The notes under the pieces are model-generated. The model saw nothing but the letters and a program-made list of their open reading frames with translations, was not told the DNA's origin and did not search any database. A stretch of 33,509 nt of DNA from a virus. Taxonomy: Duplodnaviria > Heunggongvirae > Uroviricota > Caudoviricetes. The position numbers were made by a program, and so were the translations under genes. Below, piece after piece: positions 1 to 33,509 of this stretch. How positions within the stretch are numbered: the first letter of the stretch is position 1; each line of letters starts with the position of its first letter. Location of the stretch: IMG/VR virus record IMGVR_UViG_2778261537_000013. One strand, 5' to 3'.

Positions 1-141
1 TTACTGCTTACACTGTAAGAACGCCGCAAACTCCGCTCCCCAGAAGCTCATCCGTATTTCGCACAGTGAACCGTGCAGCATCCAGATGATGAGGATTGCC
101 GTCACGCAGAACGTGATGGCCGTAAGCGATTTTTGCGACAT
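1..141 (-). CDS. Hok/Gef-family type I toxin-like small membrane protein (46 aa)
   Basis: Not in the ORF track (<60 aa). Hand translation of the minus strand from ATG 141..139 to TAA 3..1 gives MSQKSLTAITFCVTAILIIWMLHGSLCEIRMSFWGAEFAAFLQCKQ: an N-terminal hydrophobic helix followed by an LCEIR motif, as in Hok/Gef/RelF toxins. AAGGAG lies 8 nt upstream of the ATG. Confidence 0.5.
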   Translation of the reverse strand: MSQKSLTAITFCVTAILIIWMLHGSLCEIRMSFWGAEFAAFLQCKQ

Positions 142-271
142 AGCACTTGCTCCTTTTCTGGAGAGGCGCTAACCTTTCACTTGTCAAGGTAATGCGGTTA
201 GGGCCTCGGTTAAACAGGTATGTTTTCCGGGGCCTTTCCACATCTGGCCTTCGGGTATTCCCTCCGACCAT
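8..271 (-). CDS. Mok-like overlapping reading frame covering the hok-like gene (87 codons)
   Basis: ORF-track frame 8..271 starts upstream of the hok-like ATG, reads through it in another frame and stops just past it. This is the hok/mok translational-coupling architecture; the protein itself is not recognisable. Confidence 0.3.
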   Translation of the reverse strand: MVGGNTRRPDVERPRKTYLFNRGPNRITLTSERLAPLQKRSKCYVAKIAYGHHVLRDGNPHHLDAARFTVRNTDELLGSGVCGVLTV

Positions 272-331
272 CAGCCGAAAGGCACCCGCGCGTAATCTAT
301 CGCTTTTTTGTTACTCCGGCAATTCTGCCTG

Positions 332-592
332 TTAATTCTGAGGTAAAGGCAAGCTCATCTGATTGTTTCCCCTGTGTGAAGCTGGCAGCTCATGCCACGG
401 GATACCTTCTGAAGAGTGAACGCCGGAGGCGTGTTTCGATGTGAATTTATGGAAAGCTTCCAGTGTTGAGAAGCATACGCCGCATTCCAGGTTGTTACAC
501 TGGTAATACTTTTGCCGCACAGTGTTTGAATCATTTTCCGGACGACTGGTGCGGATGCGGGCAGATGCGCCACAAAGCGGACAACGGAACAT
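332..592 (-). CDS. ogr: Ogr/Delta-family zinc-finger late-gene transcriptional activator
   Basis: N-terminus MFRCPLCGASARIRTSRPENDSNTVRQKYYQCNNLECGVCF carries the Cys-X2-Cys...Cys-X4-Cys spacing and RTSR motif of P2 Ogr. It is co-directional with D, as in P2. The 86-aa ORF is longer than the 72-aa P2 Ogr, so the C-terminal end is uncertain. Confidence 0.8.
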   Translation of the reverse strand: MFRCPLCGASARIRTSRPENDSNTVRQKYYQCNNLECGVCFSTLEAFHKFTSKHASGVHSSEGIPWHELPASHRGNNQMSLPLPQN

Positions 593-768
593 AGCGACCT
601 CCCTAACGTGGTGCTGCCGCTATTCTAAGTTGTATAAGTTGAGATTCCAACTAACAGCCTGCTTTGAACGATGTTATGATGCATATCTGTGTATTAGTGC
701 ACGGTAGAAACTGTGGTTATCAATTAAAACAAGCAGAAATTATTCTTTCATCTGGAAATGGATAAAAA

Positions 769-1593
769 ATGACTGACTTTAAATATCAATCTGATAGTTA
801 TGATAGACAATCACAAAAATTTGTTATTCCGCTCTACATACGAAATGAACTAGGCGATTATAATTATTCATCGACTGGAACGTTTATATATTACAAGCAA
901 TCACACTATGTGGTTTTTGCTGCTCATGCTCTGAGGGATAAAGATGACATCAGAAATATTTACATACTGGGTTCTGATGGTGAATTTTTTGCTTTGACTA
1001 GTATCTCTATAGGACATCGAATTTTTGAAGAAGATGATTTAGTCATTGTCGATTGCTTTAATATGATACTTGATGGGAAAAATTATTTCTCGCTTAAAGA
1101 TAATTTCAATTTTATTGGATTTGATAAGAAACATTTTGCATGGACAGGCTTCCCTAAAAACTGGTGCAAAACACAAACAATTCACAGAACAAAACGCCCT
1201 AGTTCAATAGTAAATCAAACGGTAGCTTCTAACGAAGATGGCCTGTTTTTTAAAAATGCCAAGTATTTCACTATAATATCCGAGGTTAAAACATTCAATA
1301 AAATTGAAATAACAGGAACATACAAGGTTAAGAATATAGATTTAAAATATAAAGGACAGGTAAGTAAAGGCCCTTCTCCAGAGGGAATGAGTGGTGGTGC
1401 AATGTATTTTTTCTCTAAGGGGCAAGAATTAAAAAAAGAACTGGAGTCAACATTTCTTTTGGCTGGAATTGGTTTGTCTTTTAAAAAAGATGGAACAATA
1501 GTGGGAATTAGCCGTTATCGTATGATTGAGCTATTTGAACAGTTTAATGAAGAATCACCTATAGAGTGTTCTCTTCATTTTCAACAAGAATAA
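769..1593 (+). CDS. Cytoplasmic trypsin/chymotrypsin-fold serine protease-like protein (AT-rich cargo)
   Basis: 274-aa ORF with no N-terminal signal peptide. Candidate catalytic triad in canonical order: His in VVFAAHAL, Asp in DDLVIVD, Ser in GPSPEGMSGGAMYF (GDSGG-like). Strongly AT-rich compared with flanking phage genes, on the opposite strand to ogr and D, with its own terminator. Confidence 0.6.
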   Translation: MTDFKYQSDSYDRQSQKFVIPLYIRNELGDYNYSSTGTFIYYKQSHYVVFAAHALRDKDDIRNIYILGSDGEFFALTSISIGHRIFEEDDLVIVDCFNMILDGKNYFSLKDNFNFIGFDKKHFAWTGFPKNWCKTQTIHRTKRPSSIVNQTVASNEDGLFFKNAKYFTIISEVKTFNKIEITGTYKVKNIDLKYKGQVSKGPSPEGMSGGAMYFFSKGQELKKELESTFLLAGIGLSFKKDGTIVGISRYRMIELFEQFNEESPIECSLHFQQE

Positions 1594-1620
1594 TCCCTGT
1601 GCTCCAATTATACAAAATCA

Positions 1621-1649
1621 CAGCCTCTGTATGAGGCTGTTTTATTTTT
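1621..1649 (+). terminator. Intrinsic terminator downstream of the protease-like gene
   Basis: Hairpin cagcctc-tgtat-gaggctg (7-bp stem) followed directly by TTTTATTTTT. Confidence 0.6.
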
Positions 1650-1809
1650 AACCATTAATTCTTCAATGTGCATAAGCACTATTTAAATGAGCCAAGAAGA
1701 ATATGCTACTAGCTAACAACTCACTATTTAGCATAGAGCCAATTGTTAGATTAAAATCTGGAGATAAGTGTGCCAGCTTGAGTCTGGGTCAATACGTCTA
1801 AATTACTCA

Positions 1810-2916
1810 CTATGTTTCTGCTATCCATTCCGGGATTTTTGCTTCAAGCTCAAGCTGTGTGGTAAAGCCGCTGTTATCAATGGTGTGCTCGGCTTTTGCA
1901 ATAATCCAGTCCTGATTATCAATCTCGCTTTTAAATCCTGTTACCGTGCCATGCATTTCGGGGTAGAGTTCTGCGCGTCCACGTGCCAGTGTGATGGAGA
2001 ATGATGCGGCTCCGCGTTGTAGCTGCTGCCACTTTGCCGCCGCTGCGCGTCTTGCTGCCTGCTCGTTCTGATAAGTCTTGCGTAACACAAACACATTGCC
2101 TTCCGCGCCTTCCATATAATCACCTTCACGGCTGCTGCTTTTCTCCTTTTTGGGTTTTGGCGGTTTGCGGCGTTTCACGCTGACTTTTTTCTTTTTCCCG
2201 TAATTAAGATCAAGCCAGTAAGCGCGTACCCCCGTATACGCTTCGCGGTCAGCAATGCGGAACTGATGGCGATCGCCGCTGCTGCGTGTAATGGCGAACG
2301 AGGGCAACGGCTGGCCCTGCGCGTTCACACCACCACCTGGCATGATGAATAACAGATTGCCGCTTTTTACCGTGGTGATTGCGCCCAGCATTTCCGCCAT
2401 GCGCGTAAGGAAGGACATGTCGCTTTCTTCGGTCTGGTCGGCGTGGTCGATTTCGATATCCATCAGCATTTCGCTGATTTGCGGTTTCAGACCGTACCGA
2501 TGAGCGATGGCGGATACCACACGCTCAACGGTAACATCATGCCAGGACACCTCACGTTTAACGTTAAATTCATCCCGAAAATCTGCGCTTCTGGCTGAAA
2601 CAGTCAGCCTGTCCGGCGGTCCTTCGTGAGCGATTTCATCAACAATGTAAGTGCCTTTTTCTGTCAGCGGTTCTCCTTTCCAGCCAATGAGAACCGTCAG
2701 GCGCGCGCCCCGTGGCGGTAGCTGCAACTGACCATCCGCATCATCCAGCGTGATGGTGAGCTGGTCCGCCTCAAATCCCCGGTTGTCGGTCAGTGACAGG
2801 CTCATCAGGCGCTCTGCCACGCCTGACAACGTTTTACCCTCCGCGAGAATATCAAAATCCGGCATTTTCACGGGGTCTGTGCCCTGACTGAGCAATTGCA
2901 TGGTGGTGTCGGTCAT
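1810..2916 (-). CDS. D: Tail protein gpD (late control gene D family)
   Basis: Protein from MTDTTMQLLSQGTDPV onward matches P2 gpD motifs (LTDNRGFEADQL, GPPDRLT, SARSADF, REVSWHD, SFLTRMAE, GVRAYWLDL). Start set at ATG 2916..2914, preceded by GGGAGGG; the ORF-track frame is open further upstream to 3048. Confidence 0.9.
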   Translation of the reverse strand: MTDTTMQLLSQGTDPVKMPDFDILAEGKTLSGVAERLMSLSLTDNRGFEADQLTITLDDADGQLQLPPRGARLTVLIGWKGEPLTEKGTYIVDEIAHEGPPDRLTVSARSADFRDEFNVKREVSWHDVTVERVVSAIAHRYGLKPQISEMLMDIEIDHADQTEESDMSFLTRMAEMLGAITTVKSGNLLFIMPGGGVNAQGQPLPSFAITRSSGDRHQFRIADREAYTGVRAYWLDLNYGKKKKVSVKRRKPPKPKKEKSSSREGDYMEGAEGNVFVLRKTYQNEQAARRAAAAKWQQLQRGAASFSITLARGRAELYPEMHGTVTGFKSEIDNQDWIIAKAEHTIDNSGFTTQLELEAKIPEWIAET

Positions 2917-3073
2917 TTGTTCCCTCCCTGTGCGGCATGGTCGCATGTGCGTGTGGAGGGGGTTACTGCTTTTTGTTGTCGTCGAATCGGGAGAACGGCG
3001 CAGGGGTGAGATTACGCGCGTGGTGGGTGATGATTGTTGCCGAATCATTTAACGGATACAAGGGGCTGAAGCT

Positions 3074-4258
3074 ATGAGTGAAACTCGTTTTCATGGTGCC
3101 CGTGTTACGGAAAGTACCGACCTGGTAACAGCGATTAATGATGTTGATTCCAGTGTTATCGGTATCGTGGCAACGGCGGATGATGCGGACGCGGAGCTGT
3201 TCCCGCTGAACAAGCCCACACTGCTGACCCGCGTCAATGACGTGCTGGGAAAATGCGGGACAACGGGGACGCTTTATCGTGCGCTTAAGGCTATCGCAGA
3301 CCAGGTGAGCACAAAGGTGATCGTCGTTCGCGTGGCTGAACACAAAGAAGAAGACGGAAAGACACAGGATCAACTGGTTATCGGTGGTTCTGAATCTGAC
3401 GGCAGCTATACGGGGATGTATGCGCTGCTTGTTGCAGAGCAGGATGAAAGCATCGGATACCGTCCGCGTATTCTGGCTGCGCCGGAGCTGGACACGGAGG
3501 CGGTAACAAAATCCCTGTGCGTGATTGCGGGTAAACTGCGCGCGTTTGTGTATGCCTCATGTCACGGCTGTAACACGATGGCTGAGGTGATTACCTACCG
3601 CCAGAAATTCAACGAACGTGAGGTGATGCTCTTATGGCCGGACTTCATCGCCTACAACCCGAAAAGTGGTAAAAACGAAACGTTCCCCGCGCCTGCCTAT
3701 GCGTGCGGCCTTCGTGCGTACATTGACCATGAGCAGGGATGGCACAAATCACTGTCCAACGTTCCGGTTAAAAATGTGCTGGGGATGTCGAGGCATGTTT
3801 TCTGGTCGTTGCAGGCCGAAGACAGTGATGCCAACAGCCTTAACAACAAAGAAATCACGACCATTATTCGTCGCAACGGGTTCCGCTTCTGGGGCAACCG
3901 CACACCGGAAACGAACGCCTACATCTTTGAGGTGTATACCCGAACCGCACAGGTGCTGGCTGATTCAATTGCGGAAGCGCAGTTTGAAACCATCGACAGT
4001 CCACTGACACCTGCGAACGTGAAGGATGTTATCAGTGCCATCAGGGCAAAACTGGATTCACTGGTTACTGCCGGGAGACTGATTGGCGCGGAGTGCTGGT
4101 ATGACGTGGTGGATAACAGCACCACGGATTTACGTCAGGGGCGTGTGCGTATTCGCTACAAATATACGCCCGTTCCGCCACTGGAAGACATGGAGCTTTA
4201 CCAGACGTTTACTGATGAATACTTTGAACCCGCATTTGCGGCGCTGGGAGGTGCCTGA
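3074..4258 (+). CDS. FI: Contractile tail sheath protein gpFI
   Basis: 394 aa with P2 FI-like motifs (FPLNKP, GKLRAF, WPDF, HEQGWHKSLSNV, IRRNGFRFWGNRT, YTRTAQV, YTPVPPLE). Confidence 0.92.
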   Translation: MSETRFHGARVTESTDLVTAINDVDSSVIGIVATADDADAELFPLNKPTLLTRVNDVLGKCGTTGTLYRALKAIADQVSTKVIVVRVAEHKEEDGKTQDQLVIGGSESDGSYTGMYALLVAEQDESIGYRPRILAAPELDTEAVTKSLCVIAGKLRAFVYASCHGCNTMAEVITYRQKFNEREVMLLWPDFIAYNPKSGKNETFPAPAYACGLRAYIDHEQGWHKSLSNVPVKNVLGMSRHVFWSLQAEDSDANSLNNKEITTIIRRNGFRFWGNRTPETNAYIFEVYTRTAQVLADSIAEAQFETIDSPLTPANVKDVISAIRAKLDSLVTAGRLIGAECWYDVVDNSTTDLRQGRVRIRYKYTPVPPLEDMELYQTFTDEYFEPAFAALGGA

Positions 4259-4770
4259 TGGCTGTGCCAAAACATCTTCGCTTTTTTACGCTGTTTGTGG
4301 ATGGTGAAAACGAAGTGGGTAAGGTGACGTCCGTCACTCTGCCTAAGCTGACGCGCAAAACCGACAGCTACCGGGGGGGCGGCATGATGGGTGCGGTAAG
4401 TATTGATCTCGGTCTGGACGACTCCGCGCTTGATGCGAGCTTTGTCATGGGGGGCGCAGTTCGTGAGCTGTTCCTTAAGTATGGCGGCACGATTGACGGC
4501 ACGCTGCTGCGTTTTGCGGGTGAATACTACACCGATGCAGAAAGCGACCTGTATGAAGTCGAAATGCGCGGACGTGTGACGGAAATTGATATGGGGGAGG
4601 CCAAACAGGGCGAAGCCACATCACACACTTACGCCATTAAAAACACCTACTACAAGCTGAGTGTTAACGATCGCCCGTTGTGGGAGATTGACCTGCTGAA
4701 CTTCATTTACCGGAAGGACGGCAAGGACATTGTGCCCGATCGCATCCGTTCCGCGCTTGGGCTTGGCTGA
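4258..4770 (+). CDS. FII: Tail tube protein gpFII
   Basis: 170 aa immediately after FI with an overlapping stop/start; P2 FII-like sequence and size. Confidence 0.9.
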   Translation: MAVPKHLRFFTLFVDGENEVGKVTSVTLPKLTRKTDSYRGGGMMGAVSIDLGLDDSALDASFVMGGAVRELFLKYGGTIDGTLLRFAGEYYTDAESDLYEVEMRGRVTEIDMGEAKQGEATSHTYAIKNTYYKLSVNDRPLWEIDLLNFIYRKDGKDIVPDRIRSALGLG

Positions 4771-4824
4771 TAAGTAATATGCAGGCGGCGCAGTGCGTCG
4801 CCTCTGACTGCAAGGAGTTTCCTG

Positions 4825-5190
4825 ATGAAAGAGACGAAAAACATCGATACCGAAAACACGGTAGTTGCTGACACGGTGAAAGAAACCAGTGAGCGTGGCG
4901 TAAAACTTACCCAACCAATTGAGCGAGGCGGCGAAAAAATCACGTATGTGGAGATCACCGGGGCTATTGAGCAGGCTGGATCTCTGCGAGATTTGTCGCT
5001 GTCTGATGTGCTGAATCTGAAAGCGGAATCCATGTTTACGCTGCTGTCACGCGTGACATCACCGCGACTGGATGAAGTGACGATCAAAAAAATGGCATCC
5101 CGTGACTTTATTCAGTTATGTGTGGTTGCCGTAAATTTTTTGAGCGGTGCGGACTCTGGCGGGAAGAACGAACAGGCGACGGAAGCCTGA
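4825..5190 (+). CDS. E: Tail assembly chaperone gpE (zero-frame product)
   Basis: 121-aa ORF between tube and tape-measure genes, with a T-run slippery site near its 3' end. Confidence 0.85.
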   Translation: MKETKNIDTENTVVADTVKETSERGVKLTQPIERGGEKITYVEITGAIEQAGSLRDLSLSDVLNLKAESMFTLLSRVTSPRLDEVTIKKMASRDFIQLCVVAVNFLSGADSGGKNEQATEA

Positions 5191-5354
5191 TCACGGTTGT
5201 GTGCTTTGAGCACATAGAAGACTTTGTGGCAGATATTGCCGTTATTTTTAACTGGTCGCCCGCCGAAATCTTCATGATGACGCCCGGCGAAGTGGTTAGC
5301 TGGCGTGAGCGGGCGGCACTTCGCAGCGGGAATGCAGATAATGAAGACTCTTGA
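4825..5354 (+). CDS. E': gpE+E' extended tail assembly chaperone made by a programmed -1 frameshift
   Basis: The -1 frame (ORF track 5118..5354) is open across the 3' end of E. Slipping at AAT TTT TTG yields ...NFF ERCGLWREERTGDGSLITVV..., matching the downstream ORF, which ends where T begins. Confidence 0.7.
5136..5142 (+). other. Candidate -1 frameshift slippery heptamer (TTTTTTG) of the E/E' pair
   Basis: T6G run located inside the E/E' frame overlap; the same arrangement is described for P2 E/E'. Confidence 0.65.
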
Positions 5355-8148
5355 TATCCGGGTCGCTTTCAGCGCCGTTGACAGGCTGACCCGGCCTGCC
5401 GAAAACGCCCGCCGCCTGATGGGGCAGTTTGGTGACTCCATCCAGCGAACGCAGGGGGCGATCAAAAATCTCGAGCGTCAGGCGCGTTCATTTGAGCGCG
5501 CCCGCGACGCTGTCAGTAAAGCGGATGCTGGCATATTGAAAGCACGACGCCAGCTTAACGCCCTTAATCAGTTACAACGCACGGGTACAGTGCTCAGCGA
5601 AAAACAACAAAAGCTGATGCAGCAGTTAAGCACCCGGCTTGAACGCCTGAATGAATCGCGCACACGGGAAATTCAGAAAATGCGGGAGCTTGGCGGAGAG
5701 CTGAAACGCCACGGCATTTCCCTGACAGGCAGCGATAACACCATCCAGCAGGCCATCAGACGCACCGAACAGTACAACAACCAGCTTGAACGCGAACGGC
5801 AGGCGCTTGCGCGTGTAACACGGGCGCGTGAGCGGTATTCGCGCGCGCAGGAAACAGCGGGAAAACTGAAAACAGGTGGTGCGCTGGCAATTGGTGCGGC
5901 AGCGGCGGGCGGCTATGCTGCCGGGCGTTTTTTGCAGCCTGCGATCGGGTTCGGCAAAGAGATGTCCCGCGTTCAGGCACTGACGCGAATCGACAAAAAC
6001 AGCCCGCAGTTTAAGGCGCTGCGTGAGCAGGCGTTAAAACTTGGCTCTGAAACACAGTTTACTGCGAGTGATGCCGCCAGTGGGCAGAGCTTTCTGGCAA
6101 TGGCTGGTTTTACTCCGCAGGCCATTCAGGCCGCATTGCCCGGTGTTCTTAATATGGCGCTGGCAGGTGGCGTCGAACTCGGCGAGACGGCTGATATAGG
6201 CTCCAATATCCTCACACAGTTCAACCTGACAGCCGATCAAATGGACCGGGTGGGCGATACGCTGACAGCAGCATTCACCCGGACCAATACTGATTTACGC
6301 GCGCTGGGCGAAACCATGAAGTATACCGGTCCGGTTGCCGCAAAACTTGGTATCAGTCTTGAAGAAGCGGCGGCCATGGCCGGGATGCTTGCCAATAATG
6401 GTCTTCGCGGAAGCGATGCTGGCACGGCCATGCGCGCAAGTCTGTCCCGCCTTGCATCACCGCCAAAAGCTGCGGCTGATGCGCTGAAAGAGCTGGGGGT
6501 GTCAGTTGCTGACGCCAGAGGCAAAATGCGCCCGATGGAGGATGTGCTGCTTGATCTCTATAAGGCGACACAAAAATACGGACAGGTGGACCAGGTTTCC
6601 TTCTTCAAGGACATCGCCGGAGAAGAGGCGTTTGTTGGTTTACAGACGCTTGTTGCAGCGGCTGGTTCAGGAGAGCTGCAAAAACTGACCAGAGAATTGC
6701 AGGGGGCAAGGGGAGAGGCCGATCGCGTTGCAAAAGTAATGGCCGATAATCTTGATGGTGACCTGAAAAATCTCGACAGCGCATGGGAAGGTCTTCGTAT
6801 TCGCATCAGTGATCTGGTTGACGGTCCGCTGCGTTCTGTCACGCAGTGGCTCACGCGGGTACTTGAAAAAATCACCTCGCTGGCGCAGGCCCATCCGGTA
6901 CTGACGCGCCAGCTACTGATAGCAGGCGGTGCGTTGCTGGCAATGACTGCAACGATTGGCTCGTTGTCACTGGTTATTGGGGTGCTTTACGGGAAGCTGG
7001 CCACCCTGCGTCTTGGTTTCGAAATTCTTACCCGGTCAATGAATGTTGTCAGAGTGTTGCCTGCGTTATGGGGAATGGTGACGGGGTCCGTTTCTTTACT
7101 GGGAGGCGCTATCGGGGCGTTGTTCAGTCCGGTCGGTCTTATCGTGGCTGCGCTTGCCGGAGCTGCCGTTCTCATCTGGAAATACTGGGATCCCATCAGG
7201 GCATTTTTTGCCGGGGTGTTCAGCGGGATTATGGAAAGGCTGACCCCGTTGCGCGAAACCTTTGAACGGTTTGGCCCTGTTTTTGACGCAATCGGAAGCG
7301 GGATCAGCCAGGTGTTTAACTGGTTTAAATCGCTGTTGTCACCGATGGAGTCCAGCAAGGAAACGCTGGATAAATGTACCAGTGCTGGCGAGATATTCGG
7401 TAACGTTCTTGGTGGCGCGCTACAGCTTGTTCTGACGCCTGCAAAAATGTTGCTGGATACGCTGGCGTGGATACTTGAAAAACTCGGTGTGCTTCCGGAT
7501 GAAGCGGAAAGGGCGAGAAAGAAAATCGAAGACGCACAGCGTGCGGCCATTCTTCAGGACAAGGTTGCTCTGTTTCAGGGAGACATTGCGAAAATCAATC
7601 CGCCGAAGTCTGCGGAAAATGGCAATGGCACCGGAGGCGATAAACCCAAAGACAACAAACCGCTCACAGACAGCAATACCGGCACGTTACGCAGACTCAG
7701 CAAAATTGCTGATAACACAGGTAAGCTGGTTGATGAGACGAAAAAACGCATTGGCCCCGGCGATATTGTCTTTAAGAACCTGCCCCGCGCACTTGCTGTT
7801 CGTGGGGAGTGGCAGGAGCGGAAGATTGCACAGGTCAGTAAGCCTGCCCCCGCAATTAATATCACCCCCGTGGTCCCGGCTCCGCTGCCTCCGGCGCTGG
7901 TCCCTGTTGTTGCGGCCAGCTCCCGCCCGGTGGCGGAGGCCATACGATCTCCAGTGGCATCAGTTCCTGTAACTTCCCGTAACCGGGAGCCTGTTGCCTC
8001 CGGATTTGGTGGTGAAATTCATGTTCATCTGCATAACGTTGTTACGCAGAATCCCCGCGAACTGGCGAAACTGGTCGGTGAAATGGTCAGGGCAGAATTG
8101 GAACGACGCGACCGTGCCGGACGTGGCAGTTTTTACGATAAAGATTGA
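5341..8148 (+). CDS. T: Tail tape measure protein gpT
   Basis: About 936 aa with an N-terminal coiled-coil region, a central alanine/glycine-rich segment and hydrophobic stretches, in the position after E/E'. Start chosen at ATG 5341 (MKTLDIR); in-frame alternatives at 5305 and 5332 cannot be excluded. Confidence 0.85.
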   Translation: MKTLDIRVAFSAVDRLTRPAENARRLMGQFGDSIQRTQGAIKNLERQARSFERARDAVSKADAGILKARRQLNALNQLQRTGTVLSEKQQKLMQQLSTRLERLNESRTREIQKMRELGGELKRHGISLTGSDNTIQQAIRRTEQYNNQLERERQALARVTRARERYSRAQETAGKLKTGGALAIGAAAAGGYAAGRFLQPAIGFGKEMSRVQALTRIDKNSPQFKALREQALKLGSETQFTASDAASGQSFLAMAGFTPQAIQAALPGVLNMALAGGVELGETADIGSNILTQFNLTADQMDRVGDTLTAAFTRTNTDLRALGETMKYTGPVAAKLGISLEEAAAMAGMLANNGLRGSDAGTAMRASLSRLASPPKAAADALKELGVSVADARGKMRPMEDVLLDLYKATQKYGQVDQVSFFKDIAGEEAFVGLQTLVAAAGSGELQKLTRELQGARGEADRVAKVMADNLDGDLKNLDSAWEGLRIRISDLVDGPLRSVTQWLTRVLEKITSLAQAHPVLTRQLLIAGGALLAMTATIGSLSLVIGVLYGKLATLRLGFEILTRSMNVVRVLPALWGMVTGSVSLLGGAIGALFSPVGLIVAALAGAAVLIWKYWDPIRAFFAGVFSGIMERLTPLRETFERFGPVFDAIGSGISQVFNWFKSLLSPMESSKETLDKCTSAGEIFGNVLGGALQLVLTPAKMLLDTLAWILEKLGVLPDEAERARKKIEDAQRAAILQDKVALFQGDIAKINPPKSAENGNGTGGDKPKDNKPLTDSNTGTLRRLSKIADNTGKLVDETKKRIGPGDIVFKNLPRALAVRGEWQERKIAQVSKPAPAINITPVVPAPLPPALVPVVAASSRPVAEAIRSPVASVPVTSRNREPVASGFGGEIHVHLHNVVTQNPRELAKLVGEMVRAELERRDRAGRGSFYDKD

Positions 8149-8154
8149 GGAGTC

Positions 8155-8649
8155 ATGGCCATGATGATGATCTACGGCATGTTTGTTTTTGAGTTGCGCA
8201 CGTTGCCGCATCAGCAGTTACAGCAAAACAAAAGCTGGCGACATGTGAAAAATGAACGCGTTAACCGTTCGGCAAGCTGGCAGTATATCGGTGCAGGTGA
8301 TGATCGCATCGTTCTTTCGGGTGTTCTTTATCCTGAGATTACAGGTGGCGAAGTGTCGCTGTCGTTGTTGACCACGCAGGCATATACAGGACGCCCCTGG
8401 CCTCTGATTGATGGCGTCGGGCAGATTTACGGCATGTATGTCCTGACCGGAACGAATACGACCCGCTCCGAGTTTGATCGCTACGGTAAGGCGAAAAAGA
8501 TAGAATTTTCACTGACTCTTGAACGCTGTGATGAGGATTTGCGGGAGCGCCTGCAATCCTCATCGTTCAGCGATATGTTGTCCGGCTTCAAAGATAAGGT
8601 GACATCATCCCTTAACAGCGCGGCCAGTTCAGTTAAGGGGCTGCTCTGA
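8155..8649 (+). CDS. U: Tail protein gpU
   Basis: 164 aa; MMMIYGMFVFELRTLP...SWRH...ITLSGVLYPEITGG...WPLIDG resembles the P2 gpU family; lies directly after T. Confidence 0.88.
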   Translation: MAMMMIYGMFVFELRTLPHQQLQQNKSWRHVKNERVNRSASWQYIGAGDDRIVLSGVLYPEITGGEVSLSLLTTQAYTGRPWPLIDGVGQIYGMYVLTGTNTTRSEFDRYGKAKKIEFSLTLERCDEDLRERLQSSSFSDMLSGFKDKVTSSLNSAASSVKGLL

Positions 8650-8659
8650 TTTAACGTAT

Positions 8660-8702
8660 GTCGCCAGTTTCCTGATGAAGGTGACTGGCGACTTGCTGTT
8701 GT
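8660..8702 (+). terminator. Candidate intrinsic terminator after U
   Basis: 9-bp inverted repeat gtcgccagt / actggcgac with a 15-nt loop, followed by a T-rich tract (ttgctgttgt). Confidence 0.45.
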
Positions 8703-8805
8703 ATGTCCTTCTCAGAAAATTGTTTTTGAATAACAAATAACAGGATTTTATAATCTCTTAACCTTATAACATGTGTGGTCTGAAATAATAATTAAGGAGA
8801 TTATC

Positions 8806-9378
8806 GTGCTGTCTTACTTAATGGCAATTCACTTTGTTTTATTTGGGAACTCTACTAATTTAAAAAACTTCTGGAAATATGAAGTAATTCGGCGGAAACG
8901 TATGGATATCTGGAGGCTTTTAAGAGAGAAAAAACAGCGTAACCGGAATTTCCTTTTCTGGTGGCGGTTGGCTAACGAAATGTATATTAATGGTAATAAA
9001 TCACATAAGAAAGCAGCCAAAAAGTTAAACAGTAAAATAATTAACAAATTTGGTTGCGAAATTGGATTGGGCGCAAATATTGGAAAAGGGTTAACAATTC
9101 CCCATCATGCTGGAATTGTTGTTCATTTTGCTGTTGATGCTGGTGAAAATCTGGTGTTACGACAGAATACGACCATTGGACAGATAGATGGTGACATACC
9201 TGGTTCAAGAGTAAAAATTGGTAGCAACGTTGATATCGGAGCTAATTGTTGCATCATTGGATTATCACGTAAAATTGGGGATAATGTAAAAATAGGTGCA
9301 ATGTCTTTTATAAATAAAGATATACCATCGAACTGCACATATATAACTAAAAAGAGCGGTGTTGTATTGTATAAATAG
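8806..9378 (+). CDS. Hexapeptide-repeat (left-handed beta-helix) acetyltransferase, CysE/WcaB/NodL-like (AT-rich cargo at the Z/fun position)
   Basis: C-terminal half is built of hexapeptide repeats (IGANIGKGLTI, IGSNVDIGANCCIIG, IGDNVKIGAMSFI). GTG start at 8806 is preceded by AAGGAGA; the ORF-track frame opens at 8773. Visibly AT-rich; lies between U and G on the strand opposite to G. Confidence 0.65.
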   Translation: MLSYLMAIHFVLFGNSTNLKNFWKYEVIRRKRMDIWRLLREKKQRNRNFLFWWRLANEMYINGNKSHKKAAKKLNSKIINKFGCEIGLGANIGKGLTIPHHAGIVVHFAVDAGENLVLRQNTTIGQIDGDIPGSRVKIGSNVDIGANCCIIGLSRKIGDNVKIGAMSFINKDIPSNCTYITKKSGVVLYK

Positions 9379-9387
9379 AGTACATAA

Positions 9388-9424
9388 AGCCATCGATACT
9401 TCTATCGATGGCTTTTTCTTTTTA
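9388..9424 (+). terminator. Strong intrinsic terminator between the acetyltransferase gene and the 3' end of G
   Basis: 11-bp perfect stem agccatcgata / tatcgatggct with a cttc loop, followed by TTTTTCTTTTT. Confidence 0.75.
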
Positions 9425-10000
9425 TTGTGGGGCGACTGGCCACTCAATATCTGCTGCTACTGTTGTATCAACACGATTCAACAATACTCGATATGTCTTC
9501 CATGCTGCCAGTAACGATGCCTCTTCCTCCGTCGCAATATCCAAATCTATAGCATCCTGAAGTGGTGCAATATGCTCACTGGCTACCTGCATCAGGCTGT
9601 TTTTTGTTTCTTCCGCCTCCCTTATCCGAAATAGTTTTTCTGCTTCTGCATCTTTCACCCAGGATGTGCCGTTCCACTTCTGATACTCTCCATACGGCGA
9701 CAACCAGGTAACATTTTCCGGTAACGGACCGAGTTCAGAAATAAATAACGAGTCCCCTGATGCCACGTCATAAACCGTTTTACCCCGATGGTCTTCCACG
9801 AGATGCCACGATGCCTCATCACTGTTGAAAACGGCCACGAAGCCAGCCGGAATATCTGGCGGGGCAATATCGGTACTGTTTGCAGGCAGACCTGTATGAG
9901 GTGGAATGTATGCATCACCTTCACCAATAAACTCATTGGTTCCGGTCAGTAGATTATAAATTTTTATGGTCCGTGATTGTTCACTCATTCTGAATGTCAT
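9422..10000 (-). CDS. G: Tail fiber assembly protein (gpG-like)
   Basis: 192 aa directly downstream of the tail fiber gene with an overlapping stop/start; size and position match P2 G. Confidence 0.8.
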
Positions 10001-12132
10001 TATGCAAGCCTCACAATATAGTTAAATGCGATGTTTTTTACGGTGTTTTCTGCGTTCCCCGTAGCATTAACGGTGATGGTGTGTCCGTGGGGACCAATAA
10101 TGACAGAATGGGCATGAGCACCAATGCCGATAGTGTGGTTATGGGCACCGATATATACATTGTGAGCATGCCCTCCTGCGCTCGACGTGGTACCAGTACC
10201 TAACGCAGCGTTATAACCGGCTGATACACCATTCCCCGCGCCAGTGTGACCAACAGGTATATTGTGTGAATGAGCTCCTGCGCTATTTGTGGTTTTTGTG
10301 CCGTAATCAAATGAACTGGTCGTTTTAGTACCGTAATCAAACGACGATGTGGTTTTCGTCCCCAAATCAGTACTGGATGCGCTGGCGCTGTGGGTGTGCG
10401 ATTTAATGCCGTCCTGTTCCTGAGACAATACGGCACGACCACTGGCAGGTTTGCCCTTGATAGTCCAGCCACGCATATCAGGGATCACGCCTGACGGATA
10501 AGCGACTGCAAGTTTCGGGTATGCAGATTTGTCAAAAGTCTGCCCCTGCATCAGGGTATAACCAGACGGAACGGTATCTGATGGCCACGGAATCGGTGCA
10601 CCGACTGGATAAAACTCTTCAGGAGGATGAGCCGAGGTGTAAAGCTGCGCCCACGGCGACCAGTTTGCGTCGGTCGTATCCCGTCGTGAACGAATAAATG
10701 CCGGAGCATGAGCACCGCTTATACCACTCCAGCCGATGAGTAATTCGCCTTCGCCAACGGCTGTCATCCCTTTCAGGTGAATGATATTTCCATACGCTGT
10801 TGGATATCCGTTGTTATACGCCTCGTATAACTCCAGACCTGTGGCCCCCTGCATATTATCTGTCAGGGCGGTCACCCGACCTTTTGAAGCCAGATTAACT
10901 GACGATACTGCTGTCCCATCTGACGGTAACGCCCCGATCTCTGATGCTGTTGGCTTATTCCTGGAGTTATAGTCCCTTCGCCAGCCAGGAGCATAAGCAT
11001 CACCATGATTAATATAAGTAAATTGAGCATTAGGGATGCCTTCACCGCTGGATGTACTCGGTGTGGTAATGCGTATGGTCATTGCGCCGCGGGTGCCAAT
11101 AACTTCCACAACAGCACCTGCAAGACAAATATTTCCGCAACCTGTATCTGTAATGACCTTATTACTTGCATAAGCCCATGAGCCTTTGCACATCCAGTAA
11201 GGATGGTTAAATGCCCCCTGACTCTCTAGCCAAAAAATCAACTGCGCAGTTGTCCATGCTTCACTATCTCCACCAATATTCAGCTCTGCACTATATGCAC
11301 GGCAGGCACCGATATTTTTCGTAAAGGTGTCTTTGTCAGAGATATCCTCACCATTCTTAGCTTTCTGCAGACGTTTTTCAGCATTGTCATAGGCAGCTTT
11401 TACTGCATTTGATGTTGCCGCCAGCGTTTCAGACGTGCTGTTGGTTGCACTGCTGAGCTGGACTATCCCTTTTTGTGCCGTAGTGGCGTCCTGAGCGGTA
11501 TATTTTCCGTTAGCCATGTCATACGCTGCCTTAACCGCTTTCGGCGTTGCAGCCAGCGTTTCAGAATCGCTGTTAGTGGCGCTACTGAGTTGAACAAAGC
11601 CTTTTGCGGTCAGCGAGGCGTCCGGGTGACGTCGTGACTGTTCATGTTCTTTCAGTTTGTCATTCACGTAATCCACTGTGGCCATAACCATGGTGTTATC
11701 CACGGTAAGCGCCACGGTGGCAGTGCTGGATACGGTCAGAATGGTGCGAAATGTTTGTGCACGTCCGGATCCTTCGGCAACGGTTGGCTTGTAACTTTCG
11801 GCAGTATTGCCCACCGCGATCAAATCGCCGTGCTCATCAAATACACCAATTTCCCGGATCCAGAATCCGCCCGTTTCAGGAGGAATAACCAGCTCCGCAA
11901 TAATGCGGTTCTGATGTGTTGCGTCCAGGATGACGCGATTAACAGTATGTCGCCACACCTCATGCACCAGACGGGTCTGCTTACTGTCTGGTGTGGGCAA
12001 CGTGCCGCCACCGTCGCCCACGGCCATGTGAGTCAGGCGGACAGGATTACCATCTGGCGCGGCTGCCTGAGCTAATTTTTTGGCACCAGTATCAGTGATA
12101 ATGGTTTTAAATTTTCGTGTTGTGGTACTCAT
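10000..12132 (-). CDS. H: Tail fiber protein gpH
   Basis: 710 aa; N-terminus [23 protein letters not shown]... is P2 H-like. Internal duplicated motif ([23 protein letters not shown] twice) and a C-terminal tip with [10 protein letters not shown] tandem repeats and His-X-His repeats. Confidence 0.88.
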
Positions 12133-12134
12133 GC

Positions 12135-12665
12135 TTAATCGTCCGGATAAATGGTAATGACTTCACCGTCGTAAGTTGCTGCCGCCGCGAAAATATCCCC
12201 CGGGATCTCCTGAATGATATTCAGCCCTGTCATGTGGCGGCTGACCGGGCGGGCATCAGCAATCAACCGCTCCATTTCCAGATACATTTCCTCCGTCACG
12301 CCACTGTCCAGCGTGCCGACTTCAACGGTAAATGTTCCCGGTTCTCCGCCGAACTCCCACCACTCAGACACACGAATGAGGTATCCCAGCGGCTCAATGG
12401 CCCGGCGCAGTGCGCTGATGGTCCCTTTGTGTCGGTGTATCAGCCATGCATCACGAATCACCTGTCGCTTTGTCTCTTCCGGCCAGTTGCGATCCCAGCG
12501 GTCAACGGAAAATGCCCAGGCGAGATAAGGCAGCAGATGCACCGGGCAGGTGTCCGGCGACCACAGCGTGTTGAGGTCTACCGGAATGTCTGTAATGCGC
12601 GTTCCGACAGCTTCGGCACAACGCATGAAATTGCTGGCTGATGGCGGTAACAGTGAATTACTCAT
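12135..12665 (-). CDS. I: Baseplate protein gpI
   Basis: P2 gpI-like; start chosen at the internal Met (MSNSLLPP), giving 176 aa and an 8-nt overlap with J. The ORF-track frame is open to 12698. Confidence 0.85.
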
Positions 12666-13554
12666 TACGCCCACCTTCGCTGATGGTGAATGACTCACAG
12701 CGCGCCGCCTGTATGTCGCTGATGGCCATATTTTGTGTGGGTTCGATTATCTCCACGCGTTGCACACCGTGCACATGCAGTGCGGCAGCAATGGCGGACA
12801 ACGCCACGTCCTGACCGATAAGCCCCTGCTCAGACAGCCACTTCCTGAACGACGATTCCGCCGCGGCCAGAATAGGTTCGGATTCCGGGCCGGGGTAAAA
12901 GTACAGTTTTGCATTCAGCCGCCATGTCACGATTCTGGCACTCTGTACGGTCAGGCGGTCGGCCACCGGGCGGGTATCCTCTGCATTCAGAACGGCGCGA
13001 ACGGTATTAAGCAACGCCTCCGTTGCTGTGCCGTCGCCCTCAGTGGACAGGATGGAAACCGTCACGTTGGCCGGAGACGGGCTGATGGCCCGCGCATCGC
13101 GTACCAGACCGCTGGCGCTGCGGGCAAAATACTCGTATGCACCTGAAGGGCCAGCAACACTCAGACCGTCATATGCCCGTTGCGCCCGTAGTCTCAGCGA
13201 GGTGTCACTTTCCATCACTGCGTCGGTGGTATCCGTTGCCGGAGTGATGGTCAGGCGTTTTGTGTTCATATTGCCCGCGAGGTTGTCCAGGTCTGTCCCG
13301 GCGCTGTGGCTTAACATGCAGGCGCGTGCCCCCTCATTGATCCGCTGGCGTAACAGCATTTCGCGAAACGCTGTTGTCTGGGCGATAACGTTCAGGGGTT
13401 CCGATTCCAGCTCCAGCGCGGCGGAGACGGCTTCACGCTGTTCGGCGGGATAAGCCGCAATCATCATGGCCTTTGTGTCAGCCAGAATTGCCTCAAACTC
13501 AGGCTCCGCGATGATGGCGGGTTCCGGTAACTGGGAAAGGTCAACAGCAGGCAT
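12658..13554 (-). CDS. J: Baseplate wedge protein gpJ
   Basis: 298 aa, P2 J-like, between W and I. Confidence 0.88.
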   Translation of the reverse strand: MPAVDLSQLPEPAIIAEPEFEAILADTKAMMIAAYPAEQREAVSAALELESEPLNVIAQTTAFREMLLRQRINEGARACMLSHSAGTDLDNLAGNMNTKRLTITPATDTTDAVMESDTSLRLRAQRAYDGLSVAGPSGAYEYFARSASGLVRDARAISPSPANVTVSILSTEGDGTATEALLNTVRAVLNAEDTRPVADRLTVQSARIVTWRLNAKLYFYPGPESEPILAAAESSFRKWLSEQGLIGQDVALSAIAAALHVHGVQRVEIIEPTQNMAISDIQAARCESFTISEGGRNE

Positions 13555-13557
13555 GAT

Positions 13558-13908
13558 TTACTCTCTCAGCGTGATGGTTAATTCAACATTCTGCATGGTC
13601 TGCATGACAGTGCCCGACAGCGTCACCCCGGCGCGGCCTCCTGCCTTCCAGACAACGTCGATAGCGTCCAGGGCAATGCGGGGTTCCCATCGTGTCAGCG
13701 CAATCACGGCAGCACTCATGCATTGCAGACGCGTGGTGTTATTCATGGGTTCGTCAATCAAATCAGGCACAAGGCTGCCATATTCCCGTCGCATAACCCG
13801 GCTTGCCAGCGGGGTGGTCAGGATGTCCCTGACTGACTGTTTCAGGTGTTCCATATCGTTCAGGTTTCCCGTCCCGTCCGGGTTCATTCCTGTGTAGCGG
13901 GTTGTCAC
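13558..13908 (-). CDS. W: Baseplate protein gpW
   Basis: 116 aa; gp25/gpW-family size and position between V and J. Confidence 0.88.
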   Translation of the reverse strand: MTTRYTGMNPDGTGNLNDMEHLKQSVRDILTTPLASRVMRREYGSLVPDLIDEPMNNTTRLQCMSAAVIALTRWEPRIALDAIDVVWKAGGRAGVTLSGTVMQTMQNVELTITLRE

Positions 13909-14486
13909 TGCGGGCCTCCTGTCGAATCGCTGCCACCTTTAACGCCACCGTGTTTATGCGTATGCACTGTGATGCCGTTTGAGGTGAAGTCGCCGCCGCT
14001 GTGCGTGATATTGCCGCTCATCTTTCCCCCTTTTGTGACGTCAATCTCGGCTGTTTTCAGAAGGTTTGTGCATTCCACGACGGGTGTATCCAGTTTCACG
14101 CTGACGGATGCCTGCAAAGTGGCCGTTTTCATGCCGCTGGCACTCAGTGCGCCTGCGTCCGCGTCGTAGCGGAACACCGCGCCGTCCGGCGCGCTGATCA
14201 CGATTTCTTTCAGGCTTTTGCCGGGTGCCGGATTGGCATCACTCCACAGGCTGCCAATTATCATGGCGGTTTCCGGGTTGCCGCCAATGCAGGCAATGAC
14301 CACCTGTTCGCCTGGTGATGGCGGCAGCCACACATTGAAGGCCCCCGCGCGCGTGGTGTTCCAGCGCAACCAGCCTGTTTCCAGTTCGCCGCTGCGAACG
14401 CGCACGCGCCAGGATTCCTCATCAACTTCAGAGATGATCCCGGTGCGGATGATGTTGCTCAGCAGCCGCATGAGTTCTGCGCTCAC
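13905..14486 (-). CDS. V: Baseplate spike/assembly protein gpV
   Basis: 193 aa, P2 V-like, with overlapping stop/start to W. Confidence 0.88.
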   Translation of the reverse strand: MSAELMRLLSNIIRTGIISEVDEESWRVRVRSGELETGWLRWNTTRAGAFNVWLPPSPGEQVVIACIGGNPETAMIIGSLWSDANPAPGKSLKEIVISAPDGAVFRYDADAGALSASGMKTATLQASVSVKLDTPVVECTNLLKTAEIDVTKGGKMSGNITHSGGDFTSNGITVHTHKHGGVKGGSDSTGGPQ

Positions 14487-15127
14487 CGTACAGCCTCCGC
14501 AATCCGGCCCAGCACCGTGTTATAAATCAGGCGTTCATCTGCCTGACTGATGCCCAGCAGCTCACGTACCGGGTAATCGGTGAAAATGCCCGGCGCAACC
14601 TGATCGCGCTCACCGAACTGATGAACGCGTGCAATACGTGCGGCCACGCCGCTGTAACCCACCGTCACACCGGAAGCATCTGCACGGGCTTTCAGGTAGC
14701 GGGCGGTGCGCAGTTTTACGAACATGGGGACGCGCTTTGTGCTGTCCTGGTTGATGCGCCGGGTGCGTATTTCCAGAAAACGGTCGATGTCATCCCGGTA
14801 AAACGTGCGGATATTGTTTTTATCCTCATCCCACCCGGTAATGGTTCGCCCGTATTTCCCCGTGTCGTGATGCCAGTTTTTCAGCGTGCGTGCTTCGTTA
14901 TTCCAGATAAAGCGAATGCGCTCCTGTATCCGGGTTACGCGGCGTCTGCGTGGTGTCCATGCGGTCCCGTCCGGCGCTTTCTGTGACCGGATACGTGCCT
15001 GCTGGGCGCGACGTAAATCCTGTGCCAGCTTTCTGGCGATGTTATTGATGGCCTGCTGATTCAGGCTGTCGCGGATAGCCTCAAAGGTTTCATCCACGCG
15101 GATGAATGCCTTATCCATCGCTTTCAC
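14483..15127 (-). CDS. S: Tail completion / virion morphogenesis protein gpS
   Basis: 214 aa in the position between R and V; basic and arginine-rich like the Phage_tail_S family. Longer than P2 S. Confidence 0.78.
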   Translation of the reverse strand: MKAMDKAFIRVDETFEAIRDSLNQQAINNIARKLAQDLRRAQQARIRSQKAPDGTAWTPRRRRVTRIQERIRFIWNNEARTLKNWHHDTGKYGRTITGWDEDKNNIRTFYRDDIDRFLEIRTRRINQDSTKRVPMFVKLRTARYLKARADASGVTVGYSGVAARIARVHQFGERDQVAPGIFTDYPVRELLGISQADERLIYNTVLGRIAEAVR

Positions 15128-15578
15128 CCCACGTCACATCCTGGAATACATGCGACCAGTCGCCTTCGGAAGATGGCAGGCGGGGTTTTGGCTCCGGCAG
15201 GTGTTCTGCCTGCGGCGTGCCCTGACTGCTGCGCGTGATGCGAACGCGTTCCCGCAGAGGGAGCGTAAACAGGAGATCGGCGCTGTCATCGTCATTGATA
15301 ACGGCGGAAAATTTGATGTCCTGATTACGCTCCGGATTGAGCAACAACTGCGGCTGATTTTCGGATAACCACGCCAGTAGCGGCAGCGTGAGGTCGTCCA
15401 GCTCCCCGGCGTAATCCATGACAAACATCACTATCTGATAGCGGTAAACAAACGATGGAGTTTCTCCGGTCGTTTCAATGTTGCCGCTCTCTACGAAAAT
15501 GGTGAATTTTTCCGGGTTAGCCTGACACCATCGGCATGAACGGGTCATGGCTTCACGCAGGGAATCAGTTTTCAGCAT
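15111..15578 (-). CDS. R: Tail completion protein gpR
   Basis: 155 aa; position after the lysis cassette and size match P2 R. Confidence 0.8.
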   Translation of the reverse strand: MLKTDSLREAMTRSCRWCQANPEKFTIFVESGNIETTGETPSFVYRYQIVMFVMDYAGELDDLTLPLLAWLSENQPQLLLNPERNQDIKFSAVINDDDSADLLFTLPLRERVRITRSSQGTPQAEHLPEPKPRLPSSEGDWSHVFQDVTWGESDG

Positions 15579-15855
15579 GGTTGTTATCCTCGTTGTTCAG
15601 TCGTTGCAGCCTGCGCTGTTCCAGTAATTCAATGGCCCGTTTATCCGCGTTACAGGTTTCCAGTGCATCCAGAAGGCGGTCGCCCCATATACCGAGATTT
15701 CCCCATGTGGGAGTGTCAGGGAAGGGGGGAGGCGTTACCGGTATGGTCAGCGTCTGCGGTATAAGCCGGACTGACGGCGCTGGCCGTGGCGCGTTCTGCG
15801 TGCCTGCGCAGCCTGTCAGTAAAACGAGCGTCAGGCAAAGCGTGGGCGCATTCAT
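15565..15855 (-). CDS. lysC: Outer-membrane spanin lipoprotein (LysC/Rz1-like)
   Basis: Signal peptide with lipobox MNAPTLCLTLVLLTGC, proline-rich mature part; out of frame and overlapping the 3' half of the i-spanin gene. Alternative GTG start at 15885. Confidence 0.65.
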   Translation of the reverse strand: MNAPTLCLTLVLLTGCAGTQNAPRPAPSVRLIPQTLTIPVTPPPFPDTPTWGNLGIWGDRLLDALETCNADKRAIELLEQRRLQRLNNEDNNHAEN

Positions 15856-16123
15856 CTTTTGCAATATCGTTGCGTAGCTGTTCACGTCTTGCCTCTCCGT
15901 CCTGATTGCGTTGCTGATTTTCCACGCGGAGTTGCGCCAGCACCTGCTGCATATCCTGTACCCCGGCGCTGATGATATTCAGGGTGTCGGCGGTACTTTT
16001 CAGGGTGCTGGCCTGCGCTTCGTTTCTGGCGTTCTCCCGGCCCAGCGACCACGACAGACGCATGGATGTTCCCCATCCGGCAATCAGAAGGAAAGCGACG
16101 CCAAGCGTGGGCCAGAGCTTCAT
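15716..16123 (-). CDS. lysB: Inner-membrane spanin (LysB/Rz-like)
   Basis: Start at MKLWPTLGVAFLLIAGWG (N-terminal transmembrane helix) followed by a charged coiled-coil region; its ATG overlaps the endolysin stop. Confidence 0.7.
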   Translation of the reverse strand: MKLWPTLGVAFLLIAGWGTSMRLSWSLGRENARNEAQASTLKSTADTLNIISAGVQDMQQVLAQLRVENQQRNQDGEARREQLRNDIAKDECAHALPDARFTDRLRRHAERATASAVSPAYTADADHTGNASPLP

Positions 16124-16512
16124 GCCGGATAGGCTCCGTGTGGTAACTGAAAATGCGGTCCGTCTTTCAGGGTCTTCCAGTCGCCGCCCCATTCCACCGG
16201 AATATTCAGTTCCCGGCTGGCCTGTCTGAATGCTGCTGCGATTTTTTCGTACAGCGGCCATTCCCATGACACCTGGTTGCCGATATAAGCCACAACATCC
16301 ACGGCATGCCCCGTAAGGTGGCGGCTGTTCATGGTCTGGCTCTTACCCGTGGCCACCAGTTGCTTCTGGCGGTAACGGCTGCGCAACCCTTCGGTGATAC
16401 CAAAATCCACTTCCGAAATTTCCAGTGCCCGTCGGGTCACTTTCACCAGATCAGGATTTACGCCCTGCAAATTCTTTTCGCTCCGGCTGCTGAATTTAAA
16501 TGTGTTGCTCAT
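16120..16512 (-). CDS. Endolysin, peptidase M15 family (L-alanyl-D-glutamate peptidase-like)
   Basis: 130 aa with the SxHxxGxAxD motif (SRHLTGHAVDV) of zinc-dependent M15/VanY peptidases; lies between the holin and spanin genes. Confidence 0.8.
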   Translation of the reverse strand: MSNTFKFSSRSEKNLQGVNPDLVKVTRRALEISEVDFGITEGLRSRYRQKQLVATGKSQTMNSRHLTGHAVDVVAYIGNQVSWEWPLYEKIAAAFRQASRELNIPVEWGGDWKTLKDGPHFQLPHGAYPA

Positions 16513-16832
16513 TCGTCCTTCTCCTTCACCCTGCGATTAAAGGCCGCAATAACCTTGTCGCGTGCTTTCTCTGCGCCCATAAAACCGATTGATGCGCCGA
16601 TAAACGTCACGGCATCTTCAGGAAACCCGAAGAAGCGCAACGACCCGGCCACGGCCATGGCAAGAACGCCGCACGCCAGCGATCCCGTTACGGTCTGAAC
16701 CAGTGTTCGTCCGTCATAAAGACTCATCAGCGCGGAAATGCTGACTGCCGCGCCTACTGCATACACCGTTGGCAGGTGGTCAAAGAGCCACGCAATAACC
16801 TGCTCTGTGATCCCTGTTTGAATGGTGCTCAC
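16509..16832 (-). CDS. Holin (predicted 3 transmembrane segments)
   Basis: 107 codons from GTG 16832 (preceded by GGGGGGAG) immediately after the X stop; three hydrophobic segments and a charged C-terminal tail; sits in the P2 Y position. The ORF-track frame is open to 17051. Confidence 0.6.
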   Translation of the reverse strand: MSTIQTGITEQVIAWLFDHLPTVYAVGAAVSISALMSLYDGRTLVQTVTGSLACGVLAMAVAGSLRFFGFPEDAVTFIGASIGFMGAEKARDKVIAAFNRRVKEKDE

Positions 16833-16834
16833 TG

Positions 16835-17041
16835 CTACTCCCCCCACAACTGAATCATTTCTCGTTTCTTCTTCTCCGGCTCCGGCATCTCCACTTCCTG
16901 CCCGGCGTCCAGAAATACCTGCTGACAGAGTCCGGGGTTGGCATCCAGCACCTTTTCGGTGACGCCCTGCGTCGTGCCGTAGTACCGGAAACAGAGCGAA
17001 TCCACGGTGTCGCTTTCCAGTGCCTTCACTTTCATCAGCAC
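16835..17041 (-). CDS. X: Tail protein gpX (LysM-like)
   Basis: 68 aa between L and the holin; size and order as P2 X. Confidence 0.75.
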   Translation of the reverse strand: MLMKVKALESDTVDSLCFRYYGTTQGVTEKVLDANPGLCQQVFLDAGQEVEMPEPEKKKREMIQLWGE

Positions 17042-17538
17042 AACTCCGCAAAGATTCGCGGGCGGCGCAGAATGTCAGAGATGGCCCAGCTCACATCGCG
17101 CCACAAATCCGATGTCTGTATATCCAGTGCGTCCGCGCGGCGGTCGCCCTTATCCGTTGTGTCCGCATCGCGGTAACGCTCCAGAATCAGGGCGCGTGTG
17201 GCGGTATAAACGGCATTGCGCCAGTGCCAGAGATTGACGCTTTCTCCGTTAATTACGGGGGCCGGAACATCGGCCAGCGTCTGATGGCCAGCCGCCTGCT
17301 GTTCTTGCTGCCACGCTTCCAGCTCGCGGGTAACGTGTGCCACGGCCCCGGTGGCGGTATGCAGCAGGCGGGAGGTGGTCACACGGCCCGGCAGTCGTAT
17401 CGCCAGACGCAGCTCACGCAGCACAATATCCGGCCAGAATGCACCCGCTGAAATACGGGTATCACCATCATCGGTATCGGTGATGTCGTCCTCTGCGGGG
17501 CCGGGGTTGGTTCTGGCAACCATACTCATGGGGTTCAC
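17035..17538 (-). CDS. L: Head completion/stabilisation protein gpL
   Basis: 167 aa following M; P2 L size and position. Confidence 0.85.
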   Translation of the reverse strand: MNPMSMVARTNPGPAEDDITDTDDGDTRISAGAFWPDIVLRELRLAIRLPGRVTTSRLLHTATGAVAHVTRELEAWQQEQQAAGHQTLADVPAPVINGESVNLWHWRNAVYTATRALILERYRDADTTDKGDRRADALDIQTSDLWRDVSWAISDILRRPRIFAELC

Positions 17539-17630
17539 TCCTGAAAAAATCGGGCGGTGGGTGCGCGGTGTAAACGGTCACGGAGTCAAACCGGAACACC
17601 GCGCACGCCGCCCGCTGACGGGGTCAGTCG

Positions 17631-18431
17631 TTAACCGCGCTTCGCCTTCTGCGTCGCGGTGGTTTTTCGTGTTGCAGGCTTCCGCGTTGTCTTTTTACTT
17701 TTGCTGCTTTCGTCCTGCGCCTGCGGTGTGCTGGCGTCTTCTGGTGCGGCTGCGGAATCGGCTTTTTTCAGGGCGCGGGAAAGGGTTGCAATCTCGCGTT
17801 TCACACCTGCGTTCGGGTTCAGGTGCATCGCTTCGCGCAGCAGCTTCAGTGATAAGGCCATGTTGTCTGCATCGGTCAGACCACGACGGGCAAAGGCGCA
17901 CGCCTTGCATAATTTGGCGCGCACTTCGTCCGGCATGTCCTGGTCGGTGACAATCTCCCGGAGGGTGTCCAGTGGTTCGATAAAGGCGGACAAATCCGCG
18001 TCGGCATCCGTCCCGGCCTGCGTCAGTACCGGATTACAGATTTCTTCGGTCAGTACCGTGGCAGCAGTACGGCCAAAGTTATCCGGCATAATGAGGTTAT
18101 GACGGACCACATACGCACCAATACGCAACGCCAGCGGAAGATCGCCGCAGTCAATCGCCCACACCATCAGCGTGGCAATCACTTCGTCCTGCTGCCCGCC
18201 GTCAGCCTCCAGCGTTCCCTCAATCCAGCCGGAAAAGTCCGGCAACAACTCTTTTTTGATGGCGGCTTTCGCGCTTCTGGCCTGTACGCCCTTAAGCCGG
18301 GCCTGTGCCAGACGCAGACGATACAGCACCTCTTCATGCGCGGTACGCGCGGCGTGGTCCACGCCTTCATTCGCCCGGCCTGCGCGCTGTGCCATCACGT
18401 TCTGCCAGTGTTGCTGTGCAGGAGTAATCAT
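17631..18431 (-). CDS. M: Terminase endonuclease (small) subunit gpM
   Basis: 266 aa with a lysine-rich C-terminal tail; lies between N and L as in P2. Confidence 0.85.
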   Translation of the reverse strand: MITPAQQHWQNVMAQRAGRANEGVDHAARTAHEEVLYRLRLAQARLKGVQARSAKAAIKKELLPDFSGWIEGTLEADGGQQDEVIATLMVWAIDCGDLPLALRIGAYVVRHNLIMPDNFGRTAATVLTEEICNPVLTQAGTDADADLSAFIEPLDTLREIVTDQDMPDEVRAKLCKACAFARRGLTDADNMALSLKLLREAMHLNPNAGVKREIATLSRALKKADSAAAPEDASTPQAQDESSKSKKTTRKPATRKTTATQKAKRG

Positions 18432-18476
18432 TTTTTCTCTCCGTTACAGGCGGGCATGATGCCCGCCGTGAGTTGA

Positions 18477-19529
18477 TTAGCTGTCGGCGAACTTCAGGCC
18501 AGTGACCATCGCGCACTTGCCATAGTCTTCAACGACATAAGCGTCATTGATGGACTGGTAGGTGGCGATGCGGTTGTATTCCGGCTCGTCTTTCATCAGG
18601 CGACGCATTGAACCTTTCTGCCAGTAAATCGACAGGTTGTTGAACGAGGTGATCAGCATCGTTGAATCCGGGAAGAACGGCGCAAGGAACACGCCCAGCC
18701 CGCCAATGGTGCGCGATGACAGAATGAGCTGCCCGGCGAGTAATTCCGCATTCGGATTCTGGCCGCTGATGCTGTTCAGCACGGGCAGACGCAGCGAGTT
18801 AAACAGGTTGCGCCCCATAATCACCACGAGGTCGTCAGCTTCCTTGTGCCATTCATCCAGCAGGGATGAGCGCGCGTCCTGTACCAGTGCATCAGCGTTC
18901 GCATACTTACCCGCGTGCGCCACGGTGTTGTCCATGTTACGGGAGGTCAGCGTCACGTCATTCATAACGCGTTCGCTGGCGTCGGTTCTGATGTGCTCCA
19001 GCCACCCCACGTTAACGTCCTGAAGCAGCTTGTTGGTGCTGAAGTTGGACTCATCCGCGTGAGACGTGCCGTTGAAACCGATCATGATGCGGTCAAGTGC
19101 CACCTGTCGGGCAATCTGTGCGCTGATGCGGGACTGAAAATCAGGGTGTGCCGCCCAGGCATCAAGCTGCGGATATGAAATAAACGTGTCGTAGTTCACC
19201 TGTTCGCACTGGTATTTGCGGTTTTTCAGATCAACCACGTTATTCGGGTTACGGCGTTTTGTGCCGTCATAACTGGTATTCGTGCGCGCAATCGGCCCGG
19301 TGGTATCCGGGAGGATTTTTTCGCCTTTCTGGTCGGTCACGCCGATCACGTTAATTCTTTTTGTAAATTCGGTGCTTTCCTTTGAGGCGTTTTCAAAACG
19401 CTGCTGTACCGAGGGTTCCACGGTAAATCGCGATACCAGTGCGGAAACCGGGATATTGTTAAGCGACGCCTGCTGCGCCATATAGCAGCCCAGCTTGTTG
19501 CGGGTAATATCTGACATCACCAGATTCAT
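18477..19529 (-). CDS. N: Major capsid protein gpN
   Basis: 350 aa; P2 N is 357 aa and sits in the same position between O and M. Confidence 0.9.
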   Translation of the reverse strand: MNLVMSDITRNKLGCYMAQQASLNNIPVSALVSRFTVEPSVQQRFENASKESTEFTKRINVIGVTDQKGEKILPDTTGPIARTNTSYDGTKRRNPNNVVDLKNRKYQCEQVNYDTFISYPQLDAWAAHPDFQSRISAQIARQVALDRIMIGFNGTSHADESNFSTNKLLQDVNVGWLEHIRTDASERVMNDVTLTSRNMDNTVAHAGKYANADALVQDARSSLLDEWHKEADDLVVIMGRNLFNSLRLPVLNSISGQNPNAELLAGQLILSSRTIGGLGVFLAPFFPDSTMLITSFNNLSIYWQKGSMRRLMKDEPEYNRIATYQSINDAYVVEDYGKCAMVTGLKFADS

Positions 19530-19552
19530 AAAAAATTTGCTCCTTTGTCTTA

Positions 19553-20389
19553 TCAGAAGTCAGCCAGCTGGTCGGAGGCTGCGCCCGTTGCGGTGAACCG
19601 GTTCTGCGGATCGCCGTCCTGCGTGCGCAGTTTTTCCTTCAGTGCTGCCAGCTCTGTGGTCAGTGACGTGATTTTCTGGCGGTCCTGCTGATGGCGGGTT
19701 TCCAGCACATTAAAACGGTCGATAATGTCGGCCTGTGACGTTGCGACGCCTTCCACCGCTTCCTGAATACGGGAAAAACTGGCGTCATCCGCTTTGCGGC
19801 CACGGCTAATAATCCCCATTACGCGGTTAAACCACTGGGTGCCTTCTTCCTGGCGTTGTTCTGCCATTTCGATGATTTCAGACTCGATGGCTTCGGAGAT
19901 AAGCGGCGCTTCACCCTGGACACTGTTGAACGTCATCACCGCCTGACGTTGCTGTGCCGTGAATTTCAGGCGCTCAGTGCCCAGGCTTGCCGGGGTGTCG
20001 GTCATCGCCAGCCCGACCAGATAGGCGCGCCCGTTAACGGAGAACTGCGGGTGCAGTTCGATACTGGAATAGATTTTCTTGCCGTCCGCGACAAGCTGCT
20101 TCATGCGCTCGGTCGGTTCGATTTCTGCATACAGCGCAGTACGTCCGGCCAGCGGACCTTCCGTAATGTCTTCCGTACTCAGTGCGGTGACATCGCCCAT
20201 TGCGGAAAATTCGCTTGACGGGCATGGCGAGAGATAGTGCTCAACGTTCACGCGGGCAGCGTAAACATCCGGGTTGAAGTTCTCGGCGGCTTCACGCAGA
20301 TGCACCGGACTGATTTCACGGCCATCAACAGTTGATCCGGAGACAGCCACGCGAAACTTTTTGCGGGATGTCTTTTTTTCATTAGCCAT
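19553..20389 (-). CDS. O: Capsid scaffold protein gpO
   Basis: Start chosen at MANEKKTSRKKFRVAVSG; P2 O-like (YLVGLAMTDTPASLGTE). The ORF-track frame is open to 20422. Divergent from P. Confidence 0.88.
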   Translation of the reverse strand: MANEKKTSRKKFRVAVSGSTVDGREISPVHLREAAENFNPDVYAARVNVEHYLSPCPSSEFSAMGDVTALSTEDITEGPLAGRTALYAEIEPTERMKQLVADGKKIYSSIELHPQFSVNGRAYLVGLAMTDTPASLGTERLKFTAQQRQAVMTFNSVQGEAPLISEAIESEIIEMAEQRQEEGTQWFNRVMGIISRGRKADDASFSRIQEAVEGVATSQADIIDRFNVLETRHQQDRQKITSLTTELAALKEKLRTQDGDPQNRFTATGAASDQLADF

Positions 20390-20543
20390 AGTTTTTGCCC
20401 CTCTGACTGGTTCTTCAGTCATGATGGCAAAGCGTAACAGGCTGATACAAAGGGCTTTTGTTGTAAGAAAACGGCCAGAACAGGGGGTTAAGGAGAACAG
20501 TTTCGCGCGCGGGTAATCTTCCTGTAATTACTCAGGGGGAGCA

Positions 20544-22295
20544 ATGATTCAGGACGCTTTTGTGCGCCAGCGTGCGCGGCAACTTTACTGGCAGGGTTAT
20601 CCGCCCGCAGAAATATCACGTCTGATGGGAATAAACCCGAACACGATTTATGCGTGGAAAAAACGCGACCAGTGGGATGAAACACCACCCGTGCAGCGTG
20701 TCACGCAGTCCATCGATGCGCGCCTCATCCAGCTTACTGAAAAACAGAATAAAACAGGCGGTGACTTTAAGGAAATAGACCTGCTGACCCGGCAGCTTAA
20801 AAAGCTGCATGATGGCCAGCCGGATGTGATGGCCGCAGGAAAGAAAGGCCGGGCGAAAAAACTCAAAAATCATTTCACGCCGGAACAGATTTCCGCACTG
20901 CGGGAAAAAATCATCAGCAGGCTGGAGTGGCATCAGCGGGGCTGGTTTGACTCCCTGACCCTTTGCAGGGAAGCCGGGATACGTAACAGGATGATCCTGA
21001 AATCCCGACAGATTGGGGCGACCTGGTATTTTGCACAGGAAGCTCTGCTGATGGCGCTGCGTGACGATGTGGCGCAACCTTACCAGCGTAACCAGATTTT
21101 TTTGTCTGCGTCGCGTCGTCAGGCGTTCCAGTTTAAAAGCATTATTCAGAAGGCCGCGGCTGAAGTTGATGTGGAGCTGAAAGGGGGCGATAAAATCATC
21201 CTCTCCAACGGCGCAGAGCTGCATTTTCTCGGCACTTCTGCTGCGTCGGCACAGTCCTATACGGGCAATTTTTATTTTGATGAATTTTTCTGGGTCAGTC
21301 GCTTTGCTGAACTGCGCAAGGTGGCTGGCGCTATGGCAACCCTCAGCGGACTGCGGCGCACCTACTTCTCCACGCCATCCACCGAAACGCACGAGGCATA
21401 CGCCTACTGGAACGGCGACCGCTGGAACGAGAAAAAGGCCTCGCATAAACGCCAGCGTTTTTCTGTGGACTGGAAAACGCTGCATAACGGGCTTATCTGC
21501 CCTGACCGGACGTGGCGGCAAATTGTCACGCTGGAAGATGTGGTTAATCACGGCTGGAAACACACCGATATTGATGAAATTCGTGATGAAAACACCGAAG
21601 ACGAGTTCCTCAATCTCTATATGTGTGAGTTTGTCCGCGAAGGGGAATCGGCATTTAACCTGAATATCCTGATTGGCTGCGGTGTTGACGGATACGACGA
21701 CTGGAAAGACTGGAAACCTTTTGCTCCCCGCCCGATGGGGAATCGTCCGGTATGGATTGGGTATGACGCAAACGGCAGCAGTGGCAACGGCGACAGCGGC
21801 GCTGTGTCCGTGGTGGTTCCTCCGGCTGTTCCTGGTGGCCGTTTTCGAACGGTGGAGACGCGACGCGTTCAGGGGCTGGAGTTTGAAGAACAGGCCAGAG
21901 TCATTGAAGAGTTCACGTATCGCTACAACGTGGAACACATCGGCATTGATGTGACGGGCGGGAACGGGGAGGCTGTTTATCAGATAGTGAAACGGTTTTT
22001 CCCTGCTGCTATTCCGTACACCTTCACGCTGTCATCAAAACGGTCGCTGGTACTGAAAATGCTGCAAATAATGCGCGCCGGGCGGTGGGAATACGATCGC
22101 GCCGAACGCGAGCTGGTCGCGGCCTTTAACGCCGTGCGTAAGGTGAAAACACCGGGCGGCTTTATCACTTACGAAACGGACCGCGCGAGGGGGATCAGCC
22201 ACGGCGACCTTGCGTGGGCAACCATGCTTGCTGTCATTAACGAACCGATTGGCGGCGAAGGAGAAAACGAGCGTTTCACGGTTATGGAGTTCTGA
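20544..22295 (+). CDS. P: Terminase ATPase (large) subunit gpP
   Basis: 583 aa; P2 P-like size and position, divergent from O. Confidence 0.9.
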   Translation: MIQDAFVRQRARQLYWQGYPPAEISRLMGINPNTIYAWKKRDQWDETPPVQRVTQSIDARLIQLTEKQNKTGGDFKEIDLLTRQLKKLHDGQPDVMAAGKKGRAKKLKNHFTPEQISALREKIISRLEWHQRGWFDSLTLCREAGIRNRMILKSRQIGATWYFAQEALLMALRDDVAQPYQRNQIFLSASRRQAFQFKSIIQKAAAEVDVELKGGDKIILSNGAELHFLGTSAASAQSYTGNFYFDEFFWVSRFAELRKVAGAMATLSGLRRTYFSTPSTETHEAYAYWNGDRWNEKKASHKRQRFSVDWKTLHNGLICPDRTWRQIVTLEDVVNHGWKHTDIDEIRDENTEDEFLNLYMCEFVREGESAFNLNILIGCGVDGYDDWKDWKPFAPRPMGNRPVWIGYDANGSSGNGDSGAVSVVVPPAVPGGRFRTVETRRVQGLEFEEQARVIEEFTYRYNVEHIGIDVTGGNGEAVYQIVKRFFPAAIPYTFTLSSKRSLVLKMLQIMRAGRWEYDRAERELVAAFNAVRKVKTPGGFITYETDRARGISHGDLAWATMLAVINEPIGGEGENERFTVMEF

Positions 22296-23341
22296 TGAGC
22301 AGAAAAAATAAAAAAGTGCGCATGAGTTCACGCATTGATCTCGCTGATGCGCTCAGGAAAGAATCGTCGCTCAGTGCATTCACATTTGATGGGCCTTATC
22401 GCCTGACCGGGCATGACCTGCTGGATAATATGTACTGTGCTGATAACGGGCGGTGGTATGAAACCCCGGTGGACTGGTACGGTCTGGCAAGAGCTGCCCG
22501 GCAAACGTCCTGGCATCAGTCTGCGCTTTACTTTAAGCGCAATGTATTACTCGGTTGCTACATCCCGCACCCGCTGCTTTCCCGGCAGGATTTCTCGGCG
22601 CTGGCGCTGGACTGGTTTGTGTTCGGTAACGCATTCCTTGAGCTTCGAAGCAATATGCTCGGCGAACCGCTTAAATTACGGCACGCCCTGGCGAAATACA
22701 TGCGACGCGGAAGCGATCTTGAATCATGGTGGTATGTGCAGGATGGCCAGGGCGCGTTCCAGTTTCGCCCTGGCAAAGTGTGCCACCTGATGAATCCGGA
22801 TATTAACCAGGAAATCTACGGCATGCCGGAATATCTCGGCGCATTACTCTCGGCCAGCCTGTCTCATTCGGCGGACATGTTCAGAAAACTGTATTACGAC
22901 AACGGATCCCACGCCGGGTGCATCATCTACATCGGTGCAGCGCAGGTAAACCGCGAAAGCATGGACTCCCTGAAAGAAACGCTACAGGGGGCACGTGGTG
23001 GTGGTGCGTTTAAAAACGTGCTCATTCATGCGCCCAACGGGGGCAAAGAGGGGGTGCAAATTTTGCCGTTCCAGCAGATCACCGCAAAGGATGAGTTCAT
23101 GAATGTTAAGGCGGCATCCCGTGATGATGTGCTGGCTGCGCACCGTGTCCCGCCGCAACTGATGGGGGCGATGCCGGGTGAAAAAAGTGCGTTTGGTGAT
23201 GTGGAGAAGGCCGCGCGGGTTTACGCAATTAACGAGCTGATGCCCGTCATGGAGGCCATGAAGCACATCAATGACTGGCTTGGCGAAGAGGTGATCCGCT
23301 TTAACCCTTATGCACTGCTGGACACCCAGCCCACATCCTGA
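22295..23341 (+). CDS. Q: Portal protein gpQ
   Basis: 348 aa directly after P with an overlapping stop/start; P2 Q-like. Confidence 0.9.
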   Translation: MSRKNKKVRMSSRIDLADALRKESSLSAFTFDGPYRLTGHDLLDNMYCADNGRWYETPVDWYGLARAARQTSWHQSALYFKRNVLLGCYIPHPLLSRQDFSALALDWFVFGNAFLELRSNMLGEPLKLRHALAKYMRRGSDLESWWYVQDGQGAFQFRPGKVCHLMNPDINQEIYGMPEYLGALLSASLSHSADMFRKLYYDNGSHAGCIIYIGAAQVNRESMDSLKETLQGARGGGAFKNVLIHAPNGGKEGVQILPFQQITAKDEFMNVKAASRDDVLAAHRVPPQLMGAMPGEKSAFGDVEKAARVYAINELMPVMEAMKHINDWLGEEVIRFNPYALLDTQPTS

Positions 23342-23366
23342 CGCGCTTCGCTTGTCTGCTGCTTCG

Positions 23367-23393
23367 CCGGGGCATAAAAAATTTATGCCCCGG
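23367..23393. other. Strong stem-loop downstream of Q (12-bp stem, no clear U-tract)
   Basis: ccggggcataaa / tttatgccccgg with a 3-nt loop. Could be a transcript 3' end structure or part of the cos-proximal region. Confidence 0.45.
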
Positions 23394-23764
23394 CTCTCCA
23401 GCTCCTGTATCAGTCAGATAATTTCACGACGCTTTCCTGCTTATTGCCATCATCGACGGTCAGACTCTTACGCAATCCCACCGCGTTAACTGCATGTTCT
23501 CGCCGCCTCAGTGCGATTTTGACGGCCTTACCTTTCACCCCATCAAATCAAAAGCCCTCACGTCTTTTTCACGCTCAGCGTGAGAAATACAGCCATTCTG
23601 TTGTGTTGCTGCGACATCGTTCAGGGGATGCTATTTACCCCCTGAAACGCGGGCTGTTCCCCCGTCACCTGCGCGCAGAAAAAACGCGTTTTTTTGTGCA
23701 CGCACGGATCCTTGACGGATCCAGCCGCCATGCGGGCCGGAAGGGTAAAAAGTCGTTCAAAAAA

Positions 23765-23791
23765 ATTGTGCAAATTTGTGCACTATTGTGC
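23765..23791. repeat. Three helically phased TTGTGCA repeats (10-bp spacing)
   Basis: TTGTGCA occurs at 23765, 23775 and 23785 in the noncoding region between Q and the accessory genes. Confidence 0.5.
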
Positions 23792-23825
23792 ATTGAAATA
23801 AATGCCCTGGAGGAGGGCGTTTTAC

Positions 23826-24233
23826 TTATCTTTTATAGCCTTGCCCCTTCCTGGCCAGCGCCCTGATGGCCGGGCGTGCCAACACCATATTTTGGCAATG
23901 ATGAATTGCCCGGCAAAATTCATCTCTACCCATTGGATGCTCAACTGGCAATGTTAAATACAGGTTCCATGCGTCGCCTAAAAGTTGGGCTATCTTTTGT
24001 TCTTCAGATGTCAGCAAGCAAGCGGTATCCGTAAAATAATCATACTTTTCATGTATGTTATTTAACGGTTTTGTCTGTAGTGCAGCCTGAGCTATACGGT
24101 ATGCCTGAAGCATACGGGCGTCGTTGATATCCATTCCGAACGGAATTTCTGATGATTGTGACTCTGCATCTTCAAGCCTGGCAATTTCTTTACGTAAGAA
24201 GTATTTCAACTCTTGTTTCTGTTTCCTGTTCAT
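23826..24233 (-). CDS. Hypothetical protein (135 aa), AT-rich accessory gene beside the cos-proximal region
   Basis: Intact ORF with charged N-terminal half; no family recognised. Downstream of parR, separated from it by a hairpin. Confidence 0.5.
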   Translation of the reverse strand: MNRKQKQELKYFLRKEIARLEDAESQSSEIPFGMDINDARMLQAYRIAQAALQTKPLNNIHEKYDYFTDTACLLTSEEQKIAQLLGDAWNLYLTLPVEHPMGRDEFCRAIHHCQNMVLARPAIRALARKGQGYKR

Positions 24234-24303
24234 GCTTTTTTTCCTTTTTCTCTGTCAATGTGTTGCATTGTGTCCCCCTTGTTTATGTTCCCGGATTAAA
24301 GTC

Positions 24304-24325
24304 ATCAGGGCGGATGCGCCCTGAT
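24304..24325 (-). terminator. Candidate terminator hairpin after parR
   Basis: 9-bp stem atcagggcg / cgccctgat with a 4-nt loop, immediately 3' of the parR stop on the minus strand. The U-tract is weak. Confidence 0.4.
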
Positions 24326-24331
24326 GTTGTG

Positions 24332-24640
24332 TTATTCGGGAAATAACGCCCGGATATTCCCGGCCATCTGGCTGGTTATCTGTGTGGTTGGTACTGGTTG
24401 TGGCGCGTTCTGTTCTACTCTGTTTTGTACCACGGCCAACTCATCGTCAGCCCATGCAGCCAGTCGGTAAGCCTCTGCCGGATTCATTTTCAGAAGTGCC
24501 AGCCCGGCCAGAAAAGCCACGCGTTGGCCGCTTTTGCGGGCTTCTGGTGTAAGGCTGTCCAGCCAGGCGCATGCTTCGCCTTCGTTCTTGACGGCGGCGG
24601 GCTTCAGATAGAAACTTATCCGTCTGGTTGGTGTCGTCAT
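24332..24640 (-). CDS. parR: ParR-like partition adaptor (centromere-binding protein)
   Basis: 102 aa from ATG 24640 (preceded by AAGGAG, 5 nt after the parM stop). RRISFYLKPAAV...LDSLTPEARKSGQRVAFLAGLAL...NIRALFPE parallels recalled plasmid R1 ParR (RRTIAFKLNPDV...LDSIP.GERS...ALTAGLAL...LRSLFP). Confidence 0.65.
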   Translation of the reverse strand: MTTPTRRISFYLKPAAVKNEGEACAWLDSLTPEARKSGQRVAFLAGLALLKMNPAEAYRLAAWADDELAVVQNRVEQNAPQPVPTTQITSQMAGNIRALFPE

Positions 24641-24644
24641 TGGT

Positions 24645-25604
24645 TTACTCCTTGTCCATTGCGTACAGCCCATTAACCAGAGCAAACTGTGGCACCCCGT
24701 CCGCGATGAAAGTCGCATTAACTCCGCAGGCTTCGCGGATAGCGGGTGCCACAATCTCCGCCCCTCCACCGACAACCATCACCCGCCCGTAACCCGAAAA
24801 AACCGCCAGCGCGCGGATCACGCGTTGTTTCAGTGTTTCTTCCTTTTCACGAATAACCGCCATCAGGCTGGCGTAATGCGCGTCATTGTGGATGTGCTGG
24901 CGCAGCCAGGCTTCATCATGGCGATGTTCGATAATGGTATTGGCGATGTGGTGACTGGTGCGCATACCGTTAGTGGCCATCACCGACAGTACGGCATCGG
25001 CCATCAGAGAAACGCCTACGTGTGGATCGCAAAACACCTGGCTGATACCTGCCAGTTGCCCCTGAACCTTTGCCACATCCAGCGTGGTTCCGCCCAAATC
25101 CACAATCAGCAGGGATTCAAACGGACTCATGTCAGCCAGTGCCTTAAAGCCAGCCGGAATGGATTCAGGCATAACCCGCACGTTACGGATAGTGAATGCT
25201 TCGCCGTTCTGGTACTCCACCGGGCGCATAACGTTCGCTTTTTTGCGGTTGATGTTGGCCATGTCCGGCTGTGCGTTTGTGTCGAAATACTCGCTCAGTG
25301 GCAGGGTGACAACCACATCCACCTCCTGTGGCGTGATGCCTGATTTGACCAGCGCGTGATGAATGGCAATGACATTCACATCGCTGTATTGGTATTGCGT
25401 GTCGGTTGTCTGGACAAAGCGATCGCTGACCGGATCAAAACCATAGCGCACGCCATCAAGCATGTAGTTCGCGGGCTGCATGCCACCGAACGGCGCAGAC
25501 CATTCCGACTTGAAGCTGTTCGGGCTGATGGCGTTGCGGCGTTCGCCGTTCTCAGTCCATGCCAGCTTGATGTTGGTGGAGCCGTCGTCGATACAAATTT
25601 TCAT
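24645..25604 (-). CDS. parM: ParM/StbA-family actin-like segregation ATPase
   Basis: 319 aa with ParM hallmark motifs in order: MKICIDDGSTNIKLAW, SPNSF, YSDVNVIAIHHAL, VMPESIPAG, LIVDLGGTTLD, GVSL, VMVVGGGAEI, LVNGLY. Confidence 0.85.
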   Translation of the reverse strand: MKICIDDGSTNIKLAWTENGERRNAISPNSFKSEWSAPFGGMQPANYMLDGVRYGFDPVSDRFVQTTDTQYQYSDVNVIAIHHALVKSGITPQEVDVVVTLPLSEYFDTNAQPDMANINRKKANVMRPVEYQNGEAFTIRNVRVMPESIPAGFKALADMSPFESLLIVDLGGTTLDVAKVQGQLAGISQVFCDPHVGVSLMADAVLSVMATNGMRTSHHIANTIIEHRHDEAWLRQHIHNDAHYASLMAVIREKEETLKQRVIRALAVFSGYGRVMVVGGGAEIVAPAIREACGVNATFIADGVPQFALVNGLYAMDKE

Positions 25605-25636
25605 GTCGCTTTTCCTTATGTTGATTAATTAATCGG

Positions 25637-25747
25637 TTACGGGATTCTGAAATCCCGTTTTTGTCTGTTTTGTGCGCGCTTCATATATCACTGCGCGTTT
25701 TTTGCTCATTTACGGGATTCGTGAGTCCCGTTTCTGTCTGTTTTTTG
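25637..25747. repeat. Two ~38-bp direct repeats, each with a GGGATT/AATCCC-type dyad, upstream of parM (candidate parC-like site)
   Basis: ttacgggattctgaaatcccgtttttgtctgttttgtg (25637..25674) and ttacgggattcgtgagtcccgtttctgtctgttttttg (25710..25747), roughly 33 of 38 identical. The second copy lies inside the 3' end of the A reading frame. Confidence 0.5.
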
Positions 25748-28503
25748 TTTCCGCTGGTCAGGCCACCCCGCAGCAGGTCTGCTTTGCGGCGGGCGCGTTC
25801 AGTGGTTTCACTGATTCTCTGTGCGTGCTCTGCGTCGCGGATGGCGCGCAGCATGTCAGAAAGCACGGTAACGGGTGTTTTCATGGTGTTCTGGTCCTGC
25901 TGAAGTGTGGATGCCAGGCGTGCGGCGGCTTCAGGGTCTGATGCCCCCAGCTGTGCTAGATAGTTGGCGACCGGGTTATGGCGGATCTCCGTGCTGCTTA
26001 CGCCGTGATTACGGCTCAGGCGCTGCCAGAGCTGCGTGATTTGGCTGTCCGGGCGGGTATCCGGTTTGCGTACAATTTCAAATCCCTGCGGTGCAATGAT
26101 GCTGCCGTCAACGTACAGACTGCCGCCCCGTAACAGGTGCTGCATCTGTTGTTCACCGATATGCAGGCCGAGAGATTCAGCAGACTCCCGCCATTCTTTA
26201 GCGAGTAACTCGTGGTTATCAGGCAAAGGTCGCGGCTGTTTGCGGCTCTGTGTCCAGTTCTGCATTTCATCACTGTTGTTTTTTGCCTGTTTGTCACGCA
26301 GCGAACGCATCAGCGCCCGGCGTTCGTGCCGTTTCAGTGAGTGCAGCCATTCGTTCACTTCAACACCGTCAGGGATCTGCGGCCACGGTGCTGGCCGTTC
26401 TTCCGGCTGTTCTGTCCCGTTGTTGTCCGTTTCCTGTACACGGGGACAGTTATTGCCACGAGTCCAAGGGGCGGCAGGGCCGCCCTGAAGGTCAAAACCA
26501 TTTTCGCGGGCGCTGTCTTCCGCTTCCGGTTTGCGTCTTACCAGCTTCCAGTTATCCGGATGCGTGCACACACGGGAGGATTCCCCGATGAGTGGTGACC
26601 AGATCCCGTAAATCTGTACACTCTGCTCGCCGTAATCGTTCAGTTCATCTGCGAGGTCGTAGGCGGTGCGAATCAGGTAGTCCTTGCGTGGAACAAGCAC
26701 GCCACCCTGTTTTTCAATGTAGGTGGCAAAACACCCGGCATCAGCGGCAGCGAGTACCGCATCCATTGCGTCATCCTTCAGGCGTTGCGGGCCTTCCGGG
26801 TTGCGTGCCATCTGGCTGGCAAGGCGACGCAGTTCACGCCACACCTGACGGGAGGGGATACCAAAGAACTGGAACTGGCGGACGCGGTGAAGGCGCGCCC
26901 AGCCGATGGCGCGTTCCACGCTCTCGGCCATTGATTTTCCGGTTTCGTGGTCAACGCGTGGTTTGCCCGTTTTCGGGTCGATGCCATCCACGGCGCGGCT
27001 GTCCAGGTTCTTTCCGATGTAGGTGGCGATGTAGCTGGTTGGCGTGCCTTTTGAGCCGTCTACGTACTCCGCCTTAAAACGAGGAGTTATGTCATCGCCC
27101 AGCTCGTGGCGGTCTTCCTGAATGGCAATATCGCAGACGTGGGACACGATGGTTTCAATCTCGTCCGGATGTGCAAAGACCATCATATGCCAGTGCACGG
27201 TGCCGTCATGGTGAGGCTCCACCGTGCGGATGCCATACCAGCGAAGACCGTCGCGGTTCAGTTTTTTGCGGACCGCCGCAAAAAACATGTTAACCAGGTA
27301 ATCGCTGGAGTCGCGCATGGTGGCCCCGTTCCATTTGGGGTTCGGATGACCGTTCTCCGTTGTTGCGTGGTATTTTGACGGGCAGGTGACAGTCAGAAAC
27401 ACCGCTCTGTCGCCACGGGCTTCGGCCAGAAGTTCCAGCCCCTTCATGGTGGCCATCATTTCTGCTTTACGGTGGACCGGGTTACTTACTCCCGCGTAAT
27501 ACACCGTCTCGAGATCAATCGTGAACCCGTCTTCATTTTCCAGCATGAAACTTTTCAGGAAATCGCGTGTTTTCTCACGCTGTGCGCGAAACTCGCTTAA
27601 CGCGTCCTGGCTCAGATAGGGCGATGTTTTTCTGGAAACCAGACAGGCGGCGCGGAGTTGTTCTTCTCTCCACTCGCAACGTAACAGCCACAGTTTGCGT
27701 TTCCACCATTCCGCACAGGTCAGGCGAAGGATTGCGCCCGGCAGCAGCTCCGTGTCCGGTTCGTTCCTCCGGTCTTTGTCTGTTGTCAGAGCGTCATAAT
27801 GTGGAGGCATAGCGTGCAGGTGTAACGCCATGCGGGCTAGCATCTGATACGCCTTCAGTGTTACATCCATGGTCAGCTCGCCATCAGTCGCGCCAAAGCC
27901 ATCGCAGAGCTTTTCGAAGGTGCTGCTGAACATCGCCGCCGTCATGGTGGCCAGCGTCTGTATCTGGTGTTTGTTGAGCTGCGGCAGGTAAAGCAAATCG
28001 TCCAGGCGTTCGCGTCCGGCAAGGGAGCGATAACCCGGTGTCAGCCAGCGTCCGTCAGTGCGATCCAGACGTTCGAATATTTTGCGCAGGGTTCCGCGTG
28101 CATAGCGTTCCGCCTGCCAGCTCTTTTTGCCTTTCCGGCGATCGGCTTCCTGTTTTTTGCGAAGGAAGGAGAGGTGGCGAATAAGCGGATCGCGCAGATA
28201 GGACGGCAGCAGGCGCAGCGAGGCCATGGCTTCATCCACCGCGCCGCGTGCCTGTTTTCTGGCGTCTCCTGCCAGTGTGATGGTTTTGTCCTGTTTTTCC
28301 TGTGCGTCCAGGCTTTTATTAATCAGGTTGCCCAGCGGCGTGGCGGAGAACGCCGCATCAGCCATTTCCTGGCGGCGCTCGTTCTCTGCCCGGTAGGCAT
28401 CCAGCCAGGAGGAAAGTGCGGATTCAGGAGCGGGGATCCCCGTTCCTTCACGCCCCACTGCGTGGCGCGGTTGTTGCCAGTCCCTGATGTACTCTGCCGT
28501 CAT
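25681..28503 (-). CDS. A: Replication initiation protein gpA (rolling-circle type endonuclease)
   Basis: 940-aa ORF in the P2 A position at the end of the early operon. Longer than P2 A (761 aa), so the C-terminal extension is uncertain. Confidence 0.85.
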   Translation of the reverse strand: MTAEYIRDWQQPRHAVGREGTGIPAPESALSSWLDAYRAENERRQEMADAAFSATPLGNLINKSLDAQEKQDKTITLAGDARKQARGAVDEAMASLRLLPSYLRDPLIRHLSFLRKKQEADRRKGKKSWQAERYARGTLRKIFERLDRTDGRWLTPGYRSLAGRERLDDLLYLPQLNKHQIQTLATMTAAMFSSTFEKLCDGFGATDGELTMDVTLKAYQMLARMALHLHAMPPHYDALTTDKDRRNEPDTELLPGAILRLTCAEWWKRKLWLLRCEWREEQLRAACLVSRKTSPYLSQDALSEFRAQREKTRDFLKSFMLENEDGFTIDLETVYYAGVSNPVHRKAEMMATMKGLELLAEARGDRAVFLTVTCPSKYHATTENGHPNPKWNGATMRDSSDYLVNMFFAAVRKKLNRDGLRWYGIRTVEPHHDGTVHWHMMVFAHPDEIETIVSHVCDIAIQEDRHELGDDITPRFKAEYVDGSKGTPTSYIATYIGKNLDSRAVDGIDPKTGKPRVDHETGKSMAESVERAIGWARLHRVRQFQFFGIPSRQVWRELRRLASQMARNPEGPQRLKDDAMDAVLAAADAGCFATYIEKQGGVLVPRKDYLIRTAYDLADELNDYGEQSVQIYGIWSPLIGESSRVCTHPDNWKLVRRKPEAEDSARENGFDLQGGPAAPWTRGNNCPRVQETDNNGTEQPEERPAPWPQIPDGVEVNEWLHSLKRHERRALMRSLRDKQAKNNSDEMQNWTQSRKQPRPLPDNHELLAKEWRESAESLGLHIGEQQMQHLLRGGSLYVDGSIIAPQGFEIVRKPDTRPDSQITQLWQRLSRNHGVSSTEIRHNPVANYLAQLGASDPEAAARLASTLQQDQNTMKTPVTVLSDMLRAIRDAEHAQRISETTERARRKADLLRGGLTSGNKKQTETGLTNPVNEQKTRSDI

Positions 28504-28509
28504 AATGAT

Positions 28510-28875
28510 TTACTTCGTCATGCCATTCAGGGTGTCGCGGCAGACTGTAGCCAGCCGCTGAATTTCCAGCACGGTGTCTTCTGTGTCGGCATGGCGATGT
28601 GTGATGCGGATGCTGTCGGCAATCACATCGACGATTGCAGAGGATGGGCGCTGGTAAATGCCAATAACGGACGGGGTGCCACCTTCAATGCGGTAAAGCC
28701 TGTAATTTCCCTCGTGGCTGTCAATCATGTAGCGACCATCAATAACAATCTTTCCGTCAGCGAGCTGCGGTACAGGCAGGGATTTCAGGTACATGTCATA
28801 ACGATCACGCACGCGAGCGGCAAGATCACGTTCTGTGTTGAGCAGGTATTCAAGAAAGTCGTTGGCGAGAATCAT
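28510..28875 (-). CDS. Hypothetical early protein (121 aa), translationally coupled to A
   Basis: Its stop lies 4 nt upstream of the A start codon; corresponds to the P2 orf80-83 region. Confidence 0.6.
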   Translation of the reverse strand: MILANDFLEYLLNTERDLAARVRDRYDMYLKSLPVPQLADGKIVIDGRYMIDSHEGNYRLYRIEGGTPSVIGIYQRPSSAIVDVIADSIRITHRHADTEDTVLEIQRLATVCRDTLNGMTK

Positions 28876-28947
28876 TGCGGCAATCCTCTTGTTACAGATG
28901 TGCGAAGGCCTCCCGCCGCAAGGTGCAGGAAAGGCCCGGAACAGGAA

Positions 28948-29178
28948 TTAATGGAGTTTGTTTTGCTGCTGGATGAGCTGTTGAAGCTCGTGCAGATCAT
29001 CCGCCAGATAGCTGAAAACAGCGGCAGAATAGATGTTTGATAGTGCGTGGCTGCGCTCATGCAGCATATTGATGTGCATGATTTGCGCGACGCGTGATGC
29101 GCGGAAAAGTCTGCGGTTGATTTCAGTCTGGATGTGACGACGCTCCGCGATAGCGCGGTGCTGTTTGCGGTTTGCCAT
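28948..29178 (-). CDS. Hypothetical early protein (76 aa)
   Basis: Small basic ORF in the early operon; no family recognised. Confidence 0.45.
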   Translation of the reverse strand: MANRKQHRAIAERRHIQTEINRRLFRASRVAQIMHINMLHERSHALSNIYSAAVFSYLADDLHELQQLIQQQNKLH

Positions 29179-29500
29179 GGTGTGGCCTCTGTAGTTGCAA
29201 GTTTTGAAAACTCACCATCCAGAGGTGGAAAACTCGGGGTGGTGAGACGTACAGGGTTTCCACAACCGGCAACTACAGAACCCGGCCCGACCGAAGTCGG
29301 CCCCGTACGCCCCACCATAATTCGTGTGCGAAAAAGACGTGGCGATACAGTACGCACAAAAAAACCGCTGGCGCGGTTGTGCGCTGTAGTTGTCAGCGGG
29401 GTGGAAATCCCGGCACCCGTTTTATGAGGTGCAGCGGAAATGTAACCTGACTGATTGCGGCATGGCAAGCGGTTTTTTTGTGTGTGCATGTTCTGGTTTC
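29179..29500. promoter_or_regulatory. Repeat-rich structured noncoding region inside the early operon (candidate regulatory, origin or small-RNA region)
   Basis: No convincing ORF. CTGTAGTTG occurs three times (29189 and 29384 direct, 29270 inverted), including an 11-bp perfect inverted repeat tctgtagttgc / gcaactacaga 70 bp apart; GGTGGAAA occurs twice; a GGCCGAC/GTCGGCC hairpin is present. Confidence 0.4.
29358..29378 (-). terminator. Candidate intrinsic terminator on the minus strand within the structured region
   Basis: On the minus strand a 6-bp stem aaccgc / gcggtt with a 4-nt loop is followed by a run of seven T. Confidence 0.5.
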
Positions 29501-29800
29501 TTACTGGTTCAGAAAAAAATCAAAAACCTTGTCAATGCGTTGCAGCAGCTCTTGCTGTATTGCTTCCGGCGTTTCCGGTTCGCCCGGCGCCTCCAACGTC
29601 GCGCAGAAATCAGCGATTTCATGATGGAGCGTCAGGCGAATGGCAGGAGCCGTGGTTCTGGCGTGCTCCAGCTCATTCAGCAGTGCCAGCACAGCAGACG
29701 GCGAGAGCATTGCGCGAAATGCCAGTAATTTTTGAGGCGTTGCCATTCGTTGCAGGGCAAATGCCAGTTCGCGTAGCTTCTGGTGGTTGATGGTGCTCAT
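29501..29800 (-). CDS. Hypothetical early protein (99 aa)
   Basis: Intact ORF with overlapping stop/start to the upstream gene. Confidence 0.5.
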   Translation of the reverse strand: MSTINHQKLRELAFALQRMATPQKLLAFRAMLSPSAVLALLNELEHARTTAPAIRLTLHHEIADFCATLEAPGEPETPEAIQQELLQRIDKVFDFFLNQ

Positions 29801-30063
29801 GCTCTGGCTTCCTTCAGTAGCTGGTTAAACATGTGAGTAAGTGGATTGCTACACCCGAACGGCATCGGGTTTACGTGGTAAGAAGCCTGGCCTCCTGTTT
29901 TGCGAGCGCGACCACCTGTGCTGCGGTTTGTTCTGATGACTAAGCCGCCGCGCCAAAGTCGGCGTAACTCAGCATTAATGGCTGTGGTTGGGGTATTCAG
30001 TGCTGCGGCGATCTCTCCGCCGCTACACCCCGGATGAGTAGCGATGTAGTCCAGAATGGTCAT
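29797..30063 (-). CDS. Putative winged-helix DNA-binding protein (88 aa)
   Basis: N-terminal TILDYIATHPGCSGGEIAAALNTPTTAINAELRRL resembles a helix-turn-helix/winged-helix recognition unit. Confidence 0.45.
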   Translation of the reverse strand: MTILDYIATHPGCSGGEIAAALNTPTTAINAELRRLWRGGLVIRTNRSTGGRARKTGGQASYHVNPMPFGCSNPLTHMFNQLLKEARA

Positions 30064-30263
30064 CTGCGTGGCTCCTGTACCTGTCGGATAAGATTTACTC
30101 GCGCCACGTTGGTGGCGCAGAAGTAAGTGCCGTCAGTGAGGTAGATGTGGTGTGCATCCTTTTCCGAACGATGTTTGTCGATAGTGGTAATCAGGCGTTC
30201 GTCGACCTCGTATTCGCGCCCTCTGGAGGTAAAGCGAACGACGGGAAAATGCTTAATTGCCAT
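30060..30263 (-). CDS. Hypothetical early protein (67 aa)
   Basis: Small ORF with overlapping stop/start to the downstream gene. Confidence 0.45.
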   Translation of the reverse strand: MAIKHFPVVRFTSRGREYEVDERLITTIDKHRSEKDAHHIYLTDGTYFCATNVARVNLIRQVQEPRR

Positions 30264-30286
30264 TGCGCCCCCTTTGTCCAGTAACC

Positions 30287-30703
30287 CTATGCGTTAAATA
30301 CGGCACGTTGCGCGTCATCAATGAATACAGCTTGAGAGCGTTCTATCAGGCGGAGATTTGTCAGAAGCTCTGACTCTTTTGTGTGGTAAGGCGTTATCAG
30401 GTATTTGCCGTGCAGTTCGGCAATAATGGTGTATTGCGTCATTATTGCCGAACCAAGAATGTAAATGCGGCGTCCAATGCTGGACGGATTCATGGCTGCA
30501 ACTGTTGACTGTGTTTTAAGAGTGTCGATTTCTTTGCCCTGTTCCTCAATAATTTTGGCTGCGTCAGCGGTGATTTTTGCAATGGTCAGTGCGTGAAGTG
30601 CTGCCATATGTTGGCTACGCTTCACGGCATCTTTAGCCATTTCATCTTCCGCTTCTGATATTTTTTTTAATGTGTCGATAATGCCTTCTTCTTTTGCTTT
30701 CAT
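30287..30703 (-). CDS. Hypothetical protein (138 aa), AT-rich
   Basis: Intact ORF with predicted helical, lysine/glutamate-rich N-terminus; lower GC than its neighbours. Confidence 0.5.
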   Translation of the reverse strand: MKAKEEGIIDTLKKISEAEDEMAKDAVKRSQHMAALHALTIAKITADAAKIIEEQGKEIDTLKTQSTVAAMNPSSIGRRIYILGSAIMTQYTIIAELHGKYLITPYHTKESELLTNLRLIERSQAVFIDDAQRAVFNA

Positions 30704-30795
30704 TTTATATCTCCGTTATTTACGCGTGCGAATACCTCCATTAATACGGATGGTTTTCACGTTTTCTTATTTAATTTGATGTTTTATTTGTATCG

Positions 30796-30909
30796 TTATT
30801 CATCAGAGAAAAAACGCTCGATCTTTTTCACTGAATTAATAATTCGCATAATCCCAATGGCGCAGACCACCGAAATAATCAGAACAAGCCATGAGATAAA
30901 TATACTCAT
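30796..30909 (-). CDS. Small hydrophobic peptide (37 aa), translationally coupled to the upstream gene
   Basis: Not in the ORF track. Hand translation gives MSIFISWLVLIISVVCAIGIMRIINSVKKIERFFSDE, one transmembrane helix plus a charged tail; its ATG overlaps the upstream stop as ATGA. Confidence 0.35.
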   Translation of the reverse strand: MSIFISWLVLIISVVCAIGIMRIINSVKKIERFFSDE

Positions 30910-31151
30910 GCGATATTCCCCAGCTTATACGGTTCAATATGTTCCCCGCATTCTGCGGCACAGATCAGCTCGGAAAGTTCGTTTAGTGCATCCAGATCAT
31001 CAGCGTAAAAAGCCACGTCATACAGACTCCGGATTGCCCTGGTCAATGAGTCACGGGCTGCACGTTCAGCATGAGCGCCTGATGCGCTTAAGCGAAAATA
31101 AAAACGCTCAAGTGCTTTGTTAATGAGAGTTTTATATTCTTTGCCCATCAC
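30906..31151 (-). CDS. Hypothetical early protein (81 aa)
   Basis: Intact ORF in the early operon. Confidence 0.45.
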   Translation of the reverse strand: MMGKEYKTLINKALERFYFRLSASGAHAERAARDSLTRAIRSLYDVAFYADDLDALNELSELICAAECGEHIEPYKLGNIA

Positions 31152-31159
31152 AACGCCCT

Positions 31160-31438
31160 TTAATCTGCTTTCTTAATTTCAGCTTCTGAATCCATACAAA
31201 TAATTTCGATATAAGGTTCATCGCCATTAGCCTGGCGCGCTTTTTCAGCTTCGCTAATGGCTTCGCGAACGGTCTGGTACGGAAGCTCCACGATCAGTTG
31301 TGCGTTGTTCGCATAAACGTGAGTAACTGCTTTTTTTTCTGCCTGGGCTACAGCATCAATAGCTGATGCACGTAATAACAGTTCACCGCGAAAATCAATA
31401 AAACGGATAAATACACCTTGTGCATACTCTTTGGTCAT
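31160..31438 (-). CDS. Hypothetical early protein (92 aa)
   Basis: Intact ORF in the early operon. Confidence 0.45.
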   Translation of the reverse strand: MTKEYAQGVFIRFIDFRGELLLRASAIDAVAQAEKKAVTHVYANNAQLIVELPYQTVREAISEAEKARQANGDEPYIEIICMDSEAEIKKAD

Positions 31439-31448
31439 AAATCACCTG

Positions 31449-31787
31449 TTATAAATCAGTCTGTTTAATAAAACTTTGCCCGCGAAGCAGACGATCAACC
31501 GTGCGAAGTGCTTCGTATAATGTGAAATCCTGTCCGAACTGATTGTCGCCACAGCTCAATGCAAAAATGCGGTTTCCGGTAAACGGATTGCGTGGGCATC
31601 TGTGAACCACGATTCCAGCTTTTTCAATTAGCCAGGTGTGTTCGCCAATTTGTTTTACTGTGTGGCCATCAGGTGTTGCGTGCGTCTCGCTCAGACTGTA
31701 GCGGATGTTGCTGCGTGATGCGTTGGTAGCGAAATGGTTAGCGTGGCGTTCTGTTCCGGTACGAAAATTACGGCGTTGCTTCAGCAT
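31449..31787 (-). CDS. Hypothetical early protein (112 aa)
   Basis: Intact ORF directly after the cox-like gene. Confidence 0.45.
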   Translation of the reverse strand: MLKQRRNFRTGTERHANHFATNASRSNIRYSLSETHATPDGHTVKQIGEHTWLIEKAGIVVHRCPRNPFTGNRIFALSCGDNQFGQDFTLYEALRTVDRLLRGQSFIKQTDL

Positions 31788-31801
31788 AAAATGACACCTC
31801 G

Positions 31802-32080
31802 TTATTTTGTCATCTGCACGTATTTCTCTGCGCTCCTGATTGTTTTCAGGAAAAGAGCGAAGAGATTTACTGTGCGTCTTGAGTTCTTTTCATCCTGGTT
31901 GATGGGAATTGAACCTCTGTCAGCCTGTCTTTTCACTGTGTTAACAGCTTGGTTGGTACGCTTTGCGTAATCTTTCAGGCTTTCTTCAAGTACTGGTAAC
32001 CCATGCTCATCGCGGTAGGGATAGAACGCTGCTAAACGCTCAAAGTCTGCCTGTTCGTGTGTGTTCAGGACTTTTGCCAT
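31802..32080 (-). CDS. Cox/Apl-like first early-operon protein (putative excisionase and switch regulator)
   Basis: 92 aa, divergent from C across a 96-bp operator-bearing region; size and position equal P2 cox (91 aa). The sequence itself is not confidently recognised. Confidence 0.5.
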   Translation of the reverse strand: MAKVLNTHEQADFERLAAFYPYRDEHGLPVLEESLKDYAKRTNQAVNTVKRQADRGSIPINQDEKNSRRTVNLFALFLKTIRSAEKYVQMTK

Positions 32081-32118
32081 GTGTGATAACCTGCGCTATC
32101 TGTGGTTGTTTGTGACTT

Positions 32119-32164
32119 GGTGTACTTATAAGTACACCTTGTGCGCAAGCTTAGTGTACTTATA
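32119..32164. promoter_or_regulatory. Immunity switch operator region: 20-bp perfect palindrome plus a direct-repeat half-site
   Basis: GGTGTACTTATAAGTACACC (32119..32138) is a perfect palindrome containing a TATAAG -10-like core; GTGTACTTATA recurs at 32154..32164, just upstream of the C ribosome-binding site. Confidence 0.55.
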
Positions 32165-32176
32165 GGAACACTGTCA

Positions 32177-32485
32177 ATGCTTATCGGTGAAAAAATTAGA
32201 GTGATTCGTGAATCAGAGGATTTAACGCGCGAAGAATTTTGCGGCCTGATTGATGTGCCTATCGGCACTTTGCGTCGTTATGAAACGGGGCGGATTGAAA
32301 ACATAGGGGGCGAAGTGCTTATCAAGATTGTTAATCACCCTCGCTTTTTTAAGTACATGAATTGGCTTATGACGGGAAAAACAAATGAGGCTGCTGGGCA
32401 GATCAGTCCGTCTCTCTCCCCTGATGGGCCAAAAAGCACATCGCCTTCTCAAAAACCCCGCAAGACTGGCACACAGCCCGGCTAA
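32177..32485 (+). CDS. C: Immunity repressor C (P2 C-like)
   Basis: From ATG 32177 (AGGAA upstream): MLIGEKIRVIRESEDLTREEFCGLIDVPIGTLRRYETGR...HPRFFKYMNWLMTGK parallels P2 C. The ORF-track GTG at 32141 would include the operator and was not used. Confidence 0.8.
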   Translation: MLIGEKIRVIRESEDLTREEFCGLIDVPIGTLRRYETGRIENIGGEVLIKIVNHPRFFKYMNWLMTGKTNEAAGQISPSLSPDGPKSTSPSQKPRKTGTQPG

Positions 32486-32534
32486 TCATGGAGCGCTGGG
32501 GGCATGGTGGTCTTGTAACGCTGGGGTTTCACGA

Positions 32535-33509
32535 ATGAGCATAAAATCAATTCCGGGAGGGTATCTTCTTGACATGCGCCCGGAGGGGCGTAAAGGCAAA
32601 CGCATTCGTAAAAAATTTAAAACGAAATCGGATGCAGTTTTATATGAGCGGTGGGTGCTGGCGCAACAGCATAACAATGAGTGGAAAGGAAACTCTATTG
32701 ATCGCCGTCCTCTGTCAGTGCTTATTGACTTGTGGTGGAAATACCACGGCCAGCTAATGAAGTCAGGGCATAACACGCGCCTTAAATTGCTGCGCTTGAG
32801 TGAGGCAATGGATGACCCGTGCGTGCATAAACTTAATACAACGATGCTCACCGAGCTACGTGTGTCCAGGATAGAGCAGGGGATACAGCCCAGCACCATA
32901 AATCGAGAGATTGGGGCGTTAAGCGCGATGTTTACCGCACTCATCTCATCCGGCCATTTTCTTAACGATAACCCCGTTCAAGGCCTTAAAGGAATGAAGG
33001 TTAACGAGCGCGAAATGGGATATCTGAGTAAGTCTGAATGTGTTCAGTTGCTGGATGCACTGGCTGAAAATCCCGATGAACGGCTGGCTGTCGAAATCCT
33101 TCTGTCGACCGGGGCGCGATGGGGCGAGGTAGCGGCACTGGAGCAGCGCCGTGTTCTTCATTGTCGAATCACTTTTTCAAAAACGAAGAACAGCAAAAAC
33201 CGTACCGTTCCTATTTCTGAAAGCCTGTTTGAAAAGATCAAAAAACGGGGCGGGAAACTGGTGTTTCCGACGCTGGATTATCCATTGGTTCGCGATGTCA
33301 TCAAAACGGTCGCACCTGATGTTCCTGATGGCCAGGCTGTTCATGCGCTGCGCCACACCTTCGCCAGTCATTTCATGATGAACGGCGGCAATATTCTGAC
33401 GCTCCAGAAAATTCTGGGGCACGCAAAGATTCAGACAACGATGATTTATGCCCATCTTGCGCCGGATTACTTGCAGGATGCGGTGAGATTTAATCCTATT
33501 GCTGGGTAA
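32535..33509 (+). CDS. int: Tyrosine integrase (P2 Int-like), 3' end beyond the window
   Basis: From ATG 32535 (MSIKSIPGGYLLDMRPEG...); C-terminal catalytic-region motifs HALRHTFASH and LGHAKIQTTMIYAHL are present. The ORF-track frame is open from 32385; no stop codon before the window end. Confidence 0.9.
   Translation: MSIKSIPGGYLLDMRPEGRKGKRIRKKFKTKSDAVLYERWVLAQQHNNEWKGNSIDRRPLSVLIDLWWKYHGQLMKSGHNTRLKLLRLSEAMDDPCVHKLNTTMLTELRVSRIEQGIQPSTINREIGALSAMFTALISSGHFLNDNPVQGLKGMKVNEREMGYLSKSECVQLLDALAENPDERLAVEILLSTGARWGEVAALEQRRVLHCRITFSKTKNSKNRTVPISESLFEKIKKRGGKLVFPTLDYPLVRDVIKTVAPDVPDGQAVHALRHTFASHFMMNGGNILTLQKILGHAKIQTTMIYAHLAPDYLQDAVRFNPIAG

Follow-up and report, generated by a model that had tools for sequence, protein, structure and literature searches.

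A probable hok/sok-type toxin–antitoxin module carried as cargo at one end of P88-like prophages

Introduction

In the hok/sok (parB) system of plasmid R1, the hok mRNA folds back on itself by pairing of its tac and fbi elements, and the hok Shine–Dalgarno (SD) sequence lies in a hairpin, which is the reason that mok must be translated for hok to be translated (PMC9841398). Phages carry such systems as well: hokW-sokW of Sakai prophage 5 (Sp5) has been established experimentally as a type I toxin–antitoxin (TA) module (Takada et al. 2021, PMC8621323). According to a recent catalogue of Hok toxins, prophages are enriched in hok genes by a factor of about four (Escalera-Maurer et al., bioRxiv 10.1101/2025.08.07.668861).

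Here we analyse the left end of a 33,509-nt stretch of Caudoviricetes DNA (IMG/VR record IMGVR_UViG_2778261537_000013), which we refer to as the window. The original prediction placed a Hok/Mok-like type I toxin locus in its first 331 nt. We find that the locus is real and is already catalogued as a hok/sok TA module. We read it, with good confidence, as an accessory module that a P88-like prophage carries as cargo at its ogr-attP end.

Results

The left edge of the window encodes a Hok/Gef-family peptide

Two features define the toxin gene.

1–141, minus strand: hok coding sequence, 46 amino acids plus stop; the stop codon at 3–1 is the window's first triplet.
150–153, minus strand: hok SD sequence GGAG, 8 nt 5' of the ATG and kept in 17 of 18 aligned relatives.

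The encoded peptide is MSQKSLTAITFCVTAILIIWMLHGSLCEIRMSFWGAEFAAFLQCKQ. A hydrophobic stretch spans residues 6–22, and the motif SLCEIR occupies residues 25–30, within which C27 and E28 are invariant across the Hok cluster alignment. The LCEIR motif of Hok/Gef toxins had been picked out in this ORF from the sequence, and family profiles agree. The Pfam HOK_GEF profile (PF01848) scores the peptide at 29.9 bits, above its cutoff of 22 (E 4e-7), and aligns residues 7–44 with profile positions 5–42 of 42, and PHROG phrog_251, 'MokW-like host killing', matches at E 1e-22. The HOK_GEF score exceeds the curated gathering threshold. The wider reading of a Hok-family type I toxin locus is supported as well. 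RefSeq names the exact peptide 'Hok/Gef family protein', and the P88 record carries the note 'hok/gef family protein'. Narrower models fit less well: the peptide scores 34 bits against the cutoff of 89 for the NCBIfam HokA equivalog NF007290, and 21.6 against 73 for the NCBIfam Hok subfamily NF007279. One source names it 'protein HokA', an identity that we rejected given the NF007290 score far under its cutoff.

We gathered 5 genome loci and 80 viral loci related to this one, all of the viral loci encoding the identical peptide. Of 83 related loci, 82 have an intact hok ORF, and the exact peptide occurs on at least 1000 contigs. Variable hok columns in 12 close relatives are distributed 1/1/13 over the three codon positions, and dN/dS among close relatives lies between 0 and 0.4. 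Third-position variation and low dN/dS together indicate that selection acts on the hok frame. These comparisons show the 46-aa product to be a Hok/Gef-family membrane peptide under purifying selection.

The same peptide appears in the recent Hok catalogue as unique sequence 1621 of cluster 72 (construct 72_1621), cloned as LRP137 for arabinose-induced toxicity assays in E. coli. Of 45 Hok constructs, 42 were toxic; the only non-toxic ones were 19_179, 60_1482 and 69_1540, and 72_1621 is not named among them (bioRxiv 10.1101/2025.08.07.668861). The toxicity evidence for 72_1621 is thus that of a preprint in which only the coding sequence was over-expressed. Its Table S2 gives a predicted SD of 'GGAGC' for this construct. 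By design, the cluster 72 work covered only the Hok coding sequence and left Sok, mok and mRNA structure unannotated; nor does the preprint name P2-like phages or the ogr-att position where the present locus sits (bioRxiv 10.1101/2025.08.07.668861).

The locus lies inside a P88-like prophage

The toxin locus adjoins the ogr gene at the left edge of the window, as predicted.

332–592, minus strand: ogr, late-gene activator (Pfam Ogr_Delta, 52 bits; RefSeq annotation of the TUM1880 locus).

We extended the locus leftwards through E. coli TUM1880, which is 99.9% identical over window nt 1–700 and in which the hok-ogr block lies between ihfA and a P2-type late region. TUM1880 coordinates fit the window only at its left end. 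A 25-bp att core, GGCCGCTCTGCGGCCTTTTTTCTTT, which is the ihfA terminator, is present twice in TUM1880, 36.5 kb apart. K-12 has one copy of this core in a 100-bp ihfA-btuC spacer without hok, and joining the two lysogen junctions reconstitutes the K-12 sequence. The element is a P88-like prophage (Xuanwuvirus, P2-family, Peduoviridae), and its junctions place it between ihfA and btuC. The hok stop codon lies 263 bp inward of the left core copy, and hok is therefore prophage DNA.

This arrangement bears out the cargo reading and refutes the alternative put forward with it, in which the locus is resident host DNA that merely marks the prophage junction. That idea drew on the position of the locus at the extreme edge of the window and on the several hok loci carried by E. 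coli chromosomes. We find it hardly credible for a locus that lies between the two core copies, when the spacer in K-12 holds a single core and no hok. The hok-ogr block is also found in the phage records P88, Chuche, PhiR44_2, 500465-2 and P884B11. One database entry labelled a plasmid, a circular molecule of 34.5 kb, proves to be a complete P88-like genome with the hok block between ogr and int.

The block is common, occurring in 1158 of 5426 complete E. coli genomes, about a fifth, and ogr lies directly upstream of hok in 70 of 80 IMG/VR loci. Chuche and the 34.5-kb circular molecule have a com/methyltransferase pair in the stretch from hok to int, so the ogr-attP interval behaves as a cargo slot. 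A ParM and a StbB/ParR-type protein are encoded at 24332–25604 (minus strand), as read from the window's own ORFs. The predicted co-occurrence of a ParMR module with hok thus holds, and with this pair beside the hok locus the element has both kinds of R1-type stability genes. Our search of the literature on hok in P88 or Xuanwuvirus returned nothing specific.

The window itself starts at the stop codon of hok and ends at that of int, and so represents a gene-bounded prophage call. Exactly the same left-hand base ends 47 of the 80 IMG/VR contigs. About 120 nt of the hok mRNA 3' end, comprising a stem-loop, fbi and the terminator, lie beyond this edge.

The hok mRNA is predicted to fold back on itself

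We reconstructed the hok mRNA by taking its 3' part, beyond the window, from the 99.9%-identical TUM1880 locus, and derived the promoter and leader anatomy from aligned relatives with unrelated upstream DNA. Helix conservation was scored on 18 non-redundant relatives, with the tested structures derived from one aligned member. The leader and its elements are as follows.

294–322, minus strand: predicted hok promoter, with −35 TTGCCG at 322–317, a 17-nt spacer and −10 TAGATT at 299–294.
142–287, minus strand: hok mRNA 5' leader, with predicted start at 287 (GGGUGCC...), where position 1 of the Rfam RF01794 model aligns.
273–287, minus strand: tac element (mRNA +1 to +15), predicted to pair with fbi in the full RNA and with ucb after 3' trimming.
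229–241, minus strand: ucb-like box (mRNA +47 to +59), the alternative tac partner; the Rfam consensus structure has the same stem.
141–171, minus strand: hok SD/anti-SD hairpin (mRNA +117 to +147) in the minimum-free-energy fold.

The position and hexamers of the hok promoter are kept in relatives whose upstream DNA is unrelated, and the 5' end at 287 is of the same sequence type as those of hokC and R1-type hok mRNAs. A generic scan for promoters and terminators brought neither this promoter nor that predicted for Sok (below) to its sigma-70 threshold and left the Sok hairpin unflagged; homology and conservation are the basis for predicting all three.

With predicted ends at 287 and at an intrinsic terminator 120 nt left of the window, the full hok mRNA would be 408 nt long. 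This RNA folds at −177.6 kcal/mol, compared with −129 ± 5 kcal/mol for shuffled sequences (z = −9.3). In both the minimum-free-energy and centroid folds, nt 1–15 pair with nt 337–352, placing the fbi box, read from the TUM1880 locus, about 60 nt left of the window. Across the 18 sequences, the tac/fbi pairing is kept in 95.5% of cells, with one-sided changes and one two-sided change; S. diarizonae has a different tac/fbi extension that is still paired. In predicted folds of the RNA cut at +336 or +320, tac re-pairs with +47 to +59 and a new hairpin forms at +81 to +125; the fold of the RNA cut at +330 does not show this. The tac/ucb stem is paired in 99.1% of cells, in nearly invariant columns.

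Overall, the full-length and truncated helix sets are kept in 92–95% of cells, compared with 27–55% when the partners are slid. With a leader this conserved, and with structures taken from one of the aligned sequences, the result amounts to compatibility and not strong covariation. Most leader helices rest on invariance or one-sided changes and not on compensatory ones. Diversity for covariation is limited, since the 80 viral loci encode an identical peptide and only 5 genome loci were available. The clearest case is a 3' stem-loop directly after the hok stop codon, outside the window. Its 9-bp stem has 4 of 9 pairs changed on both sides and is paired in 99.4% of cells, against 44–72% when slid. 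It is the counterpart of the protective 3' end found in processed hok mRNAs.

The SD/anti-SD hairpin is paired in 94.9% of cells among the 18 sequences, and in each of the three modelled states the predicted pairing of the hok SD exceeds 84%. In ensemble predictions, SD accessibility is 0.00–0.16 after truncation compared with 0.00–0.02 before. A scheme in which truncation frees the SD and Sok re-closes it goes in the right direction in most sequences; the effect is tiny, and we make no claim for it. A rise in accessibility this small does not account for the activation step.

A putative Sok-type antisense gene can be placed on the opposite strand

The original prediction had not positively identified a Sok-like antisense RNA gene. 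An Rfam search of the window at the gathering threshold returned no hok/sok element; a search of 800 nt gave a match under that threshold.

128–287, minus strand: match to Rfam RF01794 ('sok'), 48.2 bits against a gathering score of 59, E 1.3e-9 in the 800-nt search.

Because RF01794 models the hok leader in its sense orientation, the Sok gene is to be expected on the opposite strand within 287–128. There we predict the following.

147–175, plus strand: predicted Sok promoter, with −35 TTGCTC at 147–152, a 17-nt spacer and −10 TAACCT at 170–175.
About 182–238, plus strand: predicted Sok RNA of about 57 nt, either end of which may be a few nt off; it has a terminator-type hairpin at 200–236.

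The promoter is present in 18 of 18 relatives as TTGCTC or TTGACT, a spacer of 17–18 nt, and TAACCT or TACCCT, and it occupies the same position as in R1-type and hokC loci. The predicted RNA is complementary to hok mRNA +50 to +106, close to the arrangement in K-12, where annotated sokC faces hokC mRNA +44 to +102. Its hairpin is stabler on the plus strand in all 18 relatives, at −22 to −31 kcal/mol compared with −15 to −20 kcal/mol on the hok strand, and in 17 of them a C·A mismatch on the hok strand corresponds to a G·U pair on the Sok strand. Two variants of the hairpin occur, each fully paired. The 5' tail is single-stranded and is the most variable part of the locus, and the hairpin is trailed by three U only. 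On homology and conservation, a Sok-type antisense gene is thus predicted at about 182–238 on the plus strand, although the covariance-model match falls below the gathering score.

With both genes placed, we considered whether the locus might be a decaying, non-functional remnant of hok. Several chromosomal hok loci of K-12 are inactivated, and in L007, a relative on an E. albertii plasmid, codon 2 is a stop and the 3' untranslated region (3'UTR) is degraded. Decay of the present locus is nonetheless very improbable. Purifying selection and an ORF interrupted in a single related locus speak against it, as does the conservation of both promoters, tac/fbi, the 3' stem-loop and the Sok hairpin. 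The absence of 72_1621 from the preprint's three non-toxic constructs points the same way (bioRxiv 10.1101/2025.08.07.668861).

A mok frame is not conserved among relatives

A second frame overlaps hok.

8–271, minus strand: 87-aa out-of-frame ORF with an ATG start, in the −1 frame; probably not a gene.

The original prediction took hok to be fully overlapped by a longer out-of-frame ORF and saw in this the architecture of hok/mok loci. The open frame exists, although it covers all of hok except the last 7 nt. As hok/mok architecture it does not hold up across the 83 related loci, a set made up mostly of loci with the identical Hok peptide. An uninterrupted frame reaching from before +101 through hok occurs in only 30 of them. 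A stop at +227/228 ends it in 31, and in the other 22 it is closed between +104 and +131, past all of the candidate starts. Many of the loci with an interrupted mok frame encode the identical Hok peptide. No plausible mok start was found in any frame in 933W, in L005, L008 and L009, or in a 98%-identical Salmonella locus (L016). Some of these have no ATG, GTG, TTG, CTG or ATH codon at all 5' of the hok ATG; the remainder offer just one near-cognate or SD-proximal codon, in a frame with a stop near the beginning of hok. Neither Pfam nor PHROG matches the 87-aa product, whose exact sequence is absent from a collection of 15 billion proteins. Judged by these alignments, this Hok subfamily differs from R1 in having no conserved mok leader ORF.

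An R1-style hok/mok/sok arrangement would instead have the frame translated from a UUG at 187–185, an AUU at 193–191 or the ATG at 271, with leader translation opening the SD hairpin and Sok blocking that ORF. In the present sequence no stop interrupts the frame between a point 5' of the transcription start and its end 7 nt short of the hok stop. The hok SD is sequestered by a hairpin, as it is in R1, where mok must be translated to open that hairpin (PMC9841398). The UUG and the AUU both fall within the stretch complementary to Sok, an arrangement shared with the mokC start of K-12, and a conserved GAGG sits at the place of the R1 mok SD. The spacing of this GAGG is poor, at 10 nt from the AUU and 16 nt from the UUG. 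Set against the interruptions of the frame in relatives, the loci that offer no start and a product without any family or database counterpart, these resemblances leave an R1-style arrangement rather unlikely.

Plausible, though somewhat less likely than not, is a reading of cluster 72 as a mok-less hok/sok variant in which Hok is uncoupled from a leader ORF and Sok exerts its control by another route. Possible routes for such a mok-less system include RNase III-type cleavage and decay alone, refolding that re-closes the SD hairpin, or a GTG mini-ORF. The last of these is a conserved three-codon ORF, GTG-NNN-GGT-TAG (window 180–169), which ends 5 nt before the anti-SD. Its conservation is equally explicable by overlap with the Sok promoter. 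A literature search for mok-less hok loci found nothing specific.

Discussion

A probable type I module in the cargo slot of a prophage

The locus is most probably a functional type I TA of the hok/sok kind, with a toxin mRNA that fold-back silences and that becomes active slowly, and with Sok as its cis-antisense RNA. We propose a model built from homology, conservation and folding. A weak promoter just 3' of ogr would make the hok mRNA of about 408 nt, in which tac pairs with fbi in the 3'UTR and the hok SD is locked in its local hairpin. Slow trimming of the 3' end to the conserved stem-loop would let the 5' end re-pair with ucb and expose the Sok target. Sok, at about 57 nt, would then pair with mRNA +50 to +106 and block Hok synthesis for as long as the element is present and transcribed. 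Such a module would most likely act selfishly, keeping the prophage in place through the death of cells in which it is lost or no longer transcribed. By analogy with R1, hok/sok-mediated post-segregational killing and ParMR may form a pair, here in an integrating phage. Superinfection exclusion or help with lysis are possible side effects.

Could defence be the main job? P2-like phages are known carriers of defence cargo. Under abortive infection, a lytic phage would stop host transcription, Sok would decay and Hok would kill the cell before progeny are released. R1 hok/sok is reported to exclude T4 (Pecota and Wood 1996), and the enrichment of hok in prophages (bioRxiv 10.1101/2025.08.07.668861) fits such a role. 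However, no PADLOC model matches the Hok peptide, and in the preprint's analysis hok genes are not enriched in the neighbourhood of defence systems (bioRxiv 10.1101/2025.08.07.668861). We regard abortive infection as an unlikely principal function.

A role in the phage's own lysis or release upon induction has a precedent in Sp5, where deleting hokW-sokW halved phage release after mitomycin C (PMC8621323). A distance of 10 nt separates the ogr stop codon from the −35 hexamer of hok, and a terminator scan detected no terminator-like site between the two genes. With hok directly downstream of ogr in this way, induction could raise hok transcription. Yet Sp5 HokW belongs to another cluster (28% identity) and another phage type, and P2-family phages have a full holin/endolysin/Rz set. 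P2-type prophages are also classically not SOS-inducible. Since hokW differs in both cluster and leader, the lysis or release role described for Sp5 is not simply transferable, and we think it quite unlikely to be the main function here. Stabilisation of the prophage remains our preferred reading of this cargo.

As a discovery, the locus carries little weight: it is annotated as Hok/Gef, occurs in roughly a fifth of E. coli genomes and encodes a peptide from a published toxicity catalogue. Our analysis adds its settlement as phage cargo in the ogr-attP slot, together with coordinates for the predicted Sok gene and regulatory RNA elements. It also draws attention to a consequence of gene-bounded prophage calls, which in the window and in 47 of 80 IMG/VR contigs lose the part of the mRNA that keeps the toxin silent. 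Finally, the textbook third gene, mok, is not conserved in the aligned subfamily, which raises a small mechanistic question for type I TA biology.

Comparison with named hok systems

Among chromosomal systems, hokC/mokC/sokC (gef) of K-12 shares the leader layout, and the RF01794 consensus resembles the hokC leader. It differs in its peptide (26% identity), its chromosomal location and its flanking IS186. There, mokC is annotated as an in-frame N-terminal extension of hokC, whereas the 87-aa ORF here is out of frame.

The PHROG name 'MokW-like host killing' derives from hokW-sokW, and we considered equating the present locus with that system in Sp5. We rejected this on the basis of the Sp5 primers and peptide, which show a different leader and Hok cluster. 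Unlike the present peptide, HokW of Sp5 has 51 aa and falls in a HokD/RelF-like cluster.

The closest phage relative is a second hok locus, next to lom in 933W and in Sp5/VT2-Sakai; it is left unannotated in many records. This lom-adjacent locus has about 82% DNA identity over window 2–308, and its peptide (72_1589, also among those tested in the preprint) is 74% identical to the present one. The leader, Sok promoter, tac/fbi and 3' stem-loop are shared. The carrier is a lambdoid phage, unlike here, and there is no upstream start codon in any frame.

For R1 hok/sok, blastn of the whole locus against plasmids did not reach an R1-type locus, the DNA being too diverged, and we retrieved one for comparison by tblastn. 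The two systems have in common a small single-helix Hok/Gef peptide with SLCEIR and an mRNA of about 400 nt. As predicted for the present locus, tac pairs in both with an fbi box upstream of the terminator, a 3' stem-loop follows the stop codon, and the hok SD is buried in a local hairpin; the tac–ucb alternative of R1 may have a counterpart here. Each also has a Sok, here a predicted one, of about 60 nt from an antisense promoter in the leader, with a hairpin that is G·U on the Sok strand and C·A on the hok strand. The peptides are 33% identical, the present one being 6 residues shorter. What sets the present locus apart from R1 is that it has no conserved mok frame and is carried by an integrating phage, where R1 is a plasmid.

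Transcription and the window edge

In window 288-334, no site resembling a terminator separates the ogr stop codon (332-334) from the hok promoter. The first minus-strand terminator downstream of the late-gene activator ogr is hok's own, which lies beyond the window (7887-7914 in related locus L001). The whole hok locus is probably read through by ogr transcripts. Position 1 of the window falls precisely at the hok stop codon, as do the ends of 47 of the 80 hok-bearing IMG/VR contigs (L019-L098). Gene-bounded prophage trimming cuts away the att core together with the hok 3'UTR, including the 3' stem-loop, fbi and the terminator.

Other genes and RNAs of the prophage

Several further features were annotated in the window:

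769-1593, plus strand: 274-aa ORF inside a low-GC island (~650-1900)
9459-9657, minus strand: IS009, full-length Rfam match (186 bits; gathering score 117)
24332-25604, minus strand: ParM and StbB/ParR-type genes (Pfam for ParM)
29235-29322, minus strand: C4 antisense RNA (Rfam, 80.5 bits, above gathering score)
29358-29432, minus strand: isrK (Rfam, 63.6 bits, above gathering score)

The 274-aa ORF is an orphan cargo gene. Its island, with a GC content of 30-36%, is inserted between ogr and the tail gene D; the ORF is missing from phages P88, Chuche and PhiR44_2, in all three of which D directly adjoins ogr. Searches of Pfam, NCBIfam, PADLOC and PDB sequences returned zero matches to the ORF, and its PHROG match was only marginal. 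By eye, we spotted AAHA and GMSGGA motifs, which are reminiscent of trypsin-like serine proteases.

ParM is an actin-like segregation ATPase (Pfam StbA_N, 275 bits; ParM C-terminal domain, 231 bits), partnered by a StbB/ParR-type 'plasmid stability protein'. This pair adjoins the replication endonuclease gene, in an integrating P2-family phage. The E. coli circular 'plasmid' NZ_CP148288.1 (34,461 bp) is, over its whole record, a complete P88-like phage genome carrying int, cox, hok, ogr, ParM/StbB and a com/methyltransferase pair placed between hok and int. The molecule represents either an episomal state or a phage circle, excised or replicating, that the assembly captured.

Among the RNA matches, C4 antisense RNA and isrK are adjacent in the prophage early region (29235-29432, minus strand), and IS009 is located in the tail-fibre/invertase region.

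Relatives of hok in other records

The same E. coli-type hok locus, with 98% peptide identity, also turns up in L014 and L015, whose assemblies bear the labels Planococcaceae (a MAG) and Vagococcus sp.; contamination or mis-binning is the most likely cause. The subfamily of the window hok is also represented in Stx phages, by a second hok locus found in phage 933W as follows:

L004 401-709: second hok locus, adjoining lom

The 933W locus is devoid of an upstream start codon for a mok. Left without annotation in many records, this second Stx-phage locus differs from the studied hokW-sokW module.

Follow-up and report, generated by a model that had tools for sequence, protein, structure and literature searches.

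A standalone trypsin-like serine protease gene at the variable D–ogr site of a P2-like prophage, a candidate single-gene anti-phage defence

A P88/Xuanwuvirus-type P2-like prophage carries, between the late-gene activator gene ogr and the tail gene D, an AT-rich insert with one gene. Judged by its modelled structure and the conservation of its residues, the product is best explained as a predicted catalytically competent, cytoplasmic, single-domain trypsin-like serine protease. The most likely role of this self-contained one-gene cassette, which we rate at somewhat better than even chances, is protection of the lysogen against other phages. All positions refer to the window, the whole stretch of 33,509 nucleotides that was analysed (IMG/VR record IMGVR_UViG_2778261537_000013).

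The insert between ogr and D

The entire intergenic space between the two flanking core genes extends from 593 to 1809. On one side lies ogr (332..592, minus strand), identified by Pfam (Ogr_Delta, 5e-14) and by RefSeq annotation, on the other D (1810..2907, minus strand), the start of which was taken from RefSeq in a 99.6%-identical genome; the longest ORF for D extends to 3048. Alignment to sibling prophages with an empty site delimits the true insert to 634-1805 (1,172 bp). Its GC content is 33.1%, compared with a mean of 53.4% (sd 4.5%, minimum 39%; z = -4.5) for all other 1,172-bp windows of the same stretch, and it is the most AT-rich stretch within the whole window. The AT-rich segment of about 1.2 kb that an initial annotation had described as separating ogr from D is thus real. 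It does contain the proposed 274-residue ORF on the opposite strand, the protease gene (769..1593 including the stop codon, plus strand), which runs against both ogr and D. No other plausible ORF was found inside the insert, where the small ORFs are unconvincing. An Rfam search for structured RNA over window positions 1-3200 returned only sok, outside the insert, and the predicted fold of the 217 nt downstream of the protease gene is no more stable than that of shuffled sequence (z -1.07). A hok/sok addiction module is located 200 bp past ogr.

The initial annotation had taken P2 as its template. This holds for the pair of core genes, as in P2 D is directly followed by ogr, with an 81-bp spacer that contains the annotated ogr promoter. 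It does not hold for the overall organisation, which is of the P88/Xuanwuvirus type: here D and ogr point away from FI-FII-E-T-U, unlike in P2.

A candidate sigma-70 promoter of the protease gene was found by consensus scan at 651..680 on the plus strand (CTAACA, 18-nt spacer, TATGAT, with TG upstream of the -10 element). It is a prediction, with 9 of 12 positions matching the consensus within AT-rich DNA. The same scan predicted the ogr promoter on the minus strand at 622..650 (TTGGAA, 17-nt spacer, TAGAAT). Its -10 element, which aligns with the region annotated as ogr promoter in P2, falls within universally conserved DNA, and its -35 element within boundary sequence present only at occupied sites.

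Downstream of the protease gene, a terminator scan revealed a two-way intrinsic terminator (1620..1650) with an 8-bp G+C-rich stem and T-runs on both strands, and the same hairpin was obtained in the RNA fold. The stem at 1620-1640 is followed by TTTATTTTT, so that the gene has the terminator of its own that had been ascribed to it; the minus strand also scores as a terminator. From its sequence, the element is predicted to close the protease mRNA and to shield the protease gene from read-through from D.

A variable site for single-gene cargo

The D–ogr site is occupied in 461 of 1,231 genomes with related E. coli prophages (~37%), counted as those whose match extends into the left boundary at 634..669; the remaining ~63% are empty. 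Between flanks with 94-98% identity, the site is either empty or filled by one of nine different single genes. Comparison of related P2-like prophages, which had been suggested at the outset as a check on variability, thus reveals a clearly variable site.

The boundaries were defined by alignments and BLAST with six cargo alleles. The left boundary or ‘adapter’ (634..669) is common to different cargo alleles and missing from empty sites. The motif ATTCCAAC recurs there, at the left end, in five of the six alleles compared and is degenerate in the sixth. The right boundary (1771..1805) is partly common, along its length, to different cargo alleles. Every cargo is bracketed by an imperfect direct repeat of 9 bp, with TCTAAGTTG as left copy (625..633) and, in this prophage, TCTAAATTA as right copy (1797..1805); the right copy is TCTAAGTTG in three other alleles and a near-copy in two. 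Empty sites retain a single copy of the repeat.

Besides the protease, the alleles at this site include bSEFIR, PIN_12, HEPN-like, alpha/beta-hydrolase, DUF3800 and YecA-family genes, and most of the cargo is uncharacterised. The bSEFIR allele was identified by PADLOC (1.2e-43). As bSEFIR has been validated as a single-gene defence (10.1101/2022.05.11.491447), the alternative alleles include a validated defence system; PIN, HEPN and DUF3800 are only defence-like.

In these respects the site resembles the described defence hotspots of P2-like phages (old/tin gpA–portal, Z/fun and tail-cI), which are likewise variable and located between conserved core genes, with alternative AT-rich cargo, including known defence genes, swapped between near-identical prophages (PMC9122126; PMC13586616; 10.1101/2024.10.15.618418). 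The D–ogr site is not named in these three publications; it is a previously unnamed variable site of the P88/Xuanwuvirus-type P2-like prophage. While the main P2 hotspots have been reported as always filled (PMC13586616), D–ogr is empty in ~63% of cases, and the nine alleles seen at it are all single genes. The conserved boundary sequences and the 9-bp direct repeat further distinguish it from the other P2-like hotspots. D–ogr extends the known set of P2-like hotspots by a compact one. As all nine alleles seen are single genes, its cargo offers a handy choice of candidates for one-gene defence effectors (PIN, HEPN-like, DUF3800, YecA-family, alpha/beta-hydrolase).

The protease and its relatives

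The structure of the protease was modelled with AF2 (pLDDT 91). The initial annotation had proposed a structure-based search for a trypsin-like domain, and Foldseek against the PDB indeed returned chymotrypsin-fold proteases (E ~1e-7); the model has the two-beta-barrel chymotrypsin fold of PA-clan (S1-like) serine peptidases. The triad motifs read from the sequence are in place and in H-D-S order, namely FAAHAL (His53), DLVIVD (Asp90) and GMSGGA (Ser208), and their positions relative to the predicted strands fit the canonical topology. Conservation was analysed in two sets: 35 sequences, consisting of the window protein plus the 34 relatives closest to it, and 83 relatives with 13-51% identity to the protease, retrieved with its own profile. 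The catalytic His53 (codon 925..927, plus strand), in a short helical turn after model strand 45-51, is invariant in both sets (35/35 and 83/83). Asp90 (codon 1036..1038, plus strand), immediately before strand 91-95, is Asp in all 35 sequences and in 82 of the 83 relatives, with Glu in one; its neighbour Asp95 is not conserved. The nucleophile Ser208 (codon 1390..1392, plus strand), in the loop ahead of strand 211-216, is invariant in all 83, as is Gly209, and Gly206 is found in 82 of them. In addition to the triad, ~27 further positions are invariant over the 35 sequences, which come from several bacterial classes.

The absence of a signal peptide, also claimed initially, agrees with a hydrophilic N-terminus (mean hydropathy of the first 30 residues -0.97); neither a signal peptide nor a membrane segment was detected, the highest 19-residue hydropathy being 1.16. 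The protein has no PDZ or other Pfam domain and no recognisable sensor domain, and all of its 274 residues are used by the protease fold.

Searches with the protease in Pfam, NCBIfam and PADLOC gave no match, and PHROGs gave one marginal match (E 0.004), to a family without an assigned function. Pfam at E <= 10 with all 35 close sequences yielded scattered noise and no peptidase family. Among the 83 more distant relatives, Trypsin_2 was matched by 27 and Trypsin by nine. A profile search of PDB sequences had a lone match (E 0.36), rejected as spurious. With no curated family or described defence system matched, the earlier remark that the protein is not recognisable as a described system stands. 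No match was obtained by tblastn against 50,697 phage records, and two weak ones against 72,556 plasmids. When 1.84 billion proteins were searched exhaustively with a profile, 196 relatives (representatives) were retrieved, nearly all of them single-domain proteins of 250-300 residues; a single-sequence search from the distant relative P0250 found the query itself and nothing else. The gene is present in two of 5,426 complete E. coli genomes, and these two copies are 99.3-99.6% identical across 1.8 kb. The family is found mostly in environmental Gammaproteobacteria and Betaproteobacteria (Halomonas, Shewanella, Microbulbifer, Herminiimonas). E. coli O103:H2 is the source of some cluster members, and a Terasakiispira homologue is split into two ORFs. 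As far as these searches extend, the protease family is rare, unannotated and highly conserved.

When the 83 distant relatives were compared with the PADLOC models, 30 matched the N-terminal effector part of the Lamassu LmuA model (profile positions ~4-174 of 425) and eight the protease part of retron type XI (RT-Protease_XI, positions ~330-463 of 510). Two matched HamA of Hachiman and six, weakly, the candidate PDC-S45 (best E 2.9e-4). The window protease itself reaches none of the LmuA, RT-Protease_XI, HamA and PDC-S45 models in PADLOC; its superfamily kinship to defence-effector domains runs through distant relatives only. Given the six matches to PDC-S45, standalone relatives may already be listed there as unvalidated single-gene candidates.

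Across 13 loci, all-against-all BLAST of the neighbours identified the protease as the sole gene in common; there is no conserved partner gene next to it, and no MBL domain in the neighbourhoods carrying Pfam calls. DNA similarity to the closest copies, in Proteus and Pluralibacter, stops at the ORF, ~37 bp upstream of the start codon, which rules out a conserved cassette wider than the ORF moving between elements. What moves is the ORF alone, and it does so between mobile elements that are unrelated to each other and from one bacterial class to another. This comparison and the alignment of cargo alleles bear out the single-gene insertion with terminator proposed initially, the promoter being a candidate.

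In a P2/186-like prophage, a homologue with 66% identity is the sole occupant of the interval from gpA to the portal gene, which is the canonical P2 defence hotspot (PMC9122126; PMC13586616). One homologue adjoins a TIR gene and type I restriction-modification genes; another also has type I restriction-modification genes as neighbours and, at a distance of a few kb, an Abi_alpha gene. A further homologue occupies a moron site of a siphovirus prophage, and others are found on small integrative elements. Two are located inside conjugative transfer operons of integrative conjugative elements (TraC/TraU and TrbC/TraN), not a typical place for a defence gene. The Proteus copy has the same orientation as the tail genes.

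Proposed role and comparison with known systems

An anti-phage role is supported by circumstantial evidence: bSEFIR at the same site, the homologue in the gpA–portal hotspot and the distant sequence matches to protease domains of defence effectors all point towards defence. We infer expression in the lysogen, an anti-phage function, a trigger and a target as follows. Transcription of the protease gene in the lysogen would start at the gene's own sigma-70 promoter and run against the late genes, from which the two-way terminator would insulate it. Narrow specificity or latency of the protease would leave the uninfected cell unharmed. Upon infection by a foreign phage, a phage protein would serve either as substrate or as cofactor licensing the cleavage of an essential host protein; the latter would work in the manner of the e14 Lit protease, here with the catalytic centre of a serine protease. 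By either route, phage development would be blocked.

A more far-reaching version, which we regard as possible but rather doubtful, is that a sensor-less single-domain serine protease forms a complete antiviral system that reads infection through its active site, either as a host-sparing ‘restriction protease’ cutting a phage protein or in a Lit-like manner. It would then represent a new one-gene immune family hopping between phage, conjugative-element and island hotspots, and D–ogr, with its adapters and 9-bp repeats, would be a dedicated dock for single-gene cassettes that supplies the -35 element of the ogr promoter.

Variable sites of mobile elements carry anti-defence as well as defence genes. 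The protease might be a counter-defence or establishment factor that serves the phage or conjugative element by cleaving immune or stress proteins of the host during entry into or exit from a cell, with no protection of the host against other phages; the two homologues in conjugative transfer operons and the co-orientation of the Proteus copy with tail genes would agree with such a function. We consider it unlikely for several reasons. The gene is oriented opposite to the late operon here and lies behind a two-way terminator, which fits expression in the lysogen better than expression at entry or in the lytic cycle. The only recognised neighbour allele of the site is the defence gene bSEFIR, the closest recognisable protease domains are defence effectors, and the gpA–portal defence hotspot harbours a homologue. 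It is quite unlikely that the protease is one half of a split system, activating or inactivating a partner encoded elsewhere (e.g. a pro-nuclease as in trypsin-MBL) and inert without it. Related trypsin-like domains in Hachiman, AVAST and Lamassu do cleave a proenzyme nuclease (PMC12799240; 10.1101/2025.09.03.673762), but neither an MBL-type nor any other conserved gene adjoins the protease in the 13 loci. Dependence on an unlinked partner would also be hard to maintain for a gene that moves as a single ORF across unrelated elements and bacterial classes.

Virulence or fitness factors are frequent products of AT-rich prophage morons, and the gene could have a non-immune function in lysogenic conversion or addiction, e.g. 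as a secreted effector that lacks a classical signal, as a regulator of the host's physiology or as a prophage-stabilising toxin. The hok/sok module near ogr and the cluster members from E. coli O103:H2 might be taken in this sense. The mostly environmental distribution of the family, the absence of an antitoxin-like partner gene or RNA and the lack of an export signal make this very unlikely. A T3SS effector or virulence factor in particular is unlikely because the family is spread in environmental bacteria. Least probable by far is an inert passenger, i.e. a decaying or catalytically dead gene of the protease fold: its rarity in E. coli and the split Terasakiispira homologue could be read that way, but the reading frame is unbroken, 35 sequences agree in the triad and in ~27 other invariant positions, the two complete-genome copies are nearly identical across 1.8 kb and the predicted expression signals are preserved.

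Proteases are emerging as effectors of bacterial immunity, and the studied cases are wired to a sensor or a pro-enzyme partner. If the anti-phage role is true, no protease-based defence smaller than this lone protease of ~270 residues would be known, and the question would arise of how one catalytic domain distinguishes an infected from a healthy cell. Assigning its function in E. coli would cover the whole family (196 representatives in 1.84 billion proteins).

The known defence proteases closest in type are the Lamassu LmuA protease, the HamMAB protease-HamA, Avs2-trypsin and the retron XI RT-protease. They share with the window protease the PA-clan fold with its His/Asp/Ser triad, the cytoplasmic location and the occurrence on mobile elements or in defence islands. 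In all of them, however, the protease domain is part of a fusion with a sensor or scaffold (LmuA C-terminal region, HamA, STAND NTPase, reverse transcriptase), whereas the window protease is the domain alone. They usually act with a partner, the MBL pro-nuclease or LmuB/LmuC, and in the literature found each experimentally studied trypsin-like defence protease is sensor-fused or nuclease-paired (PMC12799240). Assignment to one of these systems was rejected in each case. For Lamassu LmuA, there is no C-terminal LmuA region or PADLOC match and no lmuB (SMC-like) or lmuC neighbour; for a trypsin-MBL pair (HamMAB, Avs2-trypsin-MBL), no MBL gene upstream and no fused sensor; for the retron type XI RT-protease, no RT domain by Pfam and no msr/msd RNA by Rfam in window positions 1-3200.

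The S1 proteases HtrA/DegS/DegP and V8/Esp are exported, HtrA with PDZ domains, and have 12-17% identity to the window protease. Compared with them, the window protease has ~90 extra residues, which form a conserved N-terminal block and a loop with an invariant KNYF. Membership in the HtrA/DegP group (S1C) was rejected, as signal peptide, membrane anchor and PDZ domain are absent. Human FAM111A is also an antiviral trypsin-like protease; this eukaryotic enzyme has several domains and is directed to replication forks, and the likeness is at the level of the fold only.

Lit of the e14 prophage is a zinc metalloprotease that cleaves EF-Tu when the T4 Gol peptide is present and so causes abortive infection. 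A Lit-type enzyme was rejected for the window protease, which has no HExxH/Peptidase_U49 match in Pfam and has a serine-protease fold and triad instead. The folds are unrelated and there is no sequence or structural kinship, so the analogy is mechanistic only. Yet both are single-gene, prophage-encoded, cytoplasmic proteases with no separate sensor, and by this analogy Lit may be the best functional model for how a lone protease could sense an infection and respond to it.

The variable site between D and ogr

The window starts with one end of a P2-like prophage. From there it carries ogr (332–592, minus strand; Pfam Ogr_Delta, 5e-14), an ORF of 274 codons for the protease (769–1593, plus strand) and the tail gene D (1810–2907, minus strand), which is followed by FI, FII, E, T and U on the plus strand. 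A hok/sok type I toxin–antitoxin module (1–287) adjoins ogr at the prophage end and is kept in all sibling prophages examined. It comprises a Hok/Gef ORF (1–141, minus strand) and a sok RNA (128–287, minus strand), the latter with an Rfam match of 48 bits (E 5e-9), below the gathering score of 59. The chromosome of Escherichia coli TUM1880 has the same genes beside ihfA, with 99.6% identity over window positions 300–2100; its copy of the protease ORF is annotated just as hypothetical protein (WP_000129162.1).

In phage P2, D is followed by ogr after an 81-bp gap with the annotated ogr promoter, so the premise of the initial annotation, that ogr directly follows D in P2, was correct. There D, ogr and FI–U are all co-linear, whereas in the window prophage D and ogr are inverted and point away from FI-FII-E-T-U (1810–8649). 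Therefore, D lies outside the FI–U transcription unit in this phage lineage. P88/Xuanwuvirus-type phages, the nearest phage records, have the same D/ogr orientation.

Sibling prophages with flanks 94–98% identical usually have about 42 bp between D and ogr. Alignment of the window with an empty site of this kind defines an insert of 1,172 bp (634–1805). Its GC content is 33.1% vs 53.4 ± 4.5% in other segments of this length (z = −4.5), and no part of the window is richer in AT than the ogr–D interval. This confirms the strongly AT-rich segment of about 1.2 kb, on the opposite strand between ogr and D, that was described initially. Whether the site varies among related P2-like prophages had been proposed as a check, and it does: it is empty or holds one of nine different occupants, each a single gene. 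Beside the window protease these are a bSEFIR protein (PADLOC, 1.2e-43), a PIN_12 protein, a 340-aa protein with a weak RiboL-PSP HEPN match, an alpha/beta-hydrolase, a 220-aa hypothetical protein, a YecA-family protein, a DUF3800 protein and a 385-aa hypothetical protein. These eight come from E. coli prophages (loci L003–L007 and L035–L037). Only bSEFIR is a recognised defence system among them, and the other seven are therefore one-gene candidates.

Occupancy was probed with 130 bp across the left junction in E. coli genomes with the window ogr type. The sequence extends beyond the empty-site junction in 461 of 1,231 genomes, so about 37% of the D–ogr sites are occupied; the protease allele occurs in 2 of 5,426 complete genomes. 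All six alleles that were compared by sequence lie between two copies of an imperfect 9-bp direct repeat, TCTAAGTTG (625–633 and 1797–1805), inside which they have short boundary sequences in common (left, 634 to ~669; right, ~1771 to 1805). The empty site could arise via deletion between the repeats. The P2 hotspots named in PMC9122126, PMC13586616 and 10.1101/2024.10.15.618418 are gpA–portal, Z/fun, tail–cI and sites near the integrase; the D–ogr site is unnamed there.

Three other regions of the window prophage were noted. The gpA–portal hotspot (24335–25604, minus strand) carries the plasmid-partition genes ParM/StbA (Pfam 2.7e-82) and StbB (1.4e-23), and no recognisable defence system was present in the ORFs scanned. 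Partition genes are unexpected in an integrated P2-like prophage and hint at a phage-plasmid lifestyle or plasmid-derived cargo. Tail gene U is separated from the tail-fibre genes by a low-GC region (38–41%) with a 201-aa ORF (8773–9378, plus strand), which has a weak hexapeptide-transferase match under the Pfam cut-off and may be an acetyltransferase-type moron at a Z/fun-equivalent site. The early or regulatory region has a GC dip (40%; 30601–31200), near a 138-aa ORF (30287–30703, minus strand) that has no Pfam match.

Predicted transcription signals in the insert

The left boundary holds ATTCCAAC, which reads on the minus strand as a TTGGAA −35 element. It sits 17 nt upstream of TAGAAT, the −10 element of the predicted ogr promoter, which aligns with the P2 ogr promoter region. 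At empty sites, D coding sequence stands in place of TTGGAA, with no good −35 element on inspection. Cargo insertion thus appears to bring a replacement ogr promoter along, and the left boundary probably gives ogr an autonomous promoter once cargo and terminator part it from D. Back to back with the ogr −35 element lies a candidate protease promoter (651–680) consisting of CTAACA, an 18-nt spacing and TATGAT with an upstream TG.

The gene has its own terminator, as annotated initially: a hairpin with an 8-bp G+C-rich stem (1620–1640), next to T-runs on both strands. In this position it can terminate the protease transcript and also keep D read-through from continuing antisense into the protease gene. 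The protease ORF is the sole credible coding sequence in the insert. Hairpin aside, the 3′ region of the insert has no more structure than shuffled sequence (z −1.07), and Rfam revealed no RNA families inside the insert.

A family of standalone trypsin-like proteases

The window protease matched no Pfam, NCBIfam or PADLOC model, in agreement with the initial view that it is not a described system; PHROGs gave one marginal match to a family of unknown function. Among 5.8 billion proteins, a word-indexed search gave 98 relatives, or 155 with the family profile. These are mostly from Gammaproteobacteria and Betaproteobacteria, nearly all source-named ones are ‘hypothetical’, and none has a Pfam domain on record. 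In 35 sequences with 30–79% identity to the window protease, 27 positions are invariant, including His53 (FAAHAL), Asp90 and Gly-Met-Ser208-Gly-Gly.

The AlphaFold2 model built from the alignment of these 35 sequences is confident (pLDDT 91, pTM 0.89). Foldseek matched it to urokinase, thrombin, factor XI, DegS and Esp in the PDB (E about 1e-7), and a viral structure library gave RNA-virus 3C-like and astrovirus-like proteases. His53 is placed in a helical turn that follows a strand, Asp90 where a strand begins and Ser208 in a pre-strand loop, so that the modelled triad matches canonical PA-clan enzymes in its position relative to the strands. Thus the structure-based search for a trypsin-like fold, suggested with the initial annotation, was positive, and the His/Asp/Ser motifs do follow chymotrypsin-fold order. 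The protein is also cytoplasmic and without a signal peptide, as had been supposed, since its N-terminus is hydrophilic and it has no membrane segment. The aligned protease core leaves out about 90 residues, among them an N-terminal block under strong conservation (YQSDxYDRQSQRFVIPLY) and a loop in which KNYF is invariant; these are candidates for a part in regulation or substrate recognition.

When 1.84 billion cluster representatives were searched exhaustively with an HMM, only 196 proteins reached E ≤ 1e-3, nearly all of them single-domain and 250–300 aa long. Of these, 83 with 13–51% identity to the window protease were compared: all have His53 and Ser208, and 82 have Asp90. Pfam Trypsin_2 is reached by 27 and Trypsin by nine of the 83, which connects the family with S1-type peptidases in sequence and not just in fold. 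PADLOC matches in this set were to LmuA (30), retron type XI RT-protease (eight), PDC-S45 (six), PDC-M35A (four) and HamA (two). When members were scanned individually, the LmuA matches covered positions of about 4–174 of 425 and the RT-protease matches about 330–463 of 510, in both cases the protease part only. Hence the family has its nearest recognisable kin in the protease effector domains of Lamassu, retron XI and Hachiman-type systems; it is such a defence-type domain on its own.

P0250, a distant standalone relative from a metagenome contig, matches both the LmuA and the retron-XI protease models. Just downstream, its strand also encodes a 59-aa ORF, then a PP2C phosphatase and a Ser/Thr kinase, and a protein of 386 aa. 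This cluster (L039, 5587–9412) may be a multi-gene system built on the same protease type.

Genomic neighbourhoods and proposed function

The protease gene travels alone, as the 13 loci with long flanks have no other gene in common and sequence matches with the copies from Proteus (74%) and Pluralibacter (70%) stop at the ORF. In Pluralibacter, a P2/186-like prophage has the homologue as the sole gene of its gpA–portal interval, the canonical P2 defence hotspot (PMC9122126; PMC13586616). The homologue of Proteus lies between tail-chaperone and tape-measure genes of a siphovirus-type prophage, and that of Shewanella in a lambdoid prophage's early region beside type I restriction-modification genes, with Abi_alpha a few kb off. 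The Herminiimonas copy has a TIR gene on one side and a type I restriction system on the other; those of Pseudomonas syringae, Halomonas and Citrobacter koseri are in small integrative elements, and those of Aliarcobacter and Citrobacter freundii inside conjugative-element transfer operons. The gene was found in 11 of 185,579 species-representative genomes and in none of the 50,697 deposited phage genomes searched. The 13 loci include just one apparent pseudogene, the homologue of Terasakiispira papahanaumokuakeensis (L027, 9947–10818), which is broken into two ORFs.

The window product is a cytoplasmic, standalone hotspot cargo protein with a chymotrypsin fold and conserved triad residues. 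We lean slightly towards a role in defence, whatever its mode. The best-supported reading is a one-gene anti-phage protease, acting by exclusion or abortive infection and expressed by the lysogen. It is suggested by the position of family members at two independent P2-type hotspots (guilt by location), by defence-island neighbours in other genomes, by kinship with defence-effector protease domains and by predicted transcription signals that would free the gene from the late operon. Moreover, the alternative allele bSEFIR at the same D–ogr site is a validated defence gene (10.1101/2022.05.11.491447). As no sensor domain is present, the simplest mechanism would be recognition through the substrate. 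A phage protein would itself be cleaved, or it would license the protease to cleave an essential host protein. The latter is known from Lit of e14, where the phage protein Gol licenses cleavage of EF-Tu.

The two homologues within conjugative-transfer operons would fit a counter-defence or establishment factor, which we regard as rather unlikely. A split system, in which the protease needs an unlinked partner, is unlikely, and a non-immune conversion or addiction function is quite improbable. An inert passenger is the least credible reading and highly improbable.

In published defence systems with trypsin-like proteases, these are fused to sensors and have MBL pro-nucleases or SMC-like proteins as partners (PMC12799240). 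Identity with LmuA, a trypsin–MBL pair or retron XI was rejected, as the window protease lacks every architectural feature that defines them, and identity with HtrA was rejected as export signal and PDZ domains are lacking. Our literature searches turned up no standalone trypsin-like protein with a validated defence role; PADLOC PDC-S45, an unvalidated single-gene candidate, weakly matches a few distant relatives. Prophage hotspots with one-gene effectors are a well-established general theme. What is added here is a standalone protease domain of defence type, from an uncurated family and at a hotspot unnamed in the P2-hotspot papers cited.

Follow-up and report, generated by a model that had tools for sequence, protein, structure and literature searches.

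In phage P2, the F operon is read from the late promoter pF through FI, FII, E, E', T, U and D and is followed by ogr, with D as the last gene of the operon, overlapping U. Two other late promoters of P2, pO and pP, share a single annotated activator site (3057..3087 of the P2 record), and their starts at 3127 and 3016 lie 55.5 bp on each side of its centre. The published consensus for P2 late promoters is TGT-N12-ACA (PMC3931495). Phage P88 of the genus Xuanwuvirus is inducible and plaque-forming, with a burst of about 65 and a contractile tail (PMC5285337), phiSM of the same genus forms plaques and lysogens (PMC6456863), and SEN4/5 have contractile tails (PMC5261728). In the searchable literature on P88-type phages, P2-like genomes and Ogr promoters, we found no explicit description of the inversion treated here and no mapped D promoter.

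Judged by sequence comparison, the window (the whole 33,509-nucleotide stretch of viral DNA analysed here) is a P88-like prophage of the genus Xuanwuvirus, family Peduoviridae, and its genes follow the order usual for that lineage. The late genes around the tail block are as follows.

332..592, minus strand: ogr/Delta-type zinc-finger late activator, 86 aa (PF04606, E = 5e-14, score above gathering)
1810..2916, minus strand: D, baseplate hub, 368 aa (PF05954, phrog_52)
3074..4258, plus strand: FI, tail sheath (PF04984, PF22671, PF17482; phrog_23)
4258..4770, plus strand: FII, tail tube (PF04985, E = 7.5e-47)
4825..5190, plus strand: E, tail assembly chaperone (phrog_103)
-1 frame to 5354, plus strand: E', tail assembly chaperone (P2-type slippery TTTTTTG at 5136..5142)
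5305..8148, plus strand: T, tape measure (PF10145, phrog_28)
8155..8649, plus strand: U, tail protein (PF06995, E = 1.5e-38)
8659..8693, plus strand: hairpin after U (-30.1 kcal/mol, z = -5.8, 0/200 shuffles as stable)
9422..10000, minus strand: G, tail-fibre assembly protein, last of the O-to-G series (PF02413, phrog_105)

The strands and gene identities given in the initial annotation agreed with the Pfam and PHROGs matches. Open reading frames and profile matches place D, ogr and the O-to-G series (20422..9422) on the minus strand and FI-FII-E/E'-T-U (3074..8649) on the plus strand, where P and Q are also located. The coordinates likewise bear out the divergence of D from FI over a 157-bp spacer (2917..3073), and the hairpin reported downstream of U is a strong fold that probably terminates the FI-U operon. 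The window has the genes of the P2 F operon in the same internal order and shares the E/E' frameshift heptamer with P2; it also encodes an activator of the Ogr type and carries, ahead of FI, a pF-like site and -10. The difference is in D, which in the window lies on the other strand, 157 bp from FI, and is separated from U by 5.2 kb, so that the canonical P2-type adjacency of U and D is absent. Because FI-U faces the opposite way to D, D is outside the FI-U transcript. The start of D is the ATG at 2916, which has an AGGGAGG ribosome-binding site upstream and is also the annotated start in P88; a longer D frame of 412 aa reaching 3048 was rejected as over-extended. The start of T is likely the ATG at 5341, matching the P88 annotation. 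None of the window's tail genes is disrupted, and the E/E' slippery site is preserved as well. The one gene that had been misplaced is ogr. No protein family matched the ORF at 8..271, to which it had been assigned, and the PF04606 match falls on 332..592. The product of the latter carries the cysteine motif CX2CX24CX4C, as against CX2CX22CX4C in P2 Ogr, and an NCBIfam PRK09678 match below cut-off.

The arrangement is shared by the Xuanwuvirus phages P88, 500465-2, PhiR44_2, P884B11 and phiSM, in which the DNA from D through U is 92-97% identical to the window (the comparison covered 1500..9600, and D-through-U makes up about 85% of that 8.1-kb query). A single colinear megablast match spans D, the spacer and FI-U in all five, and 520873 and 503458 match in two pieces around an IS100 insertion. 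The order in these phages is ogr, D, a 157-bp spacer, and FI, FII, E, E', T and U, followed by H-I-J on the strand of D; the D proteins are 97-99.7% identical, the highest value being that to P884B11. The same inverted FI-U block is present in Reginaelenavirus (Klebsiella 3LV2017), Senquatrovirus (Salmonella SEN4/5), Novemvirus (Enterobacter phiT5282H) and Serratia KSP20, whose D and U proteins are 53-77% identical to those of the window and whose cargo and early regions differ from it.

What varies among close relatives is the cargo at the two ends of the block. The following elements occupy these slots in the window.

632..1804, no strand assigned: low-GC cargo insertion between D and ogr (GC 35%; aligned to the P88 D-ogr gap)
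8773..9378, plus strand: hexapeptide acetyltransferase cargo gene in the variable U-G slot (Pfam Hexapep)
9386..9415: two-way terminator after the acetyltransferase gene

In relatives ogr lies 45-55 bp 3' of D, and the gap is 48 bp in P88, whereas the window carries the 1.17-kb insertion there. Within the insertion, which is bounded by TCTAAGTT and TCTAAATT, lie a two-way hairpin (1620..1640) and, on the plus strand at 769..1593, an orphan ORF of 274 aa. Pfam, PHROGs, PADLOC and NCBIfam gave no match in 632..1804, and PADLOC and NCBIfam had none for the 274-aa protein or the other orphan ORFs. The slot after U, taken up in P88 by a DNA invertase and an invertible tail-fibre segment, holds the acetyltransferase gene in the window; the NCBIfam acetyltransferase matches of this gene were all below cut-off.

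The distribution of the inverted order is wide. Phage records whose D is at least 60% identical number 48; in 46 of these, U is on the opposite strand, and the other two keep D divergent from FI. Among complete phage records at this level, which belong to at least four ICTV genera, all have the inverted order except CP052639, which has undergone a further rearrangement yet keeps the D-FI junction. In records with a D of 53% identity or less, U and D are adjacent on one strand; such adjacency is found in P2, 500465-1, YenM_06.16-2, ENT90, phiCTX and KP12. Prophage loci from about 25 genera of Enterobacterales read I+ H+ G+ [U- T- E- FII- FI-] D+ ogr+ for the genes inside the locus. Of 5426 complete E. 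coli genomes, 1358 contain a colinear match (95-99% identity) to 2600..3400 of the window, which spans the D/FI junction, and a synthetic canonical U-D junction was joined in none of the 1412 E. coli genomes holding the sequences. Distance-based trees of D, FI, FII and U recovered the inverted-order group as monophyletic, with bootstrap values of 100, 100, 97 and 99, respectively. These results show that a single inversion of the pF-through-U segment took place in the common ancestor of an enterobacterial P2-related clade and has been fixed since. D and ogr kept their place, giving the order ...H G, then U T E FII FI, then D ogr.

The initial annotation had explained the same layout by a ~5.7 kb inversion that separated D from the promoter of the tail operon and might leave the prophage tail-defective. 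As comparative anatomy against P2 the inversion holds, D being on the strand opposite to FI-U, but as a recent event private to this prophage, with a severed D and perhaps a cryptic phage, it has practically no probability. Phages that have been isolated and form plaques carry exactly this arrangement and junction, the junction is in the 1358 E. coli genomes, the order recurs across four ICTV genera and about 25 host genera, and the synthetic junction search revealed no close relative (>95% identity) with the canonical order. The suggestion of a tail defect likewise fails, since phages of this order form plaques and have contractile tails and the tail genes of the window are intact. Short inverted repeats at the two junctions, a check suggested there, were searched for in 1700..9500, and none of the 25 longest of 84 repeat pairs links 2917..3073 with 8650..8805. 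The same search bears on the possibility of an assembly artefact, in which the contig would have been mis-joined or flipped between repeats; no repeats that could cause a flip were found at the junctions among those 25 pairs, and a mis-join is hardly conceivable for a junction that is colinear in so many independent complete genomes and in independently sequenced phages. FI-U could also be imagined as a programmed invertible segment, turned by a Gin/Cin-type invertase and present in both orientations in populations, and P88 and phiSM do encode a DNA invertase immediately 3' of U. But the Gin, Cin and Hin segments have flanking crossover repeats and occur in both orientations, and the FI-U block shows neither: inverted crossover repeats flanking it were absent from the 25 longest pairs, the other orientation was seen in 0 of the 1412 E. 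coli genomes, and intact loci of other genera are all in the same orientation. The window has no invertase, and that of P88 adjoins its usual target, a set of alternative genes for tail fibres and their assembly, so we regard programmed inversion of FI-U as extremely improbable. The tail-block order is an old evolutionary rearrangement and not prophage damage, because it is fixed across a large group of working P2-related phages.

A further point is the expression of D. The elements recognised in the D/FI spacer, and one related site elsewhere in the window, are listed below.

2917..3073, no strand assigned: divergent control region between D and FI, proposed two-way late promoter, 157 bp
2937..2956, minus strand: D-side conserved block with a -10-like hexamer and a GC-rich run (majority fraction 0.82)
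2974..2994, plus strand: Ogr-type site TGTTGT-N12-AGA (dyad TGT-N12-AGA at 2977..2994, centre 2985.5)
3029..3034, plus strand: predicted pF -10, GATGAT (GATTAT or GAATAT in relatives; majority fraction 0.82)
20459..20479, plus strand: second TGTTGT-N12-AGA site, in the divergent O/P spacer (centre 20470.5)

The spacer is 157 bp long in P88, phiSM and SEN5 and 153 bp in 3LV2017; in 3LV2017 and SEN5, which have usable annotated starts, the range is thus 153-157 bp. In all 49 unique homologous spacers the distance from the dyad to each of the two start codons is constant. The dyad is TGT-N12-ACA in 21 of them and has AGA as its right half in 25 and AGG in 3; 3LV2017, SEN5 and KSP20 have the canonical TGT-N12-ACA. 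The window dyad is one mismatch from this consensus; this form was noticed only on alignment of the relatives. Exact TGT-N12-ACA matches the window twice, neither time at a promoter, against 8.5 matches expected by chance. Conservation was calculated as the majority fraction over 48 unique homologous spacers. It was 0.98 for TTGTTGT and 0.82 for both -10 blocks, compared with 0.60 at third codon positions of FI and 0.54-0.67 elsewhere in the spacer. The D-side hexamer is GACCAT in the window, and relatives show AACTAT, AACCAT, AATCAT or GATCCT at this position; A2 and T6 are constant throughout. From this geometry the D transcript is predicted to start near 2930, 55.5 bp from the dyad centre, with a leader of only about 15 nt, and the FI transcript near 3041, with a distance from the -10 to the site about that of P2 pF. 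Both -10s are weak and have no recognisable -35, akin to GAAACT, TAGCCT, GAAAAT and CAATCT of P2; GACCAT is no weaker than the -10s of the mapped P2 late promoters. The conservation on the D side could instead mark the binding site of another protein.

Since the spacer geometry matches that of the single P2 site common to the divergent pP and pO, D probably has its own late promoter. The two regions have in common one midway dyad, starts about 55 bp away (predicted ones in the window), weak NANNNT -10s without a -35, and a TGTTGT half-site. They differ in that the window pairs D with FI and that the right half-site is AGA and not ACA, and also in their basis, because P2 has mapped starts and an annotated site whereas the D/FI version is predicted from conservation and geometry. 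A proviso of the initial annotation, that D might have acquired a late promoter, is suggested by a comparative footprint for a promoter that is predicted only. A conserved order in a related clade with a mapped D promoter had been named there as grounds for refuting its reading; the order is indeed clade-wide, and the D promoter is predicted, not mapped.

The O/P spacer of the window, where O probably starts at the ATG at 20389, offers a precedent within the genome for a shared two-way site, and the O/P spacers of 3LV2017, SEN5 and CP052639 each have one central site as well. TGTTGT-N12-A[GC]A occurs on either strand of the window only twice, in the D/FI and O/P spacers, a count that is not independent evidence because the motif was derived from those same two spacers. 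With this motif no further activator site, such as one for V, was found in the window; V overlaps S, so this clade is without a separate pV.

We propose that the inversion brought D up against the upstream flank of the dyad at which Ogr binds pF, and that this one dyad would now serve a divergent pair of late promoters, with pF starting rightwards at about 3041 and pD leftwards at about 2930, each start about 55 bp from its centre. D, in most relatives with ogr just 3' of it, would be expressed late as its own short unit, and the FI-U operon would terminate at the hairpin 8659..8693. The Ogr/Delta-type activator encoded in the window is consistent with this model. The clade-wide order could also be combined with an Ogr-independent promoter of D in the spacer, whether weak and constitutive, middle, or dependent on another activator. 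The GC-rich block CGCGCGC(A/G)TG outside the published Ogr consensus, the imperfect window dyad, and the fact that P2 ogr itself has such a promoter and D is linked to ogr here all speak for it. No sigma-70 consensus promoter was found within 2917..3073, however, and the D-side hexamer is placed as needed from the dyad centre, with its A2 and T6 kept. Similar GC-rich runs lie 5' of the -10 in the pP and pF promoters of P2 and in the predicted pP of the window, and D is a structural late protein needed together with FI-U. An Ogr-independent D promoter therefore appears rather unlikely. We lean towards an ancient inversion after which the pF dyad was co-opted as a two-way element driving a new late promoter of D, and it is quite likely that the whole explanation lies in the ancient inversion together with an Ogr site shared by pF and pD.

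As this layout is normal for a common and functional phage lineage, the arrangement is no ground for calling a prophage defective or misassembled. Gene-order rules derived from P2 fail for a large clade of Peduoviridae whose members occur in one of every four complete E. coli genomes. If the promoter model is true, the late genes of this clade would all run from two bidirectional activator sites, P/O and D/FI, and the D/FI spacer would be a natural case of promoter capture that rescued an essential gene orphaned by rearrangement. The inverted-order clade may serve as a testable case of one activator site supporting two divergent late promoters after a rearrangement.

The genes of the window were named from the ORF listing together with family scans, which confirmed the gene identities and strands proposed in the initial annotation.

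Tail block and associated late genes of the window
332..592, minus: ogr (PF04606, E = 5e-14)
1810..2916, minus: D (PF05954, phrog_52)
3074..4258, plus: FI (sheath domains)
4258..4770, plus: FII (PF04985)
4825..5190, plus: E (phrog_103)
ending at 8148, plus: T (PF10145)
8155..8649, plus: U (PF06995)
9422..10000, minus: G (PF02413)
up to 20422, minus: remainder of the O-to-G block
plus: P and Q

The D ORF of 412 aa was too long at its N-terminus; the family match begins at residue 43. The start of D is the ATG at 2916, which is preceded by an AGGGAGG ribosome-binding site and agrees with the annotated start in P88, and the D-FI spacer is therefore 157 bp (2917..3073), as first described. The hairpin 3' of U was also recovered (8659..8693, -30.1 kcal/mol, z = -5.8). 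All tail genes of the window are full length, and the slippery heptamer TTTTTTG of E/E' is intact (5136..5142), equivalent to that of the P2 frameshift site. The ORF at 8..271 had no match in the family scans and was dropped as ogr in favour of 332..592, identified by PF04606.

A megablast search of phage records with 1500..9600 returned single colinear matches over D, the spacer and FI to U at 92-97% identity to P88, 500465-2, PhiR44_2, Citrobacter phiSM, P884B11 and Chuche, and the matches to 520873 and 503458 were split in two around an IS100 insertion. The matched phages having a taxonomy line belong to the genus Xuanwuvirus of the family Peduoviridae, and these close relatives are annotated with the layout of the window, D and the sheath gene diverging across 157 bp. 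Within the region tested, both sequence and gene order place the window in Xuanwuvirus. The junction probe (2600..3400, 801 bp) was colinear in 1358 of 5426 complete E. coli genomes at 95-99% identity, and for a synthetic canonical junction, composed of the U 3' end and the D 5' end, 1412 genomes contained both halves but none had them joined; misassembly and a switchable segment are therefore both excluded as explanations of the order. On neither test did the window resemble a programmed invertible segment. Among the 25 longest of 84 inverted-repeat pairs in 1700..9500, none links the two block junctions of the window, and the U-D adjacency that defines the canonical P2 F operon is absent.

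A tblastn comparison of D and U positions was extended to 50,697 phage records. D was at least 60% identical in 48 of these, every one of the inverted type, and U was on the strand opposite D in 46; the 6-kb KSP20 fragment is without U and has D divergent from FI, and CP052639 retains the D-FI junction with an extra rearrangement splitting FI. The inverted type includes Klebsiella 3LV2017 (Reginaelenavirus), Salmonella SEN4/5 (Senquatrovirus), Enterobacter phiT5282H (Novemvirus) and Serratia KSP20. At D identities of at most 53%, U and D were adjacent on one strand in every record sampled, including P2, Wphi, 500465-1, KP12, phiCTX, and Yersinia, Erwinia, Burkholderia and Ralstonia phages. In a prophage scan of one genome per species (47 loci, about 25 Enterobacterales genera), tblastn with the window proteins gave I, H, G, D and ogr on one strand and U, T, E, FII and FI on the other where the genes were present. 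In neighbour-joining trees rooted on phiCTX, the inverted-order phages formed one clade with bootstrap values out of 100 of 100 (D), 100 (FI), 97 (FII) and 99 (U), and every outgroup has the canonical order. This is most simply read as a single ancient inversion in the clade's ancestor, and the order is almost certainly fixed clade-wide. The arrangement is on record as the standard layout both for P88-type phages and for a further three ICTV genera, and our literature search found no paper remarking on the inversion or mapping a D promoter.

Several phages with this order are viable. P88 was induced by mitomycin C and formed plaques with a burst of about 65, and electron micrographs showed a contractile tail (PMC5285337); phiSM was released spontaneously, formed plaques on K-12 and lysogenised it (PMC6456863); long contractile tails were described for the plaque-purified SEN4/5 (PMC5261728). 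The inverted arrangement is compatible with function, and with the window tail genes full length, the suggestion that an orphaned D makes the prophage tail-defective was unsupported. The proposed inversion of ~5.7 kb holds relative to P2; instead of recent or disabling, it is ancient, fixed and harmless.

Other features of these loci were also observed. In the Klebsiella locus of CP052639.1 (22546..25891), the FI 5' part is still divergent from D, and the FI 3' part with FII to U lies across D-ogr on the far side in the opposite orientation, through either a second inversion, one of whose breakpoints falls within FI, or misassembly of a linear 'plasmid' contig. In the window, a 1.17-kb low-GC (about 35%) insertion at 632..1804, flanked by TCTAAGTT and TCTAAATT, separates ogr from D, whereas the D-ogr gap of P88 is 48 bp. 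It carries a hairpin (1620..1640) and a plus-strand ORF of 274 aa (769..1593), convergent with D and without a match in Pfam, PHROGs, PADLOC or NCBIfam; this may be an accessory or defence gene not recognised as such, carried in a hotspot for cargo. The D-ogr distance is likewise about 1.5 kb in a Vagococcus sp. WN89Y contig (L009); D of this contig and of a Planococcaceae MAG contig (L050) matches the E. coli prophage gene at 98-99% identity, and these Firmicutes-labelled loci are most likely enterobacterial DNA contaminating the assemblies. The U-G slot (8773..9415) holds a hexapeptide acetyltransferase gene (RefSeq: serine acetyltransferase) with its own sigma-70-like promoter match and a two-way terminator, whereas in P88 and phiSM the slot is occupied by an invertible tail-fibre segment together with a DNA invertase. 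Two far larger Escherichia phages, vB_EcoM-Ro157c2YLVW (81 kb) and JL22 (100 kb), carry the acetyltransferase-plus-tfa module at 92% identity. The Rfam IS009 (predicted sRNA) match inside the tail-fibre assembly gene G (9459..9657, minus strand, 186 bits) probably reflects coding-sequence conservation, not a separate RNA gene. Plasmid-type partition genes, ParM/StbA (PF06406, PF21523) and a Plasmid_stab_B protein, sit at 24332..25604 (minus strand) in this integrase-bearing P2-like prophage; the related Klebsiella element CP052639 was deposited as a 32-kb 'plasmid', which together raises the question of some such phages persisting as episomes. Rfam matches above the gathering score to C4 antisense RNA (29235..29322) and isrK (29358..29432), both on the minus strand, fall within an Ash-family protein ORF (28872..29489) and suggest that the early region has an immunity element of the P1/P4 type, based on antisense RNA.

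The P2 late-promoter consensus TGT-N12-ACA is bound by the zinc-finger protein Ogr (PMC3931495), a homologue of which is encoded in the window. No exact TGT-N12-ACA is present in the spacers of the window; alignment with relatives identified a one-mismatch TGT-N12-AGA at 2977..2994, preceded by TTGT. TGTTGT-N12-A[GC]A occurs just twice on both strands of the 33.5 kb, in the D/FI spacer and in the spacer between the divergent O and P (20459..20479), a count that is descriptive only, these being the two sequences that defined the motif. Among 49 unique homologous D/FI spacers the site is at a constant position, as TGT-N12-ACA in 21, AGA in 25 and AGG in 3, its centre being separated from the start codon of FI by 78.5-88.5 bp and from that of D mostly by 62.5-76.5 bp. 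A conserved GATTAT, GAATAT or GATGAT lies 55.5 bp to the right of the centre (3029..3034 in the window), and a conserved block, CGCGCGC(A/G)TG-AAC(T/C)AT, lies 55.5 bp to the left (GCACATGCGACCAT in the window, at 2937..2950), its hexamer retaining the critical A2 and T6.

Majority fraction over 48 unique aligned spacers
TTGTTGT: 0.98
D-side block: 0.82
F-side -10: 0.82
rest of the D/FI spacer: 0.54-0.67
FI third codon positions: 0.60
FI first codon positions: 0.88

We propose that the late promoter pF moved along inside the inverted segment, which would have brought D next to the pF dyad on its upstream side. This dyad would now act both ways, with pF starting at about 3041 and a leftward D promoter, pD, at about 2930, giving a leader of about 15 nt that includes the ribosome-binding site. 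The chief alternative is that D has an Ogr-independent promoter within the same spacer; no sigma-70 consensus promoter was found there, as expected of activator-dependent late promoters. We regard the dyad-driven pF/pD mechanism as reasonably probable. It is a variant of the documented shared activator site of P2, in whose reference record a single site (3057..3087) is annotated for the divergent pP and pO, with mapped starts at 3016 and 3127, each 55.5 bp off the site centre, and weak -10 elements (GAAACT, TAGCCT) without a -35. One central site was likewise found in each O/P spacer of the window, 3LV2017, SEN5 and CP052639. The listed O ORF begins at 20422; the ATG at 20389 (MANEKK...) corresponds in alignment to the initial methionine of P2 gpO, which suggests that it is the real start. 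Placing the site 55 bp from an O transcript start requires this ATG, with which the O/P geometry of the window agrees with P2.

V overlaps S by 4 bp (13905..15127), so that there is no room for a separate P2-like pV region. Transcription of the entire late gene set may start from two bidirectional control regions, the O/P and D/FI spacers, and the two-way promoter would be a small, testable addition to a known arrangement.

Follow-up and report, generated by a model that had tools for sequence, protein, structure and literature searches.

Between the tail gene U and the tail-fibre chaperone gene G of an E. coli prophage lies an intact gene for a 190-amino-acid protein, antiparallel to G, whose product is predicted to be a left-handed beta-helix acetyltransferase of the CysE/WcaB/EpsC clade (Table 1). 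Positions are those of the window, by which we mean the whole 33,509-nucleotide stretch that was analysed (IMG/VR virus record IMGVR_UViG_2778261537_000013). From its gene order, in which the FI–U block is inverted, the host phage is assigned to the P88-like prophages of the P2 family rather than to P2 proper.

Table 1. Genes and signals in and around the U–G slot, in window coordinates.
Feature	Position	Strand	Evidence
gpU tail protein, final gene of the FI-FII-E-E'-T-U block, left flank of the slot	8155–8649	+	Pfam Phage_P2_GpU, 1.5e-38; RefSeq phage tail protein
Terminator-like hairpin after U	8660–8692	+	RNA fold, −27.4 kcal/mol, z = −6.2
Candidate sigma-70-like promoter, TTGAAT-17-TATAAT	8726–8754	+	10/12 consensus matches, not statistically enriched
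Shine-Dalgarno sequence AAGGAG	8794–8799	+	Sequence reading
Predicted left-handed beta-helix acetyltransferase, CysE/WcaB/EpsC clade, PHROG 2154; candidate catalytic residues E85 and H100	8806–9378	+	
Stem-loop terminator with T-run, between the convergent acetyltransferase and G	9386–9415	.	Fold energies
Lambda-type tail-fibre assembly protein gpG/Tfa, convergent with the acetyltransferase	9422–10000	−	Pfam Caudo_TAP, 5.3e-41
Tail fibre gpH; 3' tip in a block common to P1-like phages	10000–12132	−	Pfam Phage_tail_fib, Phage_fiber_2, Collar

The reading frame is open on the plus strand from 8773 to 9378. Translation is placed at the GTG at 8806 because the AAGGAG lies 6 nt ahead of it, RefSeq annotates the same coding sequence in an E. 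coli genome that is 99.8% identical, and the N-termini of homologues align with the protein from residue 1. The coding sequence has a GC content of 34.9%, where U reaches 50.5%, G 46.5% and the whole window 52.6%. Downstream of it, a 13-bp stem followed by a T-run folds at −18.0 kcal/mol (z = −7.3), with none of 200 shuffled sequences folding equally well, and the element can fold on either strand (−18.0 kcal/mol on the plus strand and −19.4 kcal/mol on the minus strand). The original prediction of an AT-rich gene between U and G, with its own ribosome-binding site and a strong terminator, was borne out in each of these respects.

On the upstream side, the hairpin that follows U reads as a terminator-like close of the tail (F) operon and as the upstream edge of an inserted cassette; resemblance to invertase-type sister prophages stops at about position 8655. 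Approximately 110 nt upstream of the acetyltransferase are near-identical in a sister prophage whose coding sequence is only 70% identical at the protein level. The promoter call within this intergenic region is weak, as sigma-70-like sites near the gene were not enriched over shuffled sequences (five found versus 3.3 expected). Absence from close relatives, deviant GC content, a strong terminator and a consensus-matching promoter together correspond to a moron in the sense of Juhala et al. (2000). The gene is under purifying selection, with dN/dS values of 0.07–0.19 between the alleles of P88-like and P1-like phages. Tandem Repeats Finder returned no tandem repeats in 8600–9500, which argues against phase variation of the acetyltransferase in the style of NeuO. 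An Rfam scan of 8400–9700 gave nothing relevant to the gene, with IS009 within tfa and two sub-threshold chance matches as its only output.

Enzyme class and conserved residues

The Pfam Hexapep score of the protein (23.6 versus a gathering threshold of 27) is by itself under threshold, so the class assignment rests on NCBIfam, on profile comparison with solved structures and on fold evidence. Hexapep families were the only ones returned by the Pfam scan, with no match to PF01757. Twenty-eight NCBIfam beta-helix families matched the protein, and a profile of its family matched serine acetyltransferases among solved structures with E values down to 4.7e-24. An AF2 model (pLDDT of 81.7 and pTM of 0.81) likewise gave serine acetyltransferases as the top Foldseek matches, with a probability of 1.0 and TM scores up to 0.65. 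Profile and fold evidence thus agree with the CysE/WcaB-type beta-helix acyltransferase that had been read from the sequence.

Sub-classification by profile search, which the original prediction had put forward as a check, placed the protein in the CysE/WcaB/EpsC branch and short of every curated equivalog cut-off by a wide margin. The best curated matches were the exopolysaccharide enzymes EpsC (73.4 bits versus a cut-off of 150) and WcaB (53.8 versus 196 and 52.6 versus 194.65), while the cysE profiles scored 61.3 versus 210.65 (TIGR01172) and 36.9 versus 397 (PRK11132). Matches to LacA and Maa (galactoside and maltose O-acetyltransferases) were much weaker than those in this branch. An antibiotic acetyltransferase of the Vat/CatB type was rejected, as NCBIfam equivalogs of that type gave no match to the window protein. 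Parallel to WcaB (colanic acid) and EpsC, the protein falls in the range of ~160–190 amino acids, with a short helical N terminus followed by the beta-helix and with the acid and His at the same positions. Besides scoring far under their cut-offs, it differs from both in carrying an FWWRLA motif that is specific to its own family. Nor is its gene part of an exopolysaccharide cluster: it is a solitary gene flanked by phage tail genes, and its relatives lie in lipopolysaccharide (LPS)-core loci or on mobile elements.

RefSeq and phage records name the gene serine (O-)acetyltransferase, and the nearest solved structures are all CysE, with the CysE-type profile alignment covering residues 54–181 and including the catalytic His and Asp/Glu. 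For numbering, we take E. coli CysE to have the catalytic residues Asp143 and His158 and the serine-binding residues Asp157, Arg192 and His193. Across the 86 family members, the acid at the Asp143 position is kept in 85 (E85 here) and the His at the His158 position in 84 (H100 here). In contrast, the Asp157 position (residue 99) is occupied by Pro, Ala, Gly, Ser or Thr and never by Asp, and the Arg192/His193 region (positions 131–135) is variable or gapped. At 190 amino acids, the protein also falls ~80–100 residues short of the solved CysE chains aligned with it (276–293 amino acids). Most of the CysE N-terminal domain is missing, the alignment beginning at profile residue 54, and the chain stops ~9–10 residues past the aligned beta-helix, where solved CysE chains run on for at least 30 residues; it therefore lacks the C-terminal tail, which is CysK-binding in CysE. 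Given that the serine-binding residues are not kept and that all equivalog cut-offs are missed, the database name is probably wrong, and on its residues, length and profile scores the cassette is judged not to encode a serine acetyltransferase. A true serine O-acetyltransferase, serving as an auxiliary metabolic gene that boosts cysteine synthesis, is accordingly considered extremely improbable.

Occupants of the U–G slot and relatives outside phages

In P2 itself, the neighbours of fun(Z) are G and FI, not U and G. Because the FI–U block is inverted in the window, the slot corresponds to that of P2 on its G side alone, and the assignment of the gene to the Z/fun position is only approximate. 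Similar to fun(Z), it is an accessory gene just downstream of and convergent with G, and an acetyltransferase homologue was found in the exact G–FI (true Z/fun) slot of a Buttiauxella P2-type prophage. However, the P88-like slot is bounded by U instead of FI, and the window protein shows no similarity to Fun(Z) (best BLASTP E = 6.2), which has 528 amino acids and is not a transferase.

Comparison across prophages upheld the proposal of an accessory slot. The acetyltransferase is absent from P88, 500465-2 and further phages that are 92–97% identical. The usual occupant of the slot in P88-like phages is a Cin/Gin-type DNA invertase with an invertible spare fibre cassette, which in P88 and its relatives sits at the identical U–G junction of phages otherwise 92–97% identical. 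That cassette diversifies the host range of the phage itself by DNA inversion, whereas the acetyltransferase would be an enzyme acting on the host. In sister E. coli prophages, the same slot is filled by a GT9 glycosyltransferase (49 genomes) or by a second transferase. Across its entire length, the slot GT9 (WP_001100987.1) shares 36% identity (E = 2e-67) with the GT9 adjoining the acetyltransferase homologue of Orbaceae, and in Orbales a GT9 is a chromosomal neighbour of the acetyltransferase.

Positions 8814–10100 of the window, comprising the acetyltransferase, the chaperone and the fibre tip, are 92–93% identical to the P1-like phages JL22 and Ro157c2YLVW, and the likeness extends into the 3' end of gpH. 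Within the P1-like phages, the segment that Cin can invert contains the acetyltransferase gene. In phages of different types, homologues of several clades face a tail-fibre chaperone gene in convergent orientation, an arrangement that weakens the explanation of a single hitch-hiking with one fibre module. The gene was found in 495 of 5,426 complete E. coli genomes, and the carriers span many O types, including O157, O55, O111, O145 and O104.

Outside phages, chromosomal relatives that are 40–49% identical were found in LPS loci. The Pantoea homologue lies directly upstream of waaQ-waaG-waaP-waaI-like-waaY on the same strand. In six Halopseudomonas/Pseudomonas species, the homologue and a WaaP/Kdo-like kinase form an apparent two-gene operon divergent from msbA-hldE, and in Halopseudomonas a pseudaminic-acid (NeuB/PseI) cluster adjoins as well. 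The Zophobihabitans homologue stands in a run of GT9, pyruvyltransferase, AcT and GT25, and those of Orbaceae and Gilliamella adjoin a GT9. Such LPS-linked loci account for ~13 of the 78 species-representative relatives and come from three orders, whereas the window copy itself is on a prophage and in no such locus; many of the 78 loci are orphan or mobile-element contexts that are uninformative on substrate. Members in LPS loci are no nearer to the window protein than other relatives (40–49% identity), so their acceptor specificity may differ. Among the neighbours analysed, no relative belonged to an O-antigen or capsule cluster. Neighbouring genes were called crudely by greedy selection of the longest open reading frames, and the gene boundaries in these loci (L024–L103) are approximate.

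Proposed function and its alternatives

We tentatively propose, at somewhat less than an even chance, that the gene is a moron whose product O-acetylates the LPS core or another envelope glycan, leading to lysogenic conversion or receptor masking. The cassette, AT-rich and of foreign origin, would have brought a promoter, a ribosome-binding site and a terminator of its own to a site downstream of the tail-fibre chaperone of a P88-like prophage, and could be expressed in the lysogen independently of the late operons. The product would be a soluble, probably trimeric, acetyl-CoA-dependent O-acetyltransferase in which H100 serves as general base, partnered by E85, and in which the variable 126–135 loop and the FWWRLA helix would shape the acceptor pocket. 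Its likeliest substrate would be an LPS core sugar, or else another envelope glycan built on the cytoplasmic face of the inner membrane, and acetylation would precede export. The altered LPS surface would amount to lysogenic conversion. It may mask the receptors of LPS-dependent phages, giving superinfection exclusion and fewer progeny lost on debris, and it could change host interactions.

The surface-glycan reading gains indirect support from the relatives in LPS-core loci and from the substitution by GT9 in sister prophages, and to this extent the earlier suggestion that the enzyme modifies a surface receptor is favoured by comparative sequence evidence. The metabolite and antibiotic options offered alongside it found little support, with the CysE serine-binding residues absent and no Vat/CatB matches; the sole hint is the lacZYA-like context in Mixta described below. 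To our knowledge, O-acetylation is not known from any E. coli core type. [quoted passage not shown]

A broader reading, possible but doubtful, is that the junction 3' of the tail-fibre chaperone in P88-, P2- and P1-like phages is a cassette site for interchangeable LPS-core-editing enzymes, namely the beta-helix acetyltransferase and GT9. In P88-like phages these would replace the fibre-inversion module, and they would be exchanged together with the fibre tip and chaperone, coupling core-level receptor conversion to the receptor-binding module. Such a site would be the cytoplasmic equivalent of the O-antigen converters Gtr and Oac, which are membrane-bound. Fibre tip and chaperone both belong to the lambda Stf/Tfa type, for which the best-known receptor is OmpC, and the coupling of fibre and enzyme may therefore be mere physical linkage.

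Acyltransferase morons next to tail genes have precedents in neaT (PMC3573123) and NeuO (PMC3046976, PMC13001214). The gene for NeaT, in prophage phi-b0847 of E. coli CFT073, is an acyltransferase moron of exceptional AT content; it occupies 'moron position 2' beyond G and is transcribed against the tail genes on either side. It varies from one relative to the next and influences virulence and the behaviour of the cell surface (Wiles et al. 2013, PMC3573123). The window gene is similarly an AT-rich acyltransferase moron by tail gene G of a P2-like prophage, although the window protein is a soluble beta-helix enzyme and NeaT an integral-membrane Acyl_transf_3 protein (PF01757). The neighbours of neaT are G and FI, while the window gene has U as its other flank because the F block is inverted; NeaT is also rare in E. 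coli, compared to the 495 genomes that carry the window gene. NeuO, from prophage CUS-3 of E. coli K1, is a polysialic-acid O-acetyltransferase that raises resistance to phage and host defences (PMC3046976, PMC13001214). It shares with the window protein a prophage origin and the left-handed beta-helix O-acetyltransferase fold, but is placed in the NodL/LacA-like branch, has the K1 capsule as its target and undergoes phase variation by means of heptanucleotide repeats, whereas the window gene has no tandem repeat and occurs in hosts of many serotypes.

Acetylation of a different glycan (O-antigen, colanic acid, enterobacterial common antigen, capsule or a nucleotide-sugar precursor), amounting to classical serotype conversion, is unlikely in our view. 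The top curated matches, EpsC at 73 bits and WcaB at 54 bits, are exopolysaccharide enzymes, NeuO shows that a prophage-borne beta-helix enzyme can acetylate a capsule, and the pseudaminic-acid cluster adjoins the Halopseudomonas homologues. Nevertheless, the equivalog cut-offs are all widely missed, O-antigen and capsule clusters yielded no relative among the analysed neighbours, and carriage across many O types argues for a substrate common to those strains. A small-molecule acetyltransferase of the LacA/Maa or xenobiotic type, detoxifying a glycoside, metabolite or antibiotic for the lysogen, appears distinctly unlikely. It would fit the Mixta locus, where the homologue overlaps by 7 nt the end of an MFS_2 sugar-transporter gene downstream of a GH2 hydrolase gene, a lacZYA-like layout that suggests a small-molecule glycoside acceptor. 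The weak galactoside and maltose O-acetyltransferase matches and an orphan homologue beside a peptide transporter in Rahnella point the same way. However, the lacZYA-like context was seen once only, the LacA/Maa matches are far below those of the CysE/WcaB/EpsC branch, and Vat/CatB equivalogs did not match the window protein.

The location itself could suit a non-surface anti-phage defence, a functional counterpart of Fun(Z) acting intracellularly on a phage or host molecule, since the fun locus has been reported as a second defence-enriched hotspot of P2-like phages (PMC9519451, PMC13586616) and the Buttiauxella homologue occupies the exact G–FI slot. We regard this as quite improbable: PADLOC returned 0 families at E up to 1, BLASTP gave no similarity to Fun(Z), the term 'acetyltransferase' is missing from the main text of three P2 hotspot papers (PMC9122126, PMC9519451, PMC13586616), and the relatives lie in biosynthetic LPS loci rather than in defence islands. 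A role in the virion or lytic cycle, by modification of the tail fibre or its chaperone or by alteration of the dying-cell surface against progeny trapping, would explain why the acetyltransferase travels with the fibre tip and chaperone. Consistent with such a role are the tight linkage to tfa and the fibre tip in P88-like and P1-like phages, the recurrence of the convergent acetyltransferase–tfa adjacency in several clades, and the GT9 of strain M19, which is on the same strand as H-G. On the other hand, the gene faces the late fibre operon in convergent orientation and carries signals of its own, and homologues also occur on plasmids, on islands and in chromosomal LPS loci without nearby phage. 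We also know of no beta-helix acetyltransferase established to act on proteins, and we consider this role very improbable.

Biological significance

As judged from sequence comparison, the acetyltransferase cassette would be an ordinary kind of phage cargo, most likely decorating lipopolysaccharide. With a gene this short and self-contained, testing the hypothesis would cost little. Should the target differ, the locus would still illustrate cleanly the exchange of a moron between phages of the P2 and P1 families. If the LPS reading is true, ~1 in 11 sequenced E. coli genomes (495 of 5,426 complete genomes), including O157:H7, O55:H7, O111 and O104:H4 strains, would carry a prophage gene that edits the conserved LPS core and not the O-antigen. 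PHROG 2154 would then gain a function, and the widespread 'serine acetyltransferase' annotation would be corrected. The host range of LPS-dependent phages would be affected, with consequences for phage therapy and typing and possibly for serum or innate-immune recognition.

Anatomy and position of the acetyltransferase gene

The acetyltransferase is genuine prophage cargo, encoded by a clearly bounded and widely distributed gene. A six-frame scan of the window placed it in an open reading frame on the + strand (8773-9378), and, counted from the GTG start, the protein aligns with the N-termini of its homologues beginning at residue 1. The same CDS is present in RefSeq as a 'serine acetyltransferase' of 573 nt and 190 aa (WP_137499227.1) in the genome of E. 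coli JNE151685, whose identity to window 8100-10100 is 99.8%. Its GC content is 34.9%; the window as a whole has 52.6%, and the genes U, G and H have 50.5%, 46.5% and 50.4%, respectively. Together with the ribosome-binding site and the Pfam-assigned flanks, these data confirm the original prediction of an AT-rich gene between U and G with its own RBS. The strong terminator expected after the gene was also found: the hairpin folds at -18.0 kcal/mol (z = -7.3; 0 of 200 shuffles as good), and equally well on the opposite strand. The promoter-like site is a candidate only, because TTGAAT-17-TATAAT-type consensus sites were not enriched over shuffles (5 vs 3.3). When the window allele was compared pairwise with its counterparts in O157:H7 and two P1-like phages and with a sister allele of 70% identity, dN/dS was 0.07-0.19, and the gene is therefore maintained by selection. 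Within the 3' half of the neighboring tail-fiber assembly gene, on the same strand, lies a match to Rfam RF02111 'IS009' (window 9459-9657, -; 186 bits, gathering score 117; E 2e-46).

Features of the acetyltransferase cassette, its flanks, the alternative slot occupant and the aligned CysE residues (window coordinates unless a comparison locus or protein position is named)
Feature	Position	Strand	Detail
gpU	8155-8649		left flank; Pfam 1.5e-38
Separate hairpin	8660-8692		3' of U stop codon, upstream of acetyltransferase; -27.4 kcal/mol
Promoter-like site (candidate)	8726-8754		TTGAAT-17-TATAAT; consensus match
Shine-Dalgarno AAGGAG	8794-8799	+	in-frame GTG at 8806 comes 6 nt later
Terminator hairpin	9386-9415	both	13-bp stem then TTTTTCTTTTT
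Lambda-type tail-fiber assembly protein (G/tfa)	9422-10000	-	Pfam 5.3e-41
Fiber gpH	10000-12132	-	Pfam
GT9 in U|G slot	L106:3547-4725, L112:3088-4266	-	WP_001100987.1
CysE Asp143 (catalytic partner)	protein position 85		acidic in 85/86
CysE His158 (catalytic base)	protein position 100		His in 84/86
CysE Asp157 (serine binding)	protein position 99		P/A/G/S/T; Asp in none of 86 members
CysE Arg192/His193 (serine binding)	protein positions 131-135		variable or gapped across 86 members

The P2 order is H, G, a terminator, fun(Z) on the opposite strand and then FI, FII, E, E', T, U, D and ogr. The window has D and ogr (-) at the left, FI-FII-E-E'-T-U (+) at 3074-8649 and G-H-I-J-W-V and beyond (-). 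The FI-U block is inverted relative to P2, with D/ogr to its left on the opposite strand (1810-8649), and G therefore faces U. Phage P88 and its relatives (Peduoviridae: Xuanwuvirus and Gemsvirus) are arranged in the same way, and in this layout D must be transcribed apart from the other genes of the P2 'F operon'. Some part of window 1-3100 (hok/gef-ogr-D and the FI start) is matched in about 1,640 of 5426 E. coli genomes, and D adjoins the sheath gene FI by annotation in the six records listed from these genomes. In the window lineage, a hok/gef family toxin gene sits beside ogr at the prophage end (window left end; L001:5083-5223 in a comparison locus). P88-type phages are 92-97% identical to window 1700-8655, with similarity ending directly after U; their U|G slot holds a DNA invertase and an alternative fiber-tip/chaperone cassette, as it does in many E. 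coli prophages (ST131, AR_0104, FAM21845 and 1303). Window-type T/U occurs in 1365 of 5426 complete E. coli genomes, and 495 of the 1365 have the U-acetyltransferase-G arrangement, including O157:H7, O55:H7, O111:H8 and O104:H4 strains.

The assignment of the gene to the Z/fun position of P2 holds for the G side and the antiparallel orientation, but the lineage equivalent is the invertase slot and the other flank is U. By direct sequence comparison, the acetyltransferase and P2 Fun(Z) are unrelated proteins. Buttiauxella massiliensis has the P2-type gene order, and there a homologue of 44% identity occupies precisely the FI-G interval, in antiparallel orientation to both genes. The fun locus is recognized as a second accessory/defense hotspot of P2-like phages (PMC9519451; PMC13586616); the acetyltransferase is absent from the main text of all the P2 hotspot papers. 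The gpA-gpQ (old/tin) hotspot of JNE151685 (L109:6421-11633) encodes ParM, a partition/stability protein and a DUF3800 protein, and ORFs of matching size are found at window 24645-25604 and 25681-28503 (region ~23400-28500 by similarity to L109).

Cargo exchange and mobility

Comparison across related prophages revealed other occupants of the U|G slot. E. coli E-1246 has a 38%-identical paralogous 'transferase' (L023:5139-5684, +), which has SYL where the family has PHH and therefore lacks the conserved catalytic His; its 3' end overlaps the chaperone gene by ~37 nt. In a sister prophage, an 87-aa chaperone remnant and a 222-aa SAM-dependent methyltransferase (L015:5617-6605) come between the 70%-identical allele and the functional chaperone, so the slot can accumulate several cargo genes. 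In 49 E. coli genomes, the slot is occupied by a divergent 392-aa GT9 glycosyltransferase (weak match to the LPS heptosyltransferase RfaQ, 24.6 bits); in strain M19, the rest of the prophage is intact around it.

The segment from the third codon of the acetyltransferase through the terminator, tfa and the fiber tip (window 8814-10100) is 92-93% identical in the P1-like phages JL22 and vB_EcoM-Ro157c2YLVW, where it lies within the Cin-invertible C segment between two chaperone genes. Lambdoid phages have only the tfa part in common. The JL22 gene is annotated as a 477-nt 'sacF', although the ORF there is intact, 573 nt long and begins with ATG (L002:7993-8565), and the full 573-nt ORF is annotated in its sister phage Ro157c2YLVW. 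The JL22 paper notes the gene and gives the reason for its presence as unknown (PMC9603915). Homologues of 50-64% identity were found in several further settings: downstream of bfp on EPEC EAF plasmids; in a Salmonella island, where an integrase adjoins the gene; on a plasmid or ICE of Pseudomonas; in isolated Citrobacter, Hafnia and E. coli phages; and, at 57% identity, at the edge of a different myovirus prophage beside the same hok/gef gene (L003:5663-5803). More distant relatives (~32% identical), annotated 'serine acetyltransferase' or 'transferase', lie at ~17 kb in Streptococcus thermophilus phages (for example 9871-9874, CHPC577 and the SW series; phage records H129-H148). Within the P88-like lineage, the ~110 nt 5' of the start, covering the promoter-like site and the Shine-Dalgarno, are near-identical between the window and the 70%-identical allele (8695-8805 vs L015:4900-5000), while the CDSs themselves have reached saturation at synonymous sites (dS > 1.5), a pattern suggesting exchange of coding sequences behind a constant regulatory stub.

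Enzyme class

Pfam Hexapep alone was sub-threshold (23.6 bits; gathering score 27). The predicted CysE/WcaB-type beta-helix fold was recovered with NCBIfam, in which 28 beta-helix families matched, with EpsC the best (73 bits, cut-off 150), and cysE (61 bits, cut-off 210.65) and WcaB (54 bits, cut-off 196) among them; none of the 28 reached its curated cut-off. In PHROGs, the protein belongs to phrog_2154 (E 2e-86), labeled 'unknown function'. Against solved serine acetyltransferases, the single sequence gave E 4e-13 and a 48-sequence family profile gave E 4.7e-24 (profile positions 54-181). The AlphaFold2 model from the 48-sequence alignment (pLDDT 81.7, pTM 0.81) predicts an N-terminal part of five helices and a C-terminal half rich in beta structure, and its best Foldseek matches were all serine acetyltransferases (probability 1.0, TM up to 0.65).

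Residues were compared in printed alignments with CysE and counted across 86 family members. In E. coli CysE, Asp143 is the catalytic partner, His158 the catalytic base, and Asp157 and Arg192/His193 are the serine-binding residues. The sequence and model comparisons assign the enzyme to the CysE/WcaB/EpsC branch as a putative O-acetyltransferase with an intact catalytic pair. Compared to CysE, it lacks most of the N-terminal domain and the C-terminal tail; because the serine-binding residues are not retained either, serine acetyltransferase activity was rejected, and the database name is probably wrong. The family has invariant features of its own, among them an FWWRLA helix (W52, R54) and an RQNTTIG strand, and is small, with 18 clusters (50% identity) at E <= 1e-30 and 313 at E <= 1e-10 among 1.84 billion representatives.

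Genomic contexts and proposed function

Relatives were sought in one genome per species (201 stretches), and neighbors were determined at 78 of 80 kept loci by our own ORF calls with Pfam/NCBIfam scans. Contexts were mixed and many were islands; in eight Rahnella species, for example, an orphan copy is flanked by genes for a POT transporter and a GGDEF protein. The LPS core was a recurrent theme, with ~13 of the 78 loci, in three orders, LPS-linked. In six Halopseudomonas/Pseudomonas species, the homologue starts 5-34 nt after a small WaaP/Kdo-like kinase gene, and these two genes diverge from msbA-hldE, with a pseudaminic-acid cluster behind them. The homologue follows msbA-hldE and precedes an AT3-SGNH acyltransferase in Pelagadaptatus, stands third in the series GT9-pyruvyltransferase-acetyltransferase-GT25, all on one strand, in Zophobihabitans, adjoins GT9 in Orbaceae and Gilliamella and inaA/GT9/GT4 genes in Mixta, and in Pantoea immediately precedes waaQ, GT4, waaP, waaI-like and waaY, which share its strand. 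A second Pantoea beta-helix acetyltransferase (L043:2556-3161, -; EpsC 91 bits) lies ~330 bp upstream of, and divergent from, the member heading this operon. Acetyltransferase and GT9 are chromosomal neighbors in Orbaceae and alternatives in the phage slot in E. coli; the slot GT9 and the Orbaceae GT9 are 36% identical over their full length (E 2e-67), which is the strongest single link. LPS-locus, phage-borne and island copies interleave in a rough neighbor-joining tree, and at five species-representative loci, copies from different clades are convergent with a tail-fiber chaperone.

The analysis establishes the anatomy of the cassette, selection on the gene, the fold and the residue pattern; for substrate and phenotype, arguing from context and precedent, we tentatively favor acetylation of the LPS core or another envelope glycan by a lysogen-expressed cassette. 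The tail operon would end at the post-U hairpin, and the cassette would be transcribed in the lysogen from its own candidate promoter. Using acetyl-CoA as donor, H100 as base and E85 as its partner, the soluble enzyme would acetylate a hydroxyl on an LPS-core sugar or other envelope glycan before that glycan leaves the cytoplasmic face of the inner membrane. The altered surface may change phage adsorption and possibly host recognition. Modification of O-antigen, colanic acid, ECA or capsule would involve identical chemistry but seems unlikely, as the hosts span many O types.

A LacA-style small-molecule acceptor fits Mixta mediterraneensis (L037:2889-6567), where a GH2 glycosidase and an MFS_2 sugar transporter precede the homologue, which overlaps the transporter gene by 7 nt, in a lacZYA-like layout that points away from LPS; as the sole supporting context, it leaves this acceptor rather improbable. 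On the other side of that homologue are LPS kinase, GT9 and GT4 genes. We give slightly less credence to a defense function away from the cell surface, since PADLOC returned no match for the acetyltransferase and relatives occur in biosynthetic loci. A virion or lytic-cycle role is very unlikely for a gene that has its own signals and is also found away from phages, and a true serine acetyltransferase, for which residues, length and cut-offs all fail, is hardly credible.

The closest documented analogue of the cassette is neaT, an AT-rich moron that encodes an Acyl_transf_3 acyltransferase. It lies between G and FI in a P2-like prophage of CFT073, is transcribed against the tail genes and has a bacteremia fitness phenotype (PMC3573123). 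Among prophage beta-helix O-acetyltransferases, NeuO of prophage CUS-3 has been studied best (PMC3046976, PMC13001214); unlike neuO, which has a repeat tract, the window gene has none by tandem-repeat search. In a survey of Citrobacter rodentium prophages, a 'serine acetyltransferase' is entered among the fitness genes, with no supporting data given (PMC6456863). The gene belongs to an already-known class, the acyltransferase moron beside tail genes. Three aspects are mildly new: a putative link to the LPS core, GT9 as an alternative occupant of the slot, and the fact that P2-family and P1-family phages exchange the gene along with fiber tip and chaperone.

What the first reader, a model, noticed from the sequence alone, without database searches (positions are those of the whole stretch)
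24332..25760. Plasmid-type actin-like partition system (ParM + ParR + candidate parC) inside a P2-like phage genome
The ORF at 24645..25604 carries the full motif set of ParM/StbA actin-like segregation ATPases, and the coupled 102-aa ORF resembles plasmid R1 ParR. Two 38-bp direct repeats with internal dyads lie upstream of parM. The module sits downstream of A, where P2 carries its accessory exclusion genes tin and old. Type II partition systems belong to low-copy plasmids, so their presence here suggests the element can persist extrachromosomally or that a plasmid stability module has been captured as cargo.
Basis: partly seen in the sequence, partly recalled or inferred. Interest (0 to 1): 0.8.

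Follow-up and report, generated by a model that had tools for sequence, protein, structure and literature searches.

The report
ParMRC partition cassette in P88-like prophage
A common P2-like E. coli prophage (phage P88 type) carries a complete, well-conserved plasmid-style actin-like DNA-segregation cassette next to its replication gene; databases already annotate it and a published survey has flagged it, but nobody has tested what it does for an integrating phage.

Summary
ORF 24645..25604(-) is a full-length ParM: Pfam StbA_N 2.7e-82, ParM C-terminal domain 6.3e-69, and R1 ParM structures at 7.9e-93. The coupled 102-aa ORF 24332..24640(-) is a ParR/StbB protein (PF10784, 5.9e-24). Two 38-nt dyad-bearing repeats lie 54 and 127 nt upstream of parM, and the distal copy sits inside the 3' end of gene A.

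The window is a P88-like (Xuanwuvirus) P2-type provirus in integrated gene order. The same module occurs in 1304 of 5426 complete E. coli genomes: 1450 places on chromosomes and 2 on plasmids. RefSeq, GenBank and PHROGs already annotate it. Pfeifer et al. 2021 listed P88 as a putative phage-plasmid because of these genes.

It is not recent cargo:
- The gpA-parM-parR order persists in Plesiomonas, Hafnia and Serratia prophages at 58-62% ParM identity.
- These ParMs form one clade (86/100 bootstrap).
- parM dN/dS is 0.02-0.13.
- The variable cargo slot lies after parR, not at parMR.

The most likely role is active segregation or positioning of the extrachromosomal, replicating phage circle after infection or excision. 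The precedents are SXT/R391 SrpMRC and CGP3 AlpAC. A stable plasmid lifestyle is not supported. The finding is already known, and interest is low to moderate.

The parts
24645..25604 (-). parM: actin-like segregation ATPase, 319 aa
   Evidence: Pfam StbA_N 2.7e-82 and ParM C-terminal domain 6.3e-69. R1 ParM structure 1mwk 7.9e-93, residues 2-316. PHROG 691 'partition protein' 3.1e-90. The nucleotide-binding motifs are invariant across 20 homologs: D6 D7 G8 S9 T10 K13, E147, D169 G171 G172 T173 T174, G279-G281. dN/dS is 0.02-0.13 against relatives.
24332..24640 (-). parR: centromere-binding adaptor of the StbB/ParR family, 102 aa, translationally coupled to parM
   Evidence: Pfam PF10784 5.9e-24, residues 6-71. 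PHROG 2515 4.5e-55. In the alignment with R1 and IncI/K ParR, the N-terminal strand motif TRRISFYLKP corresponds to R1 RTIAFKLNP, and the C-terminal tail NIRALFPE corresponds to R1 KKNAMKLIN. dN/dS is 0.20.
25637..25674 (.). Proximal 38-nt repeat with dyad ACGGGATTCTGAAATCCCGT; candidate parC site 1. The dyad starts 54 nt before the parM ATG.
   Evidence: Among 109 IMG/VR contigs holding both the motif and parM, the motif is 54-55 or 126-127 nt upstream of the ATG.
25710..25747 (.). Distal 38-nt repeat with dyad ACGGGATTCGTGAGTCCCGT; candidate parC site 2. It lies inside the last codons of gene A.
25675..25709 (-). 35-nt spacer between the repeats, containing the stop codon of gene A. By analogy with R1 parC it could hold a promoter, but none was found.
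   Evidence: Sequence. The promoter scan found no sigma-70-like site at its threshold.
25681..28503 (-). Gene A: P2-type rolling-circle replication endonuclease, 940 aa, directly upstream of parM in the same orientation
   Evidence: Pfam Phage_GPA 2.4e-129. 31% identical to P2 gpA over residues 77-744.
26446..26483 (-). Candidate ori, homologous to the P2 ori nick-site region, inside gene A and about 0.7 kb from the repeats
   Evidence: 38 nt, 79% identical to the sequence around the annotated P2 nick site at 29892, E = 3.9e-05 in a pairwise search.
24303..24326 (.). 10-bp GC-rich hairpin 6 nt after the parR stop; probable end of the A-parM-parR transcription unit
   Evidence: (I11). The scan scores it as terminator-like on the + strand only.
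23826..24233 (-). 135-aa ORF in the variable cargo slot between parR and the portal gene; not part of the partition cassette
   Evidence: No significant Pfam hit and no PADLOC hit. Relatives carry other genes in this slot.

Best explanation
This is a complete type II (ParMRC) DNA-segregation cassette. It is a lineage-conserved extension of the early replication operon (...B-A-parM-parR) of P88-like (Xuanwuvirus and related) P2-type temperate phages.

Proposed mechanism. ParR dimers bind through their N-terminal ribbon-helix-helix strand (TRRISFYL) to the two dyad-bearing 38-bp repeats that straddle the stop codon of gene A. The ParR C-terminal tail (…NIRALFPE) captures the growing ends of ATP-ParM filaments. 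Filament elongation between two ParR-bound copies then pushes sister phage circles apart.

When it acts. parMR follows A with a 76-nt gap and no terminator on the coding strand. It is therefore probably expressed with the early genes, when the genome is extrachromosomal and being copied by gpA from an ori about 0.7 kb away. That happens after infection or after excision. The likely benefit is that copies are distributed or positioned in the cell. This would lower loss of the excised or not-yet-integrated element at division, or make replication more efficient.

Shown versus inferred. Shown: the protein family identities, the repeat architecture and its conservation, the synteny, purifying selection and the chromosomal location. 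Inferred: ParR-repeat binding, co-transcription with A, and the biological role. My confidence is about 0.95 for 'real ParMRC-type cassette' and about 0.5 for the stated role.
For: The ParR N-terminal strand and C-terminal tail are conserved with R1 and IncI/K ParR, while the linker varies.

The repeats sit at a similar distance upstream of parM and 72-74 bp apart in E. coli, Salmonella, Plesiomonas and Hafnia. This holds although the intervening DNA has diverged, and although Hafnia has an extra 167-aa ORF between A and parM.

Serratia relatives have a different ParR strand (NRKISFYL) and different palindromes (GCCGTTTAAACGGC), as expected if protein and site co-vary.

E. albertii L006 keeps ParM 100% identical, the repeats and the first 18 ParR residues, while the rest of ParR is only 54% identical.

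The gpA-parM-parR order is found in every ParM homolog of >=58% identity and in none of <=53% identity. That clade has 86/100 bootstrap support.

parM dN/dS is 0.02-0.13.

No terminator-like site lies on the minus strand between A and parM, and a hairpin follows parR.

Induced and plaque-forming phages carry the module: P88, phiSM, PhiR44_2, Chuche.

Precedents exist. SXT/R391 SrpMRC stabilises the excised ICE (PMC4489591). CGP3 AlpAC is an actin-like system needed for efficient prophage DNA replication (PMC4446434).
Against: There is no experimental or expression evidence for this phage.

Only two repeat units are present, against ten 11-bp iterons in R1 parC, and they share no sequence with R1 parC. 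Whether they can build a filament-capping complex is therefore open.

No promoter was detected between or beside the repeats.

On the + strand the repeats score as terminator-like hairpins.

One provirus (L184) has a natural parM-parR deletion, so the cassette is not needed for mere persistence as a prophage.

P2 and 186 do without it.
Confidence: 0.55

Rival explanations
1. Facultative phage-plasmid. The phage can be inherited for many generations as a low-copy circular episome as well as integrated, and ParMRC (with hok at the other end of the genome) is its plasmid-maintenance equipment.
For: Pfeifer et al. 2021 placed P88 among putative phage-plasmids and suggested episomal and integrative states. 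A 34,461-bp circular record deposited as plasmid pZ1323PEC0009-2 is a whole P88-like genome. A 100% identical phage is integrated in a sister isolate. The window also carries a Hok/Gef toxin gene (PF01848, 4.1e-07). The P2-like Burkholderia phage KS14 is a proven plasmid prophage (PMC3091744).
Against: 1450 of 1452 occurrences in complete E. coli genomes are chromosomal. The attP junction of the circular record is never contiguous in the 442 genomes that match it. That record is cut exactly at the att junction, as expected when an assembler pops out excised or induced DNA. The only replication initiator found is the rolling-circle gpA of the repressor-controlled lytic operon. No plasmid Rep domain was found among the early-region ORFs tested, whereas KS14 has RepB plus ParA. 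An integrase, a C-type repressor and cox are all present (L066).
Confidence: 0.15
2. Function in the lysogen acting on other DNA. ParR and the parC-like sites, expressed from the integrated prophage, interfere with partition of incoming relatives or plasmids that share the system (partition incompatibility used as exclusion), or they affect segregation of the host chromosome region.
For: The gene position next to the accessory slot is where P2 keeps its lysogenic-conversion genes tin and old. The phage ParM clade is sister to the IncI/K-type plasmid ParMs, and the ParR tails are similar: NIRALFPE against NIKNLFPDDE. The module is present in 24% of E. coli genomes.
Against: No own promoter was detected. 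There is no match in PADLOC defence models. ParM is only 46-52% identical to any plasmid ParM, and the R1 and IncI/K upstream regions share no repeat with the phage, so cross-recognition is unlikely. The fixed linkage to gpA rather than to the variable slot argues for a replication-linked role.
Confidence: 0.1
3. The two repeats are not a centromere. They are tandem intrinsic terminators for + strand (antisense) transcription, or part of the gpA origin, and the real ParR site is elsewhere or absent.
For: Both copies are called terminator-like on the + strand: an 8-bp stem followed by a T-rich tail. The distal copy overlaps gene A.
Against: A homolog of the P2 ori nick region lies elsewhere, at 26446-26483. 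No + strand gene ends nearby, and the Q gene has its own 13-bp hairpin at 23366-23394. In Plesiomonas and Hafnia only the outer GGG/CCC half-sites and the spacing are kept, not a stable stem. That pattern fits a protein-binding dyad rather than an RNA hairpin. In Hafnia the sites follow parM, not the end of A.
Confidence: 0.12
4. Decaying passenger: a plasmid module that was picked up once and no longer does anything.
For: Many truncated ParM clusters exist in the protein collection. One provirus has a parM-parR deletion. A frameshifted copy sits on an Apirhabdus plasmid.
Against: dN/dS is 0.02-0.13 at dS up to 0.2. All catalytic motifs are intact. The gene order is retained across four genera. 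Thousands of full-length, near-identical copies exist.
Confidence: 0.03

Closest known systems
ParMRC (parA/stb locus) of plasmid R1/R100, the type II partition prototype
   Same: The gene order is the same: cis site, then parM, then parR. ParM is 47% identical over its full length to the solved R1 protein. ParR belongs to the same Pfam family, with a matching N-terminal strand and C-terminal tail. Repeats lie immediately upstream of parM on both sides of a roughly 35-40-bp spacer.
   Different: The carrier is an integrating P2-like phage, not a low-copy plasmid. The cis site is two 38-bp units with 20-bp dyads instead of 2 x 5 A/C-rich 11-bp iterons. No promoter was found in the spacer. The distal unit overlaps the coding end of the replication gene.
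Escherichia phage P88 and other Xuanwuvirus members (phiSM, P884B11, 520873)
   Same: The DNA is 94-96% identical across the module. ParM is 95.3% identical in phage 503458 and 97.8-99.7% in the other records. RefSeq and GenBank already annotate the genes as 'plasmid segregation protein ParM' and 'partition protein'. Pfeifer et al. 2021 flagged P88 as a putative phage-plasmid.
   Different: Only the cargo ORF after parR, the integrase type and tail-fibre parts differ.
SrpMRC of SXT/R391 integrative conjugative elements
   Same: It is a type II partition system on an element that normally sits in the chromosome. It is expressed only with the excision and replication functions, and it was shown to stabilise the excised circle and a test plasmid (PMC4489591). 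R391 also carries a toxin-antitoxin system (hipA), as this phage carries hok.
   Different: It belongs to a distant ParM branch. SrpR has no recognisable ParR domain. The element is an ICE that replicates from oriT with a relaxase, not a phage.
AlpAC/alpS of Corynebacterium glutamicum prophage CGP3
   Same: A prophage-encoded actin-like filament protein works with a DNA-binding adaptor and cognate sites, and it is required for efficient phage DNA replication and transport after induction (PMC4446434, PMC5539076).
   Different: AlpC is a distant actin-like protein rather than a StbA/ParM family member of the R1 type. The host is Gram-positive and the phage is unrelated.
Plasmid prophages with partition systems: P2-like Burkholderia phage KS14 (ParA + RepB) and P1-like phage D6 (StbA-type ParM)
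   Same: KS14 shows that a P2-type virion module can be combined with plasmid maintenance. D6 carries a ParM 47.8% identical to this one.
   Different: Both have plasmid replicons and live as plasmids. The present phage keeps gpA rolling-circle replication, an integrase and chromosomal residence.

Membership tests
ParM/StbA actin-like partition ATPase (type II) | Two-domain actin fold recognised by the StbA_N and ParM C-terminal profiles over the whole protein | tested here: met
   PF06406 274.9 bits (cut-off 24.6) and PF21523 231.5 bits (cut-off 27.4), together covering residues 1-316.
ParM/StbA actin-like partition ATPase (type II) | Full-length similarity to an experimentally solved ParM | tested here: met
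   R1 ParM 1mwk: 7.9e-93, query residues 2-316 against chain residues 2-318.
ParM/StbA actin-like partition ATPase (type II) | Intact nucleotide-binding and hydrolysis residues: phosphate-1 DDGST, and the Glu and Asp equivalent to R1 E148 and D170. The R1 residue numbers come from my own knowledge of the literature. | tested here: met
   D6 D7 G8 S9 T10 K13, E147, D169 G171 G172 T173 T174 and G279-281 are invariant in a 20-sequence alignment and aligned with R1.
ParM/StbA actin-like partition ATPase (type II) | ATP-dependent, dynamically unstable filaments stabilised by ParR-parC | not testable with these tools
   This needs purified protein (light scattering, TIRF) or live-cell imaging.
ParR/StbB centromere-binding adaptor | Match to the StbB/ParR family profile | tested here: met
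   PF10784 84.1 bits (cut-off 25), residues 6-71.
ParR/StbB centromere-binding adaptor | Small gene immediately downstream of parM and coupled to it | tested here: met
   The parM stop is at 24645-24647 and the parR ATG at 24638-24640, with an AAGGAG just upstream. The arrangement is the same in all relatives.
ParR/StbB centromere-binding adaptor | N-terminal ribbon-helix-helix fold | tested here: inconclusive
   The strand motif RRISFYLKP aligns with R1 RTIAFKLNP. The single-sequence AlphaFold model was poor (mean pLDDT 61.7, residues 1-10 below 50), so it says nothing. No solved ParR was found by sequence.
ParR/StbB centromere-binding adaptor | C-terminal ParM-binding tail | tested here: met
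   The terminal N-x-x-x-L-F-P motif is conserved in all phage and IncI/K ParRs and aligned with the R1 tail KKNAMKLIN. The role of the tail in R1 comes from my own knowledge of the literature. Binding itself was not tested.
parC-type centromere | Repeated ParR sites directly upstream of parM | tested here: met
   Two 38-nt repeats. The dyads and their 72-74-bp spacing are conserved in four genera. ParR binding was not tested.
parC-type centromere | R1-type array of about ten 11-bp iterons | tested here: not met
   There are only two units, with no sequence similarity to the R1-type upstream region in L064.
parC-type centromere | Sites flank or overlap the parMR promoter (autoregulation) | tested here: inconclusive
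   No sigma-70-like site was found in 25605-25760 at the scan threshold. A conserved ATTAATCAA box precedes the Shine-Dalgarno sequence in three genera.
Phage-plasmid (P1, N15, SSU5, KS14 kind) | Resides as an extrachromosomal replicon in lysogens | tested here: not met
   1450 chromosomal places against 2 plasmid places in complete E. coli genomes. The window has the integrated gene order. One circular 34.4-kb record exists.
Phage-plasmid (P1, N15, SSU5, KS14 kind) | Plasmid-type replication initiator for maintenance replication | tested here: not met
   Only Phage_GPA was found. The other early-region ORFs tested show Ash, DUF4761, HTH or nothing. ORFs under 90 aa were not all scanned.
P2-like temperate phage (Peduoviridae, Xuanwuvirus) | P2-type replication, packaging, capsid and regulation genes, and near-identity to classified members | tested here: met
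   gpA, gpD, ogr, integrase and a C-type repressor were found. Portal, terminase and capsid are 93-99% identical to relatives. The DNA is 95-97% identical to Xuanwuvirus records.

The most novel reading that the evidence does not exclude
The ParM spindle may be an integral part of how this widespread group of integrating E. coli phages replicates or establishes itself. One version is that it positions rolling-circle replication products, as an actin-based phage DNA organiser in a model host. Another is that it gives the phage a heritable episomal 'waiting' state between infection or excision and integration, making these phages true integrative phage-plasmids. Either way, about a quarter of E. 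coli genomes would carry a chromosomal, functional centromere-motor pair whose activity is unleashed on induction.
Probability: 0.2. Interest if true: 0.6.

Novelty: already known. Interest (0 to 1): 0.27.

Why it matters
Type II partition systems are textbook plasmid equipment. Finding one fixed next to the replication gene of an integrating phage raises a clear question: what does a DNA-pushing filament do for a virus that lives in the chromosome? The phage is present in about 24% of complete E. coli genomes and has relatives in Salmonella, Citrobacter, Serratia, Hafnia and Plesiomonas. The question is experimentally easy, because P88 is inducible, E. coli genetics is available and R1 ParM assays exist. 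Only two related cases have been studied: SXT/R391 SrpMRC and CGP3 AlpAC. The presence of the genes is not a discovery. They are annotated in RefSeq, GenBank and PHROGs, and the phage-plasmid idea for P88 is already in print. The small additions here are the two-dyad candidate centromere conserved across genera, the monophyly of the gpA-linked ParMs, and the separation of parMR from the variable cargo slot.

Tried and rejected
- **Defence system in the P2 tin/old hotspot:** rejected. ParM, ParR and the 135-aa ORF have no PADLOC match, and parMR is outside the variable slot.
- **Repeats as the gpA origin:** rejected as the nick site. The P2 nick-region homolog lies at 26446-26483.
- **P2 cos sequence:** searching the 19-nt P2 cosR in the window gave no match within 3 mismatches (the sequence was confirmed against the P2 record). 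The cos site was therefore not located.
- **ParR fold:** the single-sequence AlphaFold2 model was too poor to use (pLDDT 61.7), so I ran no fold search. A sequence search of PDB with ParR found nothing meaningful.
- **NCBIfam:** it has no specific model for either protein.
- **'Escherichia phage 500465-2' as a parMR-less comparator:** the record is a truncated prophage fragment fused to host genes (flk, fabB, mnmC), so it could not be used.
- **Promoter search between and beside the repeats:** nothing reached the scan threshold, and hand inspection gave no element conserved across genera.
- **Literature:** searches for a functional study of ParM in P2-like phages found annotation-level mentions only.
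- **Apirhabdus plasmid (L058), ParM 62% identical:** the gene is frameshifted, and I did not pursue it.

Full report
**What is there.** The window carries, on the minus strand, gene A (25681..28503, 940 aa; Pfam Phage_GPA 2.4e-129). It is followed by a 319-aa ORF (24645..25604) and a 102-aa ORF (24332..24640).

The 319-aa protein matches both halves of the ParM family: StbA_N at 2.7e-82 and the ParM C-terminal domain at 6.3e-69. It aligns end to end with the solved R1 ParM (1mwk, 7.9e-93). In an alignment of 20 homologs, all nucleotide-binding positions are invariant: DDGST...K13, E147, D169-x-GGTT and GGGA.

The 102-aa protein matches Pfam PF10784, the StbB/ParR family (5.9e-24). Its ATG lies four bases after the parM stop. 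PHROGs already holds both proteins as 'partition protein' families 691 and 2515. Neither matches PADLOC defence models.

The two 38-nt repeats are at 25637-25674 and 25710-25747. They are 84% identical and 73 nt apart, and each contains a 20-bp dyad. The dyad pattern is found nowhere else in the window at <=1 mismatch. The distal repeat lies within the last codons of A, and the A stop codon sits in the 35-nt spacer between the repeats.

**What the element is.** The window is a P88-like member of the P2 group (genus Xuanwuvirus). The module is 94-96% identical in DNA to phages P88, phiSM, PhiR44_2, Chuche, 520873 and 503458. Their records already call the genes 'plasmid segregation protein ParM' and 'partition protein'.

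The window starts at the stop codon of a hok/gef gene and ends at the stop codon of the integrase. The order is hok-ogr-cargo-D-tail-head-P-Q-[cargo]-parR-parM-A-...-cox-C-int. That is the integrated prophage order trimmed at gene boundaries, not a circular contig.

In 5426 complete E. coli genomes the module occurs in 1304, at 1450 chromosomal and 2 plasmid places.

One PLSDB record is a 34,461-bp circular 'plasmid' consisting of a whole phage of this kind. It is cut exactly at the att junction. That junction is never contiguous in the 442 E. coli genomes that match it. A 100% identical phage is integrated in the chromosome of a sister isolate. This fits assembly of excised or induced DNA at least as well as it fits a stable episome.

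**Not recent cargo.** ParM homologs fall into two groups. All those >=58% identical to the window protein lie directly after a gpA gene in P2-like prophages. These come from Plesiomonas (62%), Hafnia (62%), Serratia (58%), E. albertii and Salmonella. ParR follows, then a variable stretch, then (ogr and) the portal gene.

None of those <=53% identical has gpA or a portal gene within 10 kb. More than 5000 PLSDB plasmids carry such ParMs at <=52% identity. R1-type ParM is 46.5-47% identical and IncI/K-type is 51.7%.

In a neighbour-joining tree the gpA-linked ParMs are monophyletic in 86 of 100 bootstraps. They nest inside the plasmid radiation, next to the IncI/K-type group. Head genes in these relatives are only about 30% identical to the window's, so the A-parM-parR linkage has outlasted much of the rest of the genome.

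parM evolves under strong purifying selection (dN/dS 0.02-0.13 at dS 0.08-0.20), and parR gives 0.20.

The truly variable slot lies between parR and the portal gene:
- a 135-aa ORF in this window;
- four small ORFs in P88;
- DUF4760 plus two others in an ST131 strain;
- HicAB in Serratia;
- an S8 peptidase and an AAA ATPase in another strain.

In P2 the corresponding region holds orf91, tin and old.

**The adaptor and the candidate centromere.** I aligned the phage ParRs with those of an R1-type and an IncI/K-type plasmid. Three regions stand out:
- a conserved N-terminal strand motif: TRRISFYLKP in the window, RTIAFKLNP in R1;
- a conserved helix region;
- a variable linker followed by a conserved C-terminal tail: ...NIRALFPE in the window, ...KKNAMKLIN in R1.

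From what I know of the R1 system, the N-terminus is the ribbon-helix-helix DNA-binding domain and the extreme C-terminus binds ParM. Both functional ends are therefore present.

Upstream of parM, E. coli, Salmonella, Plesiomonas and Hafnia all have two CGGGA-N-(T)CCCG dyads 72-74 bp apart. The proximal one starts 54-61 nt before the ATG, although the DNA between and around them has diverged. In Hafnia an extra 167-aa ORF separates A from parM, and the dyads stay with parM.

Serratia relatives have a different strand motif (NRKISFYL) and different palindromes (GCCGTTTAAACGGC and GCCCCTTAAAGGGC). That is what co-variation of protein and site would look like.

In E. albertii, ParM is 100% identical, and the repeats and the first 18 ParR residues are kept. 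The rest of ParR is only 54% identical.

In IMG/VR, 109 of 120 contigs with the exact dyad have parM with the motif 54-55 or 126-127 nt upstream of the ATG. Five more are cut at a contig end beside gpA. These are close relatives, so this shows linkage by descent only.

The R1-type upstream region is built differently, from A/C-rich 11-bp iterons, and shares no sequence with the phage region. The site is best described as a parC analogue of different design.

**Alternatives for the repeats.** The scan scores both copies as terminator-like on the + strand. However, no + strand gene ends nearby, and Q has its own strong hairpin at 23366-23394. In the distant relatives only the outer half-sites and the spacing are conserved, not a stable stem.

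The repeats are also not the replication origin nick site. The P2 record marks the nick at 29892 inside A. The matching 38-nt block, 79% identical, lies in the window at 26446-26483, about 0.7 kb away.

**How it most likely works.** No terminator-like site lies on the coding strand between A and parM. The gap is 76 nt, and a 10-bp GC-rich hairpin follows parR. I therefore infer that parMR is the tail of the early replication operon, made when the repressor is off. It would act on the free, gpA-replicated circular genome. ParR would bind the two repeat units, ParM filaments would grow between ParR-bound copies, and the copies would be pushed apart.

The likely pay-off is fewer cells that lose the excised or not-yet-integrated genome at division, or better organised replication.

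Two studied precedents support this. SrpMRC of SXT/R391 ICEs is expressed with the excision functions and stabilises the excised circle and a test plasmid (PMC4489591). AlpAC of prophage CGP3 is needed for efficient phage DNA replication (PMC4446434, PMC5539076).

The hok gene at the other end of the prophage fits an element selected against loss. R1 likewise combines parMRC with hok/sok (my own knowledge).

All of this is inference. I found no expression, binding or genetic data for these phages.

**Rivals.**
- **Stable plasmid lifestyle.** The chromosomal location, the integrase, repressor and cox set, and the lack of any plasmid-type Rep among the ORFs tested all argue against it. I give it about 0.15.
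- **Lysogen-expressed interference with plasmids or related phages.** This is possible, but it has no promoter, no defence-model match and no shared centromere to support it.
- **Decaying passenger.** The selection data contradict it. One provirus with a parM-parR deletion shows the cassette is dispensable for mere residence.

**Known or new.** RefSeq's PGAP pipeline annotates the genes in more than a thousand genomes, as do phage GenBank records and PHROGs. [quoted passage not shown] Pfeifer et al. 2021 named P88 among putative phage-plasmids because of its partition genes and noted that it was found integrated (PMC7969092).

What remains open is function. The modest additions here are the conserved two-dyad site, the monophyly and age of the gpA-linked ParM clade, the ParR allele exchange that spares the N-terminal strand, and the placement of parMR outside the variable slot.

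**Verdict.** The ParMRC-type cassette is real and the sequence observation was correct. I score interest at about 0.27.

Noticed in passing
window 1-141 (-): A Hok/Gef family toxin gene (46 aa, PF01848, 4.1e-07) sits at the very start of the window, beside ogr (332-592, -). The prophage therefore carries both kinds of classical R1 stability module, parMRC and hok. The window begins exactly at the hok stop codon and ends exactly at the integrase stop codon, so it was trimmed at gene boundaries.
   Followed up: partly
window 769-1593 (+): A 274-aa ORF lies between ogr and gene D, with no Pfam, PHROG, PADLOC or NCBIfam match. By eye it has AAHAL and GMSGGAMY motifs reminiscent of a trypsin-like serine protease. 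The circular relative carries a DNA methyltransferase and com at the corresponding end, so this is a second variable cargo slot.
   Followed up: partly
window 8773-9378 (+): A 201-aa hexapeptide-repeat transferase-like ORF (weak Hexapep hits, below the Pfam cut-off) lies between gpU and the tail-fibre assembly gene. It is annotated 'transferase' in the relative and may be a lysogenic-conversion gene.
   Followed up: no
window 25681-28503 (-), residues about 745-940 of gpA: This gpA is 940 aa against 761 aa in P2. Only residues 77-744 align with P2 gpA. The extra C-terminal ~200 aa has no domain match, and its last codons overlap the distal repeat. Relatives range from 789 to 907 aa.
   Followed up: partly
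L006 (E. albertii) 10965-11276 and many E. coli genomes (hits covering query 255-1429): A second ParR allele, 54% identical overall, is combined with a 100% identical ParM and near-identical repeats. The exchange point lies after ParR residue 18, so the N-terminal strand is kept.
   Followed up: partly
L184 (IMG/VR provirus) about 4001-4149: A natural in-frame-looking deletion joins ParM residues 1-25 to ParR residues 74-102, with both repeats still present upstream. It was the only such case among the 120 contigs retrieved by the dyad-motif scan.
   Followed up: partly
L058 (Apirhabdus apintestini plasmid CP138907) 9992-11001: A ParM of the phage clade (62% identical) lies on a 44-kb plasmid, split into two ORFs (a frameshifted pseudogene). 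No gpA, portal or capsid gene is within the 15 kb held.
   Followed up: partly
NC_049343.1 (Escherichia phage 500465-2), L067: This RefSeq 'complete phage genome', classified as the type of a genus (Gemsvirus), contains host genes (flk, fabB, mnmC and an MFS transporter) and a fragmented portal gene. It looks like a mis-delimited prophage remnant.
   Followed up: no
L007 (contig labelled Vagococcus sp. WN89Y): A P88-like prophage with ParM 98% identical to the window's sits on a 226-kb contig of a genome labelled as a Gram-positive Vagococcus. This is probably contamination or mislabelling of the assembly.
   Followed up: no
window 25617-25628 (parM sense -30 to -19) and relatives: The palindrome GATTAATTAATC, core ATTAATCAA, lies just upstream of the parM Shine-Dalgarno sequence and is conserved in E. 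coli, Salmonella, Plesiomonas and Hafnia. It could be a -10 element or another protein site.
   Followed up: no

Follow-up and report, generated by a model that had tools for sequence, protein, structure and literature searches.

The window, i.e., the whole 33,509-nt stretch of DNA that was analyzed (IMG/VR record IMGVR_UViG_2778261537_000013), is a P88-like (Xuanwuvirus, P2-like) prophage in which a pair of direct repeats sits between the replication gene A and the partition genes, in the order A, repeat units, parM, and parR (Table 1). The par cassette occupies a variable cargo slot between A and cos of this P2-related prophage, a slot that is filled in relatives by genes for a Dam methylase and an AAA ATPase or by three hypothetical genes.

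Table 1. Features of the A-parM-parR region (positions in the window; strand given where a feature has one)
Feature	Positions	Strand	Remarks
Gene A (Phage_GPA, 940 aa)	25681-28503	-	Stop codon at 25681-25683
P2-type ori nick-site homolog	26446-26475		About 750 bp from the units
Last ~32 codons of A	25684-25780	-	Cassette-supplied rather than A core; homology break versus L093 and L094
Distal 38-bp unit	25710-25747		Within the last ~22 codons of A; left edge of the par cassette
Distal dyad, ACGGGATT-CGTG-AGTCCCGT	25712-25731		One G.T on the + strand; invariant core GGGA..-N4-..TCCC
35-bp spacer between the units	25675-25709		A stop codon at 25681-25683; mini-dyad GCGCGC...GCGCG
Proximal 38-bp unit	25637-25674		Intergenic; ends 32 bp before the parM start codon
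Proximal dyad, ACGGGATT-CTGA-AATCCCGT	25639-25658		8-bp arms, perfect
parM leader	25605-25636	-	Shine-Dalgarno AAGGAA at 25613-25618, read from the sequence
parM/stbA, actin-like partition ATPase (319 aa)	24645-25604	-	Pfam match
parR/stbB, ribbon-helix-helix adaptor (102 aa)	24332-24640	-	Start MTTPTRR; Pfam match
10-bp-stem hairpin directly after the parR stop	24303-24326		Probable (bidirectional) terminator; right end of the par operon

The sequence-only reading of this locus had described two near-identical 38-bp units with internal dyads, 73 bp apart, one of them intergenic and the other within the last codons of A. A repeat search and the position of the A stop codon agree with this description: the proximal unit (TTACGGGATTCTGAAATCCCGTTTTTGTCTGTTTTGTG) and the distal unit (TTACGGGATTCGTGAGTCCCGTTTCTGTCTGTTTTTTG) are identical at 32 of 38 positions (84%), lie in direct orientation 73 bp from start to start within the 143 bp upstream of the parM ATG, and each consist of a GGGATT-N4-A(A/G)TCCC dyad of eight pairs that is followed on the plus strand by a T-rich tail. 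Such a match is well outside random expectation, as the best 38-nt match in 300 first-order Markov randomizations of the 801-bp region did not exceed 25/38. Perfect 8-bp stems are not unusual per se (about nine such loci in the window), and the unusual feature is the duplication and conservation of the dyad unit rather than the stem alone. No further copy of the dyad or the tail was found anywhere in the window, and the units are not a common element of unrelated loci either, since the plasmid, phage, and Escherichia coli collections contained them only at the A/parM junction. In a search for sub-repeat periodicity, the lag of 73 alone stood out, with no 10/11-bp period, and A-tract phasing was unconvincing (resultants of 0.46 to 0.68). 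R1-like 11-bp iterons were consequently dropped as a demonstrable feature.

The proposed insertion of the module at the very end of the replication gene is supported by comparison with relatives. L093 and L094, which share the A core and carry other cargo, lack the units, and their homology to the window ends at about position 25780, after ...ERARRKA. In the L055 lineage, A ends earlier, and an unrelated 155-aa open reading frame (ORF) shares the C-terminal tail that the repeat encodes, KQTKTGFTNPVNEQKTRSDI. In 1301 of 1304 E. coli genomes, the match to L055 begins exactly with the first base of the distal unit. In a relative of the Hafnia type, the A stop falls inside the loop of the distal dyad. 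Together with the Hafnia-type footprint described below, the loss of homology near 25780 and the L055 ORF that shares the distal unit assign the units, as judged from sequence comparison, to the par cassette and not to A. The A reading frame would simply continue into the cassette until the first stop, and the diversity of the A tail (25684-25780) has no codon-position bias (0.047 versus 0.040). One locus with parM and without units, H181, is a deleted, defective prophage and hence uninformative. The locus is a clean case in which cargo has been exchanged at the 3' end of gene A and the C-terminal tail of the A protein comes from whichever cassette follows, a circumstance that annotation pipelines currently miss.

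The comparison with the Hafnia-type relative, whose ParM and ParR are 94% and 75% identical to those of the window, provides the phylogenetic footprint. The distal and proximal units are 79% and 87% identical and the 73-bp spacing is unchanged, whereas the spacer has kept its length and drifted in sequence (57% identity), as has the adjacent A tail (52%). The units are thus selectively conserved together with their spacing of about seven helical turns. This footprint is visible only against the Hafnia-type relative; at the shallow depth of the E. coli comparison, the diversity of the units (0.035 to 0.075) is no lower than that of synonymous sites (0.048 to 0.061).

Both proteins of the cassette, ParM and ParR, are bona fide homologs and are subject to purifying selection. 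ParM has full-length Pfam matches (StbA_N, 2.7e-82; ParM C-terminal domain, 6.3e-69), is 47 to 52% identical to plasmid ParM proteins, and is under strong purifying selection, with a parM diversity of 0.048 at third codon positions versus 0.005 at first and second positions. A tblastn search of phages with ParM retrieved P88-like phages and the phage-plasmid D6 only. The start codon of parR follows the parM stop by 4 nt, and its product matches Plasmid_stab_B (1.4e-23) and is 27% identical to R1-type ParR, with the same N-terminal pattern. The best match of the ParR allele profile among solved structures was PDB 2JD3, "STBB PROTEIN" (E = 0.0022, residues 9 to 75), the structure of pB171 ParR. 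The ParR alleles differ by up to 50% overall and have a hypervariable linker; conserved are most of residues 1 to 65, the beta-strand RRISFYLKP, and the C-terminal NIRALFPE. An AlphaFold2 model of the ParR monomer (11 alleles) reached a pLDDT of 55, too poor to serve as fold evidence. A scan of genome contigs with the ParR alignment returned only three loci, which indicates that this ParR type is phylogenetically narrow.

Of 5426 complete E. coli genomes, 1304 contain the region, among them O157:H7, O104:H4, O111, and O145 strains, and its copies occupy 1442 chromosomal places versus 2 on plasmids; a circular "plasmid" record of 34,461 bp consists of a whole phage of this kind. With respect to transcription, a consensus scan of the minus strand from 25605 to 26300, including the spacer, detected no sigma-70 promoter, and a candidate found by eye (TTCAGA-17-ATTAAT) is weak (8/12) and overlaps the proximal dyad. 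Since the interval from A to parM has neither a recognizable promoter nor a sense-strand terminator and parR is followed by a terminator-like hairpin, parMR is probably transcribed by read-through from A.

We consider it about an even bet (probability of roughly 0.5) that the two units are a parC-like ParR binding site, i.e., the cis site of a mobile parM-parR cassette, and possibly also an operator. A putative ParR site fits the position of the units, the homology of ParR, and the phylogenetic footprint: a repeated cis element, here two 38-bp direct repeats, lies directly upstream of parM and is conserved with the cassette. Ribbon-helix-helix dimers of ParR would bind each unit; their target might be the GGGATT-N4-AATCCC palindrome, occupied by a dimer of dimers, or the CG(Y)TTTYGYCTGTTTT tail next to it, or the two together. 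The ParR-unit complex would then be captured by ParM filaments, which would move sister copies of the circular, nonintegrated phage genome apart, either while the genome replicates upon infection or induction or in an episomal state of short duration. The site has remained unchanged across lineages while the N-terminal region of ParR was conserved, a matching pattern that favors a ParR site. A motif in common with the regions upstream of the nearest plasmid parM relatives (see below) counts in its favor as well. Several observations speak against it. The architecture of two long units with an internal inverted repeat is unlike that of characterized parC sites, and the missing 10/11-bp periodicity and the unreduced diversity within E. 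coli count on the same side, as does the lack of covariation between the N-terminal type of ParR and the dyad haplotype. The motif that is shared with plasmids is T-rich and present in one or two copies per locus, and its orientation relative to parM is the opposite one. The absence of a recognizable sigma-70 promoter in or beside the units leaves the operator half of the interpretation without an obvious target, and the need for partition is not obvious because the prophage is integrated in nearly all genomes.

A further objection to a ParR site is that the conserved unit coincides exactly with a hairpin plus a T-rich tail and thus has the look of a terminator. This resemblance had already been pointed out from the sequence, and the consensus scan flagged both units, on the plus strand only; with a GC-containing 8-bp stem, a 4-nt loop, and hairpin energies of about -10 kcal/mol (-10.2 to -10.6) in the window, they could act as tandem Rho-independent terminators that shield the early/replication operon from antisense transcription across the par genes, e.g., from late-operon read-through across cos or from an antisense promoter within parM. 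The changes in the outer stem of the Hafnia-type units correspond to G.U pairs on the plus strand and to C.A mismatches on the other, and the convergent cargo next to A in P2 and L094 sets a precedent for this orientation at the A end. We nevertheless regard such a role as fairly unlikely, since, as noted before, there is no plus-strand gene upstream whose transcription unit could end here: the sole plus-strand ORF (25356-25628) is antisense to parM and is not conserved, being shortened to 47 aa in the Hafnia-type relative. Moreover, the interval from the late operon to parM already has stronger plus-strand hairpins, at 23369, 23800, and 24303. A haplotype that is common in E. coli (14 of 76 loci) reduces the proximal stem on the plus strand to -5.0 kcal/mol and breaks the T-run (CUUUUGCC), and it retains G.U pairs on the opposite strand. 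Finally, the 16 conserved nucleotides past the stem, with fixed G positions, exceed the needs of a U-tract, and the fixed 73-bp spacing would have no role. On the opposite strand, the units might instead form an element of the A-parM-parR mRNA, either as two stem-loops or as a 20-bp long-range duplex, and serve as a processing or stability determinant (e.g., an RNase III site) or in A-independent translation of parM. The likely polycistronic RNA would contain them, the sense hairpins reach -9 to -10.7 kcal/mol (z-scores between -2.5 and -2.7), the folding energy of the 146-nt region is -30.8 kcal/mol (z = -4.5), and the E. coli haplotype GCGGGATT...AATCCTGT pairs only via G.U on the sense strand. 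The low folding energy of the region is, however, an automatic consequence of the repeated palindrome, and the core is invariant rather than covarying, without any compensatory double change. C.A mismatches occur on the sense strand in the distal stem of the window and in both Hafnia-type stems, no Rfam family matched the units at E <= 1, and the conserved A-rich flank is left unexplained, all of which makes an mRNA element a poor candidate with a small chance of being correct.

The units could also be a site for another host or phage protein or a functionless scar, i.e., a recombination remnant or duplication at a hot spot of cargo exchange. They lie exactly at the mosaic junction, a 73-bp deletion between the units occurs naturally in L035, and both dyads of L055 carry the same substitution, which suggests gene conversion; the diversity within the species is likewise no argument for constraint. 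The diverged Hafnia-type lineage has kept units and spacing and not the spacer and flanks, unlike what is expected from drift or from a scar, and a unit was lost in only 1 of the 76 viral loci. A shared phage regulator is unlikely because the dyad is absent from the immunity region and the rest of the phage, and altogether this explanation is fairly unlikely. Least probable by far is that the units belong to the rolling-circle origin at which the A protein acts. Gene A of P2 harbors the origin in its 3' part, and direct repeats with dyads close to a Rep gene are a typical mark of an origin. Searched for directly, the P2 nick-site 20-mer had no match at up to three mismatches, and alignment of the protein-homologous part of A located its homolog well outside the repeats, in the A region that aligns with P2 A (GCCGCCCCTTGGACTCGTGGCAATAACTGT in the window versus GCCGCGCC/TCGGAGTCCTGTCAATAACTGT in P2). 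The units are missing from relatives that share the A core, and in L055 they travel with parM.

If the two units are indeed a ParR site, they would supply an integrated prophage with the cis element that completes its actin-type partition machine, which raises the question of what use a chromosomal prophage makes of a plasmid segregation system. Possible roles are the positioning of replicating phage circles, an episomal stage before integration, and partition-based incompatibility against plasmids. A more specific proposal, which we regard as doubtful, is that of a minimal centromere composed of two palindrome-bearing units seven helical turns apart, unlike the direct-iteron arrays of all characterized ParR proteins, with which a P2-like phage that normally integrates might actively segregate circular copies of its genome while replicating or in a transient episomal phase. 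The site might alternatively interfere with plasmids carrying related sites. Binding of ParR to the units, if it occurs, would also widen the known range of parC architectures.

Our literature search yielded no paper discussing the par genes of P88-like phages and no characterization of the parM-upstream sites of IncL/M and IncI-gamma/K plasmids. These plasmids encode the ParM proteins nearest to that of the phage (52% identity), their ParR has a similar beta-strand (RKCSFYIYP versus RRISFYLKP), and their parM-upstream regions contain a motif, CG(N)TTTTTGTCT, that resembles the phage tail motif; the three units of the IncL/M locus are spaced 72 to 73 bp apart, like those of the phage. Unlike in the phage, where the T-rich strand is antisense to parM, it is the parM-sense strand in the plasmids, and their regions lack the GGGATT-N4-AATCCC dyad. 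The ParMRC system of plasmid R1 is the classical point of reference, and the phage ParM is about 47% identical to that of an F-type plasmid that served as the R1-like reference (L086/H38). R1 parC is a 159-bp region just upstream of parM with two repeat blocks (PMC2241845). The phage site is similar in that both cis regions comprise about 156 to 159 bp directly upstream of parM, are A-rich on the parM strand, and contain two repeat blocks that are 35 to 39 bp apart. The R1 blocks are composed of 2 x 5 contiguous 11-bp direct iterons that flank a clear sigma-70 promoter (TTGACT...TAAACT), whereas the phage has 2 x 38-bp units, each with an inverted repeat, and no recognizable promoter; in addition, its element resides in an integrated prophage, with the distal unit inside the upstream ORF. 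Characterized ParR proteins bind arrays of direct 10- to 20-bp repeats, and for ParR of pB171, two short direct repeats upstream of parM are all that it requires and binds (PMC9426499), which provides a precedent for a two-site centromere. In contrast to the phage units, the repeats of pB171 par1 are 10 bp long and direct.

Within the P2 group, the cargo genes orf91, tin, and old of P2 occupy the same slot between A and cos as the par cassette, but tin and old, with a promoter of their own, are oriented toward A, whereas the par cassette is codirectional with A and fused to the end of its ORF. AlpAC of the Corynebacterium prophage CGP3 sets a functional precedent for phages that integrate and yet encode a partition-type machine: the AlpA, AlpC, and alpS system is reported to support the transport and replication of viral DNA (PMC5539076), and positioning of replicating circles has been proposed for it. 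Host, phage, and cis sites of CGP3 are unrelated to those of the prophage in the window, and the likeness is a functional one: CGP3 combines a prophage-encoded actin-like filament, a DNA-binding adaptor, and cis sites, as the cassette of the P88-like phage may do.

Two 38-nt direct repeat units, identical at 32 of 38 positions and 73 bp apart from start to start, were located upstream of parM by a repeat search; the sequence-only reading, which had described repeats with internal dyads at this place and one of them within A, was borne out with respect to coordinates, identity, and dyads. When the 801 bp around the units were randomised 300 times under a Markov model, no 38-nt window scored above 25/38. 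Given the position of the A stop codon, the distal unit lies inside the last ~22 codons of A and the proximal unit is intergenic. No further copies of the dyad or the tail are present elsewhere in the window. Perfect 8-bp stems are common per se (about nine loci in 33.5 kb), and what is distinctive about the units is their duplication and conservation rather than the stem itself. Escherichia phage P88 and other Xuanwuvirus phages (Peduoviridae, P2-like) match the region at 95-98%, with the window in reverse orientation to the P2 map. The order of A, parM, and parR on the minus strand means that the par genes fill the slot between A and cos, which in P2 holds orf91, tin, and old instead.

Coordinates of features in the window and sequence identity of the corresponding segments of the Hafnia-type relative, a diverged relative with a par cassette
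Feature	Position	Strand	Remark	Identity to window
Large terminase	20544-22295	+		
Portal gene	22295-23341	+		
parR/stbB	24640-24332	-	True start MTTPTRR	
parM/stbA	25604-24645	-		
135-aa ORF		-	Same strand as A, parM/stbA, and parR/stbB	
Leader				72%
Proximal unit	25637-25674			87%
Proximal dyad	25639-25658		8 pairs, then T-rich tail	
Spacer	25675-25709			57%
A stop codon	25681-25683	-		
Distal unit	25710-25747			79%
Distal dyad	25712-25731		8 pairs, then T-rich tail	
A tail				52%
Preceding A sequence				52%
Replication gene A	28503-25681	-	Phage_GPA, 2.4e-129	

A 181-bp query spanning both units matched 1304 of 5426 complete Escherichia coli genomes, at 1442 chromosomal places and 2 on plasmids, and all of these places lie between genes for a "replication endonuclease" and "ParM." The plasmid collection likewise contains the units in an A/parM-type context only. 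With one context throughout both collections, the units are not a dispersed element, and the expectation that they do not recur at unrelated loci held, the A/ParM junction being found each time. NZ_CP148288.1, a 34,461-bp circle entered among E. coli plasmids, consists of a whole P88-like phage genome (integrase, A, parM, and parR included); the assembly may have captured an excised circle, or the phage may truly persist as an episome. In the defective prophage of NZ_CP085183.1, both units are missing together with A and the early genes, through a deletion that placed a DUF4761 gene immediately next to the parM leader.

Three observations argue for assigning the units to the par cassette rather than to A. 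The 3' part of A occurs in 1372 E. coli genomes, ~68 more than the 1304 with the units, and two of these additional genomes were examined. Both share the A core, which is followed in one (L093, 152-2712) by genes for a DNA adenine methylase (Dam) and an AAA-family ATPase, co-directional with A, and in the other (L094, 387-2914) by three hypothetical genes convergent with A. In DNA and protein alignments, identity to the window ends after ...ETTERARRKA, with none beyond, which places the cargo exchange point within the A ORF at about 25780; A of L094 stops nine codons past this point. In the lineage of L055 (three complete E. coli genomes), A is shorter by about 150 codons at its end, and between it and the par cassette lies an additional ORF (2457-2924) whose 155-aa product has two CxxC pairs. 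This ORF, without a significant match in Pfam (DUF6858 at E = 0.03), ends ...EKQTKTGFTNPVNEQKTRSDI, i.e., with the tail of the window's A; the distal unit supplies the codons for its final 20 residues, and the remaining 1301 genomes align to L055 only from position 2860, the first base of that unit. Diversity of the A tail shows no codon-position bias (third positions, 0.047; first plus second, 0.040), the respective values being 0.061 and 0.025 for the A core and 0.048 and 0.005 for parM. In the Hafnia-type relative, the A stop falls within the distal dyad loop. The ORF upstream of the cassette would simply read into it, and the earlier proposal of a module insertion right where the replication gene ends gains support from all of these observations.

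Within E. coli, polymorphism of the units approximates that of synonymous sites and affects mainly the loop and the outer end of the stem; the core CGGGA...TCC hardly varies. One of 76 loci (L035, about 2920-3000) carries an exact 73-bp deletion between the units that left a single hybrid unit, and its A ends ...KKQTKTGFKNPVTD. More informative is the deeper comparison with the Hafnia-type relative. Its ParM and ParR are 94% and 75% identical to those of the window, and it retains a start-to-start spacing of exactly 73 and the pattern AACARRCARAARCGGGAYT-N4-AATCCC on the parM strand. The fixed distance between these conserved islands, across a spacer that has drifted, indicates that both the units and their helical phase (73 bp, ~7 turns) are under selection. 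The same substitution is present in both dyads of L055 (2860-2960; ACAGGATT in the distal and proximal units), and in two other viral loci the two units are altered at matching arm positions, which points to gene conversion between the units or to selection acting on them in parallel.

We consider the units, at a probability of roughly one-half, to be a putative ParR binding site of a mobile parMR cassette, a centromere of the parC type that may double as an operator. A role as plus-strand terminators or insulators, in line with the terminator-like appearance of both units on that strand in the consensus scan, is unlikely, and an element of the sense-strand mRNA is somewhat less likely still. 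Hairpins on the two strands have similar energies (about -9 to -11 kcal/mol), and substitutions in the dyads revealed no consistent strand preference. In the common E. coli haplotype GCGGGATT..AATCCTGT, G.U pairs are kept on the parM strand; the plus-strand hairpin weakens to -5 kcal/mol and its T-run is interrupted. The window's distal stem and both Hafnia-type stems show the opposite strand behaviour. No compensatory double changes were seen in the dyads, and the 6+6 core is invariant. We read this pattern, from a small sample, as closer to that of a palindrome recognised as duplex DNA than to that of a hairpin in RNA or DNA.

It is likewise unlikely that the units serve another binding protein or are a functionless junction duplication. 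Overall identity among the ParR alleles of the phage group falls to 44-57%, the divergence residing in the linker (residues ~66-93; window 24332-24445), which is hypervariable between otherwise near-identical prophages, while the C-terminal NIRALFPE and the N-terminal DNA-binding part (the beta-strand RRISFYLKP and most of residues 1-65) are kept. The C-terminus of R1 ParR contacts ParM. A recombination breakpoint lies inside parR. The N-terminal type of ParR does not covary with the dyad haplotype; both types occur with every haplotype, which would fit one unchanged specificity.

A contribution of the units to the replication origin is very improbable, and this candidate was rejected in favor of a homolog of the P2 nick site. 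According to the P2 annotation, A nicks inside its own gene, 427 bp before the stop, at GCCGCGCC/TCGGAGTCCTGTCAATAACTGT within the protein segment SGIAAPRSPVNNCGK, which aligns to GGPAAPWTRGNNCPR of the window's A. At the aligned place in this homologous part of A, the window has GCCGCCCCTTGGACTCGTGGCAATAACTGT (26446-26475, minus strand), which resembles the P2 site much more closely than 31% protein identity predicts and is the probable rolling-circle nick site of the phage; this places the likely origin some 750 bp away from the units.

A consensus scan found neither a sense-strand terminator nor a sigma-70 promoter between A and parM, and a hairpin with a 10-bp stem (24303-24326) lies just past the parR stop, so that co-transcription of the par genes with the early operon would be the simplest reading. 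ParMR would then be made while the phage replicates, rather than in the lysogen. Between the portal gene and parR, three strong hairpins (23369-23391, just past the portal stop; 23800-23822; 24303-24326) probably act as terminators that keep the late operon, the cos region, and the par operon apart. A short tandem array of about three copies of AAAATTGTGC with a period of 10-13 occupies 23747-23792, presumably cos-proximal non-coding DNA, and a perfect palindrome with T6 and A6 flanks (27262-27285; TTTTTTGCGGACCGCCGCAAAAAA) in the A coding region resembles a terminator active in both directions, here inside an essential gene.

A ParR site is conceptually expected wherever parMR genes occur; of main interest are the unusual architecture of the site and the question of why a widespread integrated prophage carries a partition machine. 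In the literature on P88-like phages, no paper describing such a par site was found. The profile of the ParR alleles matched PDB entry 2JD3 (E = 0.0022), listed in the PDB table only as "STBB PROTEIN"; this entry is the structure of pB171 ParR. The window's ParR is 27% identical to R1-type ParR. The parC site of R1 comprises 159 bp, in which a 39-bp promoter core is flanked on each side by five 11-bp iterons, each iteron binding one ParR dimer (PMC2241845). The phage region is similar in size (about 156 bp), position, two-block layout, and A-richness on the parM strand, but it consists of two long units with an internal dyad, and neither a 10/11-bp periodicity nor, in the consensus scan, a promoter was detectable. 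The nearest plasmid relatives of ParM (IncL/M and IncI-gamma/K, 52% identity) have upstream regions with CGTCTTTTTGTCT and CGGTTTTTGTCT, which resemble CGTTTTTGTCT of the phage, and the IncL/M locus likewise has units at a spacing of 72-73 bp. This likeness is no more than a hint, given a T-rich motif that is found once or twice per locus and has the opposite orientation. The AlpAC system of prophage CGP3 provides a functional precedent for a prophage-encoded machine (PMC5539076).

Follow-up and report, generated by a model that had tools for sequence, protein, structure and literature searches.

Positions 29179-29500 of the window (the whole 33,509-nt stretch of viral DNA that was analysed) include an IsrK-like small RNA, the equivalent of P4 seqA, which lies on the minus strand at 29358..29432. 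The Rfam isrK model (RF01394) matched 29432..29358 on this strand over model positions 1-77 with 63.6 bits (gathering score, 50), and the fold of the RNA had a z-score of -3.5. Across 11 diverse homologues, 89% of the cells were paired and 8 of 18 pairs were compensatory, a level that none of 500 shuffles reached. The RNA ends in an intrinsic terminator, AACCGC-GCCA-GCGGTT, whose hairpin was placed at 29378..29363 (minus strand) by a terminator scan and is followed by a U7 run ending at 29358; its stem is short (6 bp). Upstream, a consensus scan identified a candidate promoter at 29439..29468 (minus strand), namely TTGCCA and TACATT separated by an 18-nt spacer, which matches the consensus at 9 of 12 positions and predicts a transcription start at ∼29432. 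We fetched 12 homologous loci, from P88-likes, Stx/lambdoid phages, N15, and a Yersinia phage; a -35/-10 pair ending ∼7 nt before the isrK 5′ end was present in all 12, as well as in P4, where it occupies the position of P_LE, and the positions of both the promoter-like site and the terminator are conserved across the 12 loci. The preliminary description of this DNA had proposed a small RNA ending at the terminator near 29358, a proposal borne out by the isrK-family match together with the promoter-like site 7 nt before its 5′ end.

Directly downstream of the IsrK-like RNA lies a second RNA, C4. This C4/CI-type antisense RNA (29235..29322, minus strand) follows a spacer or leader (29323..29357, minus strand) that would be present in read-through transcripts only, and it matched RF01695 at 29322..29235 over the full-length model (1-87) with 80.5 bits (gathering score, 45). 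The C4 family is defined by a long closing stem, two hairpins, the second of which carries a loop of ∼12 nt, and covariation, and all of these were found here: a 17-bp stem closes around the two hairpins, the minimum-free-energy fold is identical to the Rfam consensus structure, and, across the 11 diverse homologues, 100% of 297 cells were paired and 12 of 27 pairs were compensatory (matched by none of 500 shuffles). An AUG is present at the C4 5′ end (29318..29316, minus strand), and an acceptor-stem-like helix and a 3′ CCACC tail are visible in the sequence. C4-type RNAs are stable RNAs of ∼77 nt that are cut from a longer transcript, with RNase P generating the 5′ end, and that repress downstream genes.

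The repeats that had first drawn attention to the region, namely three copies of a 9-mer, an 11-bp perfect inverted pair, and a duplicated shorter motif, as well as a GC-rich hairpin and a minus-strand hairpin with a T-run, are all present. The 9-mer CTGTAGTTG occurs three times in the 33.5-kb window, each time inside this region (29189-97 and 29384-92 on the plus strand, and 29270-78 on the minus strand), against an expectation of 0.17 copies from shuffles, none of 100 of which reached three. The inverted pair TCTGTAGTTGC/GCAACTACAGA has its arms 70 bp apart. The 7-mer GGTGGAAA is found at 29224 and at 29400, and its complement occupies 29257-63; because this 7-mer is not enriched by count (9 seen window-wide versus 4.9 expected), its significance rests on position and covariation. 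The GC-rich hairpin corresponds to hairpin 1 of C4.

When placed on the two RNAs, these repeats fall into two series of boxes. The IsrK-like RNA contains box a1 (UUUCCAC; 29407..29401) in the loop of its hairpin 2 and, after it, box b1 (CAACUACAG; 29392..29384). C4 contains loop b′ (CUGUAGUUG; 29278..29270) and segment a′ (GUGGAAA; 29263..29257), which are complementary to b1 and a1 in IsrK and also to b2 and a2 downstream (all on the minus strand). Box a2 (UUUCCAC; 29225..29231, minus strand) lies 3 nt past the C4 3′ end and pairs with a′ over 7 bp, and box b2 (CAACUACAG; 29197..29189, minus strand) pairs with b′ over 9-11 bp, the extended pairing being 11 bp. Box b2 runs into a Shine-Dalgarno sequence, GAGG (29189..29186), located 7 nt upstream of the ATG of a 76-aa open reading frame (ORF). 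The three 9-mer sites are exactly b1, b′, and b2, with no others in the window. Most of the homologous loci examined likewise have b2 followed directly by the GAGG or GGAG of a downstream ORF, whereas N15 and the Yersinia locus differ.

Among the 12 loci, the box sequences vary, while their position and complementarity are kept in every locus at three of the four sites; the exceptions concern the downstream b site, where cdtI pairs weakly at the canonical position, and the Yersinia phage, in which both downstream boxes are displaced. In two near-identical phages (∼94% identity across the 951 bp of 28900-29850), nearly all differences fall in the six boxes and in compensated stem positions. Further, a P2-like sample of 78 distinct modules contained 27 (b′,a′) combinations, and in 69 of the 78 each of the four sites had 7 or more contiguous Watson-Crick pairs, the remaining modules showing G-U pairs or a deviation at one or two sites. 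In the 12 diverse loci, as well as in the 78 P2-like modules, the three copies of each box change together, and such covariation across dozens of alleles is as expected for RNA-RNA pairing. RNA-RNA duplex energies were ∼10 kcal/mol better for own than for foreign partners; since these energies are blurred by conserved stem sequence, we relied on the explicit box analysis. Judged by sequence, the repeats are RNA pairing boxes, with one antisense copy in the C4 loops and, in the RNA on either side, two sense copies whose positions are fixed.

The 76-aa ORF (28948..29178, minus strand) belongs to the P4 epsilon ('derepression', anti-repressor) family, Pfam PF25738, which it matched with 31.8 bits (cut-off, 27; P4 epsilon itself, 170 bits); in BLASTP, it is 29% identical to P4 epsilon (E=2e-8). 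Its frame shows an excess of third-codon-position diversity (0.126/0.135/0.200). Epsilon-family membership makes the protein a predicted anti-repressor, putatively one that binds and inactivates a P2-type C repressor; the C repressor of this phage lies at 32141-32485. The epsilon-like gene diverges faster than its flanks, and a scan of genome contigs with an epsilon-like protein alignment recovered only three close relatives. Downstream of it lie orf121 (28875..28510, minus strand) and then replication gene A (gpA; 28503..25681, minus strand). A distant P2-like contig, L030, with a gpA of 30% identity, preserves the order C4, epsilon-like gene, gpA. The similarity of orf121 to P4 ORF151 was not significant (E=0.16). 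A LexA-box scan of the window returned one GC-rich match inside gpA, consistent with chance, and gave no SOS link.

Taken together, these features indicate, with a probability that we put at roughly 85%, that the region is, on the minus strand, a P4/P1-type antisense-RNA regulatory ('immunity') cassette of a P88-like (Xuanwuvirus) P2-type prophage, situated in its early operon. According to this model, transcripts would start at ∼29432 from the promoter at 29468-29439, and most would end at the intrinsic terminator (29378-29358), yielding an IsrK/seqA-like RNA of ∼75 nt with boxes a1 and b1. Read-through transcripts would contain the C4/CI RNA (29322-29235), which in characterised relatives is excised by RNase P and which would probably be processed here as well. 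Its b′ and a′ segments are predicted to pair with b2 and a2 directly downstream and, since b2 runs into the Shine-Dalgarno sequence of the 76-aa epsilon-like anti-repressor gene, C4 would block translation of that gene. If P1 icd-ant and P4 kil/eta-alpha are a guide, RNA left untranslated in this way would be open to premature (Rho-dependent) termination, a polarity by which blocked translation of the first gene would silence orf121 and replication gene A as well. IsrK, having the same boxes as the target, could titrate C4 as a decoy and so act as an activator. IsrK and C4 have been equated with P4 seqA and CI (PMC3632133), and, in Gifsy-1, IsrK activates in trans the translation downstream of a C4-like region (PMC4825925); binding of Hfq and trans-activation of the read-through mRNA by IsrK have been shown only for that phage (PMC4825925). 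The sequence would suit either of two roles for C4 here: it may be a repressor, as in the P1/P4 model, or a cis structure mainly relieved by IsrK, as in the Gifsy-1 model.

An additional element, the upstream arm ACACACAAAAAAACCGCUUGC (29465..29485, minus strand), is complementary to a stretch (29372..29352) made up of the IsrK terminator's 3′ half and its U-tract, the two forming an inverted repeat (I2) with 21-nt arms that are 90% complementary. The 3′ end of the arm overlaps the -35 hexamer of the candidate IsrK promoter. Of the 78 distinct P2-like modules, 77 contain the arm, and compensatory variants occur among them. No arm reached significance (p≤0.05) in most of the lambdoid, N15, or other loci that were tested; ST64B and mEp460 had weak partial matches at p≤0.05, and none was seen by eye in P4. 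In minimum-free-energy folds, the arm displaces the terminator hairpin only if the RNA 5′ end lies upstream. We hypothesize that the arm is a candidate anti-terminator for transcripts from the early promoter, which, as the arm pairs with the terminator 3′ half, would read through into C4, the epsilon-like gene, and gpA. If true, termination would be promoter-dependent, with early-promoter transcripts reading through and IsrK-promoter transcripts stopping. The evidence for this role consists of equilibrium folding and a few compensatory variants, and co-transcriptional kinetics could favour the local hairpin.

The same strand also carries a long ORF, ORF205 (205 aa; 28872..29489, minus strand), which spans the arm, IsrK, C4, and, in the +1 frame, the epsilon-like gene. 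The preliminary description had found no credible ORF here; this holds in that the constraint on the region is of the RNA type rather than the protein type, but not in that an ORF does span it. ORF205, which is in frame with the C4 AUG, is tightly packed between orf99 and orf121, and its stop codon overlaps the orf121 ATG (ATGA overlap). Its residues 16-107, encoded by 29444..29169, matched Pfam Phage_ASH (PF10554) with 27.4 bits (cut-off, 26), and it also matches PHROG 'transcriptional regulator' families. The P88_4B11 annotation lists it as a CDS, whereas PGAP labels it a pseudo 'ash family protein'. This 'Ash' frame is open in 73 of the 78 P2-like modules, compared with 10 and 6 for the other two frames. 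It is open in most lambdoid loci too; these modules and loci share ancestry, however, and the chance expectation of an open frame is not negligible.

Because the frame is open in these modules and tightly packed, its translation may contribute to the RNA mechanism or compete with it. One explanation is that the Ash frame is translated and the peptide itself is irrelevant: ribosomes travelling from the AUG at 29489 on early-operon transcripts, or from the C4 AUG at 29318, across IsrK, C4, and the epsilon-like gene, and terminating at the orf121 ATG, might suppress the terminator and Rho and couple to orf121-gpA, such that the lytic transcript would bypass C4. We rate both the translation and the bypass as rather unlikely, though they have the best standing among the alternatives. 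Besides the open frame in 73 of the 78 modules and the ATGA overlap, an in-frame ATG is present at -171/-174 in most modules, even in those with different upstream flanks; lambdoid phages and P4 have the frame running in-frame into the downstream gene; and, in Gifsy-1, orf45, which begins at the corresponding AUG, is a translated frame that coupling to anrP requires (PMC4825925). Against this, neither AUG is preceded by a convincing Shine-Dalgarno sequence, the statistical support for frame maintenance is modest, and the modules share ancestry. Moreover, this explanation is compatible with the antisense-RNA cassette and not exclusive of it.

The cassette might, instead of regulating its own epsilon and gpA genes, work mainly in trans on other elements, either defending against P4-like satellites or heteroimmune P2-like phages that have matching boxes or engaging in cross-talk with them. 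The same cassette is the immunity system of the P4 satellite, the 27 box alleles are combinatorial, the epsilon-like gene outpaces its flanks in divergence, and satellite defence has been proposed for the lambdoid copies (PMC3632133). However, the modules keep cis targets before their own epsilon-like gene, as seen in the 69 modules with all four sites paired, and we regard a mainly trans-acting cassette as improbable.

It is very unlikely that the region is an ordinary protein-coding gene, intact or decayed, for an 'Ash family' protein or a transcriptional regulator, even though the database matches, the annotations, the open frame, and the overlap with orf121 all speak for it. The preliminary description had named an ordinary coding gene in homologous phages as grounds for rejecting its own reading; this applies only superficially, in that relatives have the ORF annotated, but in the sequences themselves protein-coding constraint in the Ash frame was not found by codon periodicity, and the substitutions were RNA-compensatory. 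Codon-position diversity is flat in the Ash frame of the module (0.155/0.164/0.149), as it is over C4 in the 11 diverse homologues (0.301/0.310/0.299), whereas the overlapping epsilon frame has its third-position excess. Two homologues (L131 and L132) contain in-frame stops, and the variation is concentrated in compensated stem pairs and in boxes whose RNA complementarity is preserved. In addition, ∼7-8% of codon shuffles also leave the +1 frame open across the epsilon gene, so that its openness there is not decisive, and Phage_ASH also matches an obsolete P4 'cI protein' ORF lying over the CI RNA. ORF205 is either spurious or a read-through frame that is translated without being conserved, and the data suggest that Pfam Phage_ASH models the translation of an RNA locus. 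Phage_ASH has previously served as an 'epsilon' marker of P4-like satellites (PMC8628076).

The last alternative, which the preliminary description had favoured along with the small RNA, is a DNA-level protein-binding array (operators for the adjacent MarR-like protein, iterons for gpA or another origin, or a partition site), as the repeated and inverted motifs in an intergenic gap beside a winged-helix gene and gpA might suggest; it is scarcely credible, given that there are just three 9-mer copies, one of them inverted inside an RNA loop, that the copies evolve as complementary rather than identical RNA-RNA partners at fixed positions of conserved RNA structures across dozens of alleles, that the pattern holds despite unrelated replication proteins and neighbours in lambdoid phages, N15, and P4, and that the P2-type origin lies within gene A.

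Of 5,426 complete E. coli genomes, 1,162 contain a close relative of the module, with 80% or more of its length matched, and in RefSeq the region is left blank or called a pseudo 'ash family protein'. The IsrK-C4 switch is a candidate regulator of an epsilon-like anti-repressor and gene A in a large group of P2-like prophages. P88 itself was obtained following mitomycin-C treatment (PMC5285337). Antisense RNA is unmentioned in three papers on P88 and P2-like diversity (PMC5285337, PMC13100340, and PMC3448106), and derepression is unmentioned in the first two of these. P88-type P2-like phages, of the type used as helpers by P4-like satellites, have the satellites' RNA cassette and epsilon. The cassette links the way in which helper-type phages are regulated with the regulation of their P4 satellites; its 27 box combinations represent natural orthogonal antisense specificities, and the box alleles offer a handle on heteroimmunity among otherwise near-identical prophages. 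A broader joint reading combines (i) dozens of freely recombining a/b specificity alleles, (ii) a second, RNA-based switch for immunity and commitment that gates gene A, (iii) a weapon or shield in conflicts between helper and satellite and between phages, and (iv) the arm as an anti-terminator. We consider this combination doubtful as a whole; if true, it would make the locus more than a routine family member.

Among known systems, the P4 immunity region (P_LE, seqA, CI RNA, seqC, kil/eta, epsilon, orf151, orf106, and alpha) has a syntenic layout, and P4 itself has Rfam isrK and C4 matches upstream of epsilon and alpha. The two loci share the order and orientation of these matches, the position of the promoter, boxes that flank the antisense RNA on both sides, and an epsilon-family gene followed by a replication gene. 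They differ in that the cassette here lies within the early operon of a helper-type P2-like phage, whereas P4 is a satellite that has it at the operon start; in that the epsilon-like gene comes first after b2, 57 nt past C4, whereas kil/eta intervene in P4; in that the replication gene is gpA, a rolling-circle endonuclease, rather than the alpha primase; and in that an upstream arm complementary to the terminator is present here, whereas none was seen by eye in P4.

The immI operon of P1/P7 (c4 antisense RNA, icd, and ant) is analogous in layout, and the C4 RNA family is common to both. There, too, a2/b2 lie at the ribosome-binding site of the first ORF downstream and pair with a′/b′, an anti-repressor is under control, and specificity changes via the boxes, as in the heteroimmunity of P1 versus P7 (Citron and Schuster 1990, cited in PMC3632133). 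Unlike in P1/P7, an intrinsic terminator lies between a1/b1 and C4 here, which would yield a discrete IsrK RNA, the anti-repressor is of the epsilon family rather than Ant, and a replication gene lies downstream.

The Salmonella phage Gifsy-1 has an analogous layout in isrK-orf45(STnc1160)-anrP, with (i) an isrK promoter, a leaky terminator, and a translationally silent read-through mRNA, (ii) a short IsrK that pairs in trans with a C4-like region, with an anti-repressor downstream, and (iii) an AUG at the 5′ end of the C4-like sequence (PMC4825925). Gifsy-1 is, however, a lambdoid phage whose downstream effector is AntQ, and its orf45 is short and followed by anrP, whereas the equivalent frame here runs for 148 codons to the orf121 start and is out of frame with the epsilon-like gene. 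N15, whose anti-immunity locus comprises CA RNA and antA/B/C, is a linear plasmid-prophage with the locus in a separate operon and no significant upstream arm, but it likewise has the isrK and C4 pair, with a terminator between them, upstream of anti-repressor genes. The locus described here is a further example of the known IsrK-C4 RNA switch rather than a new kind of element.

The window is a temperate P2-type phage that belongs with P88 (Xuanwuvirus, Peduoviridae) and is 99.8-100% identical to phage P88 across the gap region; other P88-like phages share ~94% identity over a 951-bp segment (28900-29850) spanning the gap. Its early operon, on the minus strand, starts with a cox-like gene followed by several small ORFs; next, in order, come an 88-aa MarR-like protein (30063..29797), orf99 (29800..29501), a 322-bp gap, a 76-aa ORF (29178..28948), orf121 (28875..28510), and the 940-aa replication endonuclease gpA (28503..25681). 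The features that the preliminary description had noted in this gap were all recovered, namely (i) three copies of CTGTAGTTG, which occurs nowhere else in the 33.5 kb (shuffle expectation, 0.17; none of 100 shuffles gave three), (ii) the 11-bp inverted pair, (iii) the GGTGGAAA duplication, (iv) the GC-rich hairpin, and (v) the minus-strand terminator with its T-run. An Rfam scan of the whole window placed two matches in the gap, both on the minus strand and above gathering score: isrK at 29432..29358 (63.6 bits; gathering score, 50) and C4 antisense RNA at 29322..29235 (80.5 bits; gathering score, 45). The former would be the small RNA that had been suggested to end at the terminator near 29358. 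Elsewhere, an Rfam IS009 match (9459-9657, minus strand; 186 bits; gathering score, 117) falls within a 192-aa minus-strand ORF (9422-10000).

The C4 segment has an MFE fold identical to that of the family consensus, with two hairpins within a 17-bp closing stem, and IsrK folds into its own hairpins and the terminator. The inverted 9-mer copy, CUGUAGUUG, forms the loop of C4 hairpin 2 (box b'), and the direct copies, CAACUACAG, lie within IsrK (b1) and 38 nt past C4 (b2); b2 runs into a GAGG located 7 nt 5' of the ATG of the 76-aa ORF. Box a', a single-stranded C4 segment (GUGGAAA), is complementary to two copies of UUUCCAC, one looped out by IsrK hairpin 2 (a1) and the other 3 nt past C4 (a2). 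The same a1/b1, a'/b', a2/b2 architecture is found in the P1/P7 c4 system. Further, in the MFE fold of the 273-nt read-through RNA, b2 is already paired in cis to the b' region, matching the "inactive structure A" of Gifsy-1. A conserved GGAUGGUGAG between a2 and b2 (29206-29224, minus strand, and homologs) is similar to the C4 closing stem on its 5' side; it could pair with the 3' strand of that stem, CUCACCACC, in which case the unprocessed transcript would adopt a second fold, recalling structures A and B of Gifsy-1.

All 12 homologous loci (three P88-like phages, seven Stx/lambdoid phages, N15, and one Yersinia phage) contain isrK and then C4, and folding and covariance analysis across homologs revealed conserved IsrK and C4 structures with compensatory changes. 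Among 11 distinct C4 sequences, standard pairs occupy 100% of 297 cells, with both sides changed in 12 of 27 pairs, and IsrK is paired in 89% of cells, with compensatory changes in 8 of 18 pairs; no shuffle or slid structure approaches these values. While the box sequences vary between specificities, position and complementarity are kept at three of the four sites in every one of the 12 loci, the exceptions being at the downstream b site, where pairing in cdtI is only weak at the canonical position, and in the Yersinia phage, where both downstream boxes are displaced. The cleanest case is phage PV468777, which differs from the window at 44 positions over 629 nt (29500-28872): ~38 of these lie in the ~320-nt gap, where they concentrate in the six boxes and at compensated stem positions, and 4-5 in the adjacent 76-aa gene. 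A DNA-pattern scan of viral contigs yielded 119 P2-like modules, 78 of them distinct and with a recognizable C4. In 69 of the 78, each of the four target sites can form at least seven contiguous Watson-Crick pairs with its own C4; in the remaining nine, some pairs are G-U or one or two sites depart from this pattern. Because ~17 types of b' loop and ~7 types of a' segment in these modules (L136-L250 and other contigs) give 27 (b', a') combinations, the a and b boxes appear to reassort independently. Such three-way co-variation of the boxes is a prediction of RNA-RNA recognition and not of the DNA protein-binding array that had also been proposed for the repeats. On every membership point that sequence can address, the gap element agrees with IsrK-C4, and we assign it to this known family of RNA switches.

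The 76-aa ORF, which has the third-codon-position excess of a real gene, matches Pfam PF25738 "Derepression" (31.8 bits; cut-off, 27) and shares 29% identity with P4 epsilon (E = 2e-8), which scores 170 bits on that model and is an anti-repressor that inactivates the P2 C repressor (PMC8628076). Between the window and the P88-like contigs L022, L036, and L060, this epsilon-like protein (28948-29178) is 67-83% identical, and orf121 and gpA are mostly 96-100% identical (~90% for L060 gpA); the epsilon-like gene and the RNA boxes form a local divergence hot-spot. In the L022-type module, the a1 box is mismatched to its own a'. The distant P2-like contig L030 holds two C4 modules (221-308 and 7845-7932), one of them P2-like and preceding an epsilon-like gene and gpA, the other preceding a gene whose product starts MATT; their a' segments (UUUCCAC and GUGGAAA) are complementary to each other.

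A protein gene is the rival model, and the evidence against it is stronger than that in its favor. ORF205 (205 aa; 29489..28872, minus strand) begins with an upstream segment complementary to the IsrK terminator (the arm), runs through IsrK and C4, and overlaps the epsilon-like gene in the +1 frame. Of the 78 modules, 73 keep this frame open, its TGA overlaps the orf121 ATG (ATGA), relatives carry it annotated as a CDS or pseudogene, and it matches PHROG "regulator" families and, marginally, Pfam Phage_ASH (PF10554; 27.4 bits; cut-off, 26). However, nucleotide diversity is without codon periodicity both in the module and in C4, two homologs contain in-frame stop codons, and the changes present are RNA-compensatory. 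Moreover, the Phage_ASH model also matches the obsolete P4 "cI protein" ORF over the CI RNA, N15 gene 32, and, in mEp460, the portion of the "Rha" CDS that overlies the RNA, the matches lying over the conceptually translated isrK/seqA-C4/CI-a2b2 RNA in the window (29169-29444, minus strand), P4 (L251, 8168-8584), mEp460 (L128, 1141-2292), and N15 (L130, 1600-1890). We therefore take the "Ash" similarity to be a shadow of the conserved RNA. PF10554, which served as the "epsilon (Ash)" marker in P4-like satellite detection (PMC8628076), may model an RNA locus and not a protein; true P4 epsilon belongs to PF25738, not PF10554. Even so, ribosomes may read the ORF205 frame as a means of regulatory coupling, on the model of Gifsy-1 orf45, which is translated in such a role. 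The ORF205 start lies 12 nt past the orf99 stop, and an in-frame ATG at -171/-174 is kept despite different upstream flanks, such as that of P88 with an SPFH gene. In several lambdoid phages (L125, L126, L128, and L129), the isrK-C4 module belongs to the early right operon, with cro on one side and the replication genes on the other; its frame continues in-frame into the Rha gene, so that a long "Rha/regulator" CDS has been annotated across it. Near homologous modules, Rfam also matched sRNA-Xcc1 between the Rha and anti-repressor genes of phi191 (L127, 2523-2606) and ryfA in the Yersinia phage (L131, 149-447).

The RNA switch is preceded by a promoter-like site, TTGCCA-18-TACATT (29468..29439, minus strand), which occupies a conserved position in all loci and has P4 P_LE as its counterpart. 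Just 5' of it, the 21-nt arm (29485..29465, minus strand) is 90% complementary to 29372..29352, which comprises the terminator 3' half, the U-tract, and six further bases. The arm is present in 77 of the 78 distinct P2-like modules, and two variant lineages, one of them L030, have both arms altered in a compensating manner. Most lambdoid loci and N15 gave no significant counterpart, and inspection by eye showed none in P4; ST64B and mEp460 have weak partial matches at one shared position. In equilibrium folding of nascent transcripts, which does not settle co-transcriptional kinetics, the terminator hairpin never appears in the MFE structure of RNAs with 5' ends at 29500 or 29560, where a long-range helix forms instead, whereas it is complete in RNAs starting at 29432. 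Early-promoter transcripts must reach gpA with no N-type antitermination available. These folds suggest the hypothesis of promoter-dependent termination, in which early-promoter transcripts would carry their own anti-terminator and IsrK-promoter transcripts would not. Alternatively, the A-tract may be an UP-element, or the ~20-bp helix may be an RNase III site.

P1, P7, P4, N15, and lambdoid prophages are already known to carry the IsrK-C4 system (PMC3632133, PMC4825925); the searchable literature on P88 or P2-like phage diversity yielded no mention of the present element. At the module (window 29170-29500; L252 and L253), RefSeq has either nothing or an incomplete "ash family protein" pseudogene, and never an ncRNA. 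Among 5,426 complete E. coli genomes, 1,162 contain a close relative of the module, with a match covering 80% or more of its length. The points of note specific to this context are that a helper-type phage has an epsilon-like gene as the target, that the specificity alleles are combinatorial, and that the arm is a candidate anti-terminator.

Box complementarity and its co-variation, structures, family membership, the b2 position at the ribosome-binding site, and the identity of the downstream genes come from our analyses; the working steps that follow are inferred from characterized relatives. Transcription from the promoter-like site would start at ~29432, and the modest terminator would stop most transcripts, yielding IsrK. 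C4 would be released from read-through transcripts; in P1, P7, and P4, it is matured by RNase P. By pairing with a2/b2, C4 would block translation of the epsilon-like gene, thereby exposing the RNA to premature termination and silencing orf121 and gpA, while IsrK, which has the same boxes as the target, could sequester C4. In Gifsy-1, IsrK supplied in trans boosts downstream translation >100-fold (PMC4825925, Table 1).

In P4, our Rfam scan placed isrK at 8692..8615 and C4 at 8507..8420 (the seqA and CI RNA of the P4 literature; PMC3632133), 5' of epsilon, ORF151, ORF106, and the alpha replication gene. Comparison of Rfam matches, the epsilon family, and P4 gene order thus indicates that the P4 immunity cassette is present in the window with its order unchanged: promoter, IsrK/seqA, C4/CI, a2b2/seqC, epsilon-like gene, small ORF, and replication gene. 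This order is also kept in L030, whose gpA is 30% identical. Functionally, the gap element would add to the C/Cox switch a second, RNA-based layer of control over anti-repressor and replication, comparable to that of P1 immI.
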